Source of the DNA: Mustelus asterias
Lineage: Eukaryota
NCBI RefSeq assembly: GCF_964213995.1
Contig: NC_135817.1
Coordinates: 53,258,001 to 53,322,000 of the forward strand
Length of the DNA: 64,000 bases
Direction of reading: 5' to 3'
This document shows positions 1 through 64,000 of this stretch, one piece after another; the first letter of the stretch is position 1, and each line of letters opens with the position of its first letter. Both the position numbers and the translations under genes were made by a program. A model generated the notes under the pieces. The model was given only the letters and a program-made list of their open reading frames with translations. It searched no databases and was not told where the DNA came from.

Positions 1-529
1 GTTTCCCTTGATGCGGGAGGGGGACTGAGGCCACTGCCCCCCCCCCCCCCCAGGGGGAGGGATCGACTGAGACACATTAGAAACACCTGAACTCACACCT
101 CATCATAGAATTCCTACAGTGCCGAACGAGGCTTTTCAGCCCATGCAGCCTGCACCGACAACAATCCAGGCCCTATTCCCCCTAATCCCACACATATTTA
201 TCCTGCTAATCCCCATGACAGTAAGGGTCAATTTAACACAGCCAGTCAAGATAACCCACGTATCTTTGAACTGAGAGGGGAAACTGGAGCTACCAGAGGT
301 CGGAGTTTAGGTGTTTCTAATGTTTTGGTGCGGATCCAATGGGCCAAAGGGCCTCTTCTGCGCTGTATGATTCTGAGACCACTCTCCCTTTGTAAATTCA
401 AAACCACAGGGGAGAGATTATATTCACATAGACCCATTTCACTGTTACAAAATGTGCCAAACTGCAAATCATCACTTCTGATCTTATTAAATGTTGAAGA
501 TCACTTATCCTGCTGGTTTCCCACTCCAG

Positions 530-1025
530 ACATAGTCAGAGGTTTACAGCATGGAAACAGGCCCTTCGGCCCAACTTGTCCAGGCTGGCCTTTTTTTTAA
601 ACTCCTAAAATAATCCCAATTGCCTCGTTTGGCCCATATCCCGCTATACCCATTTTACCCATGTAACTGTAAATGTTTTTTAAAAGACAAAATTGTACCT
701 GCCTCTACGACTACCTCTGGCAGCTTGTTCCAGACACTCACCACCCCCTGTGAAAAAATTGCCCCTCTGGACACTTTTGAATCTCTCCCCTCTCACCTTA
801 AACCTATGCCCTCTAGTTTTAGATTCCCCTACCTTTGGGAAAAGCTATTGACTATCTAGCTGATCTGTGCCCCTCATTATTTTATAGACCTCTAGAAGAT
901 CACCCCTCAGCCTTCTACGCTCCAGAGAAAAAAGTCCCAGTCTATCCAACCTCTCCTTATAACTCGAACCATCAAGCCCTAGTAGCATCCTAGTAAATCT
1001 TTTCTGCACTCTTTCTAGTTTAATA
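530..1025 (-). mobile_element. CR1/HER1-type LINE 3' fragment
   Basis: LERVQKRFTRML.GL...SYKERLDRLGLFSLERRRLRGDL.EVYKI. Confidence 0.85.
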
Positions 1026-1489
1026 ATATCATTAATAATTAATGACCAAAAGACAGAGTTCTCCCAGAAACCTGATGGCATCACGGACTGGTTGCAGCAC
1101 AAGAAGTCTTTTAGCCTGCTACATTCCTGCCAGTTCTTTGCACCAGCATCTCAGTTAACCCCCACACACTCCTGCCTTTATTCTCCCCCCCCCCACCTCC
1201 CCCCCCCCCCCCCCCCCCCCAAATCCAGCATTTCTCTTTACCCTTCAGATGCTTAAGCAATCCAGTTTTGAACGCCCTGATTGAATCTGCCTCCACCACA
1301 TTCTCTGGTAGTGCATTCCACATCCTAACACTGCCTGCATAAAGATATTTTTCACCATGTTACTCTTGATTCTTTTGCCAGTCTTCTTAAATAACATCCT
1401 CTGGCGTTCTGACAATGATTCTTCTGGTCTTCACCATTCTGCCCACTAGCCTCTGTATTTATCGAATCATCCTCCAGAGTGATGTCACC

Positions 1490-1925
1490 ACAAAACACAT
1501 CTTCCCCTCTGCTTTCAGCATTCTGTAGAGACCATTCCCGCTGCAACACTCGGGTCCGCTCGTCCATCATCACCACATCTTCTTACAGCAACTTGCCTCC
1601 TTTCTCTCCATCCGTGACCCGAAATACTCCTTTCAGGTGAAATGATTTATTTATATTGACAATTTGCTCACAACTGGAGGAGGGACTGAATACAGATTGA
1701 CTGACTGCTTTGTGGAAAACTTTTTCTCAGTTCACAAGTATCACCTGAACTTTTCAGTCACCGTGTCATTTGAATTATCCAACTTGCTCCCACTCTAACC
1801 TTTCTGTCCTCTGTCTCGTCCAGTGTTTCAGTGACGTTGATTGTAAATTTGGAGATCAACACTTCATTGTTCAACTGGGTACTATACAGCCTTCTGGACT
1901 CAACATGGAGTTCCACAATTTGTAG
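1490..1925 (+). mobile_element. Degenerate Penelope-like GIY-YIG remnant
   Basis: Ends with a decayed KLE.QH...QLGTIQPSGLNMEF motif typical of PLE C-termini. Confidence 0.55.
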
Positions 1926-2407
1926 ATTGCAACATCTGTTTCTGGTTTCTTTGCTGGTTTTGGTTTTTCCCTTGTCTTATCATTCTGCCACTCACATCTG
2001 GAGGCATCTTTTCTTACTTTTACCTGTGCCATTGCCATTTCCTTTGGTCTTGCATCATGTACTCTGTCACCATTTAATCTTTCCTGTTATCCACCTGATT
2101 ATAGACCTTTTTTGTTCTTTTTAATGTTTAGTTTGTTTCTCTCTCCACACATGCTGCCAGACCTGTGTGTTGGCCAACTTTCTTTCCTCACCCACCAGCA
2201 CCATCAAAAATTCTTTCTGGTTCCAATATGACATGGATGTCCTACTCAGCTACAATTCCACCTTCTCTTCTCCCTTGCTCCTAACCCTCAAGACACTGCA
2301 AAGTTACCATTTCTCACACCTGACACTTTCTAATCATAACTATCAAATTATCGTCAAAAAAACCCTATATACTGGAAAACTGGAAGAAATAAAGAGCGCT
2401 GGTAATT

Positions 2408-2720
2408 ATCATAGAATCCCAACAGTGCAGAAGGAGGCCATTTGGCCCATCGAATCTGCACCAACCACAATCCCACCCAGGCCCTATCCCCATAACCCCA
2501 TACATTTACCTGAGCTAGTTCCCCTGATGTTAAGGGGCAAGTCAGCATAGCCAATCCACCTAACCCGCACACCTTTGGACTGCAGGTGGAAACCGGAGCA
2601 CCCAGAGGAAACCCACACAAACAGAGAGAATGTGCAAACTCCACACAGACAGTGACCCAAGCCGGAAATTGAACCCTGGCGCTGTGAGGCAGCAGTGCTA
2701 ATCACTGTGCCACCATGCTG
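2408..2720 (-). mobile_element. HE1-type tRNA-derived SINE
   Basis: Head gcatggtggcacagtgattagcactgctgcctcacagc, core tgtgtggagtttgcacattctc, LINE-like tail. Confidence 0.85.
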
Positions 2721-3034
2721 CGAATTGCAGGTTCATTTTGTTGCTGATTATTCATCTGTGAAGCTGCCTTGTTCGCAACAAATGCAATAGAAACTGGAAG
2801 TGTTGGCAAAGGTCTTTCAGCAAAATGAGATTTCATCAGAATGAAACAAGTCTTTCGCCCTTCACAAATGGTGCCTGGCCTGTTGACAGTTTCCAGCATT
2901 GTCTGCTTTTACTTCTGGTTTCCAGCATCTGCAGTTTTTTTTTGCTTCTACTTTTGTATGATTAATATGTCCATAGATGAAGTGGACTGGATAAATAGGG
3001 CATATATGTCTTTTCAAGTGGAATGAATATTTGA

Positions 3035-3370
3035 GGGGGGCACTCTTCAGAGCAGTACCCAAAGTACTGCACTATTGGAGGGGCCATCTTTGGATGAGAT
3101 TTTAAGCTAAGTCTGTCCTTCACGTGGATGTAAAAGATCACTTGCACTATTTGTAGAAGAACAAGGAAGTTCTGCTGAAGCCTGGCCAATATTTACCCCT
3201 GAGCCAACACCTAAAGCAGGTAGTCTAGTTTATTTCATCACTGTTTGTTGGAGTTTTCAGTGAGCAGATTGACTACCATGCCTCCTATGTTACACCACTG
3301 AGTTCAAAAGTACTTCATTGGCTGAAGTCCTGAACTTATGACAAGTGCTCTATAAGTACAAGTCTTCCTT
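3035..3370 (+). mobile_element. Old Deu-domain SINE (SacSINE1/AmnSINE1-like)
   Basis: tactgcactattggaggggccatctttggatgaga...gtggatgtaaaagatc...cctggccaatatttaccc resembles the recalled Deu domain. Confidence 0.6.
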
Positions 3371-3416
3371 ATTTTTATTTCTTTGCCCTAACTCTTTTCT
3401 TGATTGTGTCCTGTAG

Positions 3417-3525
3417 GAACACCCTGTTTTCTGAAGACAGGTGTGAGAGATGGAGCAACCAAAGGAAAGAGTTTCTATATCTGTGCAAACAGAGGTTCAC
3501 CATGTGCATTCACACAGCTTGCTGA
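3417..3525 (+). CDS. TTF2: TTF2 coding exon 2 (N-terminal Zn finger)
   Basis: ctgtag|GA...GCTGA|gtacg; (G)[35 protein letters not shown]. Confidence 0.93.
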
Positions 3526-6500
3526 GTACGTATTGCCTGTTCTACTTCACAATATAGAGGAAGAAATAGTAATGTCTTGTTGAGAACTTTTTGTGTTGGA
3601 ACATTTAAGGTGCAAACCTTCTGAACCCAGTTGGAAACCTTTGGTGTAAAACTTGATATTGAATTTGAGGGGTTGCTAGAAATTGATGAGAGGATATGTT
3701 TCCCCACAGTAGATCTCACTGACTGATCAATACATGAGGCTTTATTCTCCCATTGTCTATCCCTCCCCATGTTTCTGGTTGTGGAGAGTTACTGATGAAG
3801 GAAATATTTCCTATTCTCAAAACAAATGAGACTATCTTGACATAATGGTTGGAATTTAGTGACAAGCTTGTGGGGGGGGGGGAGGGGGGGATTTAATCAG
3901 GCGGGAGGGTGGTAGATGGGTACCTGCCACCTACCTGTCTCTGTCCCAATAAAGTCAGTGGCAGAAAAGCCTGTGGATAGCCTTTCTGCCTCGCCATGAA
4001 TCGACGTCTTTAAATGGCGATTATTGTCCATTTGAGGGCCTCATCCTGCTGCAGCGAATGGTGATTCGCTATGCTGGAAACCTGGAAAGCAAACATTGTT
4101 GGGTATGCTTGCAGGTTTCCAGGAAGGTGCCTTGTTCAAAGACACTCCAGGCCTGATTGACCCAGCATCGGGAAGTGGGTGCCTGCTGAGAGCTATTCGT
4201 CCTTTCCCCATCCCACATCACCCACCCGTGTCTGACTCCAGTGATGCTACTGAGTCTTGATTTGGTGCATTACCGGTAGCAGTCACTGCCTTCTGGTGGC
4301 GCCACTGAGAAGTGAAAGCTACTGGCCTCTGATTGTCAAGTGATTTGATTTATTATTGTCACATGTATTGACATACGTGAAAAATATTGTTTCTTGCACG
4401 CTATACAGACAAAGCACAGTGTTCATAGAGAGGGAAACGAGAGAGTGCAGAATGTAGTGTTACAGTCATAGCTAGGGTGTAGAAAAAGATCAACTTAATG
4501 CAAGGTAAGTCCATTTAAGAAATTGCATTATTAAAGCATTGTTCGAGAGTTTAAAAGAATTAGAATGAAGTTTTAGAAGCATAGAGCGAGAGTAAAAGAT
4601 AGAATTAGAAGTTTTGCTGGGTACAGCTTGCAAGAAGTCGCCTCGCTCCAGTGCCATCTTGGAGTTGTGGGACTTCACACCTGGGGAAGTGCCTGATTGG
4701 CACTTCATTTCGCAGGCCTTCCTTCCCCAAAGGAGACAACGCGGGGTTATAGCCGCTTCTTCAGCCGATGGGTGTGACCCCCTTTGCTTCCATTAAATAC
4801 CACCCACTGATTTTGTCTGAGTTTATTGAATTGTATTGCCTCAGCTCAATATGGGATACAAATAAAAATAATCCACTAATTTGTTTGTAGACATCCCCTC
4901 CTGCACCCTTTGCAATTATCTGAATGCACGCAGGTGCAGCAGGTGGTAAAGAAGGTAAATGGTATGTTGGCCTTCATAACAAGAGGATTTGAGTACAAGA
5001 GCAGGGATGTCTTGCTGCAATTGTACAGGGGCTTGATGAGACCACACCTGGAATATTGTGTGCAGTTTTGTTTTCCTTATCTCAGGAAGGATGTTCTTGC
5101 TATAGAGGGAATGCAGCAAATGTTTACCAAACTGATTCCTGGGATGGCGGGACTGAAGAGAGTGAGTCAGTTAGGATTGTATTCGCTGGAGTTTAGAATG
5201 AGAGGGGATCACCTAGAAACCTATGATATTCTAACGGGACTGGACAGGGTAGACGCAGAAAGGATGTTCCCAATACCTGTGATATCCAGAACCAGGGGAC
5301 ATAGTCTAAGGACATGGGGTAATGGAGATGAAGAGAAATTTCTTTACCCAGAACATGATAAGTCTGTGGAATTCACTACCACAGAAAGTGGTTGAGGCCC
5401 AAACATTATATGTTTTCAAGAAGCAGTTAGATATAGCTCTAGGGGGGTTAAAGGATATGGGGGGTTGATGGGATCAGGCTATCAAATTGGATGATCAGCC
5501 TGACGATCAGGATTATAATGATGGAGCAGGCTCAAAGGGTCAAATTGACCTCCTCCTGTTCCAATTTTCTATGCTTAACTGAACAGTATCCTTTTTCACA
5601 AACTGCACCAAGATACATGTGAAATCTAGTCAGAAACCCTAAGTGCCAGTGTATAAATAAGATTCAATGTTTGCCTCACAATTTATTTTCTTTGTAAGTA
5701 GTGAAGCTTACGTTATGAATGTTGTGCATGTACAATTGTAGTTAAAAAAAAATCAGTCTTTAGATTGAATGTATGTCAGATATTTATAAACATGATTCCA
5801 TTTCTGAAGTGGTGATGCAGACTCTTTTTTTAAAAAAAAATCAGGGTAACTGTTAACAGTGAGAACCTTAACTGATTTCCTTCCCCATCTCCAACTTATT
5901 CCCGAGTACAGAGACACTGAGACCAATTTCCAAAGCCCCACCTAGTAAATTTTTATTATATTTCATCTTGGGCATTTTGTTGTTGTTGTTCCCAAAAGAG
6001 AAAATGCTGGAAAATCTCAGCAGGTCTGGCAGCATCTGTAAGGAGAGAAAAGAGCTGACATTTTGAGTCCAGATGACCCTTTGTCAAAGCCAGTTGAGCT
6101 GTCTATGACAGATGCTGCCAGACCTGCTGAGATTTTCCAGCATTTTCTCGTTTGGTTTCAGATTCCAGCATCCGCAATAATTTACTTTTATTGTTGTTGT
6201 TGTCTCCTGATAATGAGGTTTACACTAATAGCTATGTGATCTGCAATAACTGGTAGTTTGTCTTTCTTTCCCAGTATTCCTGTGTCTCACTGTCTGATAC
6301 ATGAAGGTTCGGTTGTAGAACTTCAGGCCATCTCTCGAAAACAGGATGGCCAGTCTTATCGGTATGATTTATTATTATATAAGCAACTCCAGTTGATATT
6401 TCACATCAAATGCCATGAAATCCATGTAGTACTGAAAAGCCTTTTTGTTTCTTATTCTGAGGGGCAGGCGAAAGGGTGACCATACCATTTTACACATTAG

Positions 6501-9500
6501 TTTTGCAACCGGATCTTGTGCCTGGGTGCATTTACCTAGTAGGCCAGCAGAGGAAGTGCAGTTCCTTGTTTATACCAGGTTTTGGTTTCATTCCTTTGGA
6601 TATGATCTCTTTTCCTCATGGTGTGAGCTGGTGATGATGTTTAGCCTTTTCTCATTCCAAAGTTTGGCCATTCAACTGCAGGACTTGGGCTTTAAGAAAC
6701 TGGTGTGTCCTAGACATTCTCGTCATTGTGAGTCACTTCCACAATATACCAGATTGTTTTCTTTCTGTGGTCACCTCATAGAATCACTCTGGTGTGCAGA
6801 GCTGTTCCTGTATGTAAGCTTGTTGATCTGGTATCTGTTTATTAATGTGAAGAAAGTTTAATAAGTGTGACTGAGGCACAGTTTAGTACTTGATTCTGAT
6901 TTCCAGTGCTTGTCTTGTGTTTTCTGTAGGTTATATTATCGCTGTGCGAAAGGCAAGGCAGATAATCTGAAATGGTGCGGAAATGTTCCCTGGCAGGTAT
7001 GGACCTTCAGTAGGAGTTGATACTTGGCATTCATCAATAGTTAAGATGTTGTAATGTTGATGACGCACTGTCATAGAGGTATACAGCACAGAAAAAGGCC
7101 CTTTGGCCCATCACATTTGCGCCAGTTAAAGACAAACCACCTAACTATTCTAATCCCATTTTCCAGCACTTGGTCCATAGCCTTGTATGCCTTGGCATCA
7201 CAAGTTCACATATAAATACTTCTTAAATGTTATGAGGGTCTCTGCCTCATGGCTTCATTTGAACAGCCTTCTAAAATGTTGTCCCTCTTTACTGCTGTAA
7301 TTGATTCCCTAGTCAAACTCAAGACACCCCCTCCTCTTTTACCTCCTTCCCTGTCTTGGCTGAAAATCCTATATCCTGGAATAAATCATAGAATCCCTAC
7401 AGTACAGGAGGAGGCCATTTGGCCCATCGAGCCTGTACCGACCACAATCCCATCAAGGCCCTATTTCCATAACCCCACGCATTTACCCTCGCTAATCCCC
7501 CTGACACTAGGTTCAATTTTAGCATGGCCAATCGACCTAACCCGCACATCTTTGGAGTGTGGGGGGAAACCGGAGGAAACCCACGCAGACATGGGGAGAA
7601 TGTGCAAACTCCACATAGACAGAGACCCGAGGCCGGAATTGAACCTGGGACCCTGGCGCTGTGAGGCAGCAGTGCTAACCACTGGGCCACCATGCTGCCC
7701 TGCCAATAAGCTGCCAATCCTGCCCCTCCAACCATGTCTCAGAGACAGCAATGACGTCTTACCCCCATGTTTTGATTTGTGCTGTCAACTCGTCTGCCAT
7801 GTTCACCCTTGCATTAAAATAAATACCATCCAAGATTGCCGAACTCCCTTATCCATTAACTGGCCTATAGCTTCTCTGCCTTTGTGACTCACCTTGCTGT
7901 CTCTTCTCATTTTGGCTGTGCATCTCCCCTTGCTGAACTTTCAGGATCCCATGCTCCTGCCAAGTTATTTTAAACCCTCCCCGATGGCACTAGCAAAACT
8001 TCCTGCAAGGACATTGGTCCCATTTTGGTTCAGATGCAACCCGTCCACCTTGTACAGGTTCTACCATTCCCCAAAACGGTCCCAATGTCCCAGAAGTCTG
8101 AAGTCTTCCCTCCTGCACCATCTCTCCAGCCACACATTCATCTGGACTAACCACCTAGTTCTATACTACCTAGCATGTGGCACCGGATGTAAGCTACCTT
8201 CTGGGTCCTATTTTTTAAACTGCTTCTTTGCTCCCTAAATTCTGCTTGCGGGACCTCATCCCTTTTTCTACCAATATCGTTGGTACCAACATGAACCACA
8301 ATCTCTGTCTGTTTACCCTCCCCCTTTAGAATTCCCTACAGCCATTCAATGCCATCCCTGACCCTGGCATCAGGGAGGCAATTGTGTTATTACCAAAAGC
8401 TAAAGGTATGGATTGTTAATATCTTAAATAATTGAAATGTTGCTGTTATGGTTTCTGGTATTATAGTTTTGAACTGGTGTTAGGGATGAATAAGAGGAAG
8501 TCTTGCATTTTTAAAACACCTTTCATGACCTCAGCATTTCCCAAAGTGCTTTACAGCCAATGAAATACTTCACTGTTGTAAAACAGGAAATCATATTTAG
8601 TGCATTTTTGCAACTCCAAAAGTGGTTTGTGATTATTCATTTTAGAATGAGGTCTGTGGATGGGAGTTGCTCTTTGTATGTTCTTGAGCCTCCAGTTTTC
8701 TTTTCCATTAAAATCAATAGGACAGATGAATGTTAAAATCCTCGACAGGGTTGTTGTCCAAAATGATACAAAATGCATTCAATTGTAGGGAGCCTCTGAA
8801 ATCCACCAGGCCAATCAAGTCTTTATATTTTCTCAATTTTCCATGATTCAGAACTTTTTTCAGAATAAAAAAAACATATGTTGCATATGGTAATGTTTTC
8901 CTTTTATTTAAAAACACTGATTTGTGCACAAGTTTAGTTATTATTATGAGACTAGGTGATAGTAACAAGAAAGACCTTAATGGTATTAAAAACACATGTT
9001 ATGGCTTTGACAAAACCATTGTAGAATTTAATCCAGTGGTGCTGGCTGGAAACATGGTTAAAGTTTCCTTATCCATCTTCTGCAACTGGTTTTCCATGGA
9101 TTAAAGCAGTATGTTTTTGCATTTCAGACCTGAGATTCCAAATTAAATTATTGGTATGAAAAATTTCTGTTTTGATAAGTAAACATGTGCACTGAAGTGA
9201 GTATAACTCATGTCTGCTAATACCAGTATTGGGATCACTCTTTATTCTCATTCAAAGAGGCCAAACAATTGAATCAAAGTATGGTTACAGCACAAAAGGA
9301 GGCCATTCAGCTCATCGTGTCCATGCCAGCTCACTGCAAATAACTCCTCTAGTGCCAATCCATTACCTTTTGTCTCATAGTCTTGCAAATTTTTGCTTTT
9401 CCGATAATTATCTAATTTTCTGTTGAAGGCTTTGATTGAACTTTCCACCAACATATTCTTGGGCAGTTAATTTTTGGAAAGTGGAACAATTGTTTAAAAG

Positions 9501-12500
9501 ATCTGTATTTCTGAGGTTTGACTTCAGGCGCAATATGAGTGATATGCTTTGGATTGTTTCTCCTGTACAAGGTCTCTGCTATCTTTAGTATTTGATGCTC
9601 GCATGAAATTTAGGAATAGGCAAATAATCCCTCAACACTGACACCCTCACAATAACAAAAAGGCACAGATAGTATATTCCACATGGATTTATTCTGCTGG
9701 TTTTCCATGTAAGATTCAATTTGTCCAGACTCCACAATATGCCTTCCTTTTTGGATGTGCACAGGAAATATTAAACATTGATATTCATGTTTTTCAGGGA
9801 TCAAGTTCAAAGCTATCATCAACAGACAGAGAGGCCCATGATGCTGGAGGGCAGCTCCACCATACTAAGAAGCAAGAACGAAATCCTTTTCGAGCTCCAA
9901 GCGAGAATCGGAAGCCATTCACCTGGAAATTTGACTCCAATAACAGTAGCAGCCAAGAGACTGAGTTTGAAAGAAACAAAAAACATAATGAGGATGAAGA
10001 AGAAAGGTTAAAGTTGAATGGTTTACCAGTAACAGATAAACAGGTGGTGAAAAAGGTTCCTGGTGGGTTCAAAGTCAAGGAAAAGTCATCTGGTGAGGTT
10101 GAAAAGCTAGTTGCTATGGATTCTGAAGGAACTCGAAGAGAAGTAATTCATCCTTCGTGTGATGCTGGAACAGAAAGGACTGACTTGAACAAAAAGAAGG
10201 GTCACAATTTCAAACCACTTAGCCTCTTGGCAACTGACAAAGAAACATTGTCAAAGCCATGCCCATCTACAGAGAGGGATACAGTTCAGCTAGGATCTGA
10301 GAAGAAGCATGTTCGGGAAGAATTATCTAAGCATTCGTCACATCATGGGAACACTACAACAACCAGCAGCGTGCGCTCGAAAAGTGATCAATGGAGGGAC
10401 AGACAATCAGCAAGCAGTAAAAGCGAATGTAGTCGTGAAAATGAAAAGTCAAATAGCACTCAGGAGTGCTGCATAACCAAGATCCCCCATCAGACTGAAC
10501 TAAAAGATACTCAGGAAAACTGCTCGGGTCAGACACAACAAACCACTAAATACACTGCAACCGAAGACTGTTCAGTTATTTCAACACAGAACTCTGATTC
10601 AAACAGGAAAGCAAATAAAGAGATTAAATCACATGGACAAATACATGCAGAGGCACCTGTTTGCATTGAAGCAAAAAATAACTGTAGAAAATTAGAGCAA
10701 AGTACACTTGGTAGTCAGTCAGCGGATACCAAGCAGACAGACGTTGCAAGAAAAACAAACATAAGTAATGGACAGAGAACAATCACAATGTTTCCTGGAT
10801 TTGAACACACATCAGCACCCACTGAAACCAAGAAAACTGTGGCACTGCACAACCAGCTGACGTCTCAACTTAAACAGACAAAGGTAATACAAAGGGGCTG
10901 TGGCATCCTATTTCTATCTTTCTTTGGGATGATGGGTACCATTGGCAAAGCTAACATTTATTGCCTTGCCTAGTTGCCCTTGAAAAAGTGATGGTGGGTC
11001 TTTATGAATAACCTCAACCTAAGTGATGAAATTGTCAGGTAGGAAATTGCAGGGTTTGGAGCCAGAGAGTACGAAGGAACAGCAATATATCTCCAGGTCT
11101 CGATGATGTGTGACCTGAAAGTGGCAGTGATTTAAGACACCTGATGTCCTTGTTTTTCTAGATCATAGAAATCATAGAAACCCTACAGTACAGAAAGAGG
11201 CCATTCGGCCCATCGAGTCTGCACCGACCACAATCCCACCCAGATATCTCTACATATTTTAACCGCTAATCCCTCTAATCTACGCATCCCAGGACACTAA
11301 GGGGCAATTTTAGCATGGCCAATCAACCTAACCCGCACATCTTTGGACTGTGGGAGGAAACCGGAGCACCCGGAGGAAACCCACGCAGACACGAGGAGAA
11401 TGTGCAAACTCCACACAGACAGGGACCCGAGCCGGGAATCGAACCCAGGTCCCTGGAGCTGTGAAGCAGCAGTGCTAACCACTGTGCTACCGTGCCGCCC
11501 CACGGCGTGGAGATAGTGGAGATGGTGGGTTTCCAAGGTGAAGCTGAAACCTTGGTGAGAGATATTTTGGGAAAATACTAAGATGGGTCTGAATTAAGTG
11601 TAGTGTATTGTGATATTGGGAATAAGGCCTGCATTTAAGTTTCATCTATTATCTTGATGCGGTTGGTATAGGAACCCACAAGTGTAGAAAGACAGTACTA
11701 ATCCTAAAGACAATGGAAAGCTAGCACATAATTGTGATGAAACAGAACTGGTTAATGTAAACTGTTTAAAAACTGAGTGTTTTCAAACTAAGTTGTTCTG
11801 AATCCATACTAGTTTCCTATAAACGGATCTAGTCAATGGAATGAATTTTGCAGATAGTTTCTCCGGGTAATTATGTGAATGTAAATTTCATGTTTAATGT
11901 GAAAATCTTGGATCATTTGAACCACTTGGAGAAGTTAAGTTTCTATTAATTCTATTTGCCTGTGTTTGTAGAATGGCTGTAATAGGGAATTATCAAAAAT
12001 AATTCACAGAATTGTTAAAGTTGCAACAGGTAAATAGTGTGTTCAGAATGACAAAGCCAATTGGTATACTGCTATTAATTTCTAACTGTGCTTCAAATAA
12101 GTGTCATTCTTTACGCTGTTCAGATGTCAATCTATTACACTGTGAATATCTTAACACGGCTGTCTATTTAATAATAATTTGCTACATTCATGATGGGTCA
12201 ACAGGGGGAAAACAATCTTTAATTTCTAGAAGGAAAATGAGAAGTGTAAATGTTTCATTTTACAGAATACTCTGAGAACAGTAAATGTTGCTGCCCTTCC
12301 CGACAAAGGTCAGAGGTTAATAAATCAAGTCAAAGACCTGGAGGATGCTCTCAGTGCATTATGCCTATCCACTACCGATGACACTGAGAAAGGTATTATA
12401 CTGAGCTTATTAAAATTAATGAAGCATTCTCTTGAATGGATGAGCAGAATATTTTCAAAGTTACAGGAGTGTTTGATACTGTGCTGACTTAAATCTGATT

Positions 12501-15500
12501 GCATGAGCCCATGCTGCCAGGAAAGAACCTTACTCACTGAATCTTCAGAACAAGAGCAGGCCATTCAGCCCATCCAGTGTGGTCTGACAATCTGTTAGAT
12601 TATAGCTGATCTGAATCTCCATTTTCCCACCTTGCTTTTATAACCCTTAAAATCACTGCATCATGAAAACTTATCAATCTCAATTTGAAATTTTCAGTTG
12701 ACCTAGACTCAACAGCTTTTTGAAGATTAGTATTCTAGATTTCCACTACCTCTTGTTTGAAGAAGTGCTTCCTTCCAGTGAAAATTGGAAATTCAGGTGT
12801 ACTCTGTCCATGCTTTTTCAACCAGTCTCAATTTGCGTTGGCTATGTGAACTTCGAAATTTACACTCCTTGAGTAGCAATAAGTTTGATACTCCCAAACA
12901 ACAGTGATGGTGCATTAGGATGCTCTGCTATGGAATTGTACAATTTGAATATCTAATCTTAAAGGTTAGTTGCTTTGTGGAAGATGGGTCCTTTGTTCAT
13001 GCAAACAGGGCTGATGATGGGTACTGATCTGTATTTACAATTGACCTACGAGGACAATTGAAATTCTAACTCAACAATGTCTTTCTCTCTAGGAGAGGAA
13101 ACAGGGAACAGTCAAATCAATCCCTTTGACAAAAGTGGCACCATCTTATTAAACGATCCTGTACTCCATCAGGATCTCAGATCTGATGCAACAAGTTCAC
13201 GTTTCAATGATGCTTCTTCTCTGGGGTCAAGCCAGTTTTGTAACCAGATGTACCGAGGTAAAATATAAAGAAAGCATTCTTCTAAGAAGAAAATACAACT
13301 ATATAATGTTAGAGCACAGAAACAGTTCATTTGGCCCGTCAGATTTGTGCTGATATTTTTCCCTTCGGAACCACCTTGTGCGTTCACACTGAAAATCGGT
13401 TTCAGTTTTCTATTTTCAGTTTTGAGCATTGCTGAAAAAAGAGATGTTATTGAAGCTTTTCATTTTGCACTTATCAGGACAGAAGAATACCAAATTTCAA
13501 AGGGAGCAACAATTTTTACTGATTGAAAATAGGATGCTGATTGGTTTTAAAGTGGCTGTGGTCCAGGCATTGCCATTGAGAATGCACTAGGGGAACTATT
13601 CCACATGCTTTTGTTTAATTGAAAAAAGGTGCAATGTCTGGGGCACGTTACTTCTACCTGCAGGGAATATGTCTTTCATATATATAGCTTCGAGCAAACT
13701 TAGGTAAGACACATTGTGGGCCCAAGTGATAATAAATTGATAGCGTAATCCTTAGCACATTCAGAATTGTTCAGCAAGTGCTGTTCTGAATGTGCTAAGG
13801 ATTACGCTATCAATCGCATCTCATATTAGACATTGTTCTGAGTTTTGCAAGCGGGGCTTGGTTAAGTACGGTCTGTACTTTGCCTATTGTAAACAACCGA
13901 AGAGGCGTGCTATTTGATGCAATCCGCTAGTCAGGACGTGGCCTATGTGCAGGCATCGCACCACTACTGAAATTCAAAAATGTTTGTGTGCTAGTTAGAT
14001 ATGCTTTCCTTTGTTCTATCTCCTATAGTTGGGATAAGTTTATTGCATGGTTCTATCTTGTCCTCTGCAAGAGTTGTATTTGCTTGGAAAGGTGGTCAAG
14101 CTTTTTTGCATTTTGCTATTACAATATGGAATGAGGTTAGATGAGATGCAGATAAAATGGCTCTCTATTAGAAACATAAAAGGAATACATTTTGGAGAAA
14201 TGGGTAGGTAGCAACATAGGAATTTTGGAATTTCAAATTTGATTTTTGTTTGCAAGTACAGAGTGTGTAATGTTTTTGCCCATTCTTGATTCCTTTAATC
14301 CAGTAGAAATGCAAATCTCTTTTTTTCCACATTGTGAATTAATTATTTCCCACGATTTCAGCAAGCTGTCAGCAGCAGGGCCTATATGGAGGACGGATGA
14401 CAGAAGACCGACTCCTCACTGTCAAGAACATCACCAGTGAGGCTATTGAGCAACTCCACAAATCACTGGAGTCTTGCCCAAGCATATCTGATGAGGCTGA
14501 AGACCCGCAATATCTCAAGGTAATTGTAAATGAGATGATATTGTTCTGTATAATTTTCCACCTTTGTGCTCTTCAGCGGAGGTGAACAAGAACAGGGTAC
14601 TGTATTTTTGTATTTTATTGGTTGCCGTCCTGTTAGGGCTGTTTGCCACAGTCGATATGAGGTTGGTTATTGCTCAGCAGGGATCCATATTTTTTCCTGT
14701 ATCTTGTGTGTAGATATTCCGGGACCCCCAATTAATAGTTGTCTGTAAAAGCCCACCTTGCAGATAAAGAGGATTGTGTTAAATAATTATGTTACAACCG
14801 GCTCCAGTCATGCACAACAAGGCTTTGTTTCTAAAATATTTGTTTGTTATACAAACAGTAAGGTAATAAATGGAGTGACAAATTCTGATTACGTAGAGTA
14901 TGTCACGTCTGTAATTCCTGTAGAATTTTTCTACAGGCTTTGAAATATTAAATATTGTAGGTTAGAGCTGTAAAATATTTTCAAATTTCTGAAATGATTC
15001 ACATGATACAAGTCTTCCAAAGGAAATAGTTTTAATAATTTTCTTTGCAAGACTGCCTATTGTATTCAACAACAAGATGTCACTGAAAAATAATTACTAT
15101 TTATCAACCCCATGCTATTATAAACCTCAACCTGTGCCGCAGGTGATTTTCTGTATTTAATACAGAGGCTCAGTAAATTCCATCTGTTCGCATTTGGAAT
15201 TTAAGGTGAGCTAGAAAATCTGGAATGCTGGATTCTACTGAAAAAATACACTGTCAATGTACTGAATGAGGTAAATTGGCATCTCTTTTGCACTTCTAAC
15301 TTTCTGTAGAATGAATTTAACAAAAGCGATTGTAACTGTTTCGGTTCATGATTCTATTTTGAGGCACAGTAGAACTCTTTAATGAGAAACTCTCAACCAG
15401 TGACATGCATTCATTTGATCCAAGAATTACAATAGTCATTATGCAAAGATGATTTTTTTTGTGGTAACAAACCAAGAACTGTAGTGGCTCCTCCTTTATT

Positions 15501-18500
15501 AAGCCTGTTTTGAGTAATTACAGTGCAATATTGACCTAATTTAACCAAATATCATAGGAATTAGGAGCAGAAATAGACACATTCAGCCCTTCCAGCCTGC
15601 TCCGCCATTCAATCAGATCCTGGCTGATCTCTCCCTGGTCTCAAATCCAGCTCCCCACCTGCTCCCCAAATCCCCTTAACCCTTTTTAATCAGAAATATA
15701 TCTATCTCCTTCCTGAAACCATTCAACAATTCAGACTCCACCGCATGAGGGGCAGTGAATTCCACAAATTCACCACCCTCTGCGAGAAGTAGTTCCTCCT
15801 CATCACAGTTTTAAATCTACCGCGTCTCAACCTATACCTGCGACCTCTTGTTTGAGATTGCCCATAAGAGGAAACATTTGACCTACATTTACTAGGGGTG
15901 GTACGGTGGCACAGTGGTTAGCACTGCTGCCTCACAGCTCCAGGGACCTGGGTTCAATTCCTGGCTTGGGTCACTGCCTGTGTGGAGTTTGCACATTCTC
16001 ACATTCTCCCCGTGTCTGCATGGGTTTCCTCCGGGTGCTCAGGTTTCCTCCCACAGTCCAAAGATGTGAAGGTTAGCGTCATTGTCCAAATTGCCCCTTA
16101 GTGTCCTGGGATGAGTATGTTAGAGGTATTAGCAGGGTAAATATGTGGGTTTTCAGGGATAGGAGCCTTTGTGGGATTATTGTCGGTGCAGACTCGATGG
16201 GCCAAATGGCCCCCTTCTGCACTGTAGGGATTTTATGAATTTTATGAATTATTTGGATTCTATGAATTCCTTTAAAAAATTCTATATATCTCAATCAGAC
16301 CCCCTTTCATCCTTCTAAACTCCAGTACGTATAAGGCCAAACTGTTTAATCTCGCATCATTTGTGAAGTGACATTAAGAAGTCAAGTAAAGTTTCTCAGA
16401 CCATGATGCTATCAGTCCCCATCACAGTCAAATTGAATTTGAATTTAATCCATTGTTTTTGATTGAACAGAAATTTCAGAAAAGGAATATTTTGAAGTAT
16501 TGATTATAAAGTGACAAAGTCAGTTTTACAAATTCATAGACCTGCAGCAGATTTTCTCCTAGTCTTTACATCACTAGTCATGTCCATAAACTGGCATTCT
16601 GTCCTCTGCAATCTAGAGAGCATCTTTGTTACTAACAGTAAGCCAAGCCCTCTGCCTGTAAGTAAACTAGCAAACTATTTTATTCTTTGTGGCCTATATA
16701 AATGAACAGAATATAATTTTGCAGGGAGATGCATTGATTTCCTTACAGGCCTTAACCCATCAAATAACAATTATGTGACTTGCCTCTGGTGTAAGATAAA
16801 GTCGCTTCTCTAAGCTCGCGTTCGATTATGTTAAGAGCTTCCTTAAGTGGCCAGGTTGCTTGTTGCTCTTTCTGGTAGTGGATTGCCACTTCAATCTGCC
16901 AGCAAGTGGAATAAGTAAATTTTTTTGTTAGTTGCATTAGATCACTATGTTCAGCTTGGCATTATTAGTTTCGATAAGCTAATGTATTGCATGTTAAATT
17001 AAGCCTGCATTTTGCCATGTGACATTCATCACACTTATTTCAACTAGTATTCCGATAATACTGCACAAATCAAGAACACGTATACACTAGCACACTTTAA
17101 TAACCCCCTGATGTAAAAAGACAAACTATTCTGACCAGGATAGAGTACATCCACTTGCTGCCTGAAAGACTTTCTGTGGTGTCTTGTTTTTGATTTTTTT
17201 TTGATTAAAGCATCTCTTTCTGACCCATAAGTATGTCCGCAGCAAGATGCTAAATGTCCTTTTGACTGGCCAGATGTTGCTAACAAATTCATCATTGTTT
17301 GGAATCTGTAAATACATGTACAATTCCGCATTCAAACCACCTTTAGTTGGCCTGTGAATGGCCAGCTGAATACTGGCCTCTGCAGGGAAACCTCGAGCAA
17401 CCTTCTGTTCTAAACACATTTAGTGTTGTTTATCTCCAAGCAATTTTTGTGGCTGGAAAATTCCATGTCATGACACATGGTAGCAGTCGCTTAATTAATT
17501 TTTTGCAGGCTGTACACTTTCGTACCTCAGTCTGGAATCTTTTTGCCTCAGTGACTGCCTGGAGGGGCAGATGTCTGTGTCTTACTGCCTGAGACTGATT
17601 TTTCCCCTCAACTTTAGAAAGGCAAAATTGACTTATCTCTCTCGGACAACTTGTGGCAGATCGGCAAACCAATGCTTGATATAAAATTAAAATGACCATC
17701 CAGAATGTTCTTATTCCCCATCCCACTGCCCCACCCCATTTCCCATCAATGTGATGGCTCCTGAATGTACTGTACTGAATTCGAAGCACCCTCCCTTCCC
17801 TCTGAATTCTAACCTGAGGATGTAGCCTTGTAACCTGCTGATGAGATGGACTAAATTACTTTTATTTCAAACCTGATTCACTTTGCAAATACCTCAGTAT
17901 GCTGGCTATTATAGCTAACCACCATCATCAACATTCTAGATACCTTGTTGAAACCTAAATTAGTCTTGTACCATAATATAAATTAAACTAAAATCCCATC
18001 TTTGACAAATGGCTGGAATTCCCAGATATATTTGTCACACCAACCTGTTGGTTGTCAGCTATCTCCAGACTCCATGGTAAATGTATCATGCCTGCCTAAG
18101 CAAACTGAATTGTGAAGCTCTTGTGTCTAAAGCTGCTTAGCAAGTTGGTTTAAGTTAATTTCATCAATGATTGTTAAATTATGTTACAATCATGTCATAT
18201 TTTATTCCTTGTACTGTTTGTGAAAGGGAGACAAAATAAGTTCCCATGGTTGTGGTAGTTTAATCTGGTTACTGTGGATCGTGCTTTGTTTCATTTCCTT
18301 ATTTGTTTGACAAAGCTGAAAAAGATGCCTGATGCATAAAATATTGAACGTTTTTAAAGCAAAAATATTCATTTTTATAGATCCCACTGCTGGTTCATCA
18401 GAAACAAGCATTGGCATGGTTACTGTGGCGGGAGAAGCAAAAACCATCAGGCGGCATACTAGGTGAGAAAGATCATCTTTAGGAGGGTTCTAAAGCTGAC

Positions 18501-21500
18501 CTGGTCATGGGAGAACAATAAGATCAAAGTGTTTAATTTGTATCAGCGATGGTACAAATTGCAAGCTTAATATCTGCAGAACCACGTGGGATGGAATGTC
18601 AAATCCCATAATTACTTTGCTATTTGATTTCTTTCATCTGATTCGATATTGTTTAGCTATCAATCAATATGTATTGCTAAGAGGAGCATTTAATTTGAAT
18701 TAAAATAGAAGAAATTCGTAGAATCCCTACAGTACAGAAGGAGGCCATTCAGCCCATCGAGTCTGCACCGACCACAATCCCAAAGAAAGGCAAGGCTCTG
18801 CCAAGATTTGAACTCAGATCGCTGGATTCAGAATCCAGAGTGGTCACCATTACACTACAGAACCCAGAACAAATCAGGGAAGAGTAGCTGGTAATTGTTT
18901 TTTGACCTGTTAATCAGGAAGGAGGCAAGGTGATAGTCATACTTGCGCTAAATGAAATGTGTCTGAGTTGAATGTTTGTCCATCTTTAATAATGCAATAA
19001 TTAGGAGTACTAGGGAGAATAAAAAATTTAAAACATTGACACTATATGCCTTTTTTTTTAGCGGATGACATGGGTTTGGGGAAAACTCTAACGATGATTG
19101 CGCTCATCTTAGCACAACAGTGCAAGGGGAAGAAAGAAAAAGCGAAAAAGCCAGAAGACTGGATCTCAAAAACTGGTAAGAGGTGATGCCAGTTGCAGCA
19201 ATTTCAGTAACAGGCTAATTGACCTGACATTGGCAGTGGGGAAAATGCTAGAGTCCATTCTAAAAGATTTAACAGCAGGGCACTTGGGAAACGGGGCAGG
19301 ATCGGACAGAGTCAGCATGGATTTACAAAAGGGAAAACATACTTGACAAATTTACTGAAATTGTTTGAGGATGTAACTAGTAGAGTTGATGAGGAGGCGC
19401 CATTGGATATGGTTTATTTGGACTTTCAGAAGGCTTGCGACAAGGTCCCACATAAGTGATTAGTGTGTAAAATGAAAGTGGGATTGGGGGTAGTGTATTG
19501 ATAGCAAACTGGTTGGCAGACAGTAAACAAAGTGTCGGAAGGAATACAATGGTCTTTTTGTGAGTGATAGGCAGTGTATGGTGGGATACCGCAGGTGCTA
19601 GGACCCCAGCTACTCTCAATGATTTAATGATTTAGATCAGAGAACTAAATGTAATATCTCCAAATTTGCAGATGAAACAAAACTGGGTGGGAGGGTGAGC
19701 TGTGAGGGGGATGCAGAATTGCCTCAGTGTGATTTGGACACATTGGGCCTAATTTTACCATCACGTTGCGCCCATTTTCAGGTGCGAAAACCTTGTAAAG
19801 TCGGGCATGAGGTGAGTAGCGTGATCCATGCCCGCCTCCGTGCCAGTTCCCCCTTTACCAAGGCCCAAAATTAGCCGCGATCGGGACCGAGCCCAAAACG
19901 GGCACAACGGCCATTTAAATGCATTTGCATGCATTTAAATTGATTCAATGGGCTGCACGCCCAACTTTACTGGCACTTCCCCCTTTACCATCGTGTTCAC
20001 CCATCCGGAATTGGCACAAAATAGACATGCTCCATTTGGGATCGGGGGGTGGGGGGGTGTGGGTTCCACTGCCACTCTGCTTGAGATTGGTTGGGGGGTG
20101 GTGGGGAAGGTTGGTCTGCTGCCACTCTGCTTGAGATCAATGGGGGCAGGGGTTGGGGGGGGGGGGGGGGGGGGTGGGCCCACTGCCACTCTGCCTGTGA
20201 TCAGTGGGGGTAAAAGGGGGTCCTCTACTGCCTGAGATTGGTGGGGGGAAGCGGGAGGGTGAATCACTTTGTCTGAGATCGGTGGGGGTGGGAAGGGTTC
20301 GCTGGCACTCTGTCTGAGACCGGAGGGGGGAGAAAGGCCGTAATTGAACTTGGTGGCGGAAGTGTGGGGGGGATAAGTAATGTTGTGGGGGTGGGGCAAT
20401 GACTGTGGGGGCCAGGGGGAGGCATTTTCCGGCCTGGGAGGCATGTGGCAGGGAAGCAGCATTCGATCATTTGTTTTCTGCGCATGCGTGGTTGGAGGCG
20501 CCGATCAGAGCTGCAGGGTTTTGGGTGCATTAAGCCCCGCCCACAGGCTTGTACAACATGATTTGGAATCGCTGATATTTTTGTAGGCAGAGTGTGTATG
20601 GGGGTGCCTCAGAATGGGTCTAAAAGCCAGATCTGAAACACTCCCAGTTTCAGATCCACCCAGCACTTGGAATCAAAATCGTAAAATAGGATCTATTGAG
20701 TGAGTGGGCAGATGCGGTACAATGTGGATAAATGTGAGGTTATCCACTTTGGTAGCAAAAACAGGAAGGCAGATTATTAAATTATTATACATTTTAAATA
20801 GGGCGGCATGGACAAGTTGGGCTGAAGAGCCTGTTTCCATGCTGTAAACCTCAATGACTCTAAGACTATTATTATCAAAATGGCTATAGATTGAGTGGGA
20901 GGAATGTGCAACAAGACGTGGGTGCCCTTCCAGAGGAGTCACTGAAAGTAAGCATGCAGGTGGGAAGAATGCAAATGATATGTTGGCCTTTAAAGCAAGT
21001 AGATTCAAGAACAGGAGCAGAGATATCTTGTTGCAGTTATACAGGGCCTTGGTGAGACCACACCTAGAAGATTGAGTGCAGTTTTGCCCTCATCTGAGGA
21101 AGAATGTTCTAGCAATGGAAAATGTGTAGAAAAGGTTCACCAGACTGATACCTGGGTTGGCAGGACTGGCATATGAGGAGAAAAAAGAGTCAGTTAGGAT
21201 TACATTTGCTGGAGTTTAGAAGAATGAGGGGGGGGATCTTGTAGGAATCTAAAAATTTCTAAGCGGACAAGACAAGGTAGATGCTGGAAGATGTTCCTGA
21301 TGTTGGTGGGGTGGGGGATATATATATATATATGTTTGTGTGTGTGGGGTGGGAAAGAGTCCAGAACCAGGGGTCACAGTCTAAGGATACAGGGTAAACC
21401 ATTTAGGACTGAGATTAGGAGAAATTTCTTCAGGTGCGCATGTGGAGAAAGCAGTTGAGGCCAAATCATTGTATGTTATCAAAAAAGAATTAGATATAGC

Positions 21501-24500
21501 TCTCCGGGCTAAAGGGATCAAAAGATATGGATATCAAAGGTCAAGTAAACAAGAGATTATTAGTCTTCTATGTGAATAATTCTGTTTGGTGAAATGAGTT
21601 GAAATTCTTTTCTATATTATATTTAGGCATTTAAAAAACAAATGGAATACTGTAGCTGTTTGATTAGAGCTGTGATTTGAAAAACATTTTTATCGAGGAA
21701 ACTACAGTTTTTAATTACAATATTTAGGGGTTAAGTTGGTCTGTCTGGTTAAACCATTCCATTTCTTTAAGCTGTATATATCATTATCTTTTGTAACCAC
21801 ATTTATTTCAAACTTCTAATGCTCAAGAACAAAAAAAAAGCTTGAGGATTATGGTTTGCTTAAATCATCAACCATAATGTGGCATTATTGAAGCAATTTA
21901 GCTGTATATTCTCTTTTAGAATTTCTTACGAAGCTTGAAAGAAAATTCATTTTTCCTGCGTTTGCAATTTGAAGTAATTCCTATTTGGAAACAAAATCTA
22001 ATCTTAAAGGGTATGCTTTTCAAATTGCATGCATATTTTGTGTAAAAGCTTGGCATCAATAATGTACCACAAAGTAATTTGTATTTAGTTGCATTCTGTA
22101 TTGTATTTTGACTCGAGTTTTCTCACTGCCCTTTACTGCATTGCTCACCCTCGAGAAAATTGTTTTGTTCGCCTATGGATTGTTCAGAATTCCATGACGA
22201 GTAATGGTAGAAATGCAGAGCAAAGTTTTGCCCATTTCTTTGTGGTATCGGCACAGTGGTTAGCACTGCTGCCTCACAGCGCCAGGGACCCGGGTTCAAT
22301 TCTCGACTTGGGTCACCGTCTATGTGGAGTTCGCACATTCTTCCCATGTCTGCATGGGTTTCCTCCGGGTGCTCCAGTTTCCTCCCACAGTCCAAAGATG
22401 TGCAGGTTAGGTTGATTGGGCATGCTAAATTGCCCCTTAGTGGAAGGGGGACTAGCTTGGGGTTATGGGGATAGGGTCTGGGTGGGACCGTGGTCAGTGC
22501 AGACTCGATGGGTAGAATGGCCACCTCCTGCACTGTATGATTCTACAGTATCCAGCAAAACTGAAATTGTTTTTTTCTCACTGCTATCTGATTATAACCT
22601 AATATTACATTCTAATGGTCTTTTTCCAACAGATAGTACTTTTGTGATCTCCAGTGGGACACTCATCATTTGTCCAGCATCTATAATTCACCATTGGAAA
22701 AGGGAAATCGAACGGCATGTCGGTGCAAGGAAAATAAGTATATACATGTACCATGGACCAAAGAGAGAACAATCAGCAAAGGTGTGAGTACCTGGAGCAT
22801 GATGGGGTCTTACTCTGAAAATACAGTAACATTGATAGCTCTGAATATATAGTACTATAAGTGATCCGATATGCAACTTAACATTTAATGCAATCTAGAG
22901 AAGACGCTTCTATAATGTGAAATTTGTTTATCTATTTCATTAGAGTGACAATTTGTATTACTTGCTGATTTATCTTTCTTGATTGGTATGCAAGTATTAA
23001 CATCAAGTGGATCACTGGACTTGGAGCCTGACATGAGCTAAAATTAACTTTGGAAACTTTGAGCTGACCAGACAGCTCATATCTAATCTAATTTGTCGCA
23101 TGCAAGAGTATTATGTAGGTTGTATTTCAGCAACTTCCATGGAGTTTCTGCTCTTGAAACTATTTGAAGAAGGCATTCAGCAAATGCCAGTTTTTGCCAC
23201 GCTCCCCCCATAGATAAAGAAAAATAGTAAGCAAGTCAGTATGCGGTTGCAATAAGTCAATTTAATAGCAGCTTTAGAAGTAGATTGGCACCAGCGCATT
23301 GTTGGCTCATCAATCAGAGAACACAGCATAGCAGGAGGACCTAATGACTGGGAAGGAATGTCTTTCTGGAAGTAAAAGTTGACACAGATGAGCAGCTGCT
23401 CCCAAGAAGAGGAATTTAACCTGAAACTAATAATACTCTGAAGCGCCATTTTTATTGACTCCAATCTAAAACATGAAAATATTTTCTTGTAGACTATCAG
23501 AATTTGATGTTGTTGTTACAACGTATAGCCTTGTTGCAAAGGAGATCCCAGTGAAAAAGGAAAAAAGACAGTGTGCAACCAAAGATGAGGAGGTAAGTTG
23601 AGCAATTTATAGTCATACAAGTAATGCCATTGCACTGTCTTGGATACATTGCTGCTAACAACTTAACAATTGCTGCTTGTTGGAATGGCCACCAAACTAA
23701 AGAATACCAGCTCACCATTTCAGAATACTTCTCAGTGCCTGTGGTACTTTTAGCAGGGTAATGCTCTTAACGTTTTTTTGGTCCGGATGCATCAGCCCCA
23801 GCCCCAATGTTCAGTGTGCTTTCTGACTTGGCAGTTGTACTCCCAATAGGACTGAAAGAGTCAGTGAAACTGTTTCCTGATCAAAAATTCGTTAATGTAA
23901 CTAAAGTGAGAGTAAGTAGGATCATTCAATTTGTCGACCCAACCACATTGCGATGATATGATACTGCGTCCAAACTTCTTAATTCACACCCTGTTTTCAG
24001 GCATTGACCGAGACAAAGACTTCACAATCTCCTCTACTGAAGATGGCTTGGGCTCGAATCATCCTGGATGAAGCTCACAACATTAAAAACCCCCAAGTGC
24101 AAACATCAATGGCAGTGTGTGAACTCCAAGCTAGAGCACGCTGGGCAGTTACAGGAACACCCATTCAGAATAACCTGCTGGATATGTACTCTTTGCTCAA
24201 GTAAGGAAACAAACCAGAGCATGCTGGGTTAATTCTTAAATTGTGTTCTTCAGACACTTACATTTTTTCAGTATTATTTCTAAGTAATGACTGGACCGTT
24301 TAAGAATATCCTAACATTTCTGTGTTTTTGACGCTGTCTGTCCTTTTATATAAAGATACCCTCCCAAGTTGTTTGTGATATTGTTCCCAAGTTGTCTAGC
24401 TGAGACTAATTCATTTTTGTTGTTAACTGTGGAACTCGGCCGATTTCTAAAATCTCAGCTCTGTTTTCTAACTTCCTACTTGTTCAGGTTCCTTCACTGT

Positions 24501-27500
24501 TCTCCATTCGACGAGTTCAAGCTTTGGAAGAATCAAGTGGATACTGGTACAAAGAAGGGTGGAGAACGCCTTAATATTATCACCAAAAGCCTTCTGTTGC
24601 GAAGAATGAAGGACCAGCTTGACACTAGTGGAAAACCTCTGGTATATAAATCCATATTTCCATTTTGACAAAATAAATAATCACTTGATACTGCAATACA
24701 AAATGCCATTCATCTCAAATTATTTTGTGGTACATTATCTGATCTAAACTTTTACATCAAAAGTGATTTGGGCTTTATGTCAATGCTAATTCCAATTCTA
24801 TTCCTGCACCCAGTCTTTTTCCATGTCTAGTTATTCCTGGAACAGGTCACTAGTCTGTCACCAGATTACCAATGCTAAACTGCAATGTAAAACTGACTTT
24901 TTACCCAAACCAGCTCCATGTCAAACCTTTTATAAAGTATTCTGGTGTAAGCTCAGCTAATCTCAATTTAAGCATTTGGAGTGTATGAATTCTCCCTTCC
25001 AGATCCTGAGATTTTTAACCATTGCAAGAGGGCTCTGTTTTTGCCTGTATCTAGATATGGCTGCATTCCAATCCTCAAAGTGAATGAGAGCCAGCAAATG
25101 TAAACAAATGCTTGCTTGCTTGGAATCGAAATCTCTGTGCAGAATAAAAGTTGGCACTTTATCCAATGTATTCAGACGATGAACAGCCAGGATCATTATC
25201 TGAGATATTGTTGGTCCTAAAAGTCCAATACCGTAACTCGTGCTGAACTTGGAATAAGAGGAGCTAATGGAAACACCGAGACTAGTTTGCAGAACAGTAA
25301 CAAATTAAATACAATTTCCCAGAGGAGAGGCTTTTAGTACCAAGTGAAGCTATATCCTAAAAGCAAAATACTGTGGGTGCTGGAATCTGAAACAAAAACA
25401 GAAAATGCTGGAAAATCTCAACCGGTCTGACAGCATCTGAGAGAATAGAGCCAAAGTTTTTAAGCTCTGACGAAGCTAGACTTGATACATTGGCTCTATT
25501 CCAGGTTTAGGGTTAGAATACAATGTAGATGTATTCCTATTACCACCTGAATTGTATAATTTGGACAAAGGCTCTGGGAATCTTTGATTCAGGCAGACAC
25601 AGTGCATTTGAAATCGGGGATAGCAATACAATATTGTAGTTTTCAGGTCAAGATCTTCACCTCAGTAATTGAGCCCACATTCTCCTGTGAAAATTATCGT
25701 GAGGCTAACAGTGTTGACCATTGTTTATGCACAAATGGACAGCAACATATGGCAAGTGAAGATGTGCAGTTAAACATGAGGTTGCTGATGCCAGCACCCC
25801 CCCACCCCACCCTCAAACATATTAAATAGTGTGACGTTCCTATACATTCCTGACATCATAGATACAGACTAAACTCACCACAGGAAGTTAGGGTTTGTCT
25901 TTTCCCATCTAAGTAAGCTTTTAACAGCATGGTTAGTTACTGCCAAGACACCTGTTCACTGAAAATTAGCTTTTACAAGTGTGGAGACTTTATTCTTCAG
26001 ATTTCTGTTTTTAAACTTGTTTTCTTTTATTTCTCTCTCCCCCCCCCCCCCCCCCCTTCCTCATTTCACTCACTGTACCTGATTTGGTGTTGAATTTGAT
26101 CCTCTAACTGACATTTCCTGGTTCAGCCCCTCAGCTGTTTATTAGCCATTCTTAAATCGGGTTAAGGAGAGGCAAAATTTCTTGTCCTGTTCTCAGGTGT
26201 CTCAGATATCCTGTGGAGCGTACCATGTTGTTTTGGATGTCATGCTGTCAACAGTTTACCATGCAAAAAATCCTGTAGAGGGCCTATGGGCAAGTGTAAG
26301 TTCTGTTCAAAGGTCACTGAAAAAGCAGGCTTAATGCATTTAATTTATAGCCTAGTCTTAAGACCACTGTAGTGATTTATGCAGCAGACCAATTATAATC
26401 ATTTAACATTTTGATCTTATTCATTTGGTAGTTTCTTCTTGAGTGACCAGGTACAGTATATCTGAGAGTTGTATGTGTTATGGCTTTGTATTTTAAATGT
26501 AATAAAAAGCTTCACTTTTTGACATTCATCACATAGAAAACAGTGCAAGATTCTAAGTGCAATTGCCTCTCCTTCATCTTACAGTGAAAATGATATGTCA
26601 TTATTTACCATTAAATATATTCACTCTCTCATTATAGAGGGAACACCTGATTGTTTCACCAAAACATAGTTCTGATTAGGTTTCAAAATTTGTGAAATGA
26701 AACTAATATTAATGAAAATATAATATAATTGTAAACTTTACGGTTAGTTTTTGTGACAGAATTTCCCTTACCCATGTGTTTTCTTTGTCCAGGTTTCCCT
26801 ACCACAGAAATTTAACCGCTCTCATCGACTAAAATTATCAGAGGATGAGGAAGCTGTTTACAATGTCCTGTTTGCTCGTTCCAGGTCTGTCTGAGGAATC
26901 GTGAGCTCCTGAAATACAAAATGCTGCCAACTATAGAATGTACTTTGGATAATCCTGTCCACTCCCAGGACAGATTTTGTGTAATTCGCCTCTTGAAAAG
27001 ATTATAAGGGAAGAAATTTGTTCAGTAGCAACACTACACTGACTTACACCAATTCCCTGAGAATAGACTGTGCCATTAGTATTCCTTATTGATGAAACAA
27101 TGCTACATGAACAAATTTCTCCCACACAAGTGTTCAATGTTGGGAATGGTTGCCAAAATGACAGTTGCTATCTTTGTCATGACGAAATGGAGCTTAAGTG
27201 ACCAAATGTATTTCAACACAACTTTAGTTGTTCCATTGTGTGGTATATTCAAAATAAATTAAAAGCATTGCCAAACAAAGATGGCGATCCCTTGCATAAG
27301 GATTAGGCTGATTGAGCCTTTCACTTGCAGTCAGAGTTCATAAACTCCAGTCAAGTGTTATCTTTGTTCTGATCCTAGTTTTGAGTGATTTTTACTTCAG
27401 CTGTCAGTGAATGAACAAAGCAGTGAGAAAACTGAACTTGGCTTGATCTCTGGTTCATGTGGAAGTGTTATAAACTAGGTCCACAACAGCCTTGATCACC

Positions 27501-30500
27501 AAGAGTCGCCTTGCCATTTTCCTTTGTGAGCTAAGGAGATCACTTGGTGTGGGAATCAGCCAATTGTGTTAGTAGTTTTCTGTATATCTTCTCCATATCC
27601 TCCACCAATATGCTTTCACCTATAACTCCTAAAATGTTGTACTCATCTGCTGAAGTTCCCATCATGACAGCTTCTGAAACAGTGAAACTTTGAGAACACC
27701 CCTGTCCAAGTGCAAACAGCTTTTTCATAATCCTTCTGTGTGAGAACCCACTGTTTGCTCTACTACTGCTTCATCTTAGTGATGGTGTGTAACATATATC
27801 ACCGTACACTTATTTCTGTGGTACTTCAGCTCCAGGAGTTCATGATGTACTGGCTGCTTCATTAGAGCTGCTTGGGATTATCGTAGCTCAGATCTTGGAC
27901 AGATGGAATCCAAAGTACTATTGCAGACTCCAACACAGCTTCCTGTTGTACTGATTGGTTCTGGCACATGTGCAGACATGTGGGAGAGTTGACATGCAAC
28001 TATTCTGAGAAACCAGTACTATGAATGTACACATTCAAATCATCCCTCTACTGTTGGAAAATGGTTCGTCATGCCACTGTGACAGCAAATTTAACAGCAC
28101 CAGAGGGAGCAGTAGAATTGTTTAATTGTTCAATCCAGCTGACCCCTCAGGTGGTCTCTTTAAACCAGGAGCTCACGATGTGATCTATAAATAGATGAAT
28201 TCTTCTATAAATGTAAATTATGGTAGGTATTTAAATATTCTTCCCAAGTGAAACAGTTAACAAATCACTGCTAGACCTTTGGATAAATCTGGAGCTATTA
28301 GATCTGATATTAGTTCTTCAGACCGGTTTATCTGCATTCCAACATTAGTTTTTTTTGAATTGGACGTAACTTGTGAACATATACGTATGTGCTGTTAATT
28401 ATTTATCTTGCTTTTAAACTATTTCATACAAAAATGTGAGCACGTTTTTCAAACATACTAGGTTAAAGCCATTAGCTATGATACATCTTCCGTTGCCATG
28501 GTTTATTAATTCCAAAGCTGTAATTGTAGTCTGGTGAGAGAGATTTTCCTTTTAACCTCAATTATCCTCATCATTGAACATTCCATTGTCTGTTTTGCTC
28601 ACTGAACTAGAATCGGTTGATGGAATGTTTTGTCTGTCCCAAGTGATTGCTAACATTCTCTACTGACAATCTTTTAAAGAGACATAGAATAGCATCATAG
28701 TTTATGGCATAGAAAGTAAACATTTGGCCCATCCTGTCTGCACCAGCCAAAAAATGAGCTAACAGCCCTCTATTTTCTGAATATGCTATGCTTGTTCATC
28801 CAGCATTTGCAGAACTGTTTCATCTCCTTTCCTTTCCATAGGTCAACCTTGCAGTCATATCTGAAGAGACACGAAGGCAAGGATTCCAAAGCCAATTCAC
28901 CACAGGATACTGATAATCCCTTTAACAGAGGTAAGAAATTATGTATTCCCCTCTCAGTATAGATAAATTCTGCATGTGCTATTCATTTGCAGTAAGAATA
29001 GAGAATGTGAGAGATGTACTCCAGATAGGTTGGAGTCAAAGGACCTGTCCTTGAAAATCAGCATAATTTTCCTTTTTGTCATGGATGCTGAACTTCACAA
29101 AATGGTTATGTTTTGAAATGTAACTTGAGCTCAAAGTGAGACAGAGAATTTCAATTAAGCACCTCAGCTTGGAGACATGCTCATGTGATCTGGTTGTTAT
29201 TGGGAGAGAATCTCGAATAGAACCCATTGAAGTTCTGGGTACCAGTTCTAACCCCCTTTCGTAGCATCTCGCAGAAAAAAGGACATCTGCTATTTGAGAT
29301 GCATGGAGGCGAAGAAGCCAAGGGGAAACAGATGGACTGTTTTCTGCTATCAACCCTAGCAGGATACTGTTGAGAGTTCTGTTTCTGTTCAGAAGAAAGG
29401 AAACAGATGGCACTCTTGAAGGTTAAAGGAACGAGAGTCGGTGTAACTTGCTGGTGTTAATCAATATCTGGAAGAACTCTAGCTGAGTGAAACAATTGTC
29501 ACAGGACACTGAAAGATTTGACCTGTTGTGAGGAGAGATGGGACTCCATTTTCCAGTGTGGTTTCCTCTTTCCAAAGGGAATATGTGCAGTCATTGAACA
29601 TGGGCGGCACGGTAGCACAGTGGTTAGCACTGCTGCTTCACAGCTCCAGGGACCTGGGTTCGATTCCCAGCTTGGGTCACTGTCTGTGTGGAGTTTGCAT
29701 GTTCTCCTCGTGTCTGCGTGGGTTTCCTCCGGGTGCTCCGGTTTCCTCCCACAGTCCAAAGTTGTGCGGGTTAGGTTGATTGGCCATGCTAAAATTGCCC
29801 CTTAGTGTCCTGGGGTGTGTAGATTAGAGGGATTAGCGGGTAAAATATGTAGGGATATGGGGGTAGGGCCTGGGTGGGATTGTGGTCGGTGCAGACTCGA
29901 TGGGCCGAATGGCCTCTTTCTGTACTGTAGGGTTTCTATGGTTTCTATGATTTCTATGATGTTCTTAATAAGCAAAAGCACAATAGCTCTCTGATACGTT
30001 CACCATGGCAACATCATGACCAAACAGAGCTAACTTGCCAACCACTCAGCACTCACACAGTATAAATTGTTGTTTCATTGAAATTTGGCATTCTTGCATC
30101 TGTCCTGATGACTGCTAAATGAAAATATTCGACCACATATCTCTCTCTTCAGCAACTCTCTTCATCCCATAATAACATGATGTTGAGATCAACTATAATG
30201 GGACAACTTGAGAACGCTTTGAGATTAGCAGCATTGACACGATCTGGCGTATCCTTCTCTTTGCTGCTGTTATATTTTTTCAGGTAATCTACAGAGGGTA
30301 ACTGTTTACATATCAAAACTGATGGAAAGCTGTTCAATCTTGGTCGCCTGATATCCAAAGATAAAGGTGTGCCAAGTCCTCGTCAGAGAGTTCCTCTATA
30401 TTGGTAATGTCGCACTAACATTCTATACAGAGAAACATCTTCATCAGCAAATACACAGATTCTCTAATGCCTGGAAAGGAGTTTAGTTTCGCCATCAACG

Positions 30501-33500
30501 TCAGGAAAAGAAATGCCATCTGGGATGTTGCCATACCACCATCTATCAGCACACTCGCTGTGACACTGGATATTGTTGATAGAATCACATAGCTAGGCTT
30601 CACAGTCACCAGCAATCTGTCACTTGATACTAGATTCAACAAACTCATTGCAAAAGCTGCAGCTGTACAAGATGAGCAATTGTGAAAAATAGCAATCTTA
30701 CTGAGAACATGAAACAGTGGGTCTACTAAGACTGCATCCTCAGTGCACTCCTCTACAGTGGTGAGACCTGGACAACATATACAAGGCTGGAGGAAAGGGT
30801 GAATATTTTCAGTCTTTGCTGTCTGAAACATATCTTCAGCATCTTTTGGTAGGACAAAATCACCAACTCAGTCCAGGAGCATGCTAATTCCATCAACATA
30901 TACTCGTATTATGACATCTGTGCTGACTCTGCCATGTTTATTGGATGGATGAAGACCCTACACTCGGATCCTCTATACTGAATTGGCTACTGGGCCACGA
31001 CCTTCAGGGTGCCCATACTTCTGCTAGGACACCTGTAAGTGAGATATGAAGATGGCAGACAGTTTCTCTGACAACTGAGAGACCATTACTGATGACTGTG
31101 ACCTCTGGGGGTTGACAGTTTGGCAGGGCATTGGAAGAAGTGAGCAGAAATGCATAGCTCAGCTTCCTGAGGCAAAAGGCCCAGAGAAAACAATGGCCAG
31201 CAAATTGTGCAATTTTCAACCAAGGTGTCCCATTGCAGCAAATGCAATAGAGACTGCCATACCAGAGTGGAGCTCCTGAGCCGCACCAGGTGATGCTTTG
31301 ACCACCATAGCCCCAAATCATTGTCTTTTGAGACAGAAGGCTGCCACTGATGTGGAAATAGTCATGTAACCATTAGTTGCTGCTAAAGCAGGTCAGACAA
31401 GAAAGGGTGCACCAACATGGGCCTGCCCTCTGCATGTAAAGTTAAAATGTAGATGTTGATTTTGATGCTTGAAGCTTTTTAATCTTTGTTGTTATCTTTA
31501 TTCGTTTTGCCGAACATTCATGTTCTGAAGTATGCCACAAACAATGACTCTTTAGATATTTAAACTCCAGGTTTATTCTGTAGTTTATTTTAATTCATAA
31601 TTAAAACGTTTTGTATGTATGCCAGTGTAAAAATCTATCTATTTAAAAGAAATCAAGATCTATTTGCATTTTGTTTTCTGATTTCATTAGTAGCTCGAGA
31701 GTTTGGTGCTGAGTCTGTAAATGGTGGACCTTCCTCTGCCCAGAAGATTTCTCACACATCGAGCACAGTCCACATCTTATCCATGCTGCTCAGGCTTCGA
31801 CAGTGCTGCTGTCACCTTTCTCTGCTGAAGACGGTAAGGAATAATTGTCCCGACATGCGGTAAGAACCACATACAATACAAAAATATGTTCAAGTGAACA
31901 AAAACCACCTTTTCTTTAAAATTACAAATATGCACAATGCAAACATTCCCGAGATTAGACTGCAAACTTTGTGAATGTGTTGCAAGCTGAAAAATCCTAA
32001 GAAAAGTTTTACATTTACTTCATGGTACTTGGAGAACTCTAGTGGAAAATGTGAATATTATCCCACGCTGTAATTGTGTCATCCTTTATGTGACATACTG
32101 CTGAAGACCAGATTCCACACCACCTTGATGCAATGAACATTCTTTTTATGGTGACAATAGGATGGTTGAATCATAGAATCCCTACAGTGCAGAAGAGGCC
32201 ATTCAGCCCATCGGGTCTGCACCAACTCTTGACAGAGTATCTTAACCAGGCCCTTTTCCCTTCCCGATCCTCGTAACCCCACACATTTTCCATGGCCAAT
32301 CCACTTAACGTGTACAGCTTTGGACTGTGGTAGGAAAACCCACACAAACAAAGGGAGAAAGTGCAAACCTCCATACAGTCACCCAAGGCCAGAATTGAAC
32401 CCATGTCCCTGGAGCTGTGAGGCAGCAATGCTCAACATTGTGCCACCCTTGTGGTTGAGAACAGGAAATTAAAATCGACCTGTCTTCGGCCAACATTCAG
32501 GTTTACCTAGCATGTGGGGGGGAAAAAAAACCCACAAAAGCCAAAGCAGGCGGTAAAGGTAATTTGATTAATCTAGCTTGCCTCTTCCACAAAAGAAATC
32601 TGCAGCTGCACTGACCAATTTATTTTGGTTATGTTTCTATTTTTTTAAGTGACTTTTGTCTTGAATTACAGGCTCTGAGTCAAACTGAGATGGAATCTGA
32701 GGGCATTACCCTCTCACTGGAGGAGCAGCTGAACGCATTATCATTGTCAGAGGTCACAACCTCTGACACAGAGCCAACTGTAACCCTGAATGGCACCAGC
32801 TTCAAAGCGCACCTGTTTGAGAGAACCAGAAAAAGCACTAAGGTATGTTCAGATGGTGGAACATAAAATTGTGAACTTATTTTATTCCCAATGGAATTTT
32901 AATGTAATGTACAATCTTTAAGAACATTGTGCTGTGCCTGTGAGCCTCGAGTATTTTCACAGAAAGACATTTGAAACTTTACACTTTTACAAAACATTTT
33001 GGAATGTTTTCCACATTAATTGCAAGTTGCTGTGTCACCAAATTCTCAATGTCCCAAAGTGCCACAGTTTTCTGTTACGCAGAGGATAATGGCAGCCTAA
33101 TTTGTCCACTGCAGCTCCCCTCCGAATGAAATGACTGACCAGGTAATTTATTTTTTATTATGCTGGTAGAGAAGGAGATATTGGATCAGATAACTGAGGA
33201 TATTCACTGCTCTTTGAATAATGTGAGGCCTCAAATCCACTCAATATTGCATAAGAACTCATGTAGCCCATTTTAATATTAAGTACCAATTACATATATA
33301 ATGAACGATCAATCAATCTAAATTAAGATTTAAATATTGGGAAAAATACTGTTAAACTTGGCCTAACTTCGCAAAAGCATAACTTGTATTTCTATAAGAA
33401 TATTAGAACTAGGAGTAGGCCATCTGGCCCCCGGAGCCTGCCCTGCCATTCAGTAAGATCATAGTTGATCTTTTCGTGGACTCAGCTCCACCTACCTGCC

Positions 33501-36500
33501 CACAGACTATAACCCTTAATTCTTTTACTGTTTAAAATATTTATCTATCCTTGCCTTAAAAACATTCAGTGAGGTAGCCTCAACTGCTTCACTGGGCAGG
33601 GAATTCCACAAATTCACAACCGTTTGGGTGAAGAAATTCAACCTGTAACTTAATGTAGAAAACATTCCAAAGTTAAGCAAAAATCAGCCCTAAGCCAAAG
33701 AGAGCTTGGGTGTGATCAATATCTTGATTTTAAAAAGTGAGTTATTAGGTGAAGAGGCAGAGATAGCTCTAGAACATGGTATGAGGCAGCTGAAGGAACA
33801 ATAGGATGAAGGGAAGTGGAATACATAAGAGTTTGGAATCCAAGGAATGTGGAATTATATGGCTGAGGAGCAAATTTAAATAGATTTAAATTCAGAGGTG
33901 GATAAGAATTTTAAATGCGAGATGTTGATTGACTGGGTGCCTGTGTAGGTCATTGAGGATTCTGATGGGCTAGCTGGGTATCATATGGGACAGGATGTAG
34001 TTATTGGTGTTTAGAATGAGCTGAATTTCCTGGAGGGTGGACAAGAAAGCATCAGGGTAATTGAGTGTCGAGGTGGCAAAGACTTGTATGAGGGGTCAGG
34101 CAAAGGATGAGCTGAGGTTGGGTTGGAGGTGAGAGTAAATTATCTTTGCATTGGGGAAAAGAAAAGGGGGAGAAATTCAGCTCGGAGTCAAACACGCACT
34201 GTGGAGATTGTTGTTTGCTTCTGCCTGACGTGGCAAGGGGAGGAAGTTGGTGGCAATGGTATGAAGTTCGTGACGGGTACAGGAGATTTTGGCTGATCCA
34301 AAAGTAGAAGTAGTGAAACATCATGAGCTAATGGGTGTAGGGCATACGTATGGAATGTGAAGTTGCTAACTATGGACCACAAACGTAGTGATTAAATAAT
34401 GTTTTTCATCAGTTCTCTTCTTTATATTCCATTCATTTTGTCGCCAGATTTCTGCGCTCTTACAGGAATTAAAAGAAATAAGAAGTAGCCCAGAACCACA
34501 AAAATGGTACGTTTCTAAGAAGGATTCATGTTTTAGGAAATCATTTAGATGATGGGAAGATGTTTTCTCAGTCGTAAATAAAAGCTATACATCTTTATAT
34601 TTTTCTGTAAAGCACCATGGCTGTGGAAATATTACTGTGCTGAAAGTGCAGACTAATTAATATTGCTTGCTGGTGCCTAGGCAAGCTGAACCATTTGAAC
34701 AACTGCTGGTGATTCATGTGCAAAGCCAGTGACCGTGCTGTCCCAATTGTCAGTAATATCTCTGCAAGAGAATATGCTAAAGACAGCCAGAAAGGAACAA
34801 AAAAAGACACAAAATGTTGGTATGGATCTTGAGGCCACCCTCTTCAGTAAGGGATATGAAACTGCTGAGTCTCAATGAAATGGAGAAAACGTTTGGCTTG
34901 TTATCTGGCAAGGTGCCAATTCTCTTGCCCCCAGCCAGAACTGCAGAACAGCGTTTCAAGAAATTTAGTAGCCTGATGAGGACTGGCATGATATCATACT
35001 GCCTGCTCTTTTATTCCTTGTTTGGGCACAGTTTTTAGATGCAACCTTCTACATGTTCCACCTCTTTAAACCCATAGCTCTTATGCTAACCTATTCTTAG
35101 CTCATACCCTTGTTTCCTGTAGATCCAGTGCAGCAATAGGAATTGATGGTGGAGAACAAAAAGAAGGGAACTCACCTTATGAACTATGCTGAGGGGGATA
35201 ATAAAGCTCTGCAGAAAATCACATGCCATCTGACATATTCATGGCCAGTGTCACAGATTTCCTCATGCCTTCCTGAAGTGACTGGCTGAGTGTGTTGAGA
35301 TTGGATGTGACCTCCATAGACCGAGCAAACAGGTTTTTTATGCAACTTTGCTGTTGCCCCTTTGGTGACATGTCTCCTTCAGTATTGTACACACCCTCTC
35401 ATTAATGTCATTTATAGGATTTCTTTTACGTGTATATTCTTGGTGGGGAGCCGAAGGTTGTGGGATGCTGTCTGACTCTTTCCCTCCACCCTCTCTTCCT
35501 CTTCATAATGATTTGATTTCGGGAATGACATATCTGCTCCTGAAAAGCCCTACCTGGGGTGGGAAACAGGCAAAATATAGTGGTCCTGTGTTCCCACAGT
35601 CTGGAGCAAGGTTCAAAGCAGGAAAATAAATCACTCCTAAATAAGTTTTAAAACTGCAGTAATCGTTAGTCATAAATATTAACTGCCCTCAGGCTGAAGA
35701 GCTGGTCATTTTCACCAGTGCCTCCTGGTACTAGCAGCATCTGTACTTTTTAAAAAATTTGTTTTTAAGATTTATGTGGTGCTAACAAGGCCACTTTATT
35801 ACTTGTACCTGAGAAAGTGGTGGTGGGCCTTTTGGAACACTGGTGTACAGTCCTTATGGCAGAGCTGTTCCCACAGTGTTAAGGAGGGAGTTCCAGGATG
35901 TTGACAGAGTGACGACGAGGGTGAATTTGCACAAGGCAGTGCACGCTTTCTCTGTGAGAACAATATGGGAATGGTGAGAGTTCACTGTGGATGAGTGAAA
36001 TCTTGGGGCCATGAATCATGATCATATCTAGAACTGCGTTCACACGGGTAAAAAAACTTCATGATAGAGGGATTCACAAATGACGGGAGTTTACTGTAAA
36101 TCCAAGTCAGCATGGCGTATCTATTGGAAGAGCATTTTGGCTCTCGTCCTCAATAGGAGAGAATATTGTTGAAGTAACTTTTGAGTTAGTGCAGCACACA
36201 TCCTATAGATTATGTTTACTGTATTGTGTTGGTAGTGAAAGGGTTTGATATTAAATACAGCAGTTGGGACAACGATAAAATTAACTGCTTTAGTTTGGAT
36301 CATCTTGAGCACCTTGCAGTTGTTGCCACATTAATACAGAGAAGAGATGAGTATTTTATCAAATTCTGACATGAGCTTTGTAAAGGGCGAGTTAAGAGGG
36401 TACATTACACATCACAGCAAATTGACTTATGTTTTTTTGCTTGCATTATATGCGTGACTATAATTCAAAGCTAATTCATTGGCTGTAAAGTACTTTGAGA

Positions 36501-39500
36501 CATCTTGATATGAATAGTATCATATAAACTGCTTTTTCCTCACTCAAATTAACTCAGCAGTGTTTTCCATGTTAGCCATTCTGACTACAGCGGGGTCTGA
36601 ATTAGACCGCTGTGTATGTAACTATAACCATGCACACTCTTTTTTTATATTCCCAGTTTGATGAGGCCATATAAACCATTTTGTTCCATATAACTATTAC
36701 TGTTCATTTCTCTTAGTGTAATAATTTCGCAGTGGACCAGCATGCTGCATGTGGTGGCAGGCCACTTGGATCGAATGAGCCTAAGCTACGTTACACTGGA
36801 TGGCTCTGTAACTCCTAAACATCGCATGGACTTGGTGGAGGAATTTAACACAAACCCTAAAGGACCTCAGGTACCAGTTGGCTACTGTTTGGAATTTACT
36901 TGTGAGGAAAGAATCACAGATCCAGAATGTTAATTTATTTTCTTTACAATTCTCTTTCCTGAAGACACTGATAGGTGATAACTTGGTTGTTGACATCCCT
37001 CTAATACCTTAAGATTGGTCAACTTAAGTTCAGAAGAGTGAGGGTTAGGCTTGGTTTGACTTTTTGTTCCTTTATCATCTGGCAAATAACTCTAAATGCT
37101 CACAGTATTACCTTGTATATTAAGAATGGATGCTTGACTGAGATATGACAATACTGCTGGAACCCATAGCCCAACCCCCACTTTGAGAGATGGAAAGAAA
37201 ACTGGACAAAATATAATTACATTTTACACAGTGGTTTGCAAGCAATGGTGTATTTATCAGGAACTTCAACAATGAGGCACATTTTTATTAAAAATACGAT
37301 AAAAGTTCAGTCTGATAACATTGGGAATTCTGCTCCGATAGTCAAATATATACCTGGTTCATTCAATGTTTAAGTACAAGTATCCTTCATTCAAACCTGA
37401 GTTATCAATAATATGTCATTTCTATCTTGGGAATGTTTCCGTTCTAAACTCACTCTCTCTCACCGCAGGTCATATTGGTTTCTTTGTGTGCTGGGGGTGT
37501 GGGTTTGAACCTCATTGGTGGCAACCACCTCTTCCTATTGGATATGCACTGGTAAGATAATCTGTACTGTAGATAATTACAGACAATATTAAAATGTGGT
37601 CATGAAAGAACATGTATGCCTTGCTGCTTTGTGCAAAAAGATAGTTTTACACTGTGACTTTTTTAAAAAACCAACTGATTTCAAAATTTTAGTTATCAAT
37701 TTATTACTTCCTATGAACACCAGCACACTCCAAATTTATAGTTGGCAATAATGTCATTAGATATAAATAATCATTGGATCTAAATGACCAGATATTTGGG
37801 TGTCTCGCTTCAATCCCATTAGCATCATCCATCAATGTTTTTCTTTACCATATGCTTTTTAGAGATGGGATTTAAGAAGTGATCTTTTGCCTTGTTTATT
37901 TTGTTCTTCAATTATTAAGAATGTTTTTTTAATTTTACTTGTGCAATTAGCTTTCACCTTTTCTTCAAATTCCTGTCTTTTTTCACATTCCACTTCATAG
38001 AATCCTACAGTGCAGAAGGAAGCCATTTGGCCCATCGAGTCTGCACCGACCACAATCCCACACAGGCCCTATCCCCATAACCCCATACATTTACCCTAGC
38101 TAATCCCCCTGACACCAAGGGATAATTTAGCATGGCCAATCCACCTAACCTGCACTCTTTGGAGCTTTCAATCACTGCCTCTTTAGATTTGAAGGTGCAA
38201 GCTCCAGGCCTCAATCAAGGTTGCCCTAATCACAAAATAATCCTTCATTGGCTCTCTTAGGTTTATTTGAAATGTTTTTTCCTCACTTGGTGGTGAAAGC
38301 ATCTGAGTGCTCACCCCACCTCCCCCCTCCAGCTCCTTCTCCCATTGTTCAGCTAAGATTGGGGAGTTCTGTCAATGAACTAGGACTACTTACCAGGAAA
38401 CCTTTAACCAATTTCAGATAATCACCTTGAGACACCAATTTCAATATTTTTGTGTGTTGATTTTGTGAAAATGATTCATGAAAATGCTAATGGAATGTCC
38501 TAAAGTGTTTTATGCATGTTTTTAATCAAATTTTGTTTCATTTTATATGTCCTATGCACCTGCATGATGTCTTTGGCAGGAGGTCTTCACAAATTGGTTA
38601 TTTTGTCAAAAATATTTTGATAAATCTAAAACTGATATAGTATTGAAATTAATGGAGTCACTAGAATATGTTGATTATTGAATTCCTCAACTAAATGACT
38701 TTTTGTACCCAAGATAGTTCAAATTTGTATGAATACCTCATCTGTTTTCAGGAATCCAGCATTGGAGGAGCAGGCATCAGATCGAATTTATCGTGTGGGG
38801 CAACACAAGAATGTAACTGTGCACAGGTAACTGCGAAGGCATTAAACCAAAAATCGCAACCGTGTCAAAGACTGTCGCAAAATCCTTCCAAATCTGTCTG
38901 CTTACATATCACAACAACTTCATGAATAGGTCATTAACATATAACAGCGGTTTCAATGGAGAAGGTCCTGATTATATCAGGTTAATTTAATTTTAATCAA
39001 AAGGTTCTCTGGTTCAGGAGTCATTTACGACTTGAAGGTGGTGGTGAGAGGAAAGATCCTGATTATGATTTCCAGTAGATTTTGCTCCAATGATAAAGTT
39101 CTCTGGAATTCACATTTGCAAGGAATGTGGGGGCACATTCAGTCACAATGGCTCCAAATCCATAGGCTTCCCCCCCTCCTCCCCCACAGTTATACAGTTT
39201 GTAGACACATACTTGTGTGGTCTGATGTCTTCATTAGCTGTGTCTTGACTTGTCTATTGAAAAGGCACTCTGTTTTCATCCATGCTTTCAATGTCCTGTG
39301 GAGTGCTAGGAAGCAGAGTTTGGCTAATTTCTGAAAATGTCCATCACAGTCTTTTCCTGAGTACCTTTTGTTTTTGCTTTTAAATATAGGATGCTTTTAA
39401 GTTGAATGCATTTTTGTTGAAGGACTGGCTACAGTATTCAAAAACTGATGTGGGTGCCATTGCAAATGAAAGTAAGGAGATGGCAATCAAGGAAGTGATT

Positions 39501-42500
39501 AATATGCCTGATATTCCCGAGAAACTCTGCGAATCAAGAGCTGGAACTTACTAAGTTACCATAAGCAAGGAAACACTACCAGCAGGAGTAATGCGATTAA
39601 AGACTGACAAATCCCCAGGACCTAATGATTTCCACCCCTTTTTTTAAAAAAGAACTGAGAAAATTGCTGATGCTTTAGCCATAATTTTTCAAAAGATCTT
39701 TCAATTCTGCAGTTTTTAGATTGAAAAATTGCAAATGTAACTCCAATATTTAAAGAGGAAGTAACTATAGCAGTAACTTTGGGGAGGAGGGATCTAGCTT
39801 AAGAACATAAGAAATAGGAGCAGGAGTAGGCCATCTAGCCCCTCGAGCCTGCCCCGCCATTCAATGAGATCATGGCTGATCTGATAGTGGTTTAGTTCCA
39901 CTTACCCGTCCGCTCCCCATAACCCTTAATTCCCTTATTGATCAGAAATCTATCTACCTGTGACTTAAACATATTTAACGAGGTAGCCTCCACTGCTTCA
40001 ATGGGCAGAGAATTCCAGAGATTCAGTACCCTCAGAGAAGAAGTTCCCCCTCAACTCTGTCCTAAACTGCGGATAGTTGGGAACCTGTCTCGGGGGCAGG
40101 GAATTCATATGGTGTTCGTGGAAGTGGAAATGAATAGGGTTGGGAAGCATTTTCCGATCAGGGCCAGTGTGATCTCCTGGACTCGTTTCGATCGCCTCAT
40201 TTCTTTCAGTACCCTGGGATGCATTCCATCCGAGCCCGAGGACTTGTCTACCTTTAGTCCCATTAGCCTACCAAGCACTACCTCTTAAGTAATAGTAATC
40301 GTTTTAAGGACCTCACCCCCTACAGTCCCATGACCATCAATTTTCGGTAAGCTATTTGTGTCCTCTACCGTGAAGACTGACACAAAAAACTTGTTTAAGG
40401 CCTCTGTCATTTCCCATTATTAAATCTTCCTTCTCGTCATCTAAGGGTCCAACATTTACTTTAGCTACTCTTTTCCTTTTTATACATTTGTAAAAACTTT
40501 TACTATCAGTGTTTATATTTTGTGCTAGTTTAGTTTCATAATCTATCTTTCCTTTCTTTATCGCTTTCTTAGTAGTTCTTTGTTGTTTTTTAAAGCTTTC
40601 CCAATCTTCTAATTCCCCACTAGTTTTGGCCACTCTGTACGCATTGGTTTTTAATTTAATACTCTCCTTTATTTCCTTAGTTATCCACGGCTGGTTATCC
40701 CTTTTCTTGCATTCCTTTTTTATCACAGGAATATATTTTTGCTGAGTACTGAGAAAAATCTCCTTAAAAATCCGCCACTGTTGCTCAGCTGTCCTACCAA
40801 CTAGTCTGCGCTCCCAGTCTACATTAGCCAATTCTGCCCTCATCCTATTGTACTCCCCTCTGTTCAAGCAGAGGACACTGGTTTGGGACCCTACTTTCTC
40901 TCCCTCCATTTGTATTAGAAAGTCAACCATATTGTGATCACTCATTCCAAGAGGATCCGTCACAAGAAGATCATTAATTTTACCTGTCTCATTACACAGG
41001 ACCAGACCCAAGATAGCTTGCTCCCTCGTAGGTTCTGTAACATACTGTTCGAGGAAACTATCCCGACAGCATTCTAAGAACTCTTCCTCAAGTCCACCGT
41101 GTCCGACTTGAGTCAACCAATCAATATGCAGGTTAAAATCCCCCATGATTATTGCTGTTCCGTTTTTGCACACATCCATTATTTGCTTGGTTATAGCCCG
41201 ACCCACCTCAAAGTTATTATTTCCAGAAAATGTTCTACAATGTTCCATTTATGAGAAATGTGGAATTGAAGGGAGATTATTGGCTTGGCTGGAGATTAGT
41301 TAGTTAGGCAGTGGAAAATGGATGTGCTCTCAAATTGGAGGGAATAAGCAGTGCTGTCCTACAAGTATCTGTTCTGGGGCCACAACCATTCATTATATTT
41401 GTTAATAATTTAGATATATGGTGTTCGATTGTGTTATCCAAGTTTGTCAGTGATATTGTCAGTAGTGTAGACAAAAACATAATCTACAAGCAACCTTGTG
41501 AGTGTGCTAAATTGTGGCATATGGATTCAAATCAGACAAATGTATGGTTGTCCATTTCAGACAAAAAATGGATGGATATGTGGTTTTTTTTTAAAGTAGT
41601 GAAAATCTAGGAATATTTGAGGTCCAAAGAGACCAGGGGGGTTCATGTACTCAGATGGCTAAAATGTTACAGTAAAGTACAAAAAAAAAATTAGTCCTTG
41701 TATTTAAAGGGCTAGAATATAGGGGCAGTAAGTTTTGCCACATCTGTTTAAAAAGCCTTAGTCGGACCACCTCAAGAATATGGTGTACAGTTCAGGGCAG
41801 CACATCTTAGGCCTTGGAAGGAGTACAATACAGTTTACTGGAGTGTTGCTAGGGATCAAAGTGTTAAATTGAGTGACTGTATACACTAGACTTGTATTCC
41901 TGGAAAATGATTGAGACAATTTGAGCTGAAGCTTTTAGAATTTTGAAAATGTTTGAAAGGGTAATGAAAAGAAATGTATTCAGCTGGCTGGAGAATCTAG
42001 GACAAGGGGAAGTAACTTTAAAATCAAAACCGGAGCTTACACGAGACAATTTAGGAAATGCATCATTACACAAAGGATGGTAGAATCATTGGATTCTCTC
42101 TCACAAAGCAGTCAGTGCTAGCACATCTGAGATCAATAGATTTTTGCAGGCCAAGGCAAATAATAGAGTAGGACCTAGACCAGCTATGATCTCATTGCGT
42201 GGTGTAATATGCTCAAAGAGCCGGATAACTTGCTACTGTTCCTTAGCCAATCATTCTCTTTGAAAATTAGAACACTAACTACATCACTTGGTTCAGTTTG
42301 TGCCACAGTCAGAAATTACATTAATACCAGCGTTCTTGGTATTTTTGCATTCATATAGAGAAAAATGTCTACACCAGCTTCTTGTGCCTTGTTAAAAAGA
42401 ACAGACTGTTTGTTCCATGTCTGTTTGGTAATCTGCTGCCTTTTCTGGGTCAGTGTGTCCTTGAATCAATTTTACACCAGTTTCAGGTGCATCTTGACCA

Positions 42501-42839
42501 ATTATTGCAACTAATGTTAGAACGTATTGCTTTCTCCATCTCAACAAATCATGAGTGATACATTGCGGTAAAATACCTAATGCGGTGTAATTTTGTAGTA
42601 AATTAGATTTCACTACACACGAGTAAATCAGAAATGCTGGGTTTTTTTTTTAAATGGTGGTTTTTTTGCTAAAGAAAATTATGTTTCCCTCCAGGTTTGT
42701 ATGCGAGGGTACTATTGACGACAAAATCTTTGAGCTTCAGGAGAAGAAAAAGGAGCTAGCAAAAAAGGTGCTCTCAGGAACTGGCGGATCCTTTACCAAG
42801 CTCACACTGGCTGATCTTCGAATTCTGTTTGGTGTCTGA
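3417..42839 (+). CDS. TTF2: Transcription termination factor 2 (SNF2/Lodestar-type ATPase). Multi-exon gene; 22 coding exons in window (3611 nt); exon 1 (~9 codons) not found
   Basis: Spliced translation gives the N-terminal Zn-finger ([18 protein letters not shown]), [13 protein letters not shown] (motif I), [19 protein letters not shown] (DEAH), [39 protein letters not shown] and the C-terminus [13 protein letters not shown]. All introns are GT-AG with consistent phases. TTF2-TRIM45 adjacency matches the human 1p13 neighbourhood as recalled. Confidence 0.97.
4915..5575 (+). mobile_element. CR1/HER1-type LINE 3' fragment
   Basis: [32 protein letters not shown]. Confidence 0.85.
5990..6190. 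mobile_element. Penelope-derived foldback insertion (family A)
   Basis: Inverted arms gaaaatgctggaaaatctcagcaggtctggcagcatctg / cagatgctgccagacctgctgagattttccagcattttc; flanked by ttgttgttgttgt on both sides. Confidence 0.7.
6275..6361 (+). CDS. TTF2: TTF2 exon 3
   Basis: cccag|T...CG|gtatga; (D)[28 protein letters not shown](R). Confidence 0.93.
6930..6996 (+). CDS. TTF2: TTF2 exon 4
   Basis: tgtag|G...CAG|gtatgg; [22 protein letters not shown]. Confidence 0.93.
7386..7700 (-). mobile_element. HE1-type SINE
   Basis: Same head/core/tail. Confidence 0.85.
9798..10883 (+). CDS. TTF2: TTF2 exon 5 (large disordered linker, 1086 nt)
   Basis: ttcag|GGA...AAG|gtaat; open throughout and in frame with ORF 10014-10973; contains RNPF and ends LTSQLKQTK. 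Confidence 0.9.
11162..11500 (-). mobile_element. HE1-type SINE (young, CpG-rich)
   Basis: gggcggcacggtagcacagtggttagc...gggttcgattccc (Pol III A/B boxes); tail (tttctatga)n. Confidence 0.9.
12266..12392 (+). CDS. TTF2: TTF2 exon 6
   Basis: tacag|AAT...G|gtatt; [32 protein letters not shown] (LPDKG motif). Confidence 0.93.
13093..13257 (+). CDS. TTF2: TTF2 exon 7
   Basis: tctag|GA...G|gtaaa; phase 1/1, open frame [13 protein letters not shown]...QMYR; poorly conserved region, so supported mainly by splice sites and phase. Confidence 0.78.
13430..13860 (-). mobile_element. Penelope-like element 3' remnant (GIY-YIG C-terminus + hammerhead-like end)
   Basis: Minus strand reads [26 protein letters not shown]; followed by GTCCTGATAAGTGCAAAATGAAAAGCTTC at 13480-13452. 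Confidence 0.7.
14362..14519 (+). CDS. TTF2: TTF2 exon 8
   Basis: ttcag|CA...AAG|gtaat; [37 protein letters not shown]. Confidence 0.92.
15895..16265 (+). mobile_element. HE1-type SINE
   Basis: Same head/core/tail. Confidence 0.85.
18381..18462 (+). CDS. TTF2: TTF2 exon 9
   Basis: tatag|ATC...G|gtgag; [27 protein letters not shown]. Confidence 0.96.
18793..18864 (-). pseudogene. tRNA-Gln(CTG)-derived copy, probably a pseudogene
   Basis: 72 nt GGTTCTGTAGTGTAATGGTGACCACTCTGGATTCTGAATCCAGCGATCTGAGTTCAAATCTTGGCAGAGCCT; colinear with vertebrate tRNA-Gln-CTG, anticodon CTG, several CpG-type substitutions. Confidence 0.8.
19062..19175 (+). CDS. TTF2: TTF2 exon 10 (Walker A)
   Basis: tttag|CG...G|gtaag; (A)[18 protein letters not shown]...WISKT. 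Confidence 0.96.
19225..21530 (+). mobile_element. Degenerate CR1-type LINE RT region, interrupted by nested insertions
   Basis: [48 protein letters not shown] fragments. Confidence 0.8.
19745..20694. mobile_element. GC-rich non-autonomous DNA transposon (MITE-like) inserted into a CR1 remnant
   Basis: Splits the CR1 text gatttggaca|ttgagtgagtgggca; imperfect TIRs gggcctaattttacca / tcgtaaaataggatct; ATT on both flanks; internal ccactctgcttgagat repeats. Confidence 0.6.
22250..22545 (+). mobile_element. HE1-type SINE
   Basis: Same core/tail, head slightly truncated. Confidence 0.85.
22633..22783 (+). CDS. TTF2: TTF2 exon 11
   Basis: aacag|AT...GT|gtgag; [26 protein letters not shown]. Confidence 0.96.
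23493..23592 (+). CDS. TTF2: TTF2 exon 12
   Basis: tgtag|A...GAG|gtaag; [19 protein letters not shown]. Confidence 0.95.
24001..24200 (+). CDS. TTF2: TTF2 exon 13 (DEAH box)
   Basis: ttcag|GCA...AA|gtaag; [35 protein letters not shown]. Confidence 0.97.
24488..24641 (+). CDS. TTF2: TTF2 exon 14
   Basis: ttcag|G...CTG|gtata; [32 protein letters not shown]. Confidence 0.96.
26793..26884 (+). CDS. TTF2: TTF2 exon 15
   Basis: tccag|GTT...AG|gtctg; [30 protein letters not shown]. Confidence 0.95.
28842..28930 (+). CDS. TTF2: TTF2 exon 16
   Basis: catag|G...G|gtaag; [12 protein letters not shown]...DNPFNR. Confidence 0.94.
29602..29960 (+). mobile_element. HE1-type SINE (young, CpG-rich)
   Basis: Nearly identical to the 11162-11500 copy, opposite orientation. 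Confidence 0.9.
30102..30133 (+). ncRNA. Minimal hammerhead-ribozyme-like motif (degenerate stem II)
   Basis: GUC-CUGAUGA-CUGCUAAAU-GAA-AAUAUU-C-GAC; paralog of the motif at 13449-13480. Confidence 0.45.
30150..31340 (+). mobile_element. Degenerate RTE-clade LINE fragment
   Basis: Remnants reading [31 protein letters not shown]; boundaries approximate. Confidence 0.7.
31691..31833 (+). CDS. TTF2: TTF2 exon 17
   Basis: attag|TA...ACG|gtaag; (V)AREFG...[25 protein letters not shown]. Confidence 0.95.
32170..32450 (-). mobile_element. HE1-type SINE (variant tail)
   Basis: Same head/core; tail shared with the 44496 copy. Confidence 0.8.
32672..32842 (+). CDS. TTF2: TTF2 exon 18
   Basis: tacag|GCT...AAG|gtatg; [31 protein letters not shown]. 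Confidence 0.95.
34448..34506 (+). CDS. TTF2: TTF2 exon 19
   Basis: gccag|ATT...TG|gtacg; [19 protein letters not shown]. Confidence 0.92.
36717..36870 (+). CDS. TTF2: TTF2 exon 20
   Basis: cttag|T...CAG|gtacc; [39 protein letters not shown]. Confidence 0.96.
37469..37551 (+). CDS. TTF2: TTF2 exon 21
   Basis: cgcag|GTC...TG|gtaag; [27 protein letters not shown](W). Confidence 0.96.
38752..38826 (+). CDS. TTF2: TTF2 exon 22
   Basis: ttcag|G...AG|gtaac; [24 protein letters not shown](R). Confidence 0.96.
39801..41225 (-). mobile_element. Younger CR1-type LINE fragment (endonuclease C-term/linker + 3' tail) nested in an older + strand CR1 (~39430-42250)
   Basis: ORF 40352-41248: [51 protein letters not shown]; tail at 39801. 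Confidence 0.85.
42695..42839 (+). CDS. TTF2: TTF2 exon 23 (last coding exon)
   Basis: tccag|G; [44 protein letters not shown]. Confidence 0.96.
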
Positions 42840-44495
42840 GCTTCGAAAGAAACAGTCCTGCAACTTAATTGTCAAACATTTTAACAAATCACAGTCAAAG
42901 CGCAATGCATCTGCACATGAGAAATTTGAATTAGTGGATGTCAGACACATATATGCCAAACATAATATGGATGTTTTCATGTAATTATGCTGCAAGTTAC
43001 ACAACCTTTTAAGTTGTTGGGTCATTTATATAGTTGGTGCGAGATGTTCTGTTACAGGAACAAAATACAAAGCTGCATCATCCCCAGTGTGAAGCCAAAT
43101 ATTTGTGTTTTTATCAAAGGTGGACAAACAATTCCCAGTGAAAATGAGGATTTACTTTATCAAAGTATATGATTTTGGTTTGGTCAGAACGTTGCTTTCT
43201 TAACTTGGCACTTATCATTCTTTTAAAGACTGAATGTAAGTCAACATTTCATCGTTAAAGTAAATTTTGAGTTTTTTCTGCAAAATACTTTGGAAAAGAT
43301 TTTGTGATCTGATTTTTTTTTCAGTAACTGATCCATTTTACACTTGCAACATCATTTAAGATGTGTAAGCATTATAAAACAAATACCAAGCCACAAAAGG
43401 AAATGTTGAGTCAGATGATTAAAAGCTTGCTGTCAAAGGGGTAGATTTTAAGTGTCTTAACAGAGGAAAGTGAGGTTTAGAGGAATAGAAACTGAATTCC
43501 AGTGCTTGAGCCTAGGAAAACTGAAGACATCAGTGGTGTGAATGCACAAGAGACTGGTATCAGAAAAGTGCAGATATCTGAGGGTTGTGTTGCTGGAAAG
43601 ATCACCAAGATGGAGGAGTAAGACTAATGGAAGGAATTGAAAACAAGAATAAGAATTTTAAAATCAAGATATTGCTTGACTCTGAGCTGAGGGGGATAGG
43701 GGAATAGGATCCTCTGCACCTTAAGACAACGGCAGCAGAGTTTTGGATGACCAAGAATGGTAGGAGATGGGAGACCAGTCAGGAGTAGTCAAATCTAAAG
43801 ATAATGTACGGGGTGAAGGTTTCAGCAGCAGATGAGCTGAGTCTGGATTATGTTAATGGAGGCAGTAAAAACTTGTCTCCGAGATGGCACAAATGAGGTC
43901 AGAAACAAATCAAATGTGACTTCAAAATTAGGAAGGAACTGATGAATCATATAGTTAATTAATGTACCATCTGAGATGTGCAGCTTTGATGTTTGCTCAG
44001 ATTTCAATAGAATTTCCTGTTGCTGATACAAAGTCTCTTTGTAAAATTAGTTCAGGCAAGCTTCATAAATGGACAATGAACCCACAAACTGTCAACAGTT
44101 CAGCACAAATTTACACTAAATTTTCAGTCTTGTTGGCTAACTGAATAACAAATTTTAAGGTTTTCATAGAATCAAAGAACATCACCAAAATGTAGCTTAA
44201 ATCAAAATTTTAACGATGTAATTTGCATTGCGTGGACCTCCGTGTGGGAAATGGGAGCTTGATTTATATTCTAATTAAAAATGTGGTTCCTTGCATTTAG
44301 CTACAAGGACTGAAGTGATCAATTACTCCAGTTTATAACTGAAAATCTGGAACAGTGGGCAGTGTCGCTGCCTCTGAGCCAGAAGTTCCGGGTTTGAGTC
44401 CCAGCCCAGCACTTGATGGCCAAGGAAGGAGCATTTATAATGCGGTCAAACAGGTTGAACGTACAGAACAAATGGCAAGGAGAAATAAATTTTTA

Positions 44496-44818
44496 GGGTG
44501 GCACAGTGGTTTGCACTGCTGCCTCACAGCTCCAGGGACCCGGGTTCAATTCTGGCCTTGGGTGACTGTGTGGAGTTTGCATGTTCTCCCTGTCTCTGCA
44601 TGCTCCAGTTTCCTCCCACAGTCCAAAGATGTGCAGGTGAGATGGATTGGCCATGCTAAATTGCCCCTTAGTGTCCCAGGATGTGTAGGTTAGCCATGGT
44701 AAATGTGTGGGGTTACAGGTATAGAGCGGGGAGAGAGGACCGGGGTAAGATACTCTGTCAGAGTTGGTGCAGACTCAACGGGCTAAGTGGCCTCTTCTGC
44801 ACTGTAGGGATTCTATGA
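44496..44818 (+). mobile_element. HE1-type SINE (variant tail)
   Basis: gggtggcacagtggtttgcactgctgcctcacagc...gtagggattctatga. Confidence 0.8.
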
Positions 44819-45269
44819 GAGAGAGATTTCACATGTTCAACATCAGTGTGGAGGCTCCTTTCCAAATCTAAAACTCTCCACAGGACCCATCAATCTTGTG
44901 TTTGGGTAGTGGATCACATTTTCCTCAGGAAACCAATGTTATTCCAATAGAAAACGTTTTTAGTAATATAAGGTATAATAAACCAAGCTATGAGCTGGTA
45001 TGATCCCAGCTATAAAAACAGGATTTGAGCATTACACAAGATGTTGAATTCATTGAAGTACAGATTTTTTTTTTCTCCTGAAAAGATTTGCTTTAACTGC
45101 GGGAATTGTGTAACTTACAATACTTACATTTCCTGCAAGTCAGCAGCTGTCAATATTTACATATTATTTAACCTGTTTGCAATGTATACAGATTCTGCAC
45201 AACTCATTGGAACAGCTCCATTATTTAATGGTTTGCAAAGCTCTTCATATTTTCTTGTCTGAAGTTATC

Positions 45270-48100
45270 TCTGGAAAACAAGCTAGACGAACTTAAAGTC
45301 AGACTCGCTTTTCAAAGAGAACTGAAGGAATGCTGTGTACTCTATTTCACGGAGTCGTGGCTCACTCCTGCTTCACCGGACAGTGCCCTACAACTAGAGG
45401 GCTTCTCAATCCCCCAAGTGGACTGTACAGCAGCCTCAGGCAGGGCTAAGGGAGGTGGGGTCTGGTTCCTAGTCAACACCTCATGGTGTCTAGACATATC
45501 AACACTGGTTAGTTTCTGCTCCCCGAACCTAGAATACCTGATGCTAAAATGCTGCCCTTACCACCTTCTGCAGAAGTTCACTTCTGTTATCCTGACAGCA
45601 GTTTACATCCTACCCAATGCAGATATGAAGACCGTGCTGTACAAAATGTACATCAGTACAAATAGCCTTAAGGCAAAACATCCCAAGACCTTGTTCATTG
45701 TGACCGGGGATTTCAATCAGGCCAAGCTCGAGTGTCTGGCCAAGGCACCACCAACACATCTGTTCCACTAGAGGCCCAAACATACTACATAAATATCAAA
45801 CATGTCTACTGCTTTGGCAAATCAGACCACAAGGCTGTGCTCCTGCTCCTGGCTTACAAGCAAAAACAAACAGGAGAATCCATCAAAAAAAGTCATGCGT
45901 TGTTGGTCTGAGGCATTGGATGATCTCCTATAGGACTGCTTAGTCAGTGGACTGGTCAGTATTTAAAAACTCTGCGACCAGCCTGAACAAGTACGCCACT
46001 ACAGTAACTGACTTCATGTGTAGAAGATTGTCAAAGAAGCAGATCCACGTGTTTCCCAACCAGAAACCATGAATGAACTGGGATATCCACTGCTTGCTGA
46101 AACCTAGGTCTGAGGCATTCAAGTCAGGGCAACCCTGACCTATACAAGAAAGTAAGGAGTCTAACAACACCAGGTTAAAGTCCAACAGGTTTATTTGGTA
46201 GCAAACGCCACTAGCTTTCGGAGCGGCGTTTGCTACCAAATAAACCTGTTAGACTTTAACCTGGTGTTGTTAGACTCCTTACTGTGTTTACCCCAGTCCA
46301 ACGCCGGCATTTCCACATCATGATTATACAAGAAAGCCAGATATGATCGAAGGAGATTTGTCAACGATGCCAAAAGACCATACCAGACCAAACTAGAGTT
46401 CCAGGCTAGCCACATGGACCCCAGCTGACTATGGCAAGGTCTACAAGATGAAGGCAGGTAAAATCGCTGGCACTAATGCACCCCTCCCTGATGAACTCAA
46501 TGCATTCTATGCCAATTTTGAGCAAGAGGTCAGCGAGAGCACACACTTCAACCCAGAATCCTCAGACGAACTTGTATCCGAGGTCACCATTGCAGATGAC
46601 AGAGCAGCCTTCTCAAAGGTCAACCCACGGAAAGCGACTGGCCCGGATGGGGTACCCGGATCAGCTGGCGGGGATATTCACAAACATCTTCAACCTCTCT
46701 TTACAACAATCTGAGGTCCTGATCTGCTTCAAGAAGACAACAATCATCCCTGTACCAAAGAAAAACCAAGCAGTGTGCCTTAATGACTATCGTCTGGTGC
46801 TCTTACGCCCATCATTATGAAGTGCTTTGAAAGATTAGTCATGGCACAAATCAATTCCGGTGCCTCAGACTGCCTGGATCCAGTAAGTTCACCTACTGCT
46901 GCAACAGATCCACAGCAGATGCCATCTCCCTGGCGTTGCACTCAACCCTGGAACACTTGGATAACAAAGACACCTATGTCAGACTCCTATTTATCGACAC
47001 CAGCCCAGCCTTCAACACCATTATTCCTACGAAACTCATCTCCAAATCTGTGGCCTGGGACTTAGCTCCTCCCTCTGCAACTGGATCCTGTACTTTCTAA
47101 CCCAGAGACTGCAATCAATAAGTATAGGCGACAACAACACCTCCATGATCATCCTCAACACCGGGGCCCTACAAGGCTGTGTCTTCAGCCCCTTACTATA
47201 CTCATACACCTATGACTGTGTGGCCAAATTCCCCTCCAACTCGATTTTTCAAGTTTGCTGATGACACCACTGTAGTGGGTGGGATCTCAAACAATGATGA
47301 GACGGAGTACAGGAAAGAGTTAGAGAATCAGGTGAACTGATACGGCAACAATAATCTCTCCCTCAATGTCAACAAAATGAAGGAGATAGTCATCGGCTTC
47401 AGGAAGTGTAGTGGAGGACATACCCCTGTCTACATCAATGGGGACGAAGTAGAAATGGTCGAGGGCTTCAAGTTTTTAGGTATCTAGATCACCAACAATC
47501 TGTCCTGGTTCTTCCCCCTCCACCCCCACACATGCCAACACTATAGTTAAGAAAGCCTACCAACGCCTCTACCTTCTGAGAAGATTAAGGAAATTTGGTA
47601 TGTCTGCTACCACTCTCCAACTTTTACAAATGCACCATAGAAAGTATTCTTTCTGGATATATCACAGTTTGGTATTGCTTCTTTGTCCAAGACGCAAGAA
47701 ACTACAAAGGGACATGAATGAAGCCCAGTCCATCATTCAAACCAACCTCCCAACCATTGACAATGTGGACGTTTCCAGCTGCCTCGGAAAAGCAGCCAGC
47801 ATAATTAAGGACCCCATGCACCCCGGATTCTCTCTTCCACCTTCTTCCGTCGGGAAAAAGATACAAAAGTCTGAGGACATGTACCAACCGATTGGAGAAC
47901 AGCTTCTTCCTTGCTGCCATAAGACTTTTGAATGGACCAACCTCACATGAAGTTGATCTTTCTCTCCACCCTAGCTATGATTGTAACACTACATTCTGTA
48001 CACTCTTTTCCTTCTCCGTGTACGGTATGTTTTGCCTATACTAGCGTGCAAGAAACAATACTTTTCACAGTATACAAATACATGTGACAATAAATAAAAT
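45270..48100 (+). mobile_element. Near-complete degenerate Rex1/Babar-type non-LTR retrotransposon (APE endonuclease + RT)
   Basis: Fragments [76 protein letters not shown]; stops and frameshifts; 3' tail ending caataaataaaatc. Confidence 0.85.
46153..46324. mobile_element. Penelope-derived foldback insertion (family B), nested in the Rex1 element
   Basis: Inverted arms caacaccaggttaaagtccaacaggtttatttggtagc...; 12-bp TSD TATACAAGAAAG (46141-46152, 46325-46336). Confidence 0.8.
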
Positions 48101-48268
48101 CGATAATTAGCATCAAAACTGGAACTAGTAATAAAAAGTCACCTCATATTGTTATCCACAGCGTTCTCCTGATGTCAGAGTTGTCACTGCCAGATGTTAA
48201 AGAACAAAACACGGTACATTAGAATCATGCACACGCTTATCACAAAAATGTTAAATTTAACTACTTAC

Positions 48269-48420
48269 CATTTTCTTGAAATTCTGAACGCAGATCATTG
48301 CCGTTAGCATCAAACTTATTCCCACAAAGATCATGAAGTAGCGTGCGATTTCTGGGGTGGACCAGTTAGCCGTAACTGGAGTACATAGGGTGAAATCACT
48401 TGGCTGTAAAAACTGTTCAC
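48269..48420 (-). CDS. IgSF gene exon 4: connecting peptide, transmembrane segment and start of short tail
   Basis: ttgcag|GT..ATG|gtaagt; EQFLQPSDFTLCTPVTANWSTPEIARYFMIFVGISLMLTAMICVQNFKKM. Read-through gives VSS* (TAA at 48259-48257); the next good acceptor (~48187) starts with TGA. Confidence 0.75.
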
Positions 48421-51400
48421 CTGCAAGAAATTCTTTTGATTTTCTTTAAACGGAGATTTTTACTTTAACTGGATTAATACCTTCGTCAAAATAACTAATT
48501 CAGGTCTATCATAGATATTTCCCAAGTTTCAGTGTCTTCCGATTCGTAGTTAAATGATCTGAGCGTCTTTTAATGACGGCGACTCGTGCTGCCGTAGATC
48601 AACTAGCGTAACTGAGTATCTCTTGTGACTTGAACTTCATATTTATTTTACGCGTCCGTCTTTAATCTGTGAAGTTGATTGAGCAGCAGCTTGTTAGACA
48701 AGAAAAGATACTTTGCTGTGGCAGAAGGAGGGCACGCAGTTGTGCTTTGATTCACCTATTTCAATCCGATCAATTTATTTTCCCATGTTTAATTTTAAAA
48801 AACGCACCACGTTTTCCCCACATTAGTTGTCTCGCTGATTTAAGCAAGGCGCCTCATTGCCCTCTAATATTCGTAAACTTTCAGTTTCAGTGAAAGCACT
48901 GATTAAACACCTAACTGGCTTCCAGGATAAAAGCAAATTACCGCGGATGCTGCAATCTGAAACCAAAAGGGAAAATGCTGGAAAATCTCAGCAGGTCTGG
49001 CAGCATCGGTAAGGAGAGAAAAGAGCTGACGTCTCGAGTCCAGATGACCCTTTGTCAAAGCTCTGACAAAGGGTCGTCTGGACTTGAAACATCAGCTCTT
49101 TTCTCTCCTTACCGATGCTGCCAGACCTGCTGAGATTTTCCAGCATTTTCTCTTTTGGTAACTGGCTTCCAAAGTGTGCGTCTCGGCTTCAACCTCCCTC
49201 TATTCACAGACACATTAAAAAGATTTAAAAGTTTCAATGTGACATACTCCAACAGAGACAGGCATCTAAAAGGACACTGTAGGTTTTAACGTTGGAATCG
49301 CTAACCTATCAATCTGGCTACCTGATTTTGCTAAGAATCGGGTATAGGAAGAGAAAAAAAACTATTTGGATCAATATTGTAAATTGATTTATGGAATAAT
49401 ATTACAAATTACATGAATCTGGCAATTGTATATACTAGCCAAAACTCTGTGGATCACACCATGTGAAATATTTATAAATGTCTGTAGTTTTAATTTGACT
49501 TGTATATAGATGAACAGCATCTGTCAACATATTGGGTGATTTTGTAGACACTGAGCTACAAATGGAGAATCAATTGTTTTCTGGATCTCAGGTAAAGCTT
49601 TAGGAGGTTCTGTACGGTTACCTTTTAAAGGTTAAAATTAACCGACTTGCACACTAGCAGCATGTGGAATCTGTTTATCTACACGTTATTCCAGAGTCAG
49701 TTTCATTTACTGTTTGGCTATCTATACTACTTTCCATCTGCTCAGTTTTTTGTCCAGGTTCCTGACCATCTCTATGTCTCAGTTACTTGCCTTCCTCTGG
49801 GAACACGTCTTTGCCCACATTTCTGCCCACTTCACCCACTGGACACGTATCAAGTTCACTCGTTACCAAATACATTGTTCACTCTCTAATTTTTCTTTGT
49901 ACTGCATAGACAACAAACTCTTCCATGGGAAATGTATATTTTAAAAATTTAGGGCTTGGATTAGGCTGGATGTTTCTCCTGACAAATTGCCAAAGTTGTG
50001 AGCAGCCTGTTTATTTCAATTAGAGGTGTATTCCAGAATAACGTGGGACCATTCTCGTTCTCATCTTAGGGGGAACGCTGTTGGAGGGAACTCGACCACT
50101 TTTACTGCAGCATCTTTCAATCATAGAATCCCCAGAGTGTAGAAGGAAGCTATTCGGCCCATCGAGCACACACACACACACACATAAAATACATCTTAGA
50201 ATTCACACAGTAAAAATTGGGGCTTCTCACAAATAGGCAGTATTTAACCATCGTCCTCATCCTGTTATAGCTCTAGTAAAATACTTCATTGAGCAAACGT
50301 TATCTAAGTATATGCTTGATGAATATGGGACAGAAATGCATTTTTAAAACACCATGGTTCATTTTTGATTCAAAAAATGTTTGTTTTAAAATAAGATTAC
50401 AGTCTGTACTGATCTGTGTATCTTTTCAATAAATATCACCCGAGTATCTGCTCGCGAACAGGAATCCGCCGGAAAAAGATTACCATCCTGCTATATTCCT
50501 GATGTAAACATTTCAAACTGAATTCACTGCACTACCACCTCCTTGAATTGAACTGAGGTGTACCAACTAGACCAGCACTGGAAGCCTATTCAACACAACC
50601 TCCTTATCAATTTTGAACCCCTCAACAGAGCTTCCTTGTCTGTCTCCATGGCTTGGGTAGCAACTACCTCAGTAAAAATGATGTAAAGTATTAATTTAAT
50701 ACTTCAGCCATGCCCCCACAGTCCATGTGTAAATTTGCTTTTTTGTCCCTAATGGGCCCTACTCCTTTTACCATCATTTTATTACTTACAAGCCTATAGA
50801 AGACGTTGCAATTCCAGAGAGACAAAGCAATAGGAATAGGAGTAGCCCATTCGGCCCTTCGAGCCTGCCATTAATTATGATCATGACTGATTATTCAGCC
50901 CACTAGCCTATTCCCTCCTCTTCTCCCCATCCCTTAATTACCTGCTGCACTTATAAACCAACCTTTTGCGATTCTTGCACAAGGACACCCAGATCGCTCT
51001 GCACAGCAGCATGCTGCAATTTTTTACCTTTTAAATAATAGCCCATTTTGCTGTGCAGTTTCTCCTCATCGCAATCGTAAATATCCTCAGAGTGACTCCT
51101 GGTTCTAGACTCCTCAGCTATTGGGAACATTCTTCCTGCATCTACCCTAGCCCTGTTAGAATTTTATAGGTTTCTATGAGATCCTACCCCCCCACCCCCC
51201 CCCCCCCCCCCCCCATTCTTCTAAACTCCAGTGGACGTAACCCTAACCAACTCAATCTCTCCTTGTACGTCAGTTTCGTCATCCCAGGAATCTGCGCTCC
51301 CTCTACAGCAAGAACATCCTTCCTCAGATAAGGAAACCAAAACTGCATGCAATATTCCAGGTGTGGTCGCACCAAGGCCCTGTATAATTGCAGCAAGACA

Positions 51401-54400
51401 TTCCTGCTCCTCTACTCGAATCTTCTCACTATGAAAGCCAATATGCCATTTCCCTTCTTTACCACCGGCTGCACCGGCACACTTACCTTCAGCAATTGGT
51501 GTACGAGGACACCTAGGCCTTATTGCACATTCCCCTCAATCTAGTCATTCAGATAACAATCTGCCTTCCTGTTTTTGCTCCCAAAGTGGATAACCTCACA
51601 TTTATCCACATTATACTATGTCTGCCATGCATTTGTCCACTCACTCAGCTTGTACAAATCACACTGAAGCATCACTGTATCCTCCTCACAGCCCATCCTC
51701 CCACCCAGCTTTGTGTCATCTGCAAATTTGGAGATATCACATTTAGTTCCCTACTCTAAATCTTGTGTATATGGTGAATAGTTGGGGTCCACAGATTTCC
51801 TATAATGCTGAAGGAGGCCATTCAGCCTATCGAGTCTGCACCAATTCTCTGAAAAAGCATCTTACCTAGGCCCAACCTCCCATCCTATCCCCGTAACCTC
51901 ATGCACTTACCATGGCTAATCCATCTAACCAACATATTTTGGGACACTAAGGGACAATTAAGCATAGCCAATCCACCTAACCTGCATATCTTTGACTGCG
52001 GGAGGAAACCAGAGCACCCAGAGGAAACTCACTCATACACAGGGAGAACGTGCAAACTCCACACAGACAGTTACCCAAGGCTGGAATTGAACCCGAGCCC
52101 CTGGTGCTGTGAGGCAGCATGCCGCCCAGCAGTGATCCCTGCGGTACCCCACTAGTCACTGCCTGCCATTTGGAAAAAGACGTGTTTATTCCTACTCTTT
52201 GTTTTCTGTTTGCCAACCAGTTTCTGTCCATCTCAATACACTGACCCCAATCCTACGCGCTTTAATTTTACAAGCTAAGCTTTTATGTGGGACTTTGTTG
52301 AAAGCCTTCCAATGGTCCAAATAAACAACATCCACTGGCTCCCCCTCACCAACCCTACTAATTACCTCCTTGAAGAATTCCAGTGGATTTATCAAGCATT
52401 TTTCCTTTTCTTAAATCCATGCTAACTCTGTCCAATTCTGCCATTGTTTTCCAAGTGCTGTGTTATTAAATCTTTTATAATAAACTCTAGAATTTTCCCC
52501 ACGACCAACACCAGGCTGACTGGTCTATAATTCCCTATTTTTCTCTATCTTCCTTTTTAAATAGTGGAGTTACATTAGCTAACCTCCAGTTTGTAGGAAC
52601 AGATCGAGAGTAGAAGATTTTGGAAGATGACCACAAATGCATCCATTATTTCTAGGGCCACTTCTCTGGGATGTTGATTATCAGGCCCTGGGGATTTGTC
52701 TGTCTTCAGTCCCATCAATTTCCCCAACACCATTTCCCTAATAATACTGGTTTCCTTCCATTCTTCCCTCTCGCTAAACCCTGTGCTCCCCAACATTTCT
52801 GGTATGTTATTTGTGTCGTCCTTTGTGAAGACAGAAACAGAGTATGTATTTAGTTGGGGTCAGTAATTTATTTGTTCCCTATTCTAAATTCCCTTGTTTC
52901 TGACCATAATTGATCTTCACATAACTATAGAAACTTTTACAGCCGTTTTTTATGTTCCCTACAAGCTTACTCTCTCTCTATTTTTCCCTTCTTAATCAAT
53001 CATTTTGTCCTCCTTTGCTGAATTCTAAACTATTCCCAATCTTCAGGGCTGTTGTTTTGTTCTGGTCAGATTGTATGCCTCTTCCTTGGATCTAATACTA
53101 TCTCTAATTTCTTTCCTAAACCATGGTTTGGCCAACTTTTCCATTTTATTTTTGCACCAGATTGGAATGAACAAATGTTGTGGTTCACCAATGTGCTCTT
53201 TGAATGTTTGCCAATGTCTATCCACCGTCATCCCTTTAAGTAATGTTTCCCAATCCATCATAGCCAACTCACACCTCATGCCATCGTAGTTTCTTTTAGA
53301 TTCAGGACCCTAGTCTCAGATTCAACGACGCCACTCTTATGAATAATTCTATCATATTATGGTCGCTCATTCCCAAGGGGCCTTACACAACTTAATCCCA
53401 ATCTTTTCTCATAATCCCTTCCGCTTCTCTCGTGCTTTTTCACCTCCCCTCTGAACCTTCTGTATTCCTCATCATTCATTAATAGGTTTTCTACCTGACA
53501 CCTACCATCAGCACACTTTCTCTTCCTGATCTTAATTTCGATCTCCTTTTTAATTTATCTGAATCACTTACCCCAACTGTCACTGAAACTTATCCTCACT
53601 GGCTCAGAGAGTGTGATGTGTTGAACCTCACAAATGACGGCGGCTCCCTGGTCCCAGTGAGCGTCTGTAATCTGCAGCCGGGAGCTCAGGTTGTAGCTGC
53701 TGTCACTGTTTACTGTCAGCGAGCCCGGTTCGGTTTGATAGGAAACAACTCCCTCTACAATCCAGGAAATGCTCAGATTACTGGGAAAAAATCCCGCAGC
53801 CAAACAAATCAGAGATTGAAGTCCAACAATTTCTTTCTGGGGATCCGCAGAGAGAGAGATTTCAGGTTTGGCTAAATGAACAAAATAAAAAAAACAGATT
53901 CCATCAATCTTCGTTGTTGCAAATACACAGAGAACGACTGTAGAAAAGATTTAAACTTCTACAAGTTTGATAAAAACTGCAGAATCTGTTTGATTAATTA
54001 CAAAACAGGGAAGGAAAATGCAACGCGCATGAAATAAGATCCATAACAATAATATAAATATTATCCAGTGACCTTATAATAAGTGTAATTGGGGCACAAA
54101 TTCAGTTTGTGTTTTTTGGAGCCGCATTGTTAATGAAATGTAAAAAAAAGATAATTATTTCACAAAGACCAGTTTCTCTCCCTGCAATCCGCTTGTTAAA
54201 TAAATGATATTCCGTTGTTAGGACTGGTGTCAGTATAACACAACTTTGTCTTTTGGCCGTTTTTCTTCAAACTAAGTTTTGAAGATGATCTGAAAGTCCC
54301 TGTTGTTTAATGGTTATTGTGACATTAAAGCTAAAAGCGGGTGTGTTCACTCTGGTCCCAGTACACAGAGCATGCCACTTCAGGTTAGATTTCTGTTTTT

Positions 54401-55624
54401 TTCTCTCACATATCGTGCTATTTCAGTGTCTCTTAATCTAATCGGTGAATCACAGAATGGTTACAGCACTGGAGGCGGCCGTTTGGACCATTGTGTCCAT
54501 GCGGCACAACTCAGTTAGTCCCGCTCCAGATTTTTACAGTAGTCACGAATATGTACGCTCTTACCGCCAAATTTTATTTTCCATCAGGATTGAATTTGCC
54601 CCCACCACACTCTCCGGCAGTGTATTCCACACTAAGAAAAATATAAATTCCTCTGTGACCTCTGCTATTTTTGACATTGGTCCTAAATCGGTATTCTATG
54701 GTACTGGACACTGCCTCCAATGAGAATAGTTTCTCCCTATCTCCTCCGACCAGAACCCGGAGCAAAAGCTATTCACTGGGGATGCCAGAACTGGAAGAAG
54801 GTAGAGATGTAACCATTTAAAAGTTTATTAGCAAGGTCATCTATCTGAAATGTTAACTCAGTGTCTGTCTCCACAGAGGCTCAGTAAGAAGTCTCACAAC
54901 ACCAGGTTAAAGTCCAACAGATTTATTTGGTAGCACAAGCCACTAGCTTTCGGAGCGCTGCTCCTTCATCAGGTAAGTGGGAGTAGCGCTCTGAAAACTA
55001 GTGGCTTGTGCTACCAAATAAACCTGTCGGACTTTAACCTGGTGTTGAGAGACTTCTTACTGTGTTTACCCCAGTCCAACGTCGGCATCTCCACATCCAC
55101 AGAGGCTGTCAGAGCTGCTGAATATTTTCTGTTCTTATTTTCTAATTACCTTGAATGTTCAGTTTTGTTGCTTCTCCTACAAACATTTTCAAGGGCAGAG
55201 TGTCCTTTCTAAGAACCACGCAGTGGTAAGTGTCGGAATCGTCCAGAATCACCTGCCGAATGACAAGTGAACCCTCAGATGGAGACAGGCGAGAGCTTTT
55301 CGTGAGGAAATTCTTGGATCCGTCGCTTCTGATGTTCAGGTTGTCTCTTGCCCTACACCAATAATATTTAATCACATCCACCCGCTCCTCTCTGGGTATC
55401 AGGGTGCAATTCATTCGAGCTGTCTGTCCTGTCAGGAGAAACAGAACTGAAGGAAACTGAGTCACATTCAGACCGACAACAGGTCCTGAAACATAAAATT
55501 ATAACATAGGAACATTAAACCCAAATAATCTGAGTACAACTGGAATTACTGATAGCTGGAGTCCAAGTAAATCCTTACCTAAGACAAAGAGGCAGAGTTT
55601 GAGGATCTTTCTAACTGCACCCAT
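48269..55624 (-). CDS. Non-rearranging antigen-receptor-like IgSF membrane protein (leader-VJ-C1-connecting peptide-TM), ~278 aa, 4 exons
   Basis: Exons 55624-55579, 55485-55150, 53871-53572 and 48420-48269 join through phase-1 GT-AG introns into one uninterrupted frame with V-set, C1-set and TM signatures. Confidence 0.85.
48925..49158. mobile_element. Penelope-derived foldback insertion (family A)
   Basis: Near-perfect ~95-bp arms centred on gtcaaagctctgac; 13-bp TSD TAACTGGCTTCCA (48912-48924, 49159-49171). Confidence 0.8.
50830..53390 (-). mobile_element. Degenerate CR1-type LINE with nested SINE, in the C1-TM intron
   Basis: [44 protein letters not shown]. Confidence 0.85.
53572..53871 (-). 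CDS. IgSF gene exon 3: C1-set domain
   Basis: tttag|CC..G|gtaagt; KPEISL..SLICLAAGFFPSNLSISW..NSDSSYNLSSRLQI..W..VICEVQHITLSEP (GFxP and CxVxHxxL motifs). Confidence 0.92.
54882..55095. mobile_element. Penelope-derived foldback insertion (family B) in the V-C intron of the IgSF gene
   Basis: Same family as 46153; 12-bp TSD TCCACAGAGGCT (54870-54881, 55096-55107). Confidence 0.8.
54941..54975 (-). ncRNA. Minimal hammerhead-ribozyme-like motif (PLE-associated)
   Basis: UAC-CUGAUGA-A-GGAGC-AGC-GCUCC-GAA-AGCU-A-GUG: intact core boxes, 5-bp stem II, palindromic stem III. Confidence 0.55.
55150..55485 (-). CDS. IgSF gene exon 2: V-set domain with germline-joined J-like strand
   Basis: tttcag|GA..G|gtaatt; LNVTQFP..GQTARMNC..YYWCR..SLVIRQVILDDSDTYHC..FVGEATKLNIQ. 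Confidence 0.92.
55579..55624 (-). CDS. IgSF gene exon 1: signal peptide
   Basis: ATG at 55624; MGAVRKILKLCLFVL(G); 46-nt exon, donor G|gtaagg, 93-nt intron; same layout as an Ig/TCR V-gene leader. Confidence 0.85.
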
Positions 55625-55684
55625 CCCTCTCACCGGTACTATAGAGCTGTTGGTTATTATGAAGAAAGATCACTGGAAGAATAT

Positions 55685-55709
55685 TGTGGTTGTAGCGCCC
55701 GGTACGTCA
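55685..55709 (-). promoter_or_regulatory. Candidate proximal promoter motifs of the IgSF gene: RUNX site (TGTGGTT) and CRE-like TGACGTAC
   Basis: Motifs lie 60-85 bp upstream of the ATG; short motifs that could be chance matches. Confidence 0.3.
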
Positions 55710-56253
55710 CCTCACTTGTCATTCAGGAGGCGCTTGTGGACAATTTCAACATTTACCACTGCCTGACTCTTAGAGAGGGAGGTCCTGCACCCTGGAAAAC
55801 CTTTACAGGACAAGGAACAGAACTGACACCAAGATAATTAGATTAACTCAAACTGAAATCGTTCAATGAATGGATCAAGGAATCTTCCTGTGTTTCTAAA
55901 ACAGTGCATAATGAAAGTGCTTAAAACCTGAGCTTCTGACTGGAGATTTCAGACACTGGGAATGGAGACTCGTCAGTGAGGAAAAGTTTCAGGCACTTAG
56001 TATAGATTTGATTTGATTGTCACAGATATTGCATACCGTGAAAAGTATTGTTTCTTGTGCGCTGTACGGAGTTCATACGGAGTGTTTTATTTGCATATGT
56101 AACCAACTCCCCACGACTTTCATAATACTCCCACAGTGAACCTCAATGACATATCTCTTTCTCCTGTGCAATTTTGAAGTCTATATTGACTTTACTAGAT
56201 CCTACATATTTTTACAGGTGGGAACACTGTTGATGTGGAATGGGCCTTTGTGT

Positions 56254-57046
56254 TGTTGTACCTGTTAATTCTCAGATACTTTCAACCAGTTTACTTACTC
56301 CAAGGTTTTACCCCGGTGTCCTTATTTGCAAGATGGACAAAGGACAAACACAAATAAAGGTTCAATAAGTTTATTAATAATAACACTATTAACCCTTAAA
56401 TTACCCATATAAAACAAGAGGATACCCCAGATTCAAGTATACTACCCGTAAAGATGGTTTGGTTGAACTGCAGGCCCGATTCTCTGAGTCCCTCTGGTCC
56501 GTTGTCACGAAGGTGAGTCTCGATGACAGCTTCTTCCTTCCTTCTTTCCTTCTTCGGTCAGTCTTCCGAATGGGCAAGGCCGCCTCCTTCGTCGAGTCTT
56601 CGCTCCTGTGTGTCTCACAGTTTGTCCCTTTATCCCCCAGCCTGCTTGCCTTTCCAGAAACTTCTCTGGTTTCCGGCCAATGAGGTCCCAGGAGGGGGTT
56701 CCAATACCCAGTGGGTTTCTTGATGTCTGCCTGACAGGACACCAGGATCCGCCCCCAGGTGTCCCATCTCCCAGGAACTTTCGGTGACGGAAAATCTGGA
56801 CTGATCTGGGCTTCTAACAATAGGCCGGTGCATTTCAATGGGGTGCAATGATCTCCTGCTAAGTATCAAGTAGAGTGTAACGACCATTGATGGGTGGTTG
56901 ATGGGCCAGGCCCAGACACGTTTGTGCATTTGTATAATTGGCCTGCCTGAGGTTTGACTGTGTTTGATTTTTAATATGCCCAATTCTTTAATTTAGGATA
57001 TCCAATTTTATCAGCCTTAAAACTAGGCCCTGTCTATATCACCACA
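56254..57046 (-). mobile_element. Solo LTR (Gypsy/ERV-like)
   Basis: TG...CA termini (tgttgt...accaca); 4-bp TSD GTGT at 56250-56253 and 57047-57050; AATAAA followed by a T/G-rich tract near the minus-strand 3' end (~56370). Confidence 0.7.
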
Positions 57047-57124
57047 GTGTGTGTGCCAGGAGTGGAACCAATCAACATTTACGGTGGGGACCCTTCACCA
57101 AACTGGGTGAGGGAGGAATAGGAT

Positions 57125-57400
57125 AAAGTAAAGTTTATTTATTAGTCACAAGGAAGGCTTACATTAACACTGCAATGAAGTTATTGTGAAAATCCCCTAG
57201 TCGCCACACTCCGGCACCTGTTCAAGTCAATGCACCTAACCAGCACATTTTTCAGAACATGGGAGGAAACCGGAGCACCCAGAGGAAACACACGCAGACA
57301 CGGGGAGAATGTGCAAACTCCACACAGACAGTGACCCAAACTGGGAATCGAACCTGGTCCTGGTGCTGTAAAACAGCAGTGCTAACCACTGTGCTACCAT
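57125..57400 (-). mobile_element. SINE with HE1-type head and an alternative 3' tail
   Basis: Tail aacaggtgccggagtgtggcgactaggggattttcac...gtgactaataaa. Confidence 0.75.
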
Positions 57401-58679
57401 GTGGTTGGGGATGTGTCACCAGTGTTGATCTCTTTGCACCTCTTGCATCATCATCCACAATAAACTAATAAACGGCAAGTACTTTGTTCAGAACATTGAA
57501 AACAGTTACATGGGTAAGATTAGTAGAGGGATATAGGCCAAAAACGAGCAACTGGGACTAACCAAATGACATGGACAAGTTGGGCCAAAGGTCCTATTTC
57601 CATGCTGTAAACCTCTATGACTCTATGACAAGTGAAGGGAGATTATAGCCAAATTTCTTTAAAAAATATTCCTTCAGGGGATGTGGGTGTTGCTGGCTGG
57701 ACCAGCAGTTATTGCCCATCCCCAATAGCCTTTGATTGGAGTGGTTTGTTAGGCCATTTCAGAGGGCAGTTAAGAGTGAACCACTATGTATTAGGTCTGG
57801 AGTCACATGTGGGCCAGATCAGGTAAAGACGGCAGATTTCCTCCCCTAAAAGACATTAATGAACCAAAAATCTCACTGAGATAAGTAGAGTCTAAGGGTA
57901 GGATGTTCCAGCTGTGCTCACCACAATGCCAGAAAATCCCACCCCCAGCAACGGACCTTTGCATGGACTGTGTCCCGCCTGCTACGATTCCTGTGGCAGG
58001 TGGGCTGGGAAAAATCTGCCCTACATCTGGAAATACAAGTTAGAAAATTTAATTTACTTTCAAATTGATGTACAGAAAATAAAATGAAGTGGGAAGAATA
58101 AAGCTTAGATGAAGCATTTAAACGTCTTTTAAATCTCCAATAATAATTAAAAGATTTTAAAAAATGCCTCTCCAAACTTGCAAGAGTGAATTTTCAGTGC
58201 TGGGGAGGTATTTTTGAATGTAACTAAAAGTTACCGTGCCAATAGAAGGGTACTTAGATTGGTGTACACAAGCTCTCTTTTTTTTAAAAAAACTGAGCTT
58301 AGTCCATATCTGCCGTACAAGTACCAAGTACAGGAATTTCATCTCATTCAATACACTTCTAGATGCTGTTTTTACATATTTTTCAGTGGAGTAGCAAATT
58401 ATGGACAGCAGCTTCCAGACTTTCATTTTAACTGTTTGGGGAGGTTGAGTTTTGACAAAATTGTTTGCATTTGCATTAATTCAAAGGTGCCCGTGTAACT
58501 TGGGAATCAGATTCGTGGTCTGAGTTCTCATTGCACTGAAACCAAAAAAGTTGAAACATCTCAAAAAAGTTCCATGAATCACCAGGAAATTAAATAGTCA
58601 AGTTAAGAATATGTTAAGGCACTTAATCTGTTCAGCTAGCCAAAGAATAGAATCTGCATCAGCTGCCAACCTTCACATA

Positions 58680-58975
58680 CAGGTGGCACAGTGGTCAGCA
58701 CTGCTGCCTCACTGTGCCAGGGACCTGGGTTCGATTCGCGACTTGGGTCACAGTCTGTGTGGAGTCGGCATAGTCTCCCCATGTCTGCGTAGGTTTCCTT
58801 CGGGTGCTCCAGTTTCCTCCCTTGGTCCAAAAGATGTGCTAGTTAGGTGCATTGACCATGCTAAATTCTCCCTCAGTGTACCCGAACAGGTGCCGGAGTG
58901 TGGCGACTAGGGGATTTTGACAGTAACTTCATTGGAGTGTTAATGTAAGTCTACTTGTGACACCATTAAACAAAC
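58680..58975 (+). mobile_element. SINE with HE1-type head and an alternative 3' tail
   Basis: Same tail as 57125-57400 and the fragment at ~62806-62950. Confidence 0.75.
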
Positions 58976-60307
58976 ATAACTGGCTGAAGCATGTTCTATA
59001 TCCCAATGGTAGAATGATTTCAGTATATACCGATAATATAATCTCCACTCATTTCTCAACGAGATGGTCACCCAGTTACTTTTCCAACAAAGTAACTGAA
59101 AATCAATTACCTTCACTTTCTACCACATTTTCACAGCTAGAGATGAGGACACCTTGGTGCAGAACTTTACTATGTGTTAGTTTTTTCAGCGACTTTGTAG
59201 CAATGCCAGTGGGAGTTGGGGGCATGGTGACTGGGTGATAACATTTATTAGAACATCATATTGGTTAGATTATATTTTGCTCCTACAATGAATGTACTCC
59301 TTTTCTCTTGTGTTACTTGTATAAATCTGTTCAACACCCATTGACTGCCTGTTTCTCTGGAGAAACTGTGCACTTTGGTTAGAGATGTTGCTCAACGCCA
59401 GCATGCAATGTCCATAGCAAAAAAAAAGTTAAAAGGACAGGAAATGTAAAATAACTGGAGGTGACTAGTTTGTGGACTACAGTTGTATTTTTTTCTCTTA
59501 TACGGTATTTAAAAGCTCAGTCTGAACAAAATCTATCAGTTTGTGGTGAACATGTAGGCCTAACCACTTAAAAGCCTATAGATACTGGGCATAGCAGACC
59601 CAAGAGCTATCTGACAAAAATATAGCAGCAATTTGAAACTTGTGAATGTTTAGTGTAGGCTGGTGACTATGGCATGTGACCAAACTGAGTGCCGCAGGTA
59701 TGTACAGTGGTTTTAAAATCGCCATCTATCTGAAATGTGTAACACATTGTTCAAAGGGATGAGACCACAAGTGTTCACATAAACAACATTATTCTGTGTC
59801 TTACTGAGTTCTAGTTTTAAAAAAAATAGAATTGTCATTGGCTGAATTCTTAACAGAAAATCAGGAGGGGTGACCCACATAGTTTTCTCGACAACGCCAC
59901 TTTATCCGTTATCACAAATTAACGTTCAAGTTAAAGTGGAAGGGAAAAGTGCCAAAACCATTGGTCACCAGTTGGTCAATATAATAAACTTTCTTCACAG
60001 CGTACTATTCTTGGAAGCATTAGGAACTACTCAAAATCATCACAGTATGATGACAATGTTCTTTAGTAAAAATGTTTTTGAAAAGTGCAGCAACTTATTG
60101 AAGAATGTAAACATATAAAACATTAGCATCATTTTCTCCTAGGTGGAAACTAAATTGATAAAATTATTGGAATCTATATTATTGCTCCCACAATAGGAAA
60201 CATTCTTTCCACATCAATCCTCTCAAGACCCCTCAGGAGCTTATTTGTTTCAATCAAGTCACCTCTTCCTCGTCTAAACTCCTGCAAATACAAGCCTATC
60301 CTGTCAA

Positions 60308-60889
60308 ACCCCCCACCCCCCACCCCCCACCCCCCACCCACCCACCCCCATCCCCCCCCCCCACCCACCCCCATCCCCCCCCCCCCACCCACCCCCATCC
60401 CCCCCCCCACCCACCCCCATCCCCCCCCCACCCACCCCCATCCCCCCCCCACCCACCCCCATCCCCCCCCCACCCACCCCCATCCCCCCCCATCCATCCC
60501 CCCCCCCATCCATCCCCCCCCATCCATCCCCCCATCCATCCCCCCATCCCCCCCCCCCATCCATCCCCCCCCCCCCACCCCATCCATCCCCCCACCCCCC
60601 CCCCCATCCATCCCCCCACCCCCCCCCCATCCATCCCCCCACCCCCCCCATCCATCCCCCCACCCCCCCCCATCCATCCCCCCACCCCCCCCCATCCATC
60701 CCCCCACCCCCCCACCATCCATCCCCCCACCCCCCCCATCCATCCCCCACCCCCCCCATCCATCCCCCCACCCCCCCCATCCATCCCCCACCCCCCCATC
60801 CATCCCCCCACCCCCCCCATCCATCCCCCCACCCCCCCCCCCATCCATCCCCCCACCCCCCCCCCATCCATCCCCCCCACCCCCCCCCA
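60308..60889. repeat. C-rich low-complexity satellite (CnATCCAT / CnACCCA units)
   Basis: Directly visible; runs into the gap. Confidence 0.95.
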
Positions 60890-61089
60890 NNNNNNNNNNN
60901 NNNNNNNNNNNNNNNNNNNNNNNNNNNNNNNNNNNNNNNNNNNNNNNNNNNNNNNNNNNNNNNNNNNNNNNNNNNNNNNNNNNNNNNNNNNNNNNNNNNN
61001 NNNNNNNNNNNNNNNNNNNNNNNNNNNNNNNNNNNNNNNNNNNNNNNNNNNNNNNNNNNNNNNNNNNNNNNNNNNNNNNNNNNNNNNNN
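60890..61089. other. Assembly gap (200 N)
   Basis: Exactly 200 N, typical of a fixed-size scaffolding join. Confidence 0.99.
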
Positions 61090-62003
61090 CACTCGCCCTC
61101 CAAACCAGCATTGGCAGCAGCGCTCAGTCACCACTGCTGGAAGCTTTTACAACCTCTCGTCCCAGGGAAAAAATCCTGATCTTTGGTTAATCCAGCCTCC
61201 CTGTTTTCGATTGGTGGGTGAGTGGGTGTGCAGACCCCGCTGGTTAGTTTGCCTGGCTGTCAATCACAAGAAAAGTTAGGGAATGTTTGAAAGTGACGAA
61301 TTTGGGAGAAAGGTTTTCAGGTTTTTGTTGGAAATCTCTTCCCTTTGGAAATTTTAATCTGGACTAATTTAACAGTTCGTTGTTATGTGACTGTAGCAGA
61401 ACTTGACTTTGCACAATGAGGATTTAAACAACAGGGAAAGTATAGAGAAACAAAGTTGCGGAAAGTTGTCGGAGTTCTAGTTGAGTAAAGAACGGGGAAT
61501 GCGTTGGGGCTTGAGACTAGAAAAAGTTTGACTTATATTTAGTAGGAAGACGTTCGAACGGTGTAGTTTGATACTATATAGTTGGTGGCCTACATTATAA
61601 TATTGAAAAATGCCTGTAAATTAAACGATTAATCACAAAGTAGTTGGAAACTTAACAGCTTTGATCGTTTGACAATTTATACGAATTAATTAAAAGTACT
61701 AGTGTGAATTAACACGCTGCGGCTGGCGACATGACTTGAATTTTTAATCGTCTTTATTAGGAATTTGCCTTGATGTTGTAGAGAAAAAGAGTGGAGGGAT
61801 TTAAAATATGAAATACATATTCTCTACCCTGTAGATCAATAGACAGCTGTAGCATAAATCAAAAGTATTTAAAATTCAGATTTAAAATCTTATTTAACTA
61901 TTGATATCAACCAATTAGGATGCTTGATTTTTTTGGATGTTAAGATCTTTAATATATTTGGGATTTAGGAAACTGAATTAGATTTAGTGTGTGTTGTCCA
62001 AAA

Positions 62004-62461
62004 ATGTCGGAGAGTCAGGGAAAGTTTTTTGCACCATGCTCGACAAGTTCAGAACCTCCAAGGAGCTGTAGAACAAAATGCTTGAGCTGTAAAGACGTTT
62101 ACACCGATCCCAAGATCTTACCTTGCCTCCATACGTTCTGCCTGGACTGTGTGAGAGGCTTGGAGCAGTTCTCCGTTCCCAGGACACAGGGGGAAGGTGA
62201 GTCTGGATCCGGGGGATCACTAGACTGCACTGAACCTGGGGCCTGCATCCTGTGTCCAGTCTGTGATTATGAGGTGCAGGTCCCCGCTGCTGGTCTGCGA
62301 GGCCTGACCAGTAATCACCTGATTCTCAATGAAGTTCTGCTGGAGAATCTGAAGAGATCCGACTGCAGGATAGTCTGTGATCTTTGTAACGATGGAAATG
62401 CTGAAAGAAGGTGTCACATCTGCTCAACAAATCTCTGTGACTTCTGTTCAAAAGCGCACAG
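62004..62461 (+). CDS. TRIM45: Tripartite motif-containing 45, first coding exon (RING + B-box 1); remainder beyond window
   Basis: MSESQGK..CLSCKDVYTDPKILPCLHTFCLDC..LEQFSV..ILCPVCD..LTSNHLILNEVLLENL..VCDLCND..RCHICSTNLCDFCSKAHR, donor AG|gtaag; matches recalled TRIM45 exon 1 and its synteny with TTF2. Confidence 0.92.
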
Positions 62462-64000
62462 GTAAGATCTCGGGTCATTGCGATTTTGCTGCAATCTCAA
62501 AACTTTGTTCATTGCACAGAGCAATAATTCTAGTGAACTGTACTATCGATAGAGATTTCACTTGTTAAAAGATCAACTGTGTGTGTATGTATATGACATT
62601 TAATGTAATAAAGTGTCCCAAGGTGTTTCACATTGGGCATTATAAAACAAAGTTTAAACCCAGTCACAAAAGCAGATAATGGGACAGATAATCTAAACCT
62701 TGGCCACACGAGTAGATTTTAAAGAGTTCCTTAAAGAAAGAAGGTGAAGGAGAGAGGTTTAGGGAGGGAATTTCAACGTTTTGGTTCAGGCAGCTCAATT
62801 CACAGTTAAAGTTTAAAGTTAAAGTTTATTTATTAGTCACAAGTAAAGCTTACATTAACACTTCAATGTAGTTACTGTGAAAATTCCATAGTTGCCACAC
62901 TCTGTTCAGGTACACTGAGGGAGAATTTAGCATGGACGATGCACCTAACCATCAATCAACTGTGGAGCAATTAAAACTGGGGATGTTCAAGAGGACTGAA
63001 TTAGAGCAGCACAGATATCTCAGAGGGTTGTGGGTCTGGAGGAGATGACAGAGGTAAAGAGGGGACAAAGCCATGGAGGGGTTTGAACACAAGAATGCAA
63101 ATTTTAAAAGAGGGGTTTAACCTGAGCCAATGTAGGTCAGCAAGCAGCGGGTGATCGGTGAATGGGACGTTAGAACATGGGAAGCAGAATTTTGGATGAG
63201 CTCATGTCTATGGAGCAGCCAGGGTGAGACAGAATATTGAAACCTCATGGTAACAAAGTCATGGATGACAGTTTCAGTATCAGAGCTGGAGCAGGGATGG
63301 AGTAGGATGATGTTGTGGAAGTTGAAATCGGCGGTCTAAGTGATGGTGCAAATATGTAGTCAGAAGCTCATCTTGGGGTCACGTGTCACACCAAGACTGT
63401 GTACGGTCTAGTTTAGTGTAGGACAGTTGCCTGGGTGAAGGATGGAGTTAAGCGTGAGAGAGTGGAGTTAGTGGCAGAGACTAAAGACAATGATTTTGAC
63501 CTTTCCAATATTTAGTTGGAGAACATTTCCTCTCAACTACCACTAGACACGGATCTGACAGTGCAACAGGGGCCAAGCGAGGTGGTGGGAATGTAGTCCT
63601 GGGTGTCATCAATGTACATATGGAAACTGGCATTGTTTTTACATGATGCTGTACCTGCATGCTGACATTTTGTGTTTCATGTACAAGGACACCCAGATCC
63701 CTCTGTATCATAACATTCTGCAGTCTCTTTCCATATGAATAATGTTCTGCTTTGCTTTTCTTTCTACTAAAGTGGATAATCTCAAATTTCTCCCCCCTAG
63801 CAAAATTCTGCCGCATATGTAATCTATCTTCATCCCTTTGTCAGAAAATTTGGCTACAATACACTCAGTCTATTCATCCATGTCATTATATAGATTGTAT
63901 ATATTTGAGGCTCCCACACTTGTGGTCCTCCAGAAGTTACAGTTTGCCAAGCTGAAAATGACCCATTTATCTGGACTGCTTTCTTTTCTGTTAGTTAGCC

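Follow-up and report, generated by a model that had tools for sequence, protein, structure and literature searches.

A short-tailed VJ-C1 gene with a transmembrane arginine probably encodes the activating counterpart of a linked tyrosine-motif paralogue in Mustelus asterias

We analyzed a 64,000-nucleotide stretch of Mustelus asterias DNA (the window) and found that the exon under study is the real transmembrane (TM) exon of an intact, non-rearranging gene, denoted gene A. Gene A is probably the activating partner of a linked, likely inhibitory paralogue, denoted gene B, and its TM arginine likely recruits FcR-gamma (or CD3-zeta). Little has been mapped of the innate activating receptors in cartilaginous fish, and the locus adds a two-gene on/off candidate pair. 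A small single-locus pair with a VJ-C1 chain offers a tractable way to study the origin of adaptor-coupled signalling on such chains and the length of time over which gene conversion can keep paired ectodomains alike.

Gene A occupies 55624-48257 of the minus strand with a leader-VJ-C1-TM layout, and its frame is open across the four exons, which are bounded by canonical splice sites (Table 1). The leader, VJ and C1 exons are all phase 1 and are open when joined in order. The V domain and the J-like strand form one exon, not the V and J separated by recombination signals that define a rearranging receptor, and a scan of 52001-57000 found no such signals. The peptide quoted by the sequence-only reading from which this work started is encoded by minus-strand positions 48418-48269. 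The TM exon is single copy in the genome. Among other TM exon candidates in 10.8 kb, just 50886-50790 passed the filter, and it was rejected as a competing TM exon for want of homologue support. The gene A product is absent from the protein collection, whereas the gene B product is present; databases omit gene A and label the pair inconsistently, as SIRP-like, Ig-kappa-like or TCR-beta-like.

Table 1 Features of gene A and its flanks, in positions of the window.
Feature	Position	Strand	Remarks
Leader exon of gene A	55579..55624	-	ATG at 55624, phase-1 donor; 100% identical to gene B leader, 46 nt
Single-exon VJ domain of gene A	55150..55485	-	Pfam V-set E 5.4e-9; J-like G strand fused
C1-set exon of gene A	53572..53871	-	Pfam C1-set E 1.9e-15
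Stalk/TM/tail exon of gene A, most likely splicing	48257..48375	-	acceptor 48375 inferred from models, not reads
TM arginine codon	48341..48343	-	third in best 21-residue hydrophobic window; alignment column invariant
"Hinge" stretch of the sequence-only reading, most likely intron	48376..48420	-	polypyrimidine tract of 48375 acceptor
Candidate acceptor AG then immediate TGA	48184..48188	-	would open non-coding last exon; predicted
Inverted 3' half of related V exon	55700..55842	+	76% identical; ~80 nt upstream of gene A ATG

The best 21-residue hydrophobic window of gene A (48349-48287, Kyte-Doolittle 2.08) holds the Arg at position 3, and this is the only basic residue of the TM. A GTAAGT donor follows directly after 48269. 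Read-through of this donor adds three residues before a stop at 48259-48257, and a TGA comes directly after the AG at 48187. By either route, read-through or splicing at 48187, the tail has 6-9 residues. We checked 19 phase-0 acceptor candidates for downstream tail exons and found an ITAM after none of them; an ITIM-like hexamer followed one of the 19, inside a repeat-like stretch. A genome search for the gene B tail gave matches at gene B only and none at gene A.

We searched for relatives with an ectodomain profile. At E<=1e-20 it gave 14 proteins, and a further 8 came from look-ups of cluster members. Four of the relatives reached in this way have an Arg-type TM: Heterodontus P0018 (261 aa), Pristis P0016 (260 aa), Mobula P0013 (270 aa) and P0014, a partial Scyliorhinus torazame model. 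These are database gene models from two sharks and two rays, and P0014 is probably also mis-joined. A word search using the TM exon alone scored none of five candidates. Family members were present in Heptranchias, Carcharodon, Cetorhinus, Stegostoma, Hemiscyllium, Chiloscyllium, Scyliorhinus canicula, Narcine and Hypanus, and an Arg-type TM was not retrieved from them; the models of two second copies, P0002 and P0011, end without a TM.

The 30-residue TM segment of gene A shares 10, 15, 16 and 21 identities with the four elasmobranch proteins, values equalled in 1, 0, 0 and 0 of 20000 shuffles, and the highest of them is with the catshark relative P0014. The Arg is invariant in all five aligned TMs, as are ten TM columns that include P, R, G and S; the P at -4, the R, the I at +4 and the G at +7 fall on one helix face. 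Arg-type TMs have 10-21 of 30 residues in common with each other and 4-6 of 30 with neutral TMs. The Arg is at position 7 of a 25-residue hydrophobic run in three relatives, and in Mobula the best 21-residue window begins immediately after it. From the Arg to the end there are 22 residues in three of the relatives and 35 in Mobula, with no ITIM or ITAM in any of the four. Two claims of the sequence-only reading are thus borne out, a TM Arg inside the hydrophobic stretch that is kept in every Arg-type relative, and the lack of a signalling tail.

The sequence-only reading had also seen a membrane-proximal Cys in the hinge and had proposed a dimer linked by it. The Cys codon (48385-48383) is coding only with acceptor 48420, which likewise leaves the frame of gene A open. 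Acceptor 48420 has a pyrimidine fraction of 0.47 and an additional AG at -14; acceptor 48375 has a fraction of 0.76 and no AG nearer than -25. All seven reference acceptors of the same genome are without an extra AG in the last 25 nt, and one of them also has a fraction of 0.47, so that 48420 is not excluded by its low pyrimidine fraction taken by itself. In three full-length relatives the Arg lies 27, 28 and 29 residues from the second C1 Cys; in gene A the distance is 31 via 48375 and 46 via 48420. A stalk Cys is found in none of the four Arg-type relatives. Because stalk length, the upstream AG and the absence of the residue from the relatives favor 48375, the Cys codon is most likely intronic, and acceptor 48420 with its hinge Cys was rejected. 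A third in-frame acceptor, 48351, would leave a stalk of 3 residues before the Arg, below that of any relative. The comparison with relatives thus gives no support to the hinge Cys or to the proposed disulfide-linked dimer.

Gene B is an inverted paralogue about 100 kb from gene A on the opposite strand (G000:C17:53.415-53.433 Mb), and these two are the only close copies found in the genome. It encodes P0001 (Mustelus asterias, labelled 'SIRP-like'), the best database relative of gene A, with 93% protein identity to the gene A ectodomain. The TM of gene B is uncharged and its long tail has two ITSM-type motifs and no strict ITIM. At the DNA level, the two genes are 100% identical in the leader, 94.3% in V and 98.7% in C1, and about 51% in the TM exon. 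In bins of 100 nt, identity is 91-100% over the leader and V and over C1 plus the 400 nt of intron that precede it, is 54-79% in the mid-intron, and collapses past the C1 donor. On the other side, similarity stops about 90 nt upstream of the gene A ATG, at the site of the inverted V relic. The 12 V-domain substitutions between the genes fall, by eye, at CDR1-, C'/CDR2- and CDR3/J-like positions, and pN/pS of the V exons is 0.056/0.061.

Some further features of the pair were observed. The inverted V relic is absent upstream of gene B and is 76% identical to both genes; its J-like end is nearer to other sharks' members than to gene A, and it may be the relic of an older copy. A degenerate, stop-ridden copy of the last tail exon of gene B is located just downstream of that gene (G000:C17:53433461-53433699, +, in L023). 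An extra Cys after the V-domain Trp (window 55151-55483, -) is kept in most shark members. A second extra V-domain Cys is present in gene B and missing from gene A, and gene A may have an unpaired Cys on its V face.

The same pairing recurs in other elasmobranchs. Heterodontus P0018 has a neutral-TM, tyrosine-motif partner, P0019, on the same contig with 97% ectodomain identity, and Pristis P0016 has such a partner, P0015, on the same contig with 100% identity over 203 columns. Among the neutral-TM proteins examined, 8 of 9 have a strict ITIM and 8 of 9 an ITSM-type motif. We constructed an ectodomain tree of 15 rows, leaving out duplicate isoforms and, except for P0011 and P0014, truncated models. 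All four Arg-type rows with an available partner were sister to the inhibitory row of the same species or genus, with support of 98-100. A single clade of the five Arg-type rows, a group named for the AU test after smaller trees had been inspected, was rejected (p-AU 2.8e-7).

In a wider tree of 31 rows, the elasmobranch family forms a clade (100/99), and the rodent SIRP-beta-1-like protein P0108 falls outside it. V-C1 proteins of paddlefish, sturgeon, bichir, caecilian and toad form a weakly supported sister group (83/60), and several of them carry tyrosine motifs. A C1 exon is present between V and TM in gene A and in the full-length relatives. In the family-like proteins P0023, P0170 (Hypanus) and P0175 (sturgeon) the C1 exon is duplicated (V-C1-C1), converging on the SIRP layout. 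Structure prediction of P0018 gave a mean pLDDT of 38, and atlas matches were to generic V-C1 clusters only.

The locus and its relatives show the features of paired receptors, namely a linked paralogue with a near-identical ectodomain, a member with a basic TM residue and a short tail, and a partner with an uncharged TM and ITIM or ITSM motifs. Within-species homogenisation is confined to the ectodomain, as seen in the tree, the AU test, the DNA identities and the TM identities. Because ectodomains group by species, the Arg-type TM is shared across species and identity between genes A and B is patchy, we consider that the paired receptors were probably homogenised by gene conversion, which would keep the ectodomains alike and the TM and tail exons distinct. 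In mammalian paired receptors, homogenisation restricted to the ectodomains of opposing receptors has been termed "merohomogenization" (available text of PMC3210942). Old orthologous TM exons together with young, species-matched ectodomains make the elasmobranch pattern that of merohomogenization, as far as it is described there.

The genome has two zeta/FcR-gamma-family (PF11628) genes, each with an Asp in its TM exon, which we take to be CD247-like and FcR-gamma-like. An N-terminal TM Arg and an adaptor gene with a TM Asp, the two features of FcR-gamma- or CD3-zeta-coupled receptors, are both found in this genome. According to the available text of PMC1440944, FcR-gamma partners carry the Arg in the N-terminal TM segment, at position 3 in Fc-alpha-RI, and DAP12 partners carry a central TM Lys. 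By the placement of its Arg, gene A would fit the FcR-gamma-partner class. Judged from the sequence, the adaptor-dependent activating receptor that had been proposed is supported by the Arg in five of five TMs, the short motif-free tails and the two adaptor-family genes. In the mechanism we propose, the TM Arg of A would pair with the Asp pair of an FcR-gamma (or CD3-zeta) dimer, and ligand binding to A would lead to Syk-type signalling through the adaptor ITAM. The tail of gene B would recruit phosphatases and oppose A, and both receptors would follow one common ligand.

Gene A is located between an SNF2-domain gene, presumably TTF2-like by its resemblance, and a RING/B-box/coiled-coil/filamin gene (TRIM45 architecture). 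Beyond the TRIM45-like gene lie a third VJ exon and then a B7-family V+C gene. The third VJ gene is a single-exon gene (L015:2780-3143, +; V-set E 5.8e-9) placed between the TRIM45-like and B7-like genes; its best matches in PDB are VNAR and TCR alpha, and no C1 was found between it and the B7 gene. At about L015:9850-9990 (+) lies a candidate TM exon that is short, begins its TM with an Arg toward the N-terminus and has an in-exon stop; its link to the third VJ gene is putative, and together they may possibly encode an NKp30-like activating receptor. The V and C exons of the B7-family gene between genes A and B (L018:3351-7580, +) have CD276 and VTCN1 as best PDB hits; by synteny the gene would be VTCN1, and it is a candidate ligand by position only. 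On human chromosome 1, CD101, TTF2, TRIM45 and VTCN1 lie inside 200 kb (available text of PMC11565109), and that chromosome bears an MHC paralogon (available text of PMC10751288).

Elsewhere on C17, 17-20 Mb away, are two V-C1-type genes of another family at 70.77 and 70.92 Mb (L007, L009) and a zeta/FcR-gamma-family gene at 72.9 Mb (L030). On C8 (32-33 and 50-51 Mb) and C13 (60-61 Mb) of G000 there are arrays of dozens of C1-like exons that are only distantly related to gene B C1 (about 27-29% identity). Within the window, a LINE-like element with endonuclease/RT-like ORF pieces, by eye, spans about 45229-48100 (+); its edge is about 160 nt beyond the gene A stop, within the likely 3' UTR.

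A bolder extension, which we regard as doubtful, sees in the pair a pre-RAG antigen-receptor module that has survived on the MHC paralogon of human chromosome 1. Such a module would be an unsplit VJ-C1 chain, Arg-coupled to zeta/FcR-gamma and matched with an inhibitory twin by conversion since the shark-ray split (about 250-300 My), that reads the intervening B7-family protein.

Gene A may instead descend from an activating paired receptor and now be decaying or silent in Mustelus asterias. Several irregularities point that way: the missing protein annotation, a Glu at -3 from the Arg (Ala, Val or Phe in relatives), a stalk two residues longer than in relatives with a shifted acceptor, a stop lost one codon past the relatives' end, and the change of the second Gly of the J motif to Ala. 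To these can be added the inverted V relic beside the start, where similarity to gene B ends, and the LINE-like element close beyond the stop. Decay is nevertheless unlikely given four open exons with canonical splice sites, the retention of the Arg together with every one of the 10 invariant TM columns, and the 21/30 TM identities to the catshark relative. Quite unlikely is a tail-less decoy that takes no ITAM adaptor and competes with gene B for ligand, its Arg snorkeling at the membrane surface. The Arg does sit near the outer end of the hydrophobic segment (third of 21 residues, and outside the best window in Mobula), and the Glu at -3 could neutralise it in gene A, but it is invariant in sharks and rays, is the seventh residue of a 25-residue run in three relatives, belongs to a conserved helix face and is placed as in Fc-alpha-RI.

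Highly improbable is the sequence-only reading's own suggestion of a surrogate or invariant TCR-like chain that is disulfide-linked and assembles with CD3. In its favor are the VJ-C1-TM layout, the TM Arg, the short tail, the open frame from acceptor 48420 and V-domain similarity to TCR alpha in PDB, which is weak (E about 0.003, no better than CD4). Against it are the lack of a stalk Cys in relatives, a Cys-to-Arg distance that with 48420 far exceeds their 27-29, the AG at -14 unlike the seven reference acceptors, a single basic residue, the lack of a TCR TM match in PDB, and an ectodomain homogenised with that of its nearest relative, a tyrosine-motif receptor. The parallel once drawn to the TCR alpha TM finds no support either: a PDB search with the TM at E<=10 returned no TCR chain and two matches, both acetylcholine receptor helices, and the N-W-S of gene A is not conserved, with NYL, DYL, DGF and ELS at or near that place in relatives. 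TCR-alpha/delta-type TMs have Arg plus Lys in a conserved antigen-receptor TM motif. Gene A lacks this type of TM and most likely also the interchain Cys of the connecting peptide of TCR chains and pre-T-alpha, and it is very probably not a new T-cell-receptor chain.

By architecture, gene A belongs with the non-rearranging VJ-C1 genes treated in the available text of PMC10751288 and PMC12227049; several such genes are known in tetrapods (PMC10751288, same portion). The locus is absent, for the terms searched, from the VJ-C1 discussion in the available portions of both papers. Our literature search, whose scope lay outside the primary VJ-C1/PRARP papers, found no description of the A/B pair, and gene B's family may already be named by Ohta 2019 (VJC1) or Fu 2019 (PRARP). 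Like gene A, PRARP, other non-rearranging VJ-C1 genes and UrIg have an unsplit VJ exon with a C1 and an MHC-paralogous chromosome. PRARPs bear ITIM/ITSM motifs, and UrIg is secreted; an Arg-type, putatively activating twin among such genes was not described in the literature searched.

NKp30 has a TM Arg and uses zeta/FcR-gamma. Its VJ domain (NKp30/NCR3) is non-rearranging, as is that of gene A (available text of PMC10751288 and PMC12227049). However, NKp30 is a single VJ-type Ig domain without C1 and is MHC-linked, whereas gene A has a C1, TTF2/TRIM45-like neighbors and an inhibitory-type twin. SIRP-alpha and SIRP-beta, whose label many family members carry, resemble the A/B pair in combining V plus C1 with an ITIM/ITSM partner and a charged-TM partner. 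SIRPs are V-C1-C1 with a central TM Lys for DAP12; gene A has one C1 and an Arg, and P0108 groups apart from its family. Hagfish APAR-A and APAR-B are paired VJ-type receptors with a TM Arg and an ITIM, respectively. Teleost NITRs are likewise paired receptors with a VJ-type domain (PMC7916673, which together with PMC13262535 gives, in the available text, NITR and SIRP background only). APAR has one V domain and NITR a V plus an I-type domain, both without C1, unlike gene A.

GPVI, OSCAR, NKp46 and PIR-A are FcR-gamma-coupled and have a single N-terminal TM Arg and a short tail, and FcR-gamma-coupled type I receptors have C2-type ectodomains, unlike gene A. Fc-alpha-RI (available text of PMC1440944) shares the single N-terminal TM Arg and short tail with gene A, for which coupling is putative. 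The closest likeness in pattern is to PIR-A/PIR-B, KLRC, KLRI and DCIR/DCAR, likewise linked pairs with a near-identical ligand-binding part and patchy within-species identity (available text of PMC3210942). In PIR-A/PIR-B-type pairs, too, an Arg with a short tail is set against a tyrosine-motif tail. The shark pair differs in being built on a VJ-C1 antigen-receptor-like chain, and its pattern, shared by sharks and rays, reaches back much further than in the rodents and primates treated in that part of PMC3210942.

What the first reader, a model, noticed from the sequence alone, without database searches (positions are those of the whole stretch)
48257..55624. Non-rearranging, TCR-chain-like VJ-C1 receptor gene between TTF2 and TRIM45
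Seen: four exons splice into one intact ~278-aa frame with the layout of a rearranged TCR chain: 46-nt leader + 93-nt intron, one V domain ending in a J-like strand, one C1 domain, then a connecting peptide with a single Cys, a TM and a very short tail. There is no recombination signal at the V end, so the gene is germline-joined. Established: C1-set domains are largely confined to Ig/TCR/MHC/tapasin/SIRP/B7-type proteins. Non-rearranging VJ(-C1) genes are discussed as relics of the pre-RAG antigen-receptor ancestor. As recalled, human has no protein-coding gene between TTF2 and TRIM45, though the region is IgSF-rich (CD58, CD2, CD101, VTCN1). Inference: this is an invariant antigen-receptor-like molecule of cartilaginous fish, possibly undescribed. 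I cannot exclude that it is an ortholog of an already reported VJ-C1/PRARP-type gene.
Basis: partly seen in the sequence, partly recalled or inferred. Interest (0 to 1): 0.92.

Follow-up and report, generated by a model that had tools for sequence, protein, structure and literature searches.

The report
Shark antigen-receptor-like activating receptor gene
A shark gene built like an unrearranged T-cell-receptor chain is real, but it is best read as the activating partner of an inhibitory twin, one member of a little-studied receptor family of sharks and rays.

Summary
The four minus-strand exons are there. Pfam calls a V-set and a C1-set domain, and no RSS is present.

The gene is not a lone invariant receptor. 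It belongs to a family seen here only in cartilaginous fish, which NCBI auto-names "SIRP/SHPS-1-like" or "Ig kappa-like".
- Most members carry the same leader, VJ and C1 on an uncharged TM and a long tail with ITIM/ITSM-like motifs.
- A minority, this gene included, end in a short-tailed TM with a conserved Arg, placed 6 residues before VGISL.
- That Arg-TM is shared with Scyliorhinus torazame, Pristis and Hemitrygon models.

The closest relative is a Mustelus asterias ITIM form: 89% identical in V, 96% in C1, with an unrelated TM and tail. Its exons lie in the same DNA runs as window-identical contigs but not in the window.

The family V profile sits nearest TCR Valpha/delta, shark NAR and IgL V domains. 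The C1 sits nearest Ig C and UrIg2 domains. SIRPalpha gives the best contiguous V-C1 alignment shown.

Best reading: an activating paired receptor, presumably coupled to an adaptor.

Unproven points:
- No RNA run exists.
- The exon 4 acceptor is ambiguous, so the hinge Cys is uncertain.
- The TTF2 and TRIM45 names were checked only to family level.

First-stage notes of this scan list similar genes elsewhere in this genome.

The parts
55579..55624 (-). Exon 1: ATG and the first 15 1/3 codons of a split leader (46 nt), followed by a 93-nt intron (55486-55578)
   Evidence: The donor is GTAAGG. The leader is identical over its 15 whole codons to that of P0041 (Mustelus asterias).
55150..55485 (-). 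Exon 2: end of the leader plus a complete V domain with a J-like G strand (VJ in one exon). Cys26, Trp42 and Cys88 are present, with an extra Cys43.
   Evidence: Pfam V-set E 5.4e-9. 89% identical to P0041 V. The V-only family profile is nearest TCR Valpha, VNAR, Vdelta and lambda V. The acceptor follows a TTTATGTTTCAG tract and the donor is GTAATT.
53572..53871 (-). Exon 3: one C1-set domain (Cys22, Trp36, Cys80; Y-N-L-S-S-R-L and C-E-V-x-H motifs)
   Evidence: Pfam C1-set E 1.9e-15. 96% identical to P0041 C1. Of the three PDB hits whose domains were printed, UrIg2 C1 (9dmx) has the best single domain, at 41.7 bits.
48257..48420 (-). Other in-frame acceptors lie at 48432, 48375 and 48351.
   Evidence: From residue 17 on it is homologous to the C-terminus of P0053 (22/32 identical, E 7e-14). 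From residue 18 on it is homologous to the TM of P0039 (15/28, E 3e-9). It has no similarity to the P0041 TM or tail.
48287..48349 (-). Predicted transmembrane helix (exon-4 residues 24-44) with Arg at its third position (codon 48341-48343)
   Evidence: Hydropathy. The Arg lies 6 residues before VGISL in the window gene, P0039, P0052 and P0053.
55712..55834 (+). Head-to-head remnant of a family V exon (strands E-G with a J-like end). It is not part of the live gene.
   Evidence: tblastn E 1.9e-7 to P0002. Inverted repeat with 55204-55270, 67 nt, 81%.

Best explanation
This is an intact, germline-joined gene. It encodes a split leader, one VJ-type V domain, one C1-set domain and a short-tailed transmembrane segment with a conserved arginine.

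It is the activating-type member of a paired receptor family of sharks and rays. Its sister genes carry almost the same ectodomain on an uncharged TM and a long tail with ITIM/ITSM-like motifs.

Shown:
- the exon structure and the domains;
- the family;
- the near-identical ITIM twin in what is most likely the same species (Mustelus asterias or a close relative);
- conservation of the Arg-TM module across Mustelus, Scyliorhinus, Pristis and Hemitrygon.

Inferred from how other paired receptors work (SIRPbeta/SIRPalpha, activating and inhibitory KIR, PIR-A/B, NKp30/46; my own knowledge):
- The membrane arginine pairs with the aspartate of an ITAM adaptor such as FcRgamma, CD3zeta or a DAP12-like chain.
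- Binding of the same or a related ligand would then trigger the cell, while the ITIM twin recruits SHP phosphatases and dampens it.
- The V domain is the ligand-binding face.
For: **Gene anatomy.** GT/AG at all three introns and an intact frame. V-set and C1-set domains. No RSS.

**Family.**
- The V exon, searched against 1.84 billion representatives, gave 37 hits at E<=1e-3.
- Four of the five hits at E<=1e-10 (P0001, P0002, P0003, P0005), plus the partial P0017 at 3.5e-6, are close relatives at 42-63% identity. The fifth (P0004) is a 3295-aa multi-Ig protein at 22%.
- All named members are chondrichthyan.

**Paired forms.**
- All 10 long forms scanned carry 1-4 [SIVLT]xYxx[IVL] motifs after the TM. 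Both short forms scanned carry none.
- The window holds no match to P0041 residues 229-369, its TM and tail.

**Arg-TM module.**
- Exon 4 vs P0053 (S. torazame): 22/32 identical, E 7e-14.
- Exon 4 vs P0039 (Pristis): 15/28, E 3e-9.
- Exon 4 vs the ITIM form P0041: E 41.

**Ectodomains follow lineage, not TM type.**
- Window V and C1 pair with Mustelus P0041 (support 100/99 in both trees).
- Pristis P0039 and P0038 show one mismatch across the aligned ectodomain.
- S. torazame has both TM types behind one leader type.

**Twin in the same DNA runs.** The contigs include a second copy about 96-98% identical over the pieces laid. Its listed letters give the P0041 residue at 11 of 12 V differences and 3 of 4 C1 differences.

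**V is the diverging part.**
- 17/336 nt differ in V, against 15/647 in flanking non-coding DNA (Fisher p 0.035) and 3/300 in C1 (p 0.005).
- 10 of the 12 residue changes lie where CDR1, CDR2 and CDR3 sit by position (positional inference).

**Not one-sided decay.** Of the 16 window/P0041 differences, the window keeps the family-majority residue at 5, P0041 at 7, and neither at 4.
Against: - **No transcript evidence.** Neither of the two runs that hold the stretch is on record as RNA. The 3->4 junction and expression are unproven.
- **Not annotated.** The gene has no product in the protein collection, although its twin from M. asterias does.
- **No nearby poly(A) signal.** No AATAAA or ATTAAA follows the stop on the minus strand for 2061 nt. 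The last codons overlap a good donor-like GTAAGT, so a further exon is possible.
- **Ambiguous acceptor.** The exon 4 acceptor is uncertain.
- **J motif change.** The second Gly of the J-like G-x-G is Ala here. It is Gly in 11 of the 12 other family rows.
- **Depth.** Window-identical contigs have about half the depth (6-14) of the P0041-like contigs (17-24). The gene may sit on only one haplotype of that animal.
- **Untested.** No adaptor, ligand or expressing cell type was examined.
Confidence: 0.7

Rival explanations
1. First reader's reading. This is an invariant, TCR-chain-like antigen-receptor relic. It pairs through its hinge Cys with a second chain, signals through CD3-like partners, and descends directly from the pre-RAG VJ-C1 ancestor.
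For: - The layout matches a TCR chain: split leader, VJ, one C1, a basic TM residue and a very short tail.
- The V profile is nearest TCR Valpha/delta, NAR and IgL V. No SIRP V is among the 60 best hits.
- The C1 is nearest Ig C and UrIg2 domains.
- The split leader is described as a hallmark of antigen-receptor genes in PMC12227049 (section 7 read).
Against: - The same ectodomain sits on tails with ITIM/ITSM-like motifs in most family members.
- The hinge Cys is missing in P0039, P0052 and P0053, and may be spliced out here.
- No partner-chain gene was seen in the window.
- The J-like G-x-G bulge, important for V-V pairing (my own knowledge), is altered in this gene.
Confidence: 0.08
2. A recent, silent or decaying duplicate. 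A copy of the promoter-to-C1 part of the ITIM gene landed beside an old Arg-TM exon, and the frame is intact only because the copy is young.
For: - No RNA run exists and no annotated product was found.
- No nearby poly(A) signal.
- Half-depth contigs in the DNA runs.
- G-to-A change in the J motif and R-to-W at the C1 end.
- dN/dS is 0.77 in V, and 3 non-synonymous against 0 synonymous changes are listed in C1.
- A dead V remnant lies next door.
Against: - All four exons are open and all six splice-site dinucleotides are canonical.
- The Arg-TM module is conserved between sharks and rays at 54-69% identity, with the Arg in register. That is not expected of an unused exon.
- Derived changes are spread over both twins.
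Confidence: 0.15
3. A true orthologue of mammalian SIRPbeta, that is, a member of the CD47-binding SIRP family proper, as NCBI's automatic names suggest.
For: - NCBI names family members 'SIRP beta-1-like' or 'SHPS-1-like'.
- Of the five PDB hits whose domains were printed, SIRPalpha (2wng) gives the best contiguous V-C1 alignment with the family profile: 70.1 bits, against 60.1 for a kappa chain. It keeps the G-x-G-T-E-L-x-V-x-A-K-P junction.
- The paired ITIM / charged-TM logic is the same.
Against: - There is one C1 domain rather than two. Two-C1 batoid forms exist but are internal duplications.
- No SIRP V domain is among the 60 best hits of the V-only profile.
- A light chain reaches 90.9 bits and UrIg2 127.8 bits in total with the full profile.
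- NCBI names other members 'Ig kappa-like' or 'Ig heavy chain Mem5-like'.
- The TM residue is Arg, not Lys.
- The locus lies beside SNF2 and TRIM genes. The human SIRP cluster is on 20p13 (recalled, not tested).
Confidence: 0.07

Closest known systems
SIRPbeta / SIRPalpha paired receptors (mammals)
   Same: - A non-rearranging V domain with a J-like G strand, followed directly by a C1-set domain. The junction motif matches that of SIRPalpha in the profile alignment.
- Inhibitory members with ITIM-type tails and activating members with a short tail and a basic TM residue.
- Near-identical ectodomains within a species.
   Different: - One C1 domain, not two.
- Arg, not Lys, in the TM.
- The V domain is not specifically SIRP-like.
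- Seen here only in cartilaginous fish.
- A different genomic neighbourhood. The human SIRP location is recalled, not tested.
TCR chains / IgL chains (rearranging antigen receptors)
   Same: - Split leader, VJ-type V, a single C1, a basic residue in the TM and a minimal tail.
- The V profile is nearest TCR Valpha/delta, NAR and lambda V.
- The C1 is nearest Ig constant domains.
   Different: - V and J are one exon with no RSS.
- Sister genes carry ITIM tails.
- The hinge Cys is not conserved.
UrIg and UrIg2 (non-rearranging shark VJ-C1 genes; PMC12227049, sections 4 and 7 read)
   Same: - Elasmobranch, with a single-exon VJ, a split leader and C1-type domains.
- UrIg2 C1 is the best single-domain PDB match shown for this C1 (41.7 bits). 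UrIg2 is the top hit of the family profile (127.8 bits).
   Different: - UrIg has three C1 domains and is secreted. UrIg2 has nine or more C1 domains.
- They are linked to the MHC and to the Ig/TCR complex respectively.
- The paper has no occurrence of 'ITIM' or 'SIRP'.
NKp30 (NCR3) and other Arg-TM activating Ig receptors
   Same: A non-rearranging VJ-type V domain, an Arg in the TM and a short tail. NKp30's features are recalled. NCR3 is named as an MHC-linked VJ gene.
   Different: NKp30 has no C1 domain and no ITIM twin (recalled).
PRARP genes (Fu et al. 2019, J Immunol; cited in PMC10751288)
   Same: [quoted passage not shown]
   Different: Could not be compared. The paper is not held and no PRARP sequence was available to me.

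Membership tests
Rearranging antigen receptor chain (TCR/IgL) | V and J are separate segments flanked by RSS (heptamer, 12/23 spacer, nonamer) | tested here: not met
   V runs through the J-like strand to a splice donor within one exon. No RSS-like site was found in 53000-56300 on either strand.
Rearranging antigen receptor chain (TCR/IgL) | Split leader, VJ-type V domain and a single C1-set domain | tested here: met
Rearranging antigen receptor chain (TCR/IgL) | Membrane-proximal Cys for an inter-chain disulfide | tested here: inconclusive
   The Cys is present only if the acceptor at 48420 (or 48432) is used. The acceptors at 48375 and 48351 skip it. It is absent in P0039, P0052 and P0053.
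SIRP family | V domain followed by two C1-set domains | tested here: not met
   There is one C1 exon and no second C1-like exon in the window.
SIRP family | Paired inhibitory (ITIM) and activating (basic TM, short tail) members with similar ectodomains | tested here: met
SIRP family | V domain specifically related to SIRP V (the CD47-binding domain) | tested here: not met
   No SIRP chain is among the 60 best of 322 PDB hits of the V-only profile, nor among the 60 best of 120 for the V exon alone.
SIRP family | Orthologous location and CD47 binding | not testable with these tools
UrIg / UrIg2 | Single-exon VJ with split leader, non-rearranging | tested here: met
.
UrIg / UrIg2 | Three or more C1-type domains | tested here: not met
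   One C1. UrIg has 3 and UrIg2 has 9-11.
UrIg / UrIg2 | Linkage to the MHC (UrIg) or to the IgH/TCRalpha-delta complex (UrIg2) | tested here: inconclusive
   Within the 64 kb only an SNF2 helicase gene and a TRIM RING exon flank it. Wider linkage could not be seen.
PRARP | Sequence relationship to chicken PRARPA/B | not testable with these tools
   The paper is not held. No sequences were available. Searches found only a citation.
NKp30-type activating receptor | Single VJ-type V domain joined directly to a stalk and an Arg-TM, with no C domain | tested here: not met
   A C1-set domain lies between V and TM. The Arg-TM feature itself is met.

The most novel reading that the evidence does not exclude
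The family would be a third, membrane-bound lineage of non-rearranging VJ-C1 genes in elasmobranchs, beside UrIg (MHC) and UrIg2 (Ig/TCR complex). It would sit in the chromosome-1-type MHC paralogous region, next to the TTF2/TRIM45 counterparts.

It would preserve the state of the antigen-receptor precursor before the RAG transposon arrived. That state is an innate paired receptor: a TCR/NAR-like VJ domain and one C1 domain, signalling either through a basic TM residue and an ITAM adaptor (as TCR chains still do) or through ITIMs.

The Arg-TM, short-tailed gene in this window would then be the closest living analogue of a pre-rearrangement TCR chain.
Probability: 0.15. Interest if true: 0.85.

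Novelty: new variant of a known kind. Interest (0 to 1): 0.55.

Why it matters
Genes with an unsplit VJ exon joined to a C1 domain are sought as witnesses of what the RAG transposon invaded (PMC12227049, PMC10751288). UrIg and UrIg2, the two shark examples in print, are multi-C-domain molecules.

This family has the minimal V-C1-TM layout of a TCR chain and a V domain that scores nearest TCR/NAR V domains. It comes as activating (Arg-TM) and inhibitory (ITIM) twins.

If the family is old and lies in an MHC paralogous region, it links antigen-receptor origins to innate paired receptors. That link could then be tested in sharks by looking at adaptors, ligands and expressing cells.

If it is only a lineage-specific SIRP-like expansion, it is still a clean non-mammalian case of ectodomain homogenisation with V-domain divergence between paired receptors. 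It is also a gene that current annotation misses.

Tried and rejected
- **RNA evidence.** The look-up of sequencing runs returned two runs of one sample, neither on record as RNA. Read laying could therefore only show DNA contigs.
- **Structures.** There is no fold search, and the placement of residues in CDR loops is by position only.
- **Genomic context of homologues.** Synteny in other species and the twin's locus could not be read.
- **Atlas.** Closed for new sequences.
- **Outgroups for a phylogeny.**
  - The family-profile search of the protein collection returned only family members: 14 hits at E<=1e-8 among 8000 scored candidates.
  - No V or C1 tree against SIRP, TCR, IgL, UrIg or NKp30 was built. 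PDB profile rankings were used instead. Those rankings favour multi-domain chains.
- **Naming TRIM45 and TTF2.**
  - PDB gave only TRIM2 and TRIM56 RING hits and generic SNF2 hits.
  - The last protein search, with the RING exon, found nothing because of the length window.
- **Idea that P0041 is this same locus with a different 3' end: rejected.** Its residues 229-369 have no match anywhere in the window.
- **Idea of VTCN1/B7-H4 (neighbour of TRIM45 in human, very short tail): dropped.** Pfam prefers C1-set over the CD80-like C2-set (1.9e-15 against 0.003). No B7 chain appeared among the best hits.
- **Literature.** Searches found no description of this family.
  - The UrIg 2023 paper (PMC10530332) and the PRARP paper (PubMed 30770416) are not held.
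- **Joined model.** The joined four-exon model was never assembled, translated or searched. The exons were searched apart, and whole-protein searches used natural database homologues.

Full report
**1. What is in the sequence**

Reading the minus strand gives four exons:
- a 46-nt exon from the ATG at 55624 to 55579;
- a 93-nt intron;
- a 336-nt exon, 55485-55150;
- a 1278-nt intron;
- a 300-nt exon, 53871-53572;
- a 5151-nt intron full of repeats;
- a 164-nt exon, 48420-48257, ending in TAA.

Every intron begins GT and ends AG, and every junction is in phase 1. The sum is 846 nt, or 281 codons.

Each exon was translated and searched by itself.
- Pfam finds V-set in exon 2 (E 5.4e-9) and C1-set in exon 3 (E 1.9e-15, well above the CD80-like C2-set at 0.003). 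It finds nothing meaningful in exon 4.
- The V exon has the Cys26-Trp42-Cys88 framework and ends in a J-like strand before the donor. The V end is therefore germline-joined.
- A scan of 53000-56300 for heptamer/nonamer pairs at 12 or 23 (+-1) spacing found none.
- Exon 4 has one strongly hydrophobic stretch with a single Arg at its third residue, followed by nine residues and the stop.

**2. It belongs to a family, and most of the family is inhibitory**

The V exon was searched with phmmer against 1.84 billion representative proteins. It gave 37 hits at E<=1e-3 and five at E<=1e-10.
- Four of those five (P0001, P0002, P0003, P0005) and the partial P0017 (E 3.5e-6) are close, at 42-63% identity.
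- The fifth (P0004) is a 3295-aa multi-Ig protein at 22% identity.
- The rest are generic Ig hits.

Look-ups and two further searches with natural homologues brought the family to some twenty proteins.
- The species are Scyliorhinus canicula, S. torazame, Mustelus asterias, Heptranchias, Heterodontus, Stegostoma, Hemiscyllium, Cetorhinus, Pristis, Hypanus, Hemitrygon, Mobula and Narcine. One further entry comes from MetaClust, with no organism given.
- All named members are cartilaginous fish.
- NCBI's automatic names differ from species to species: 'SHPS-1-like', 'SIRP beta-1-like', 'Ig kappa light chain-like', 'Ig heavy chain Mem5-like' and 'uncharacterized'.

The sequences show the same leader, VJ and C1. 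Some rays have two C1 domains. In most members an uncharged TM follows, then a tail of about 100-130 residues.

All 10 long forms scanned carry one to four [SIVLT]xYxx[IVL] motifs in that tail. The two short forms scanned carry none.

**3. The nearest relative is an ITIM twin**

P0041 of Mustelus asterias has the same 15 leading residues. It is 99/111 identical in V and 95/99 in C1. It then continues with a different TM and a tail carrying ITIM/ITSM-like motifs. Neither has any match in the 64-kb window (tblastn), so P0041 is encoded elsewhere.

The only public runs that hold the stretch are two DNA runs of one sample. Laid on 53400-55900, they show two kinds of contig:
- contigs identical or nearly identical to the window;
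- contigs of a second copy, about 96-98% identical over the pieces laid, running from about 55714 through leader, V exon and intron 2 to the C1 exon.

Translating the listed variant letters gives the P0041 residue at 11 of the 12 V differences and 3 of the 4 C1 differences. The other two may be among the 28 differences the tool did not list.

The window therefore most likely comes from M. asterias or a very close relative, and twin and window gene coexist in one animal's reads.

Window-like contigs have depths of 6-14 and the P0041-like contigs 17-24. I cannot tell whether that means the window gene sits on one haplotype only.

**4. The Arg-TM module is old**

The translation of exon 4 aligns as follows:
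- with the C-terminus of P0053, a partial S. torazame model: 22/32 identical, E 7e-14;
- with the TM of the short Pristis protein P0039: 15/28 identical, E 3e-9 (tblastn against the window 9e-5);
- not with the TM of P0041 (E 41).

The short Hemitrygon protein P0052 aligns with P0039 through the same segment. In all four sequences the Arg lies six residues before the motif VGISL.

S. torazame also has a fragment with the ITIM-type TM behind the same kind of leader (P0054).

The ectodomains do not group by TM type:
- In maximum-likelihood trees of the V and C1 columns, the window exons pair with Mustelus P0041 (100/99 in both).
- The Hemitrygon Arg-TM form pairs with the Mobula ITIM form in V (100/99).
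- Pristis P0039 and P0038 show one mismatch across the aligned ectodomain before diverging at the TM.

An old split of TM modules with young, species-specific ectodomains is the usual picture of paired activating/inhibitory receptors whose ectodomains are homogenised by gene conversion or repeated duplication. That last step is an inference.

**5. Weak points of the gene model**

- **No RNA run exists**, so no junction is confirmed directly. The V-to-C1 junction is supported by the many database models that read straight through it.
- **The C1-to-exon-4 junction is less sure.**
  - The acceptor at 48420 has 9 pyrimidines in the 20 bases before the AG.
  - In-frame acceptors also lie at 48432 (8/20), 48375 (14/20) and 48351 (12/20).
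  - Homology to P0053 and P0039 begins only at exon-4 residues 17-18. The models of P0039, P0052 and P0053 have only a few linker residues and no Cys.
  - The 'connecting peptide with a single Cys' may therefore not be in the mRNA.
- **The 3' end is unclear.** No AATAAA or ATTAAA follows the stop on the minus strand for 2061 nt. The last codons overlap a donor-like GTAAGT.
- **No annotated product.** None exists for this gene in the protein collection.
- **Change in the J motif.** The second Gly of the J-like G-x-G is Ala here, and Gly in 11 of the 12 other rows.

Against decay:
- The frame and all splice-site dinucleotides are intact.
- Of the 16 residue differences from P0041, the window keeps the family-majority residue at 5, P0041 at 7, and neither at 4.

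**6. Where the twins differ**

Counting the listed differences of the second copy:
- The V exon differs at 17 of 336 nt.
- Flanking non-coding DNA differs at 15 of 647 (Fisher p 0.035).
- The C1 exon differs at 3 of 300 (p 0.005).
- Nei-Gojobori dN/dS is 0.77 in V (dN 0.049, dS 0.064). The list is incomplete, so these are rough figures.

Both dN and dS exceed the intron divergence. That fits a V exon with an older history than its flanks at least as well as it fits positive selection.

Ten of the twelve residue changes fall in three places: between Cys26 and Trp42, in the 54-63 stretch, and between Cys88 and the J motif. By position, these are where the CDR1, CDR2 and CDR3 loops of antigen-receptor V domains lie. 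No structure could be predicted to check this.

**7. What it resembles**

| Query | Result against PDB sequences |
|---|---|
| V exon alone | Only weak hits, best E 0.002: CD4 D1, TCR alpha, CD8 beta, NAR |
| V-only profile of seven family members | TCR Valpha (34.5 bits, aligned through the J), shark VNAR (34.0), further Valpha, a shark antigen receptor, TCR Vdelta1, lambda V, CD8 beta; no SIRP V among the 60 best of 322 |
| C1 exon alone | Of the three hits whose domains were printed, UrIg2 C1 has the best single domain: 41.7 bits, against 36.1-36.7 for IgG CH3-type domains |
| C1-only profile | Ig heavy chains and UrIg2 lead; SIRPgamma appears at 77.5 bits |
| Whole-family profile | UrIg2 highest in total (127.8 bits, three C domains); of the five hits printed, SIRPalpha gives the best contiguous V-C1 alignment (70.1 bits, against 60.1 for a kappa chain) and keeps the G-x-G-T-E-L-x-V-x-A-K-P junction; one light chain reaches 90.9 bits in total |

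The V is antigen-receptor-like and the C1 is Ig/UrIg-like. The V-C1 junction and the signalling logic are SIRP-like.

I could not fetch outgroup sequences to build trees, so membership in any of these families is open. Features that fail a membership test are listed in the table of tests.

**8. How it most likely works**

Shown: the ectodomain, the Arg-TM with a minimal tail, the ITIM twin, and the conservation.

Inferred from the behaviour of other paired receptors (my own knowledge):
- The Arg near the outer end of the TM pairs with the Asp of an ITAM adaptor such as FcRgamma, CD3zeta or a DAP12-like chain. This is needed for surface expression and signalling.
- The twin's phosphorylated ITIM/ITSM motifs recruit SHP phosphatases.
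- The two compete for related ligands through their V domains.

The ligand, the adaptor and the expressing cell type are unknown.

**9. Surroundings**

- On the + strand, exons with SNF2 motifs I, DEAH, TGTPIQN and the QxxDRxxRxGQ block lie at 19073, 24067, 24151 and 38771.
- Two + strand AATAAA at 48089 and 48130 lie about 130-170 nt from this gene's stop. The two genes probably converge.
- A + strand RING/B-box exon lies at 61989-62465.

First-stage notes of this scan are unchecked and were not tested by me. They list a second Arg-TM VJ receptor about 32.6 kb beyond the window's end, and many VJ-C1-ITIM genes and one tail-to-tail ITIM/Arg-TM pair elsewhere in this genome.

**10. Novelty and verdict**

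- The two shark non-rearranging VJ-C1 genes in print, UrIg and UrIg2, have three and nine or more C domains. The UrIg2 paper has no occurrence of 'ITIM' or 'SIRP' (PMC12227049: sections 4 and 7 read, plus term search).
- The MHC paper names UrIg, NKp30 and PRARP as the known unsplit VJ genes (PMC10751288, passages).
- My eight literature searches found nothing on this family. Much of the field's literature is in journals not held, and supplements were closed.
- The kind of system, a paired receptor on a non-rearranging VJ-C1 ectodomain, is known from SIRP. This is therefore a new variant of a known kind, not a new category.
- It is more interesting than a routine IgSF gene for three reasons: its V is nearest TCR/NAR V domains, its layout is the minimal TCR-chain layout, and it may sit in an MHC paralogous region.

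Interest: 0.55.

Noticed in passing
window 55712-55834 (+): A remnant of a family V exon (strands E to G with a J-like end) lies head-to-head about 90 nt upstream of the live gene's ATG. It forms a 67-nt, 81% inverted repeat with 55204-55270. Its donor position reads AT instead of GT. The similarity of the second (P0041-like) copy to the window ends at about 55714, right at this remnant.
   Followed up: partly
window 48962-49159 and 54882-55062: Two near-perfect hairpin repeats lie in introns 3 and 2. The first has 99-nt arms, 94% complementary, with no spacer. The second has 83-nt arms, 93%, with a 15-nt spacer. The second belongs to an extremely high-copy element: summed contig depth in the DNA runs reaches the millions. 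It looks like a MITE/SINE-type element.
   Followed up: partly
window 48257-48432 (-): Exon 4 has four in-frame AG acceptors: 48432, 48420, 48375 and 48351. The one at 48375 has the best pyrimidine tract and gives the linker length seen in ray and catshark homologues. Alternative use would give forms with and without the Cys and the N-W-S site.
   Followed up: partly
window 48089-48135 (+) and 46195-48256 (-): Two + strand AATAAA signals, probably the end of the SNF2 (TTF2-like) gene, lie about 130-170 nt from the receptor gene's stop codon. On the minus strand, no canonical poly(A) signal follows that stop for 2061 nt. The 3' ends converge and may overlap.
   Followed up: no
window 53400-55900, DNA runs X1/X2: Window-identical contigs have about half the depth (6-14) of the contigs of the P0041-like copy (17-24). 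No window-identical contig was listed over most of the V exon. This could be a presence/absence or highly divergent haplotype at this locus.
   Followed up: no
window 60174-61134: A run of N (masked or a gap; not touched) sits beside a G-rich simple repeat. In translation the repeat gives long Gly/Trp/Asp-rich ORFs on the minus strand, about 0.9 kb upstream of the RING exon. It looks like a low-complexity artefact of ORF listing, not a gene.
   Followed up: no
proteins P0053 and P0054 (Scyliorhinus torazame): Two fragmentary gene models carry the Arg-TM and the ITIM-type TM respectively behind the same type of leader. The activating/inhibitory pair therefore exists in a catshark too, but is only partly modelled there.
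   Followed up: partly
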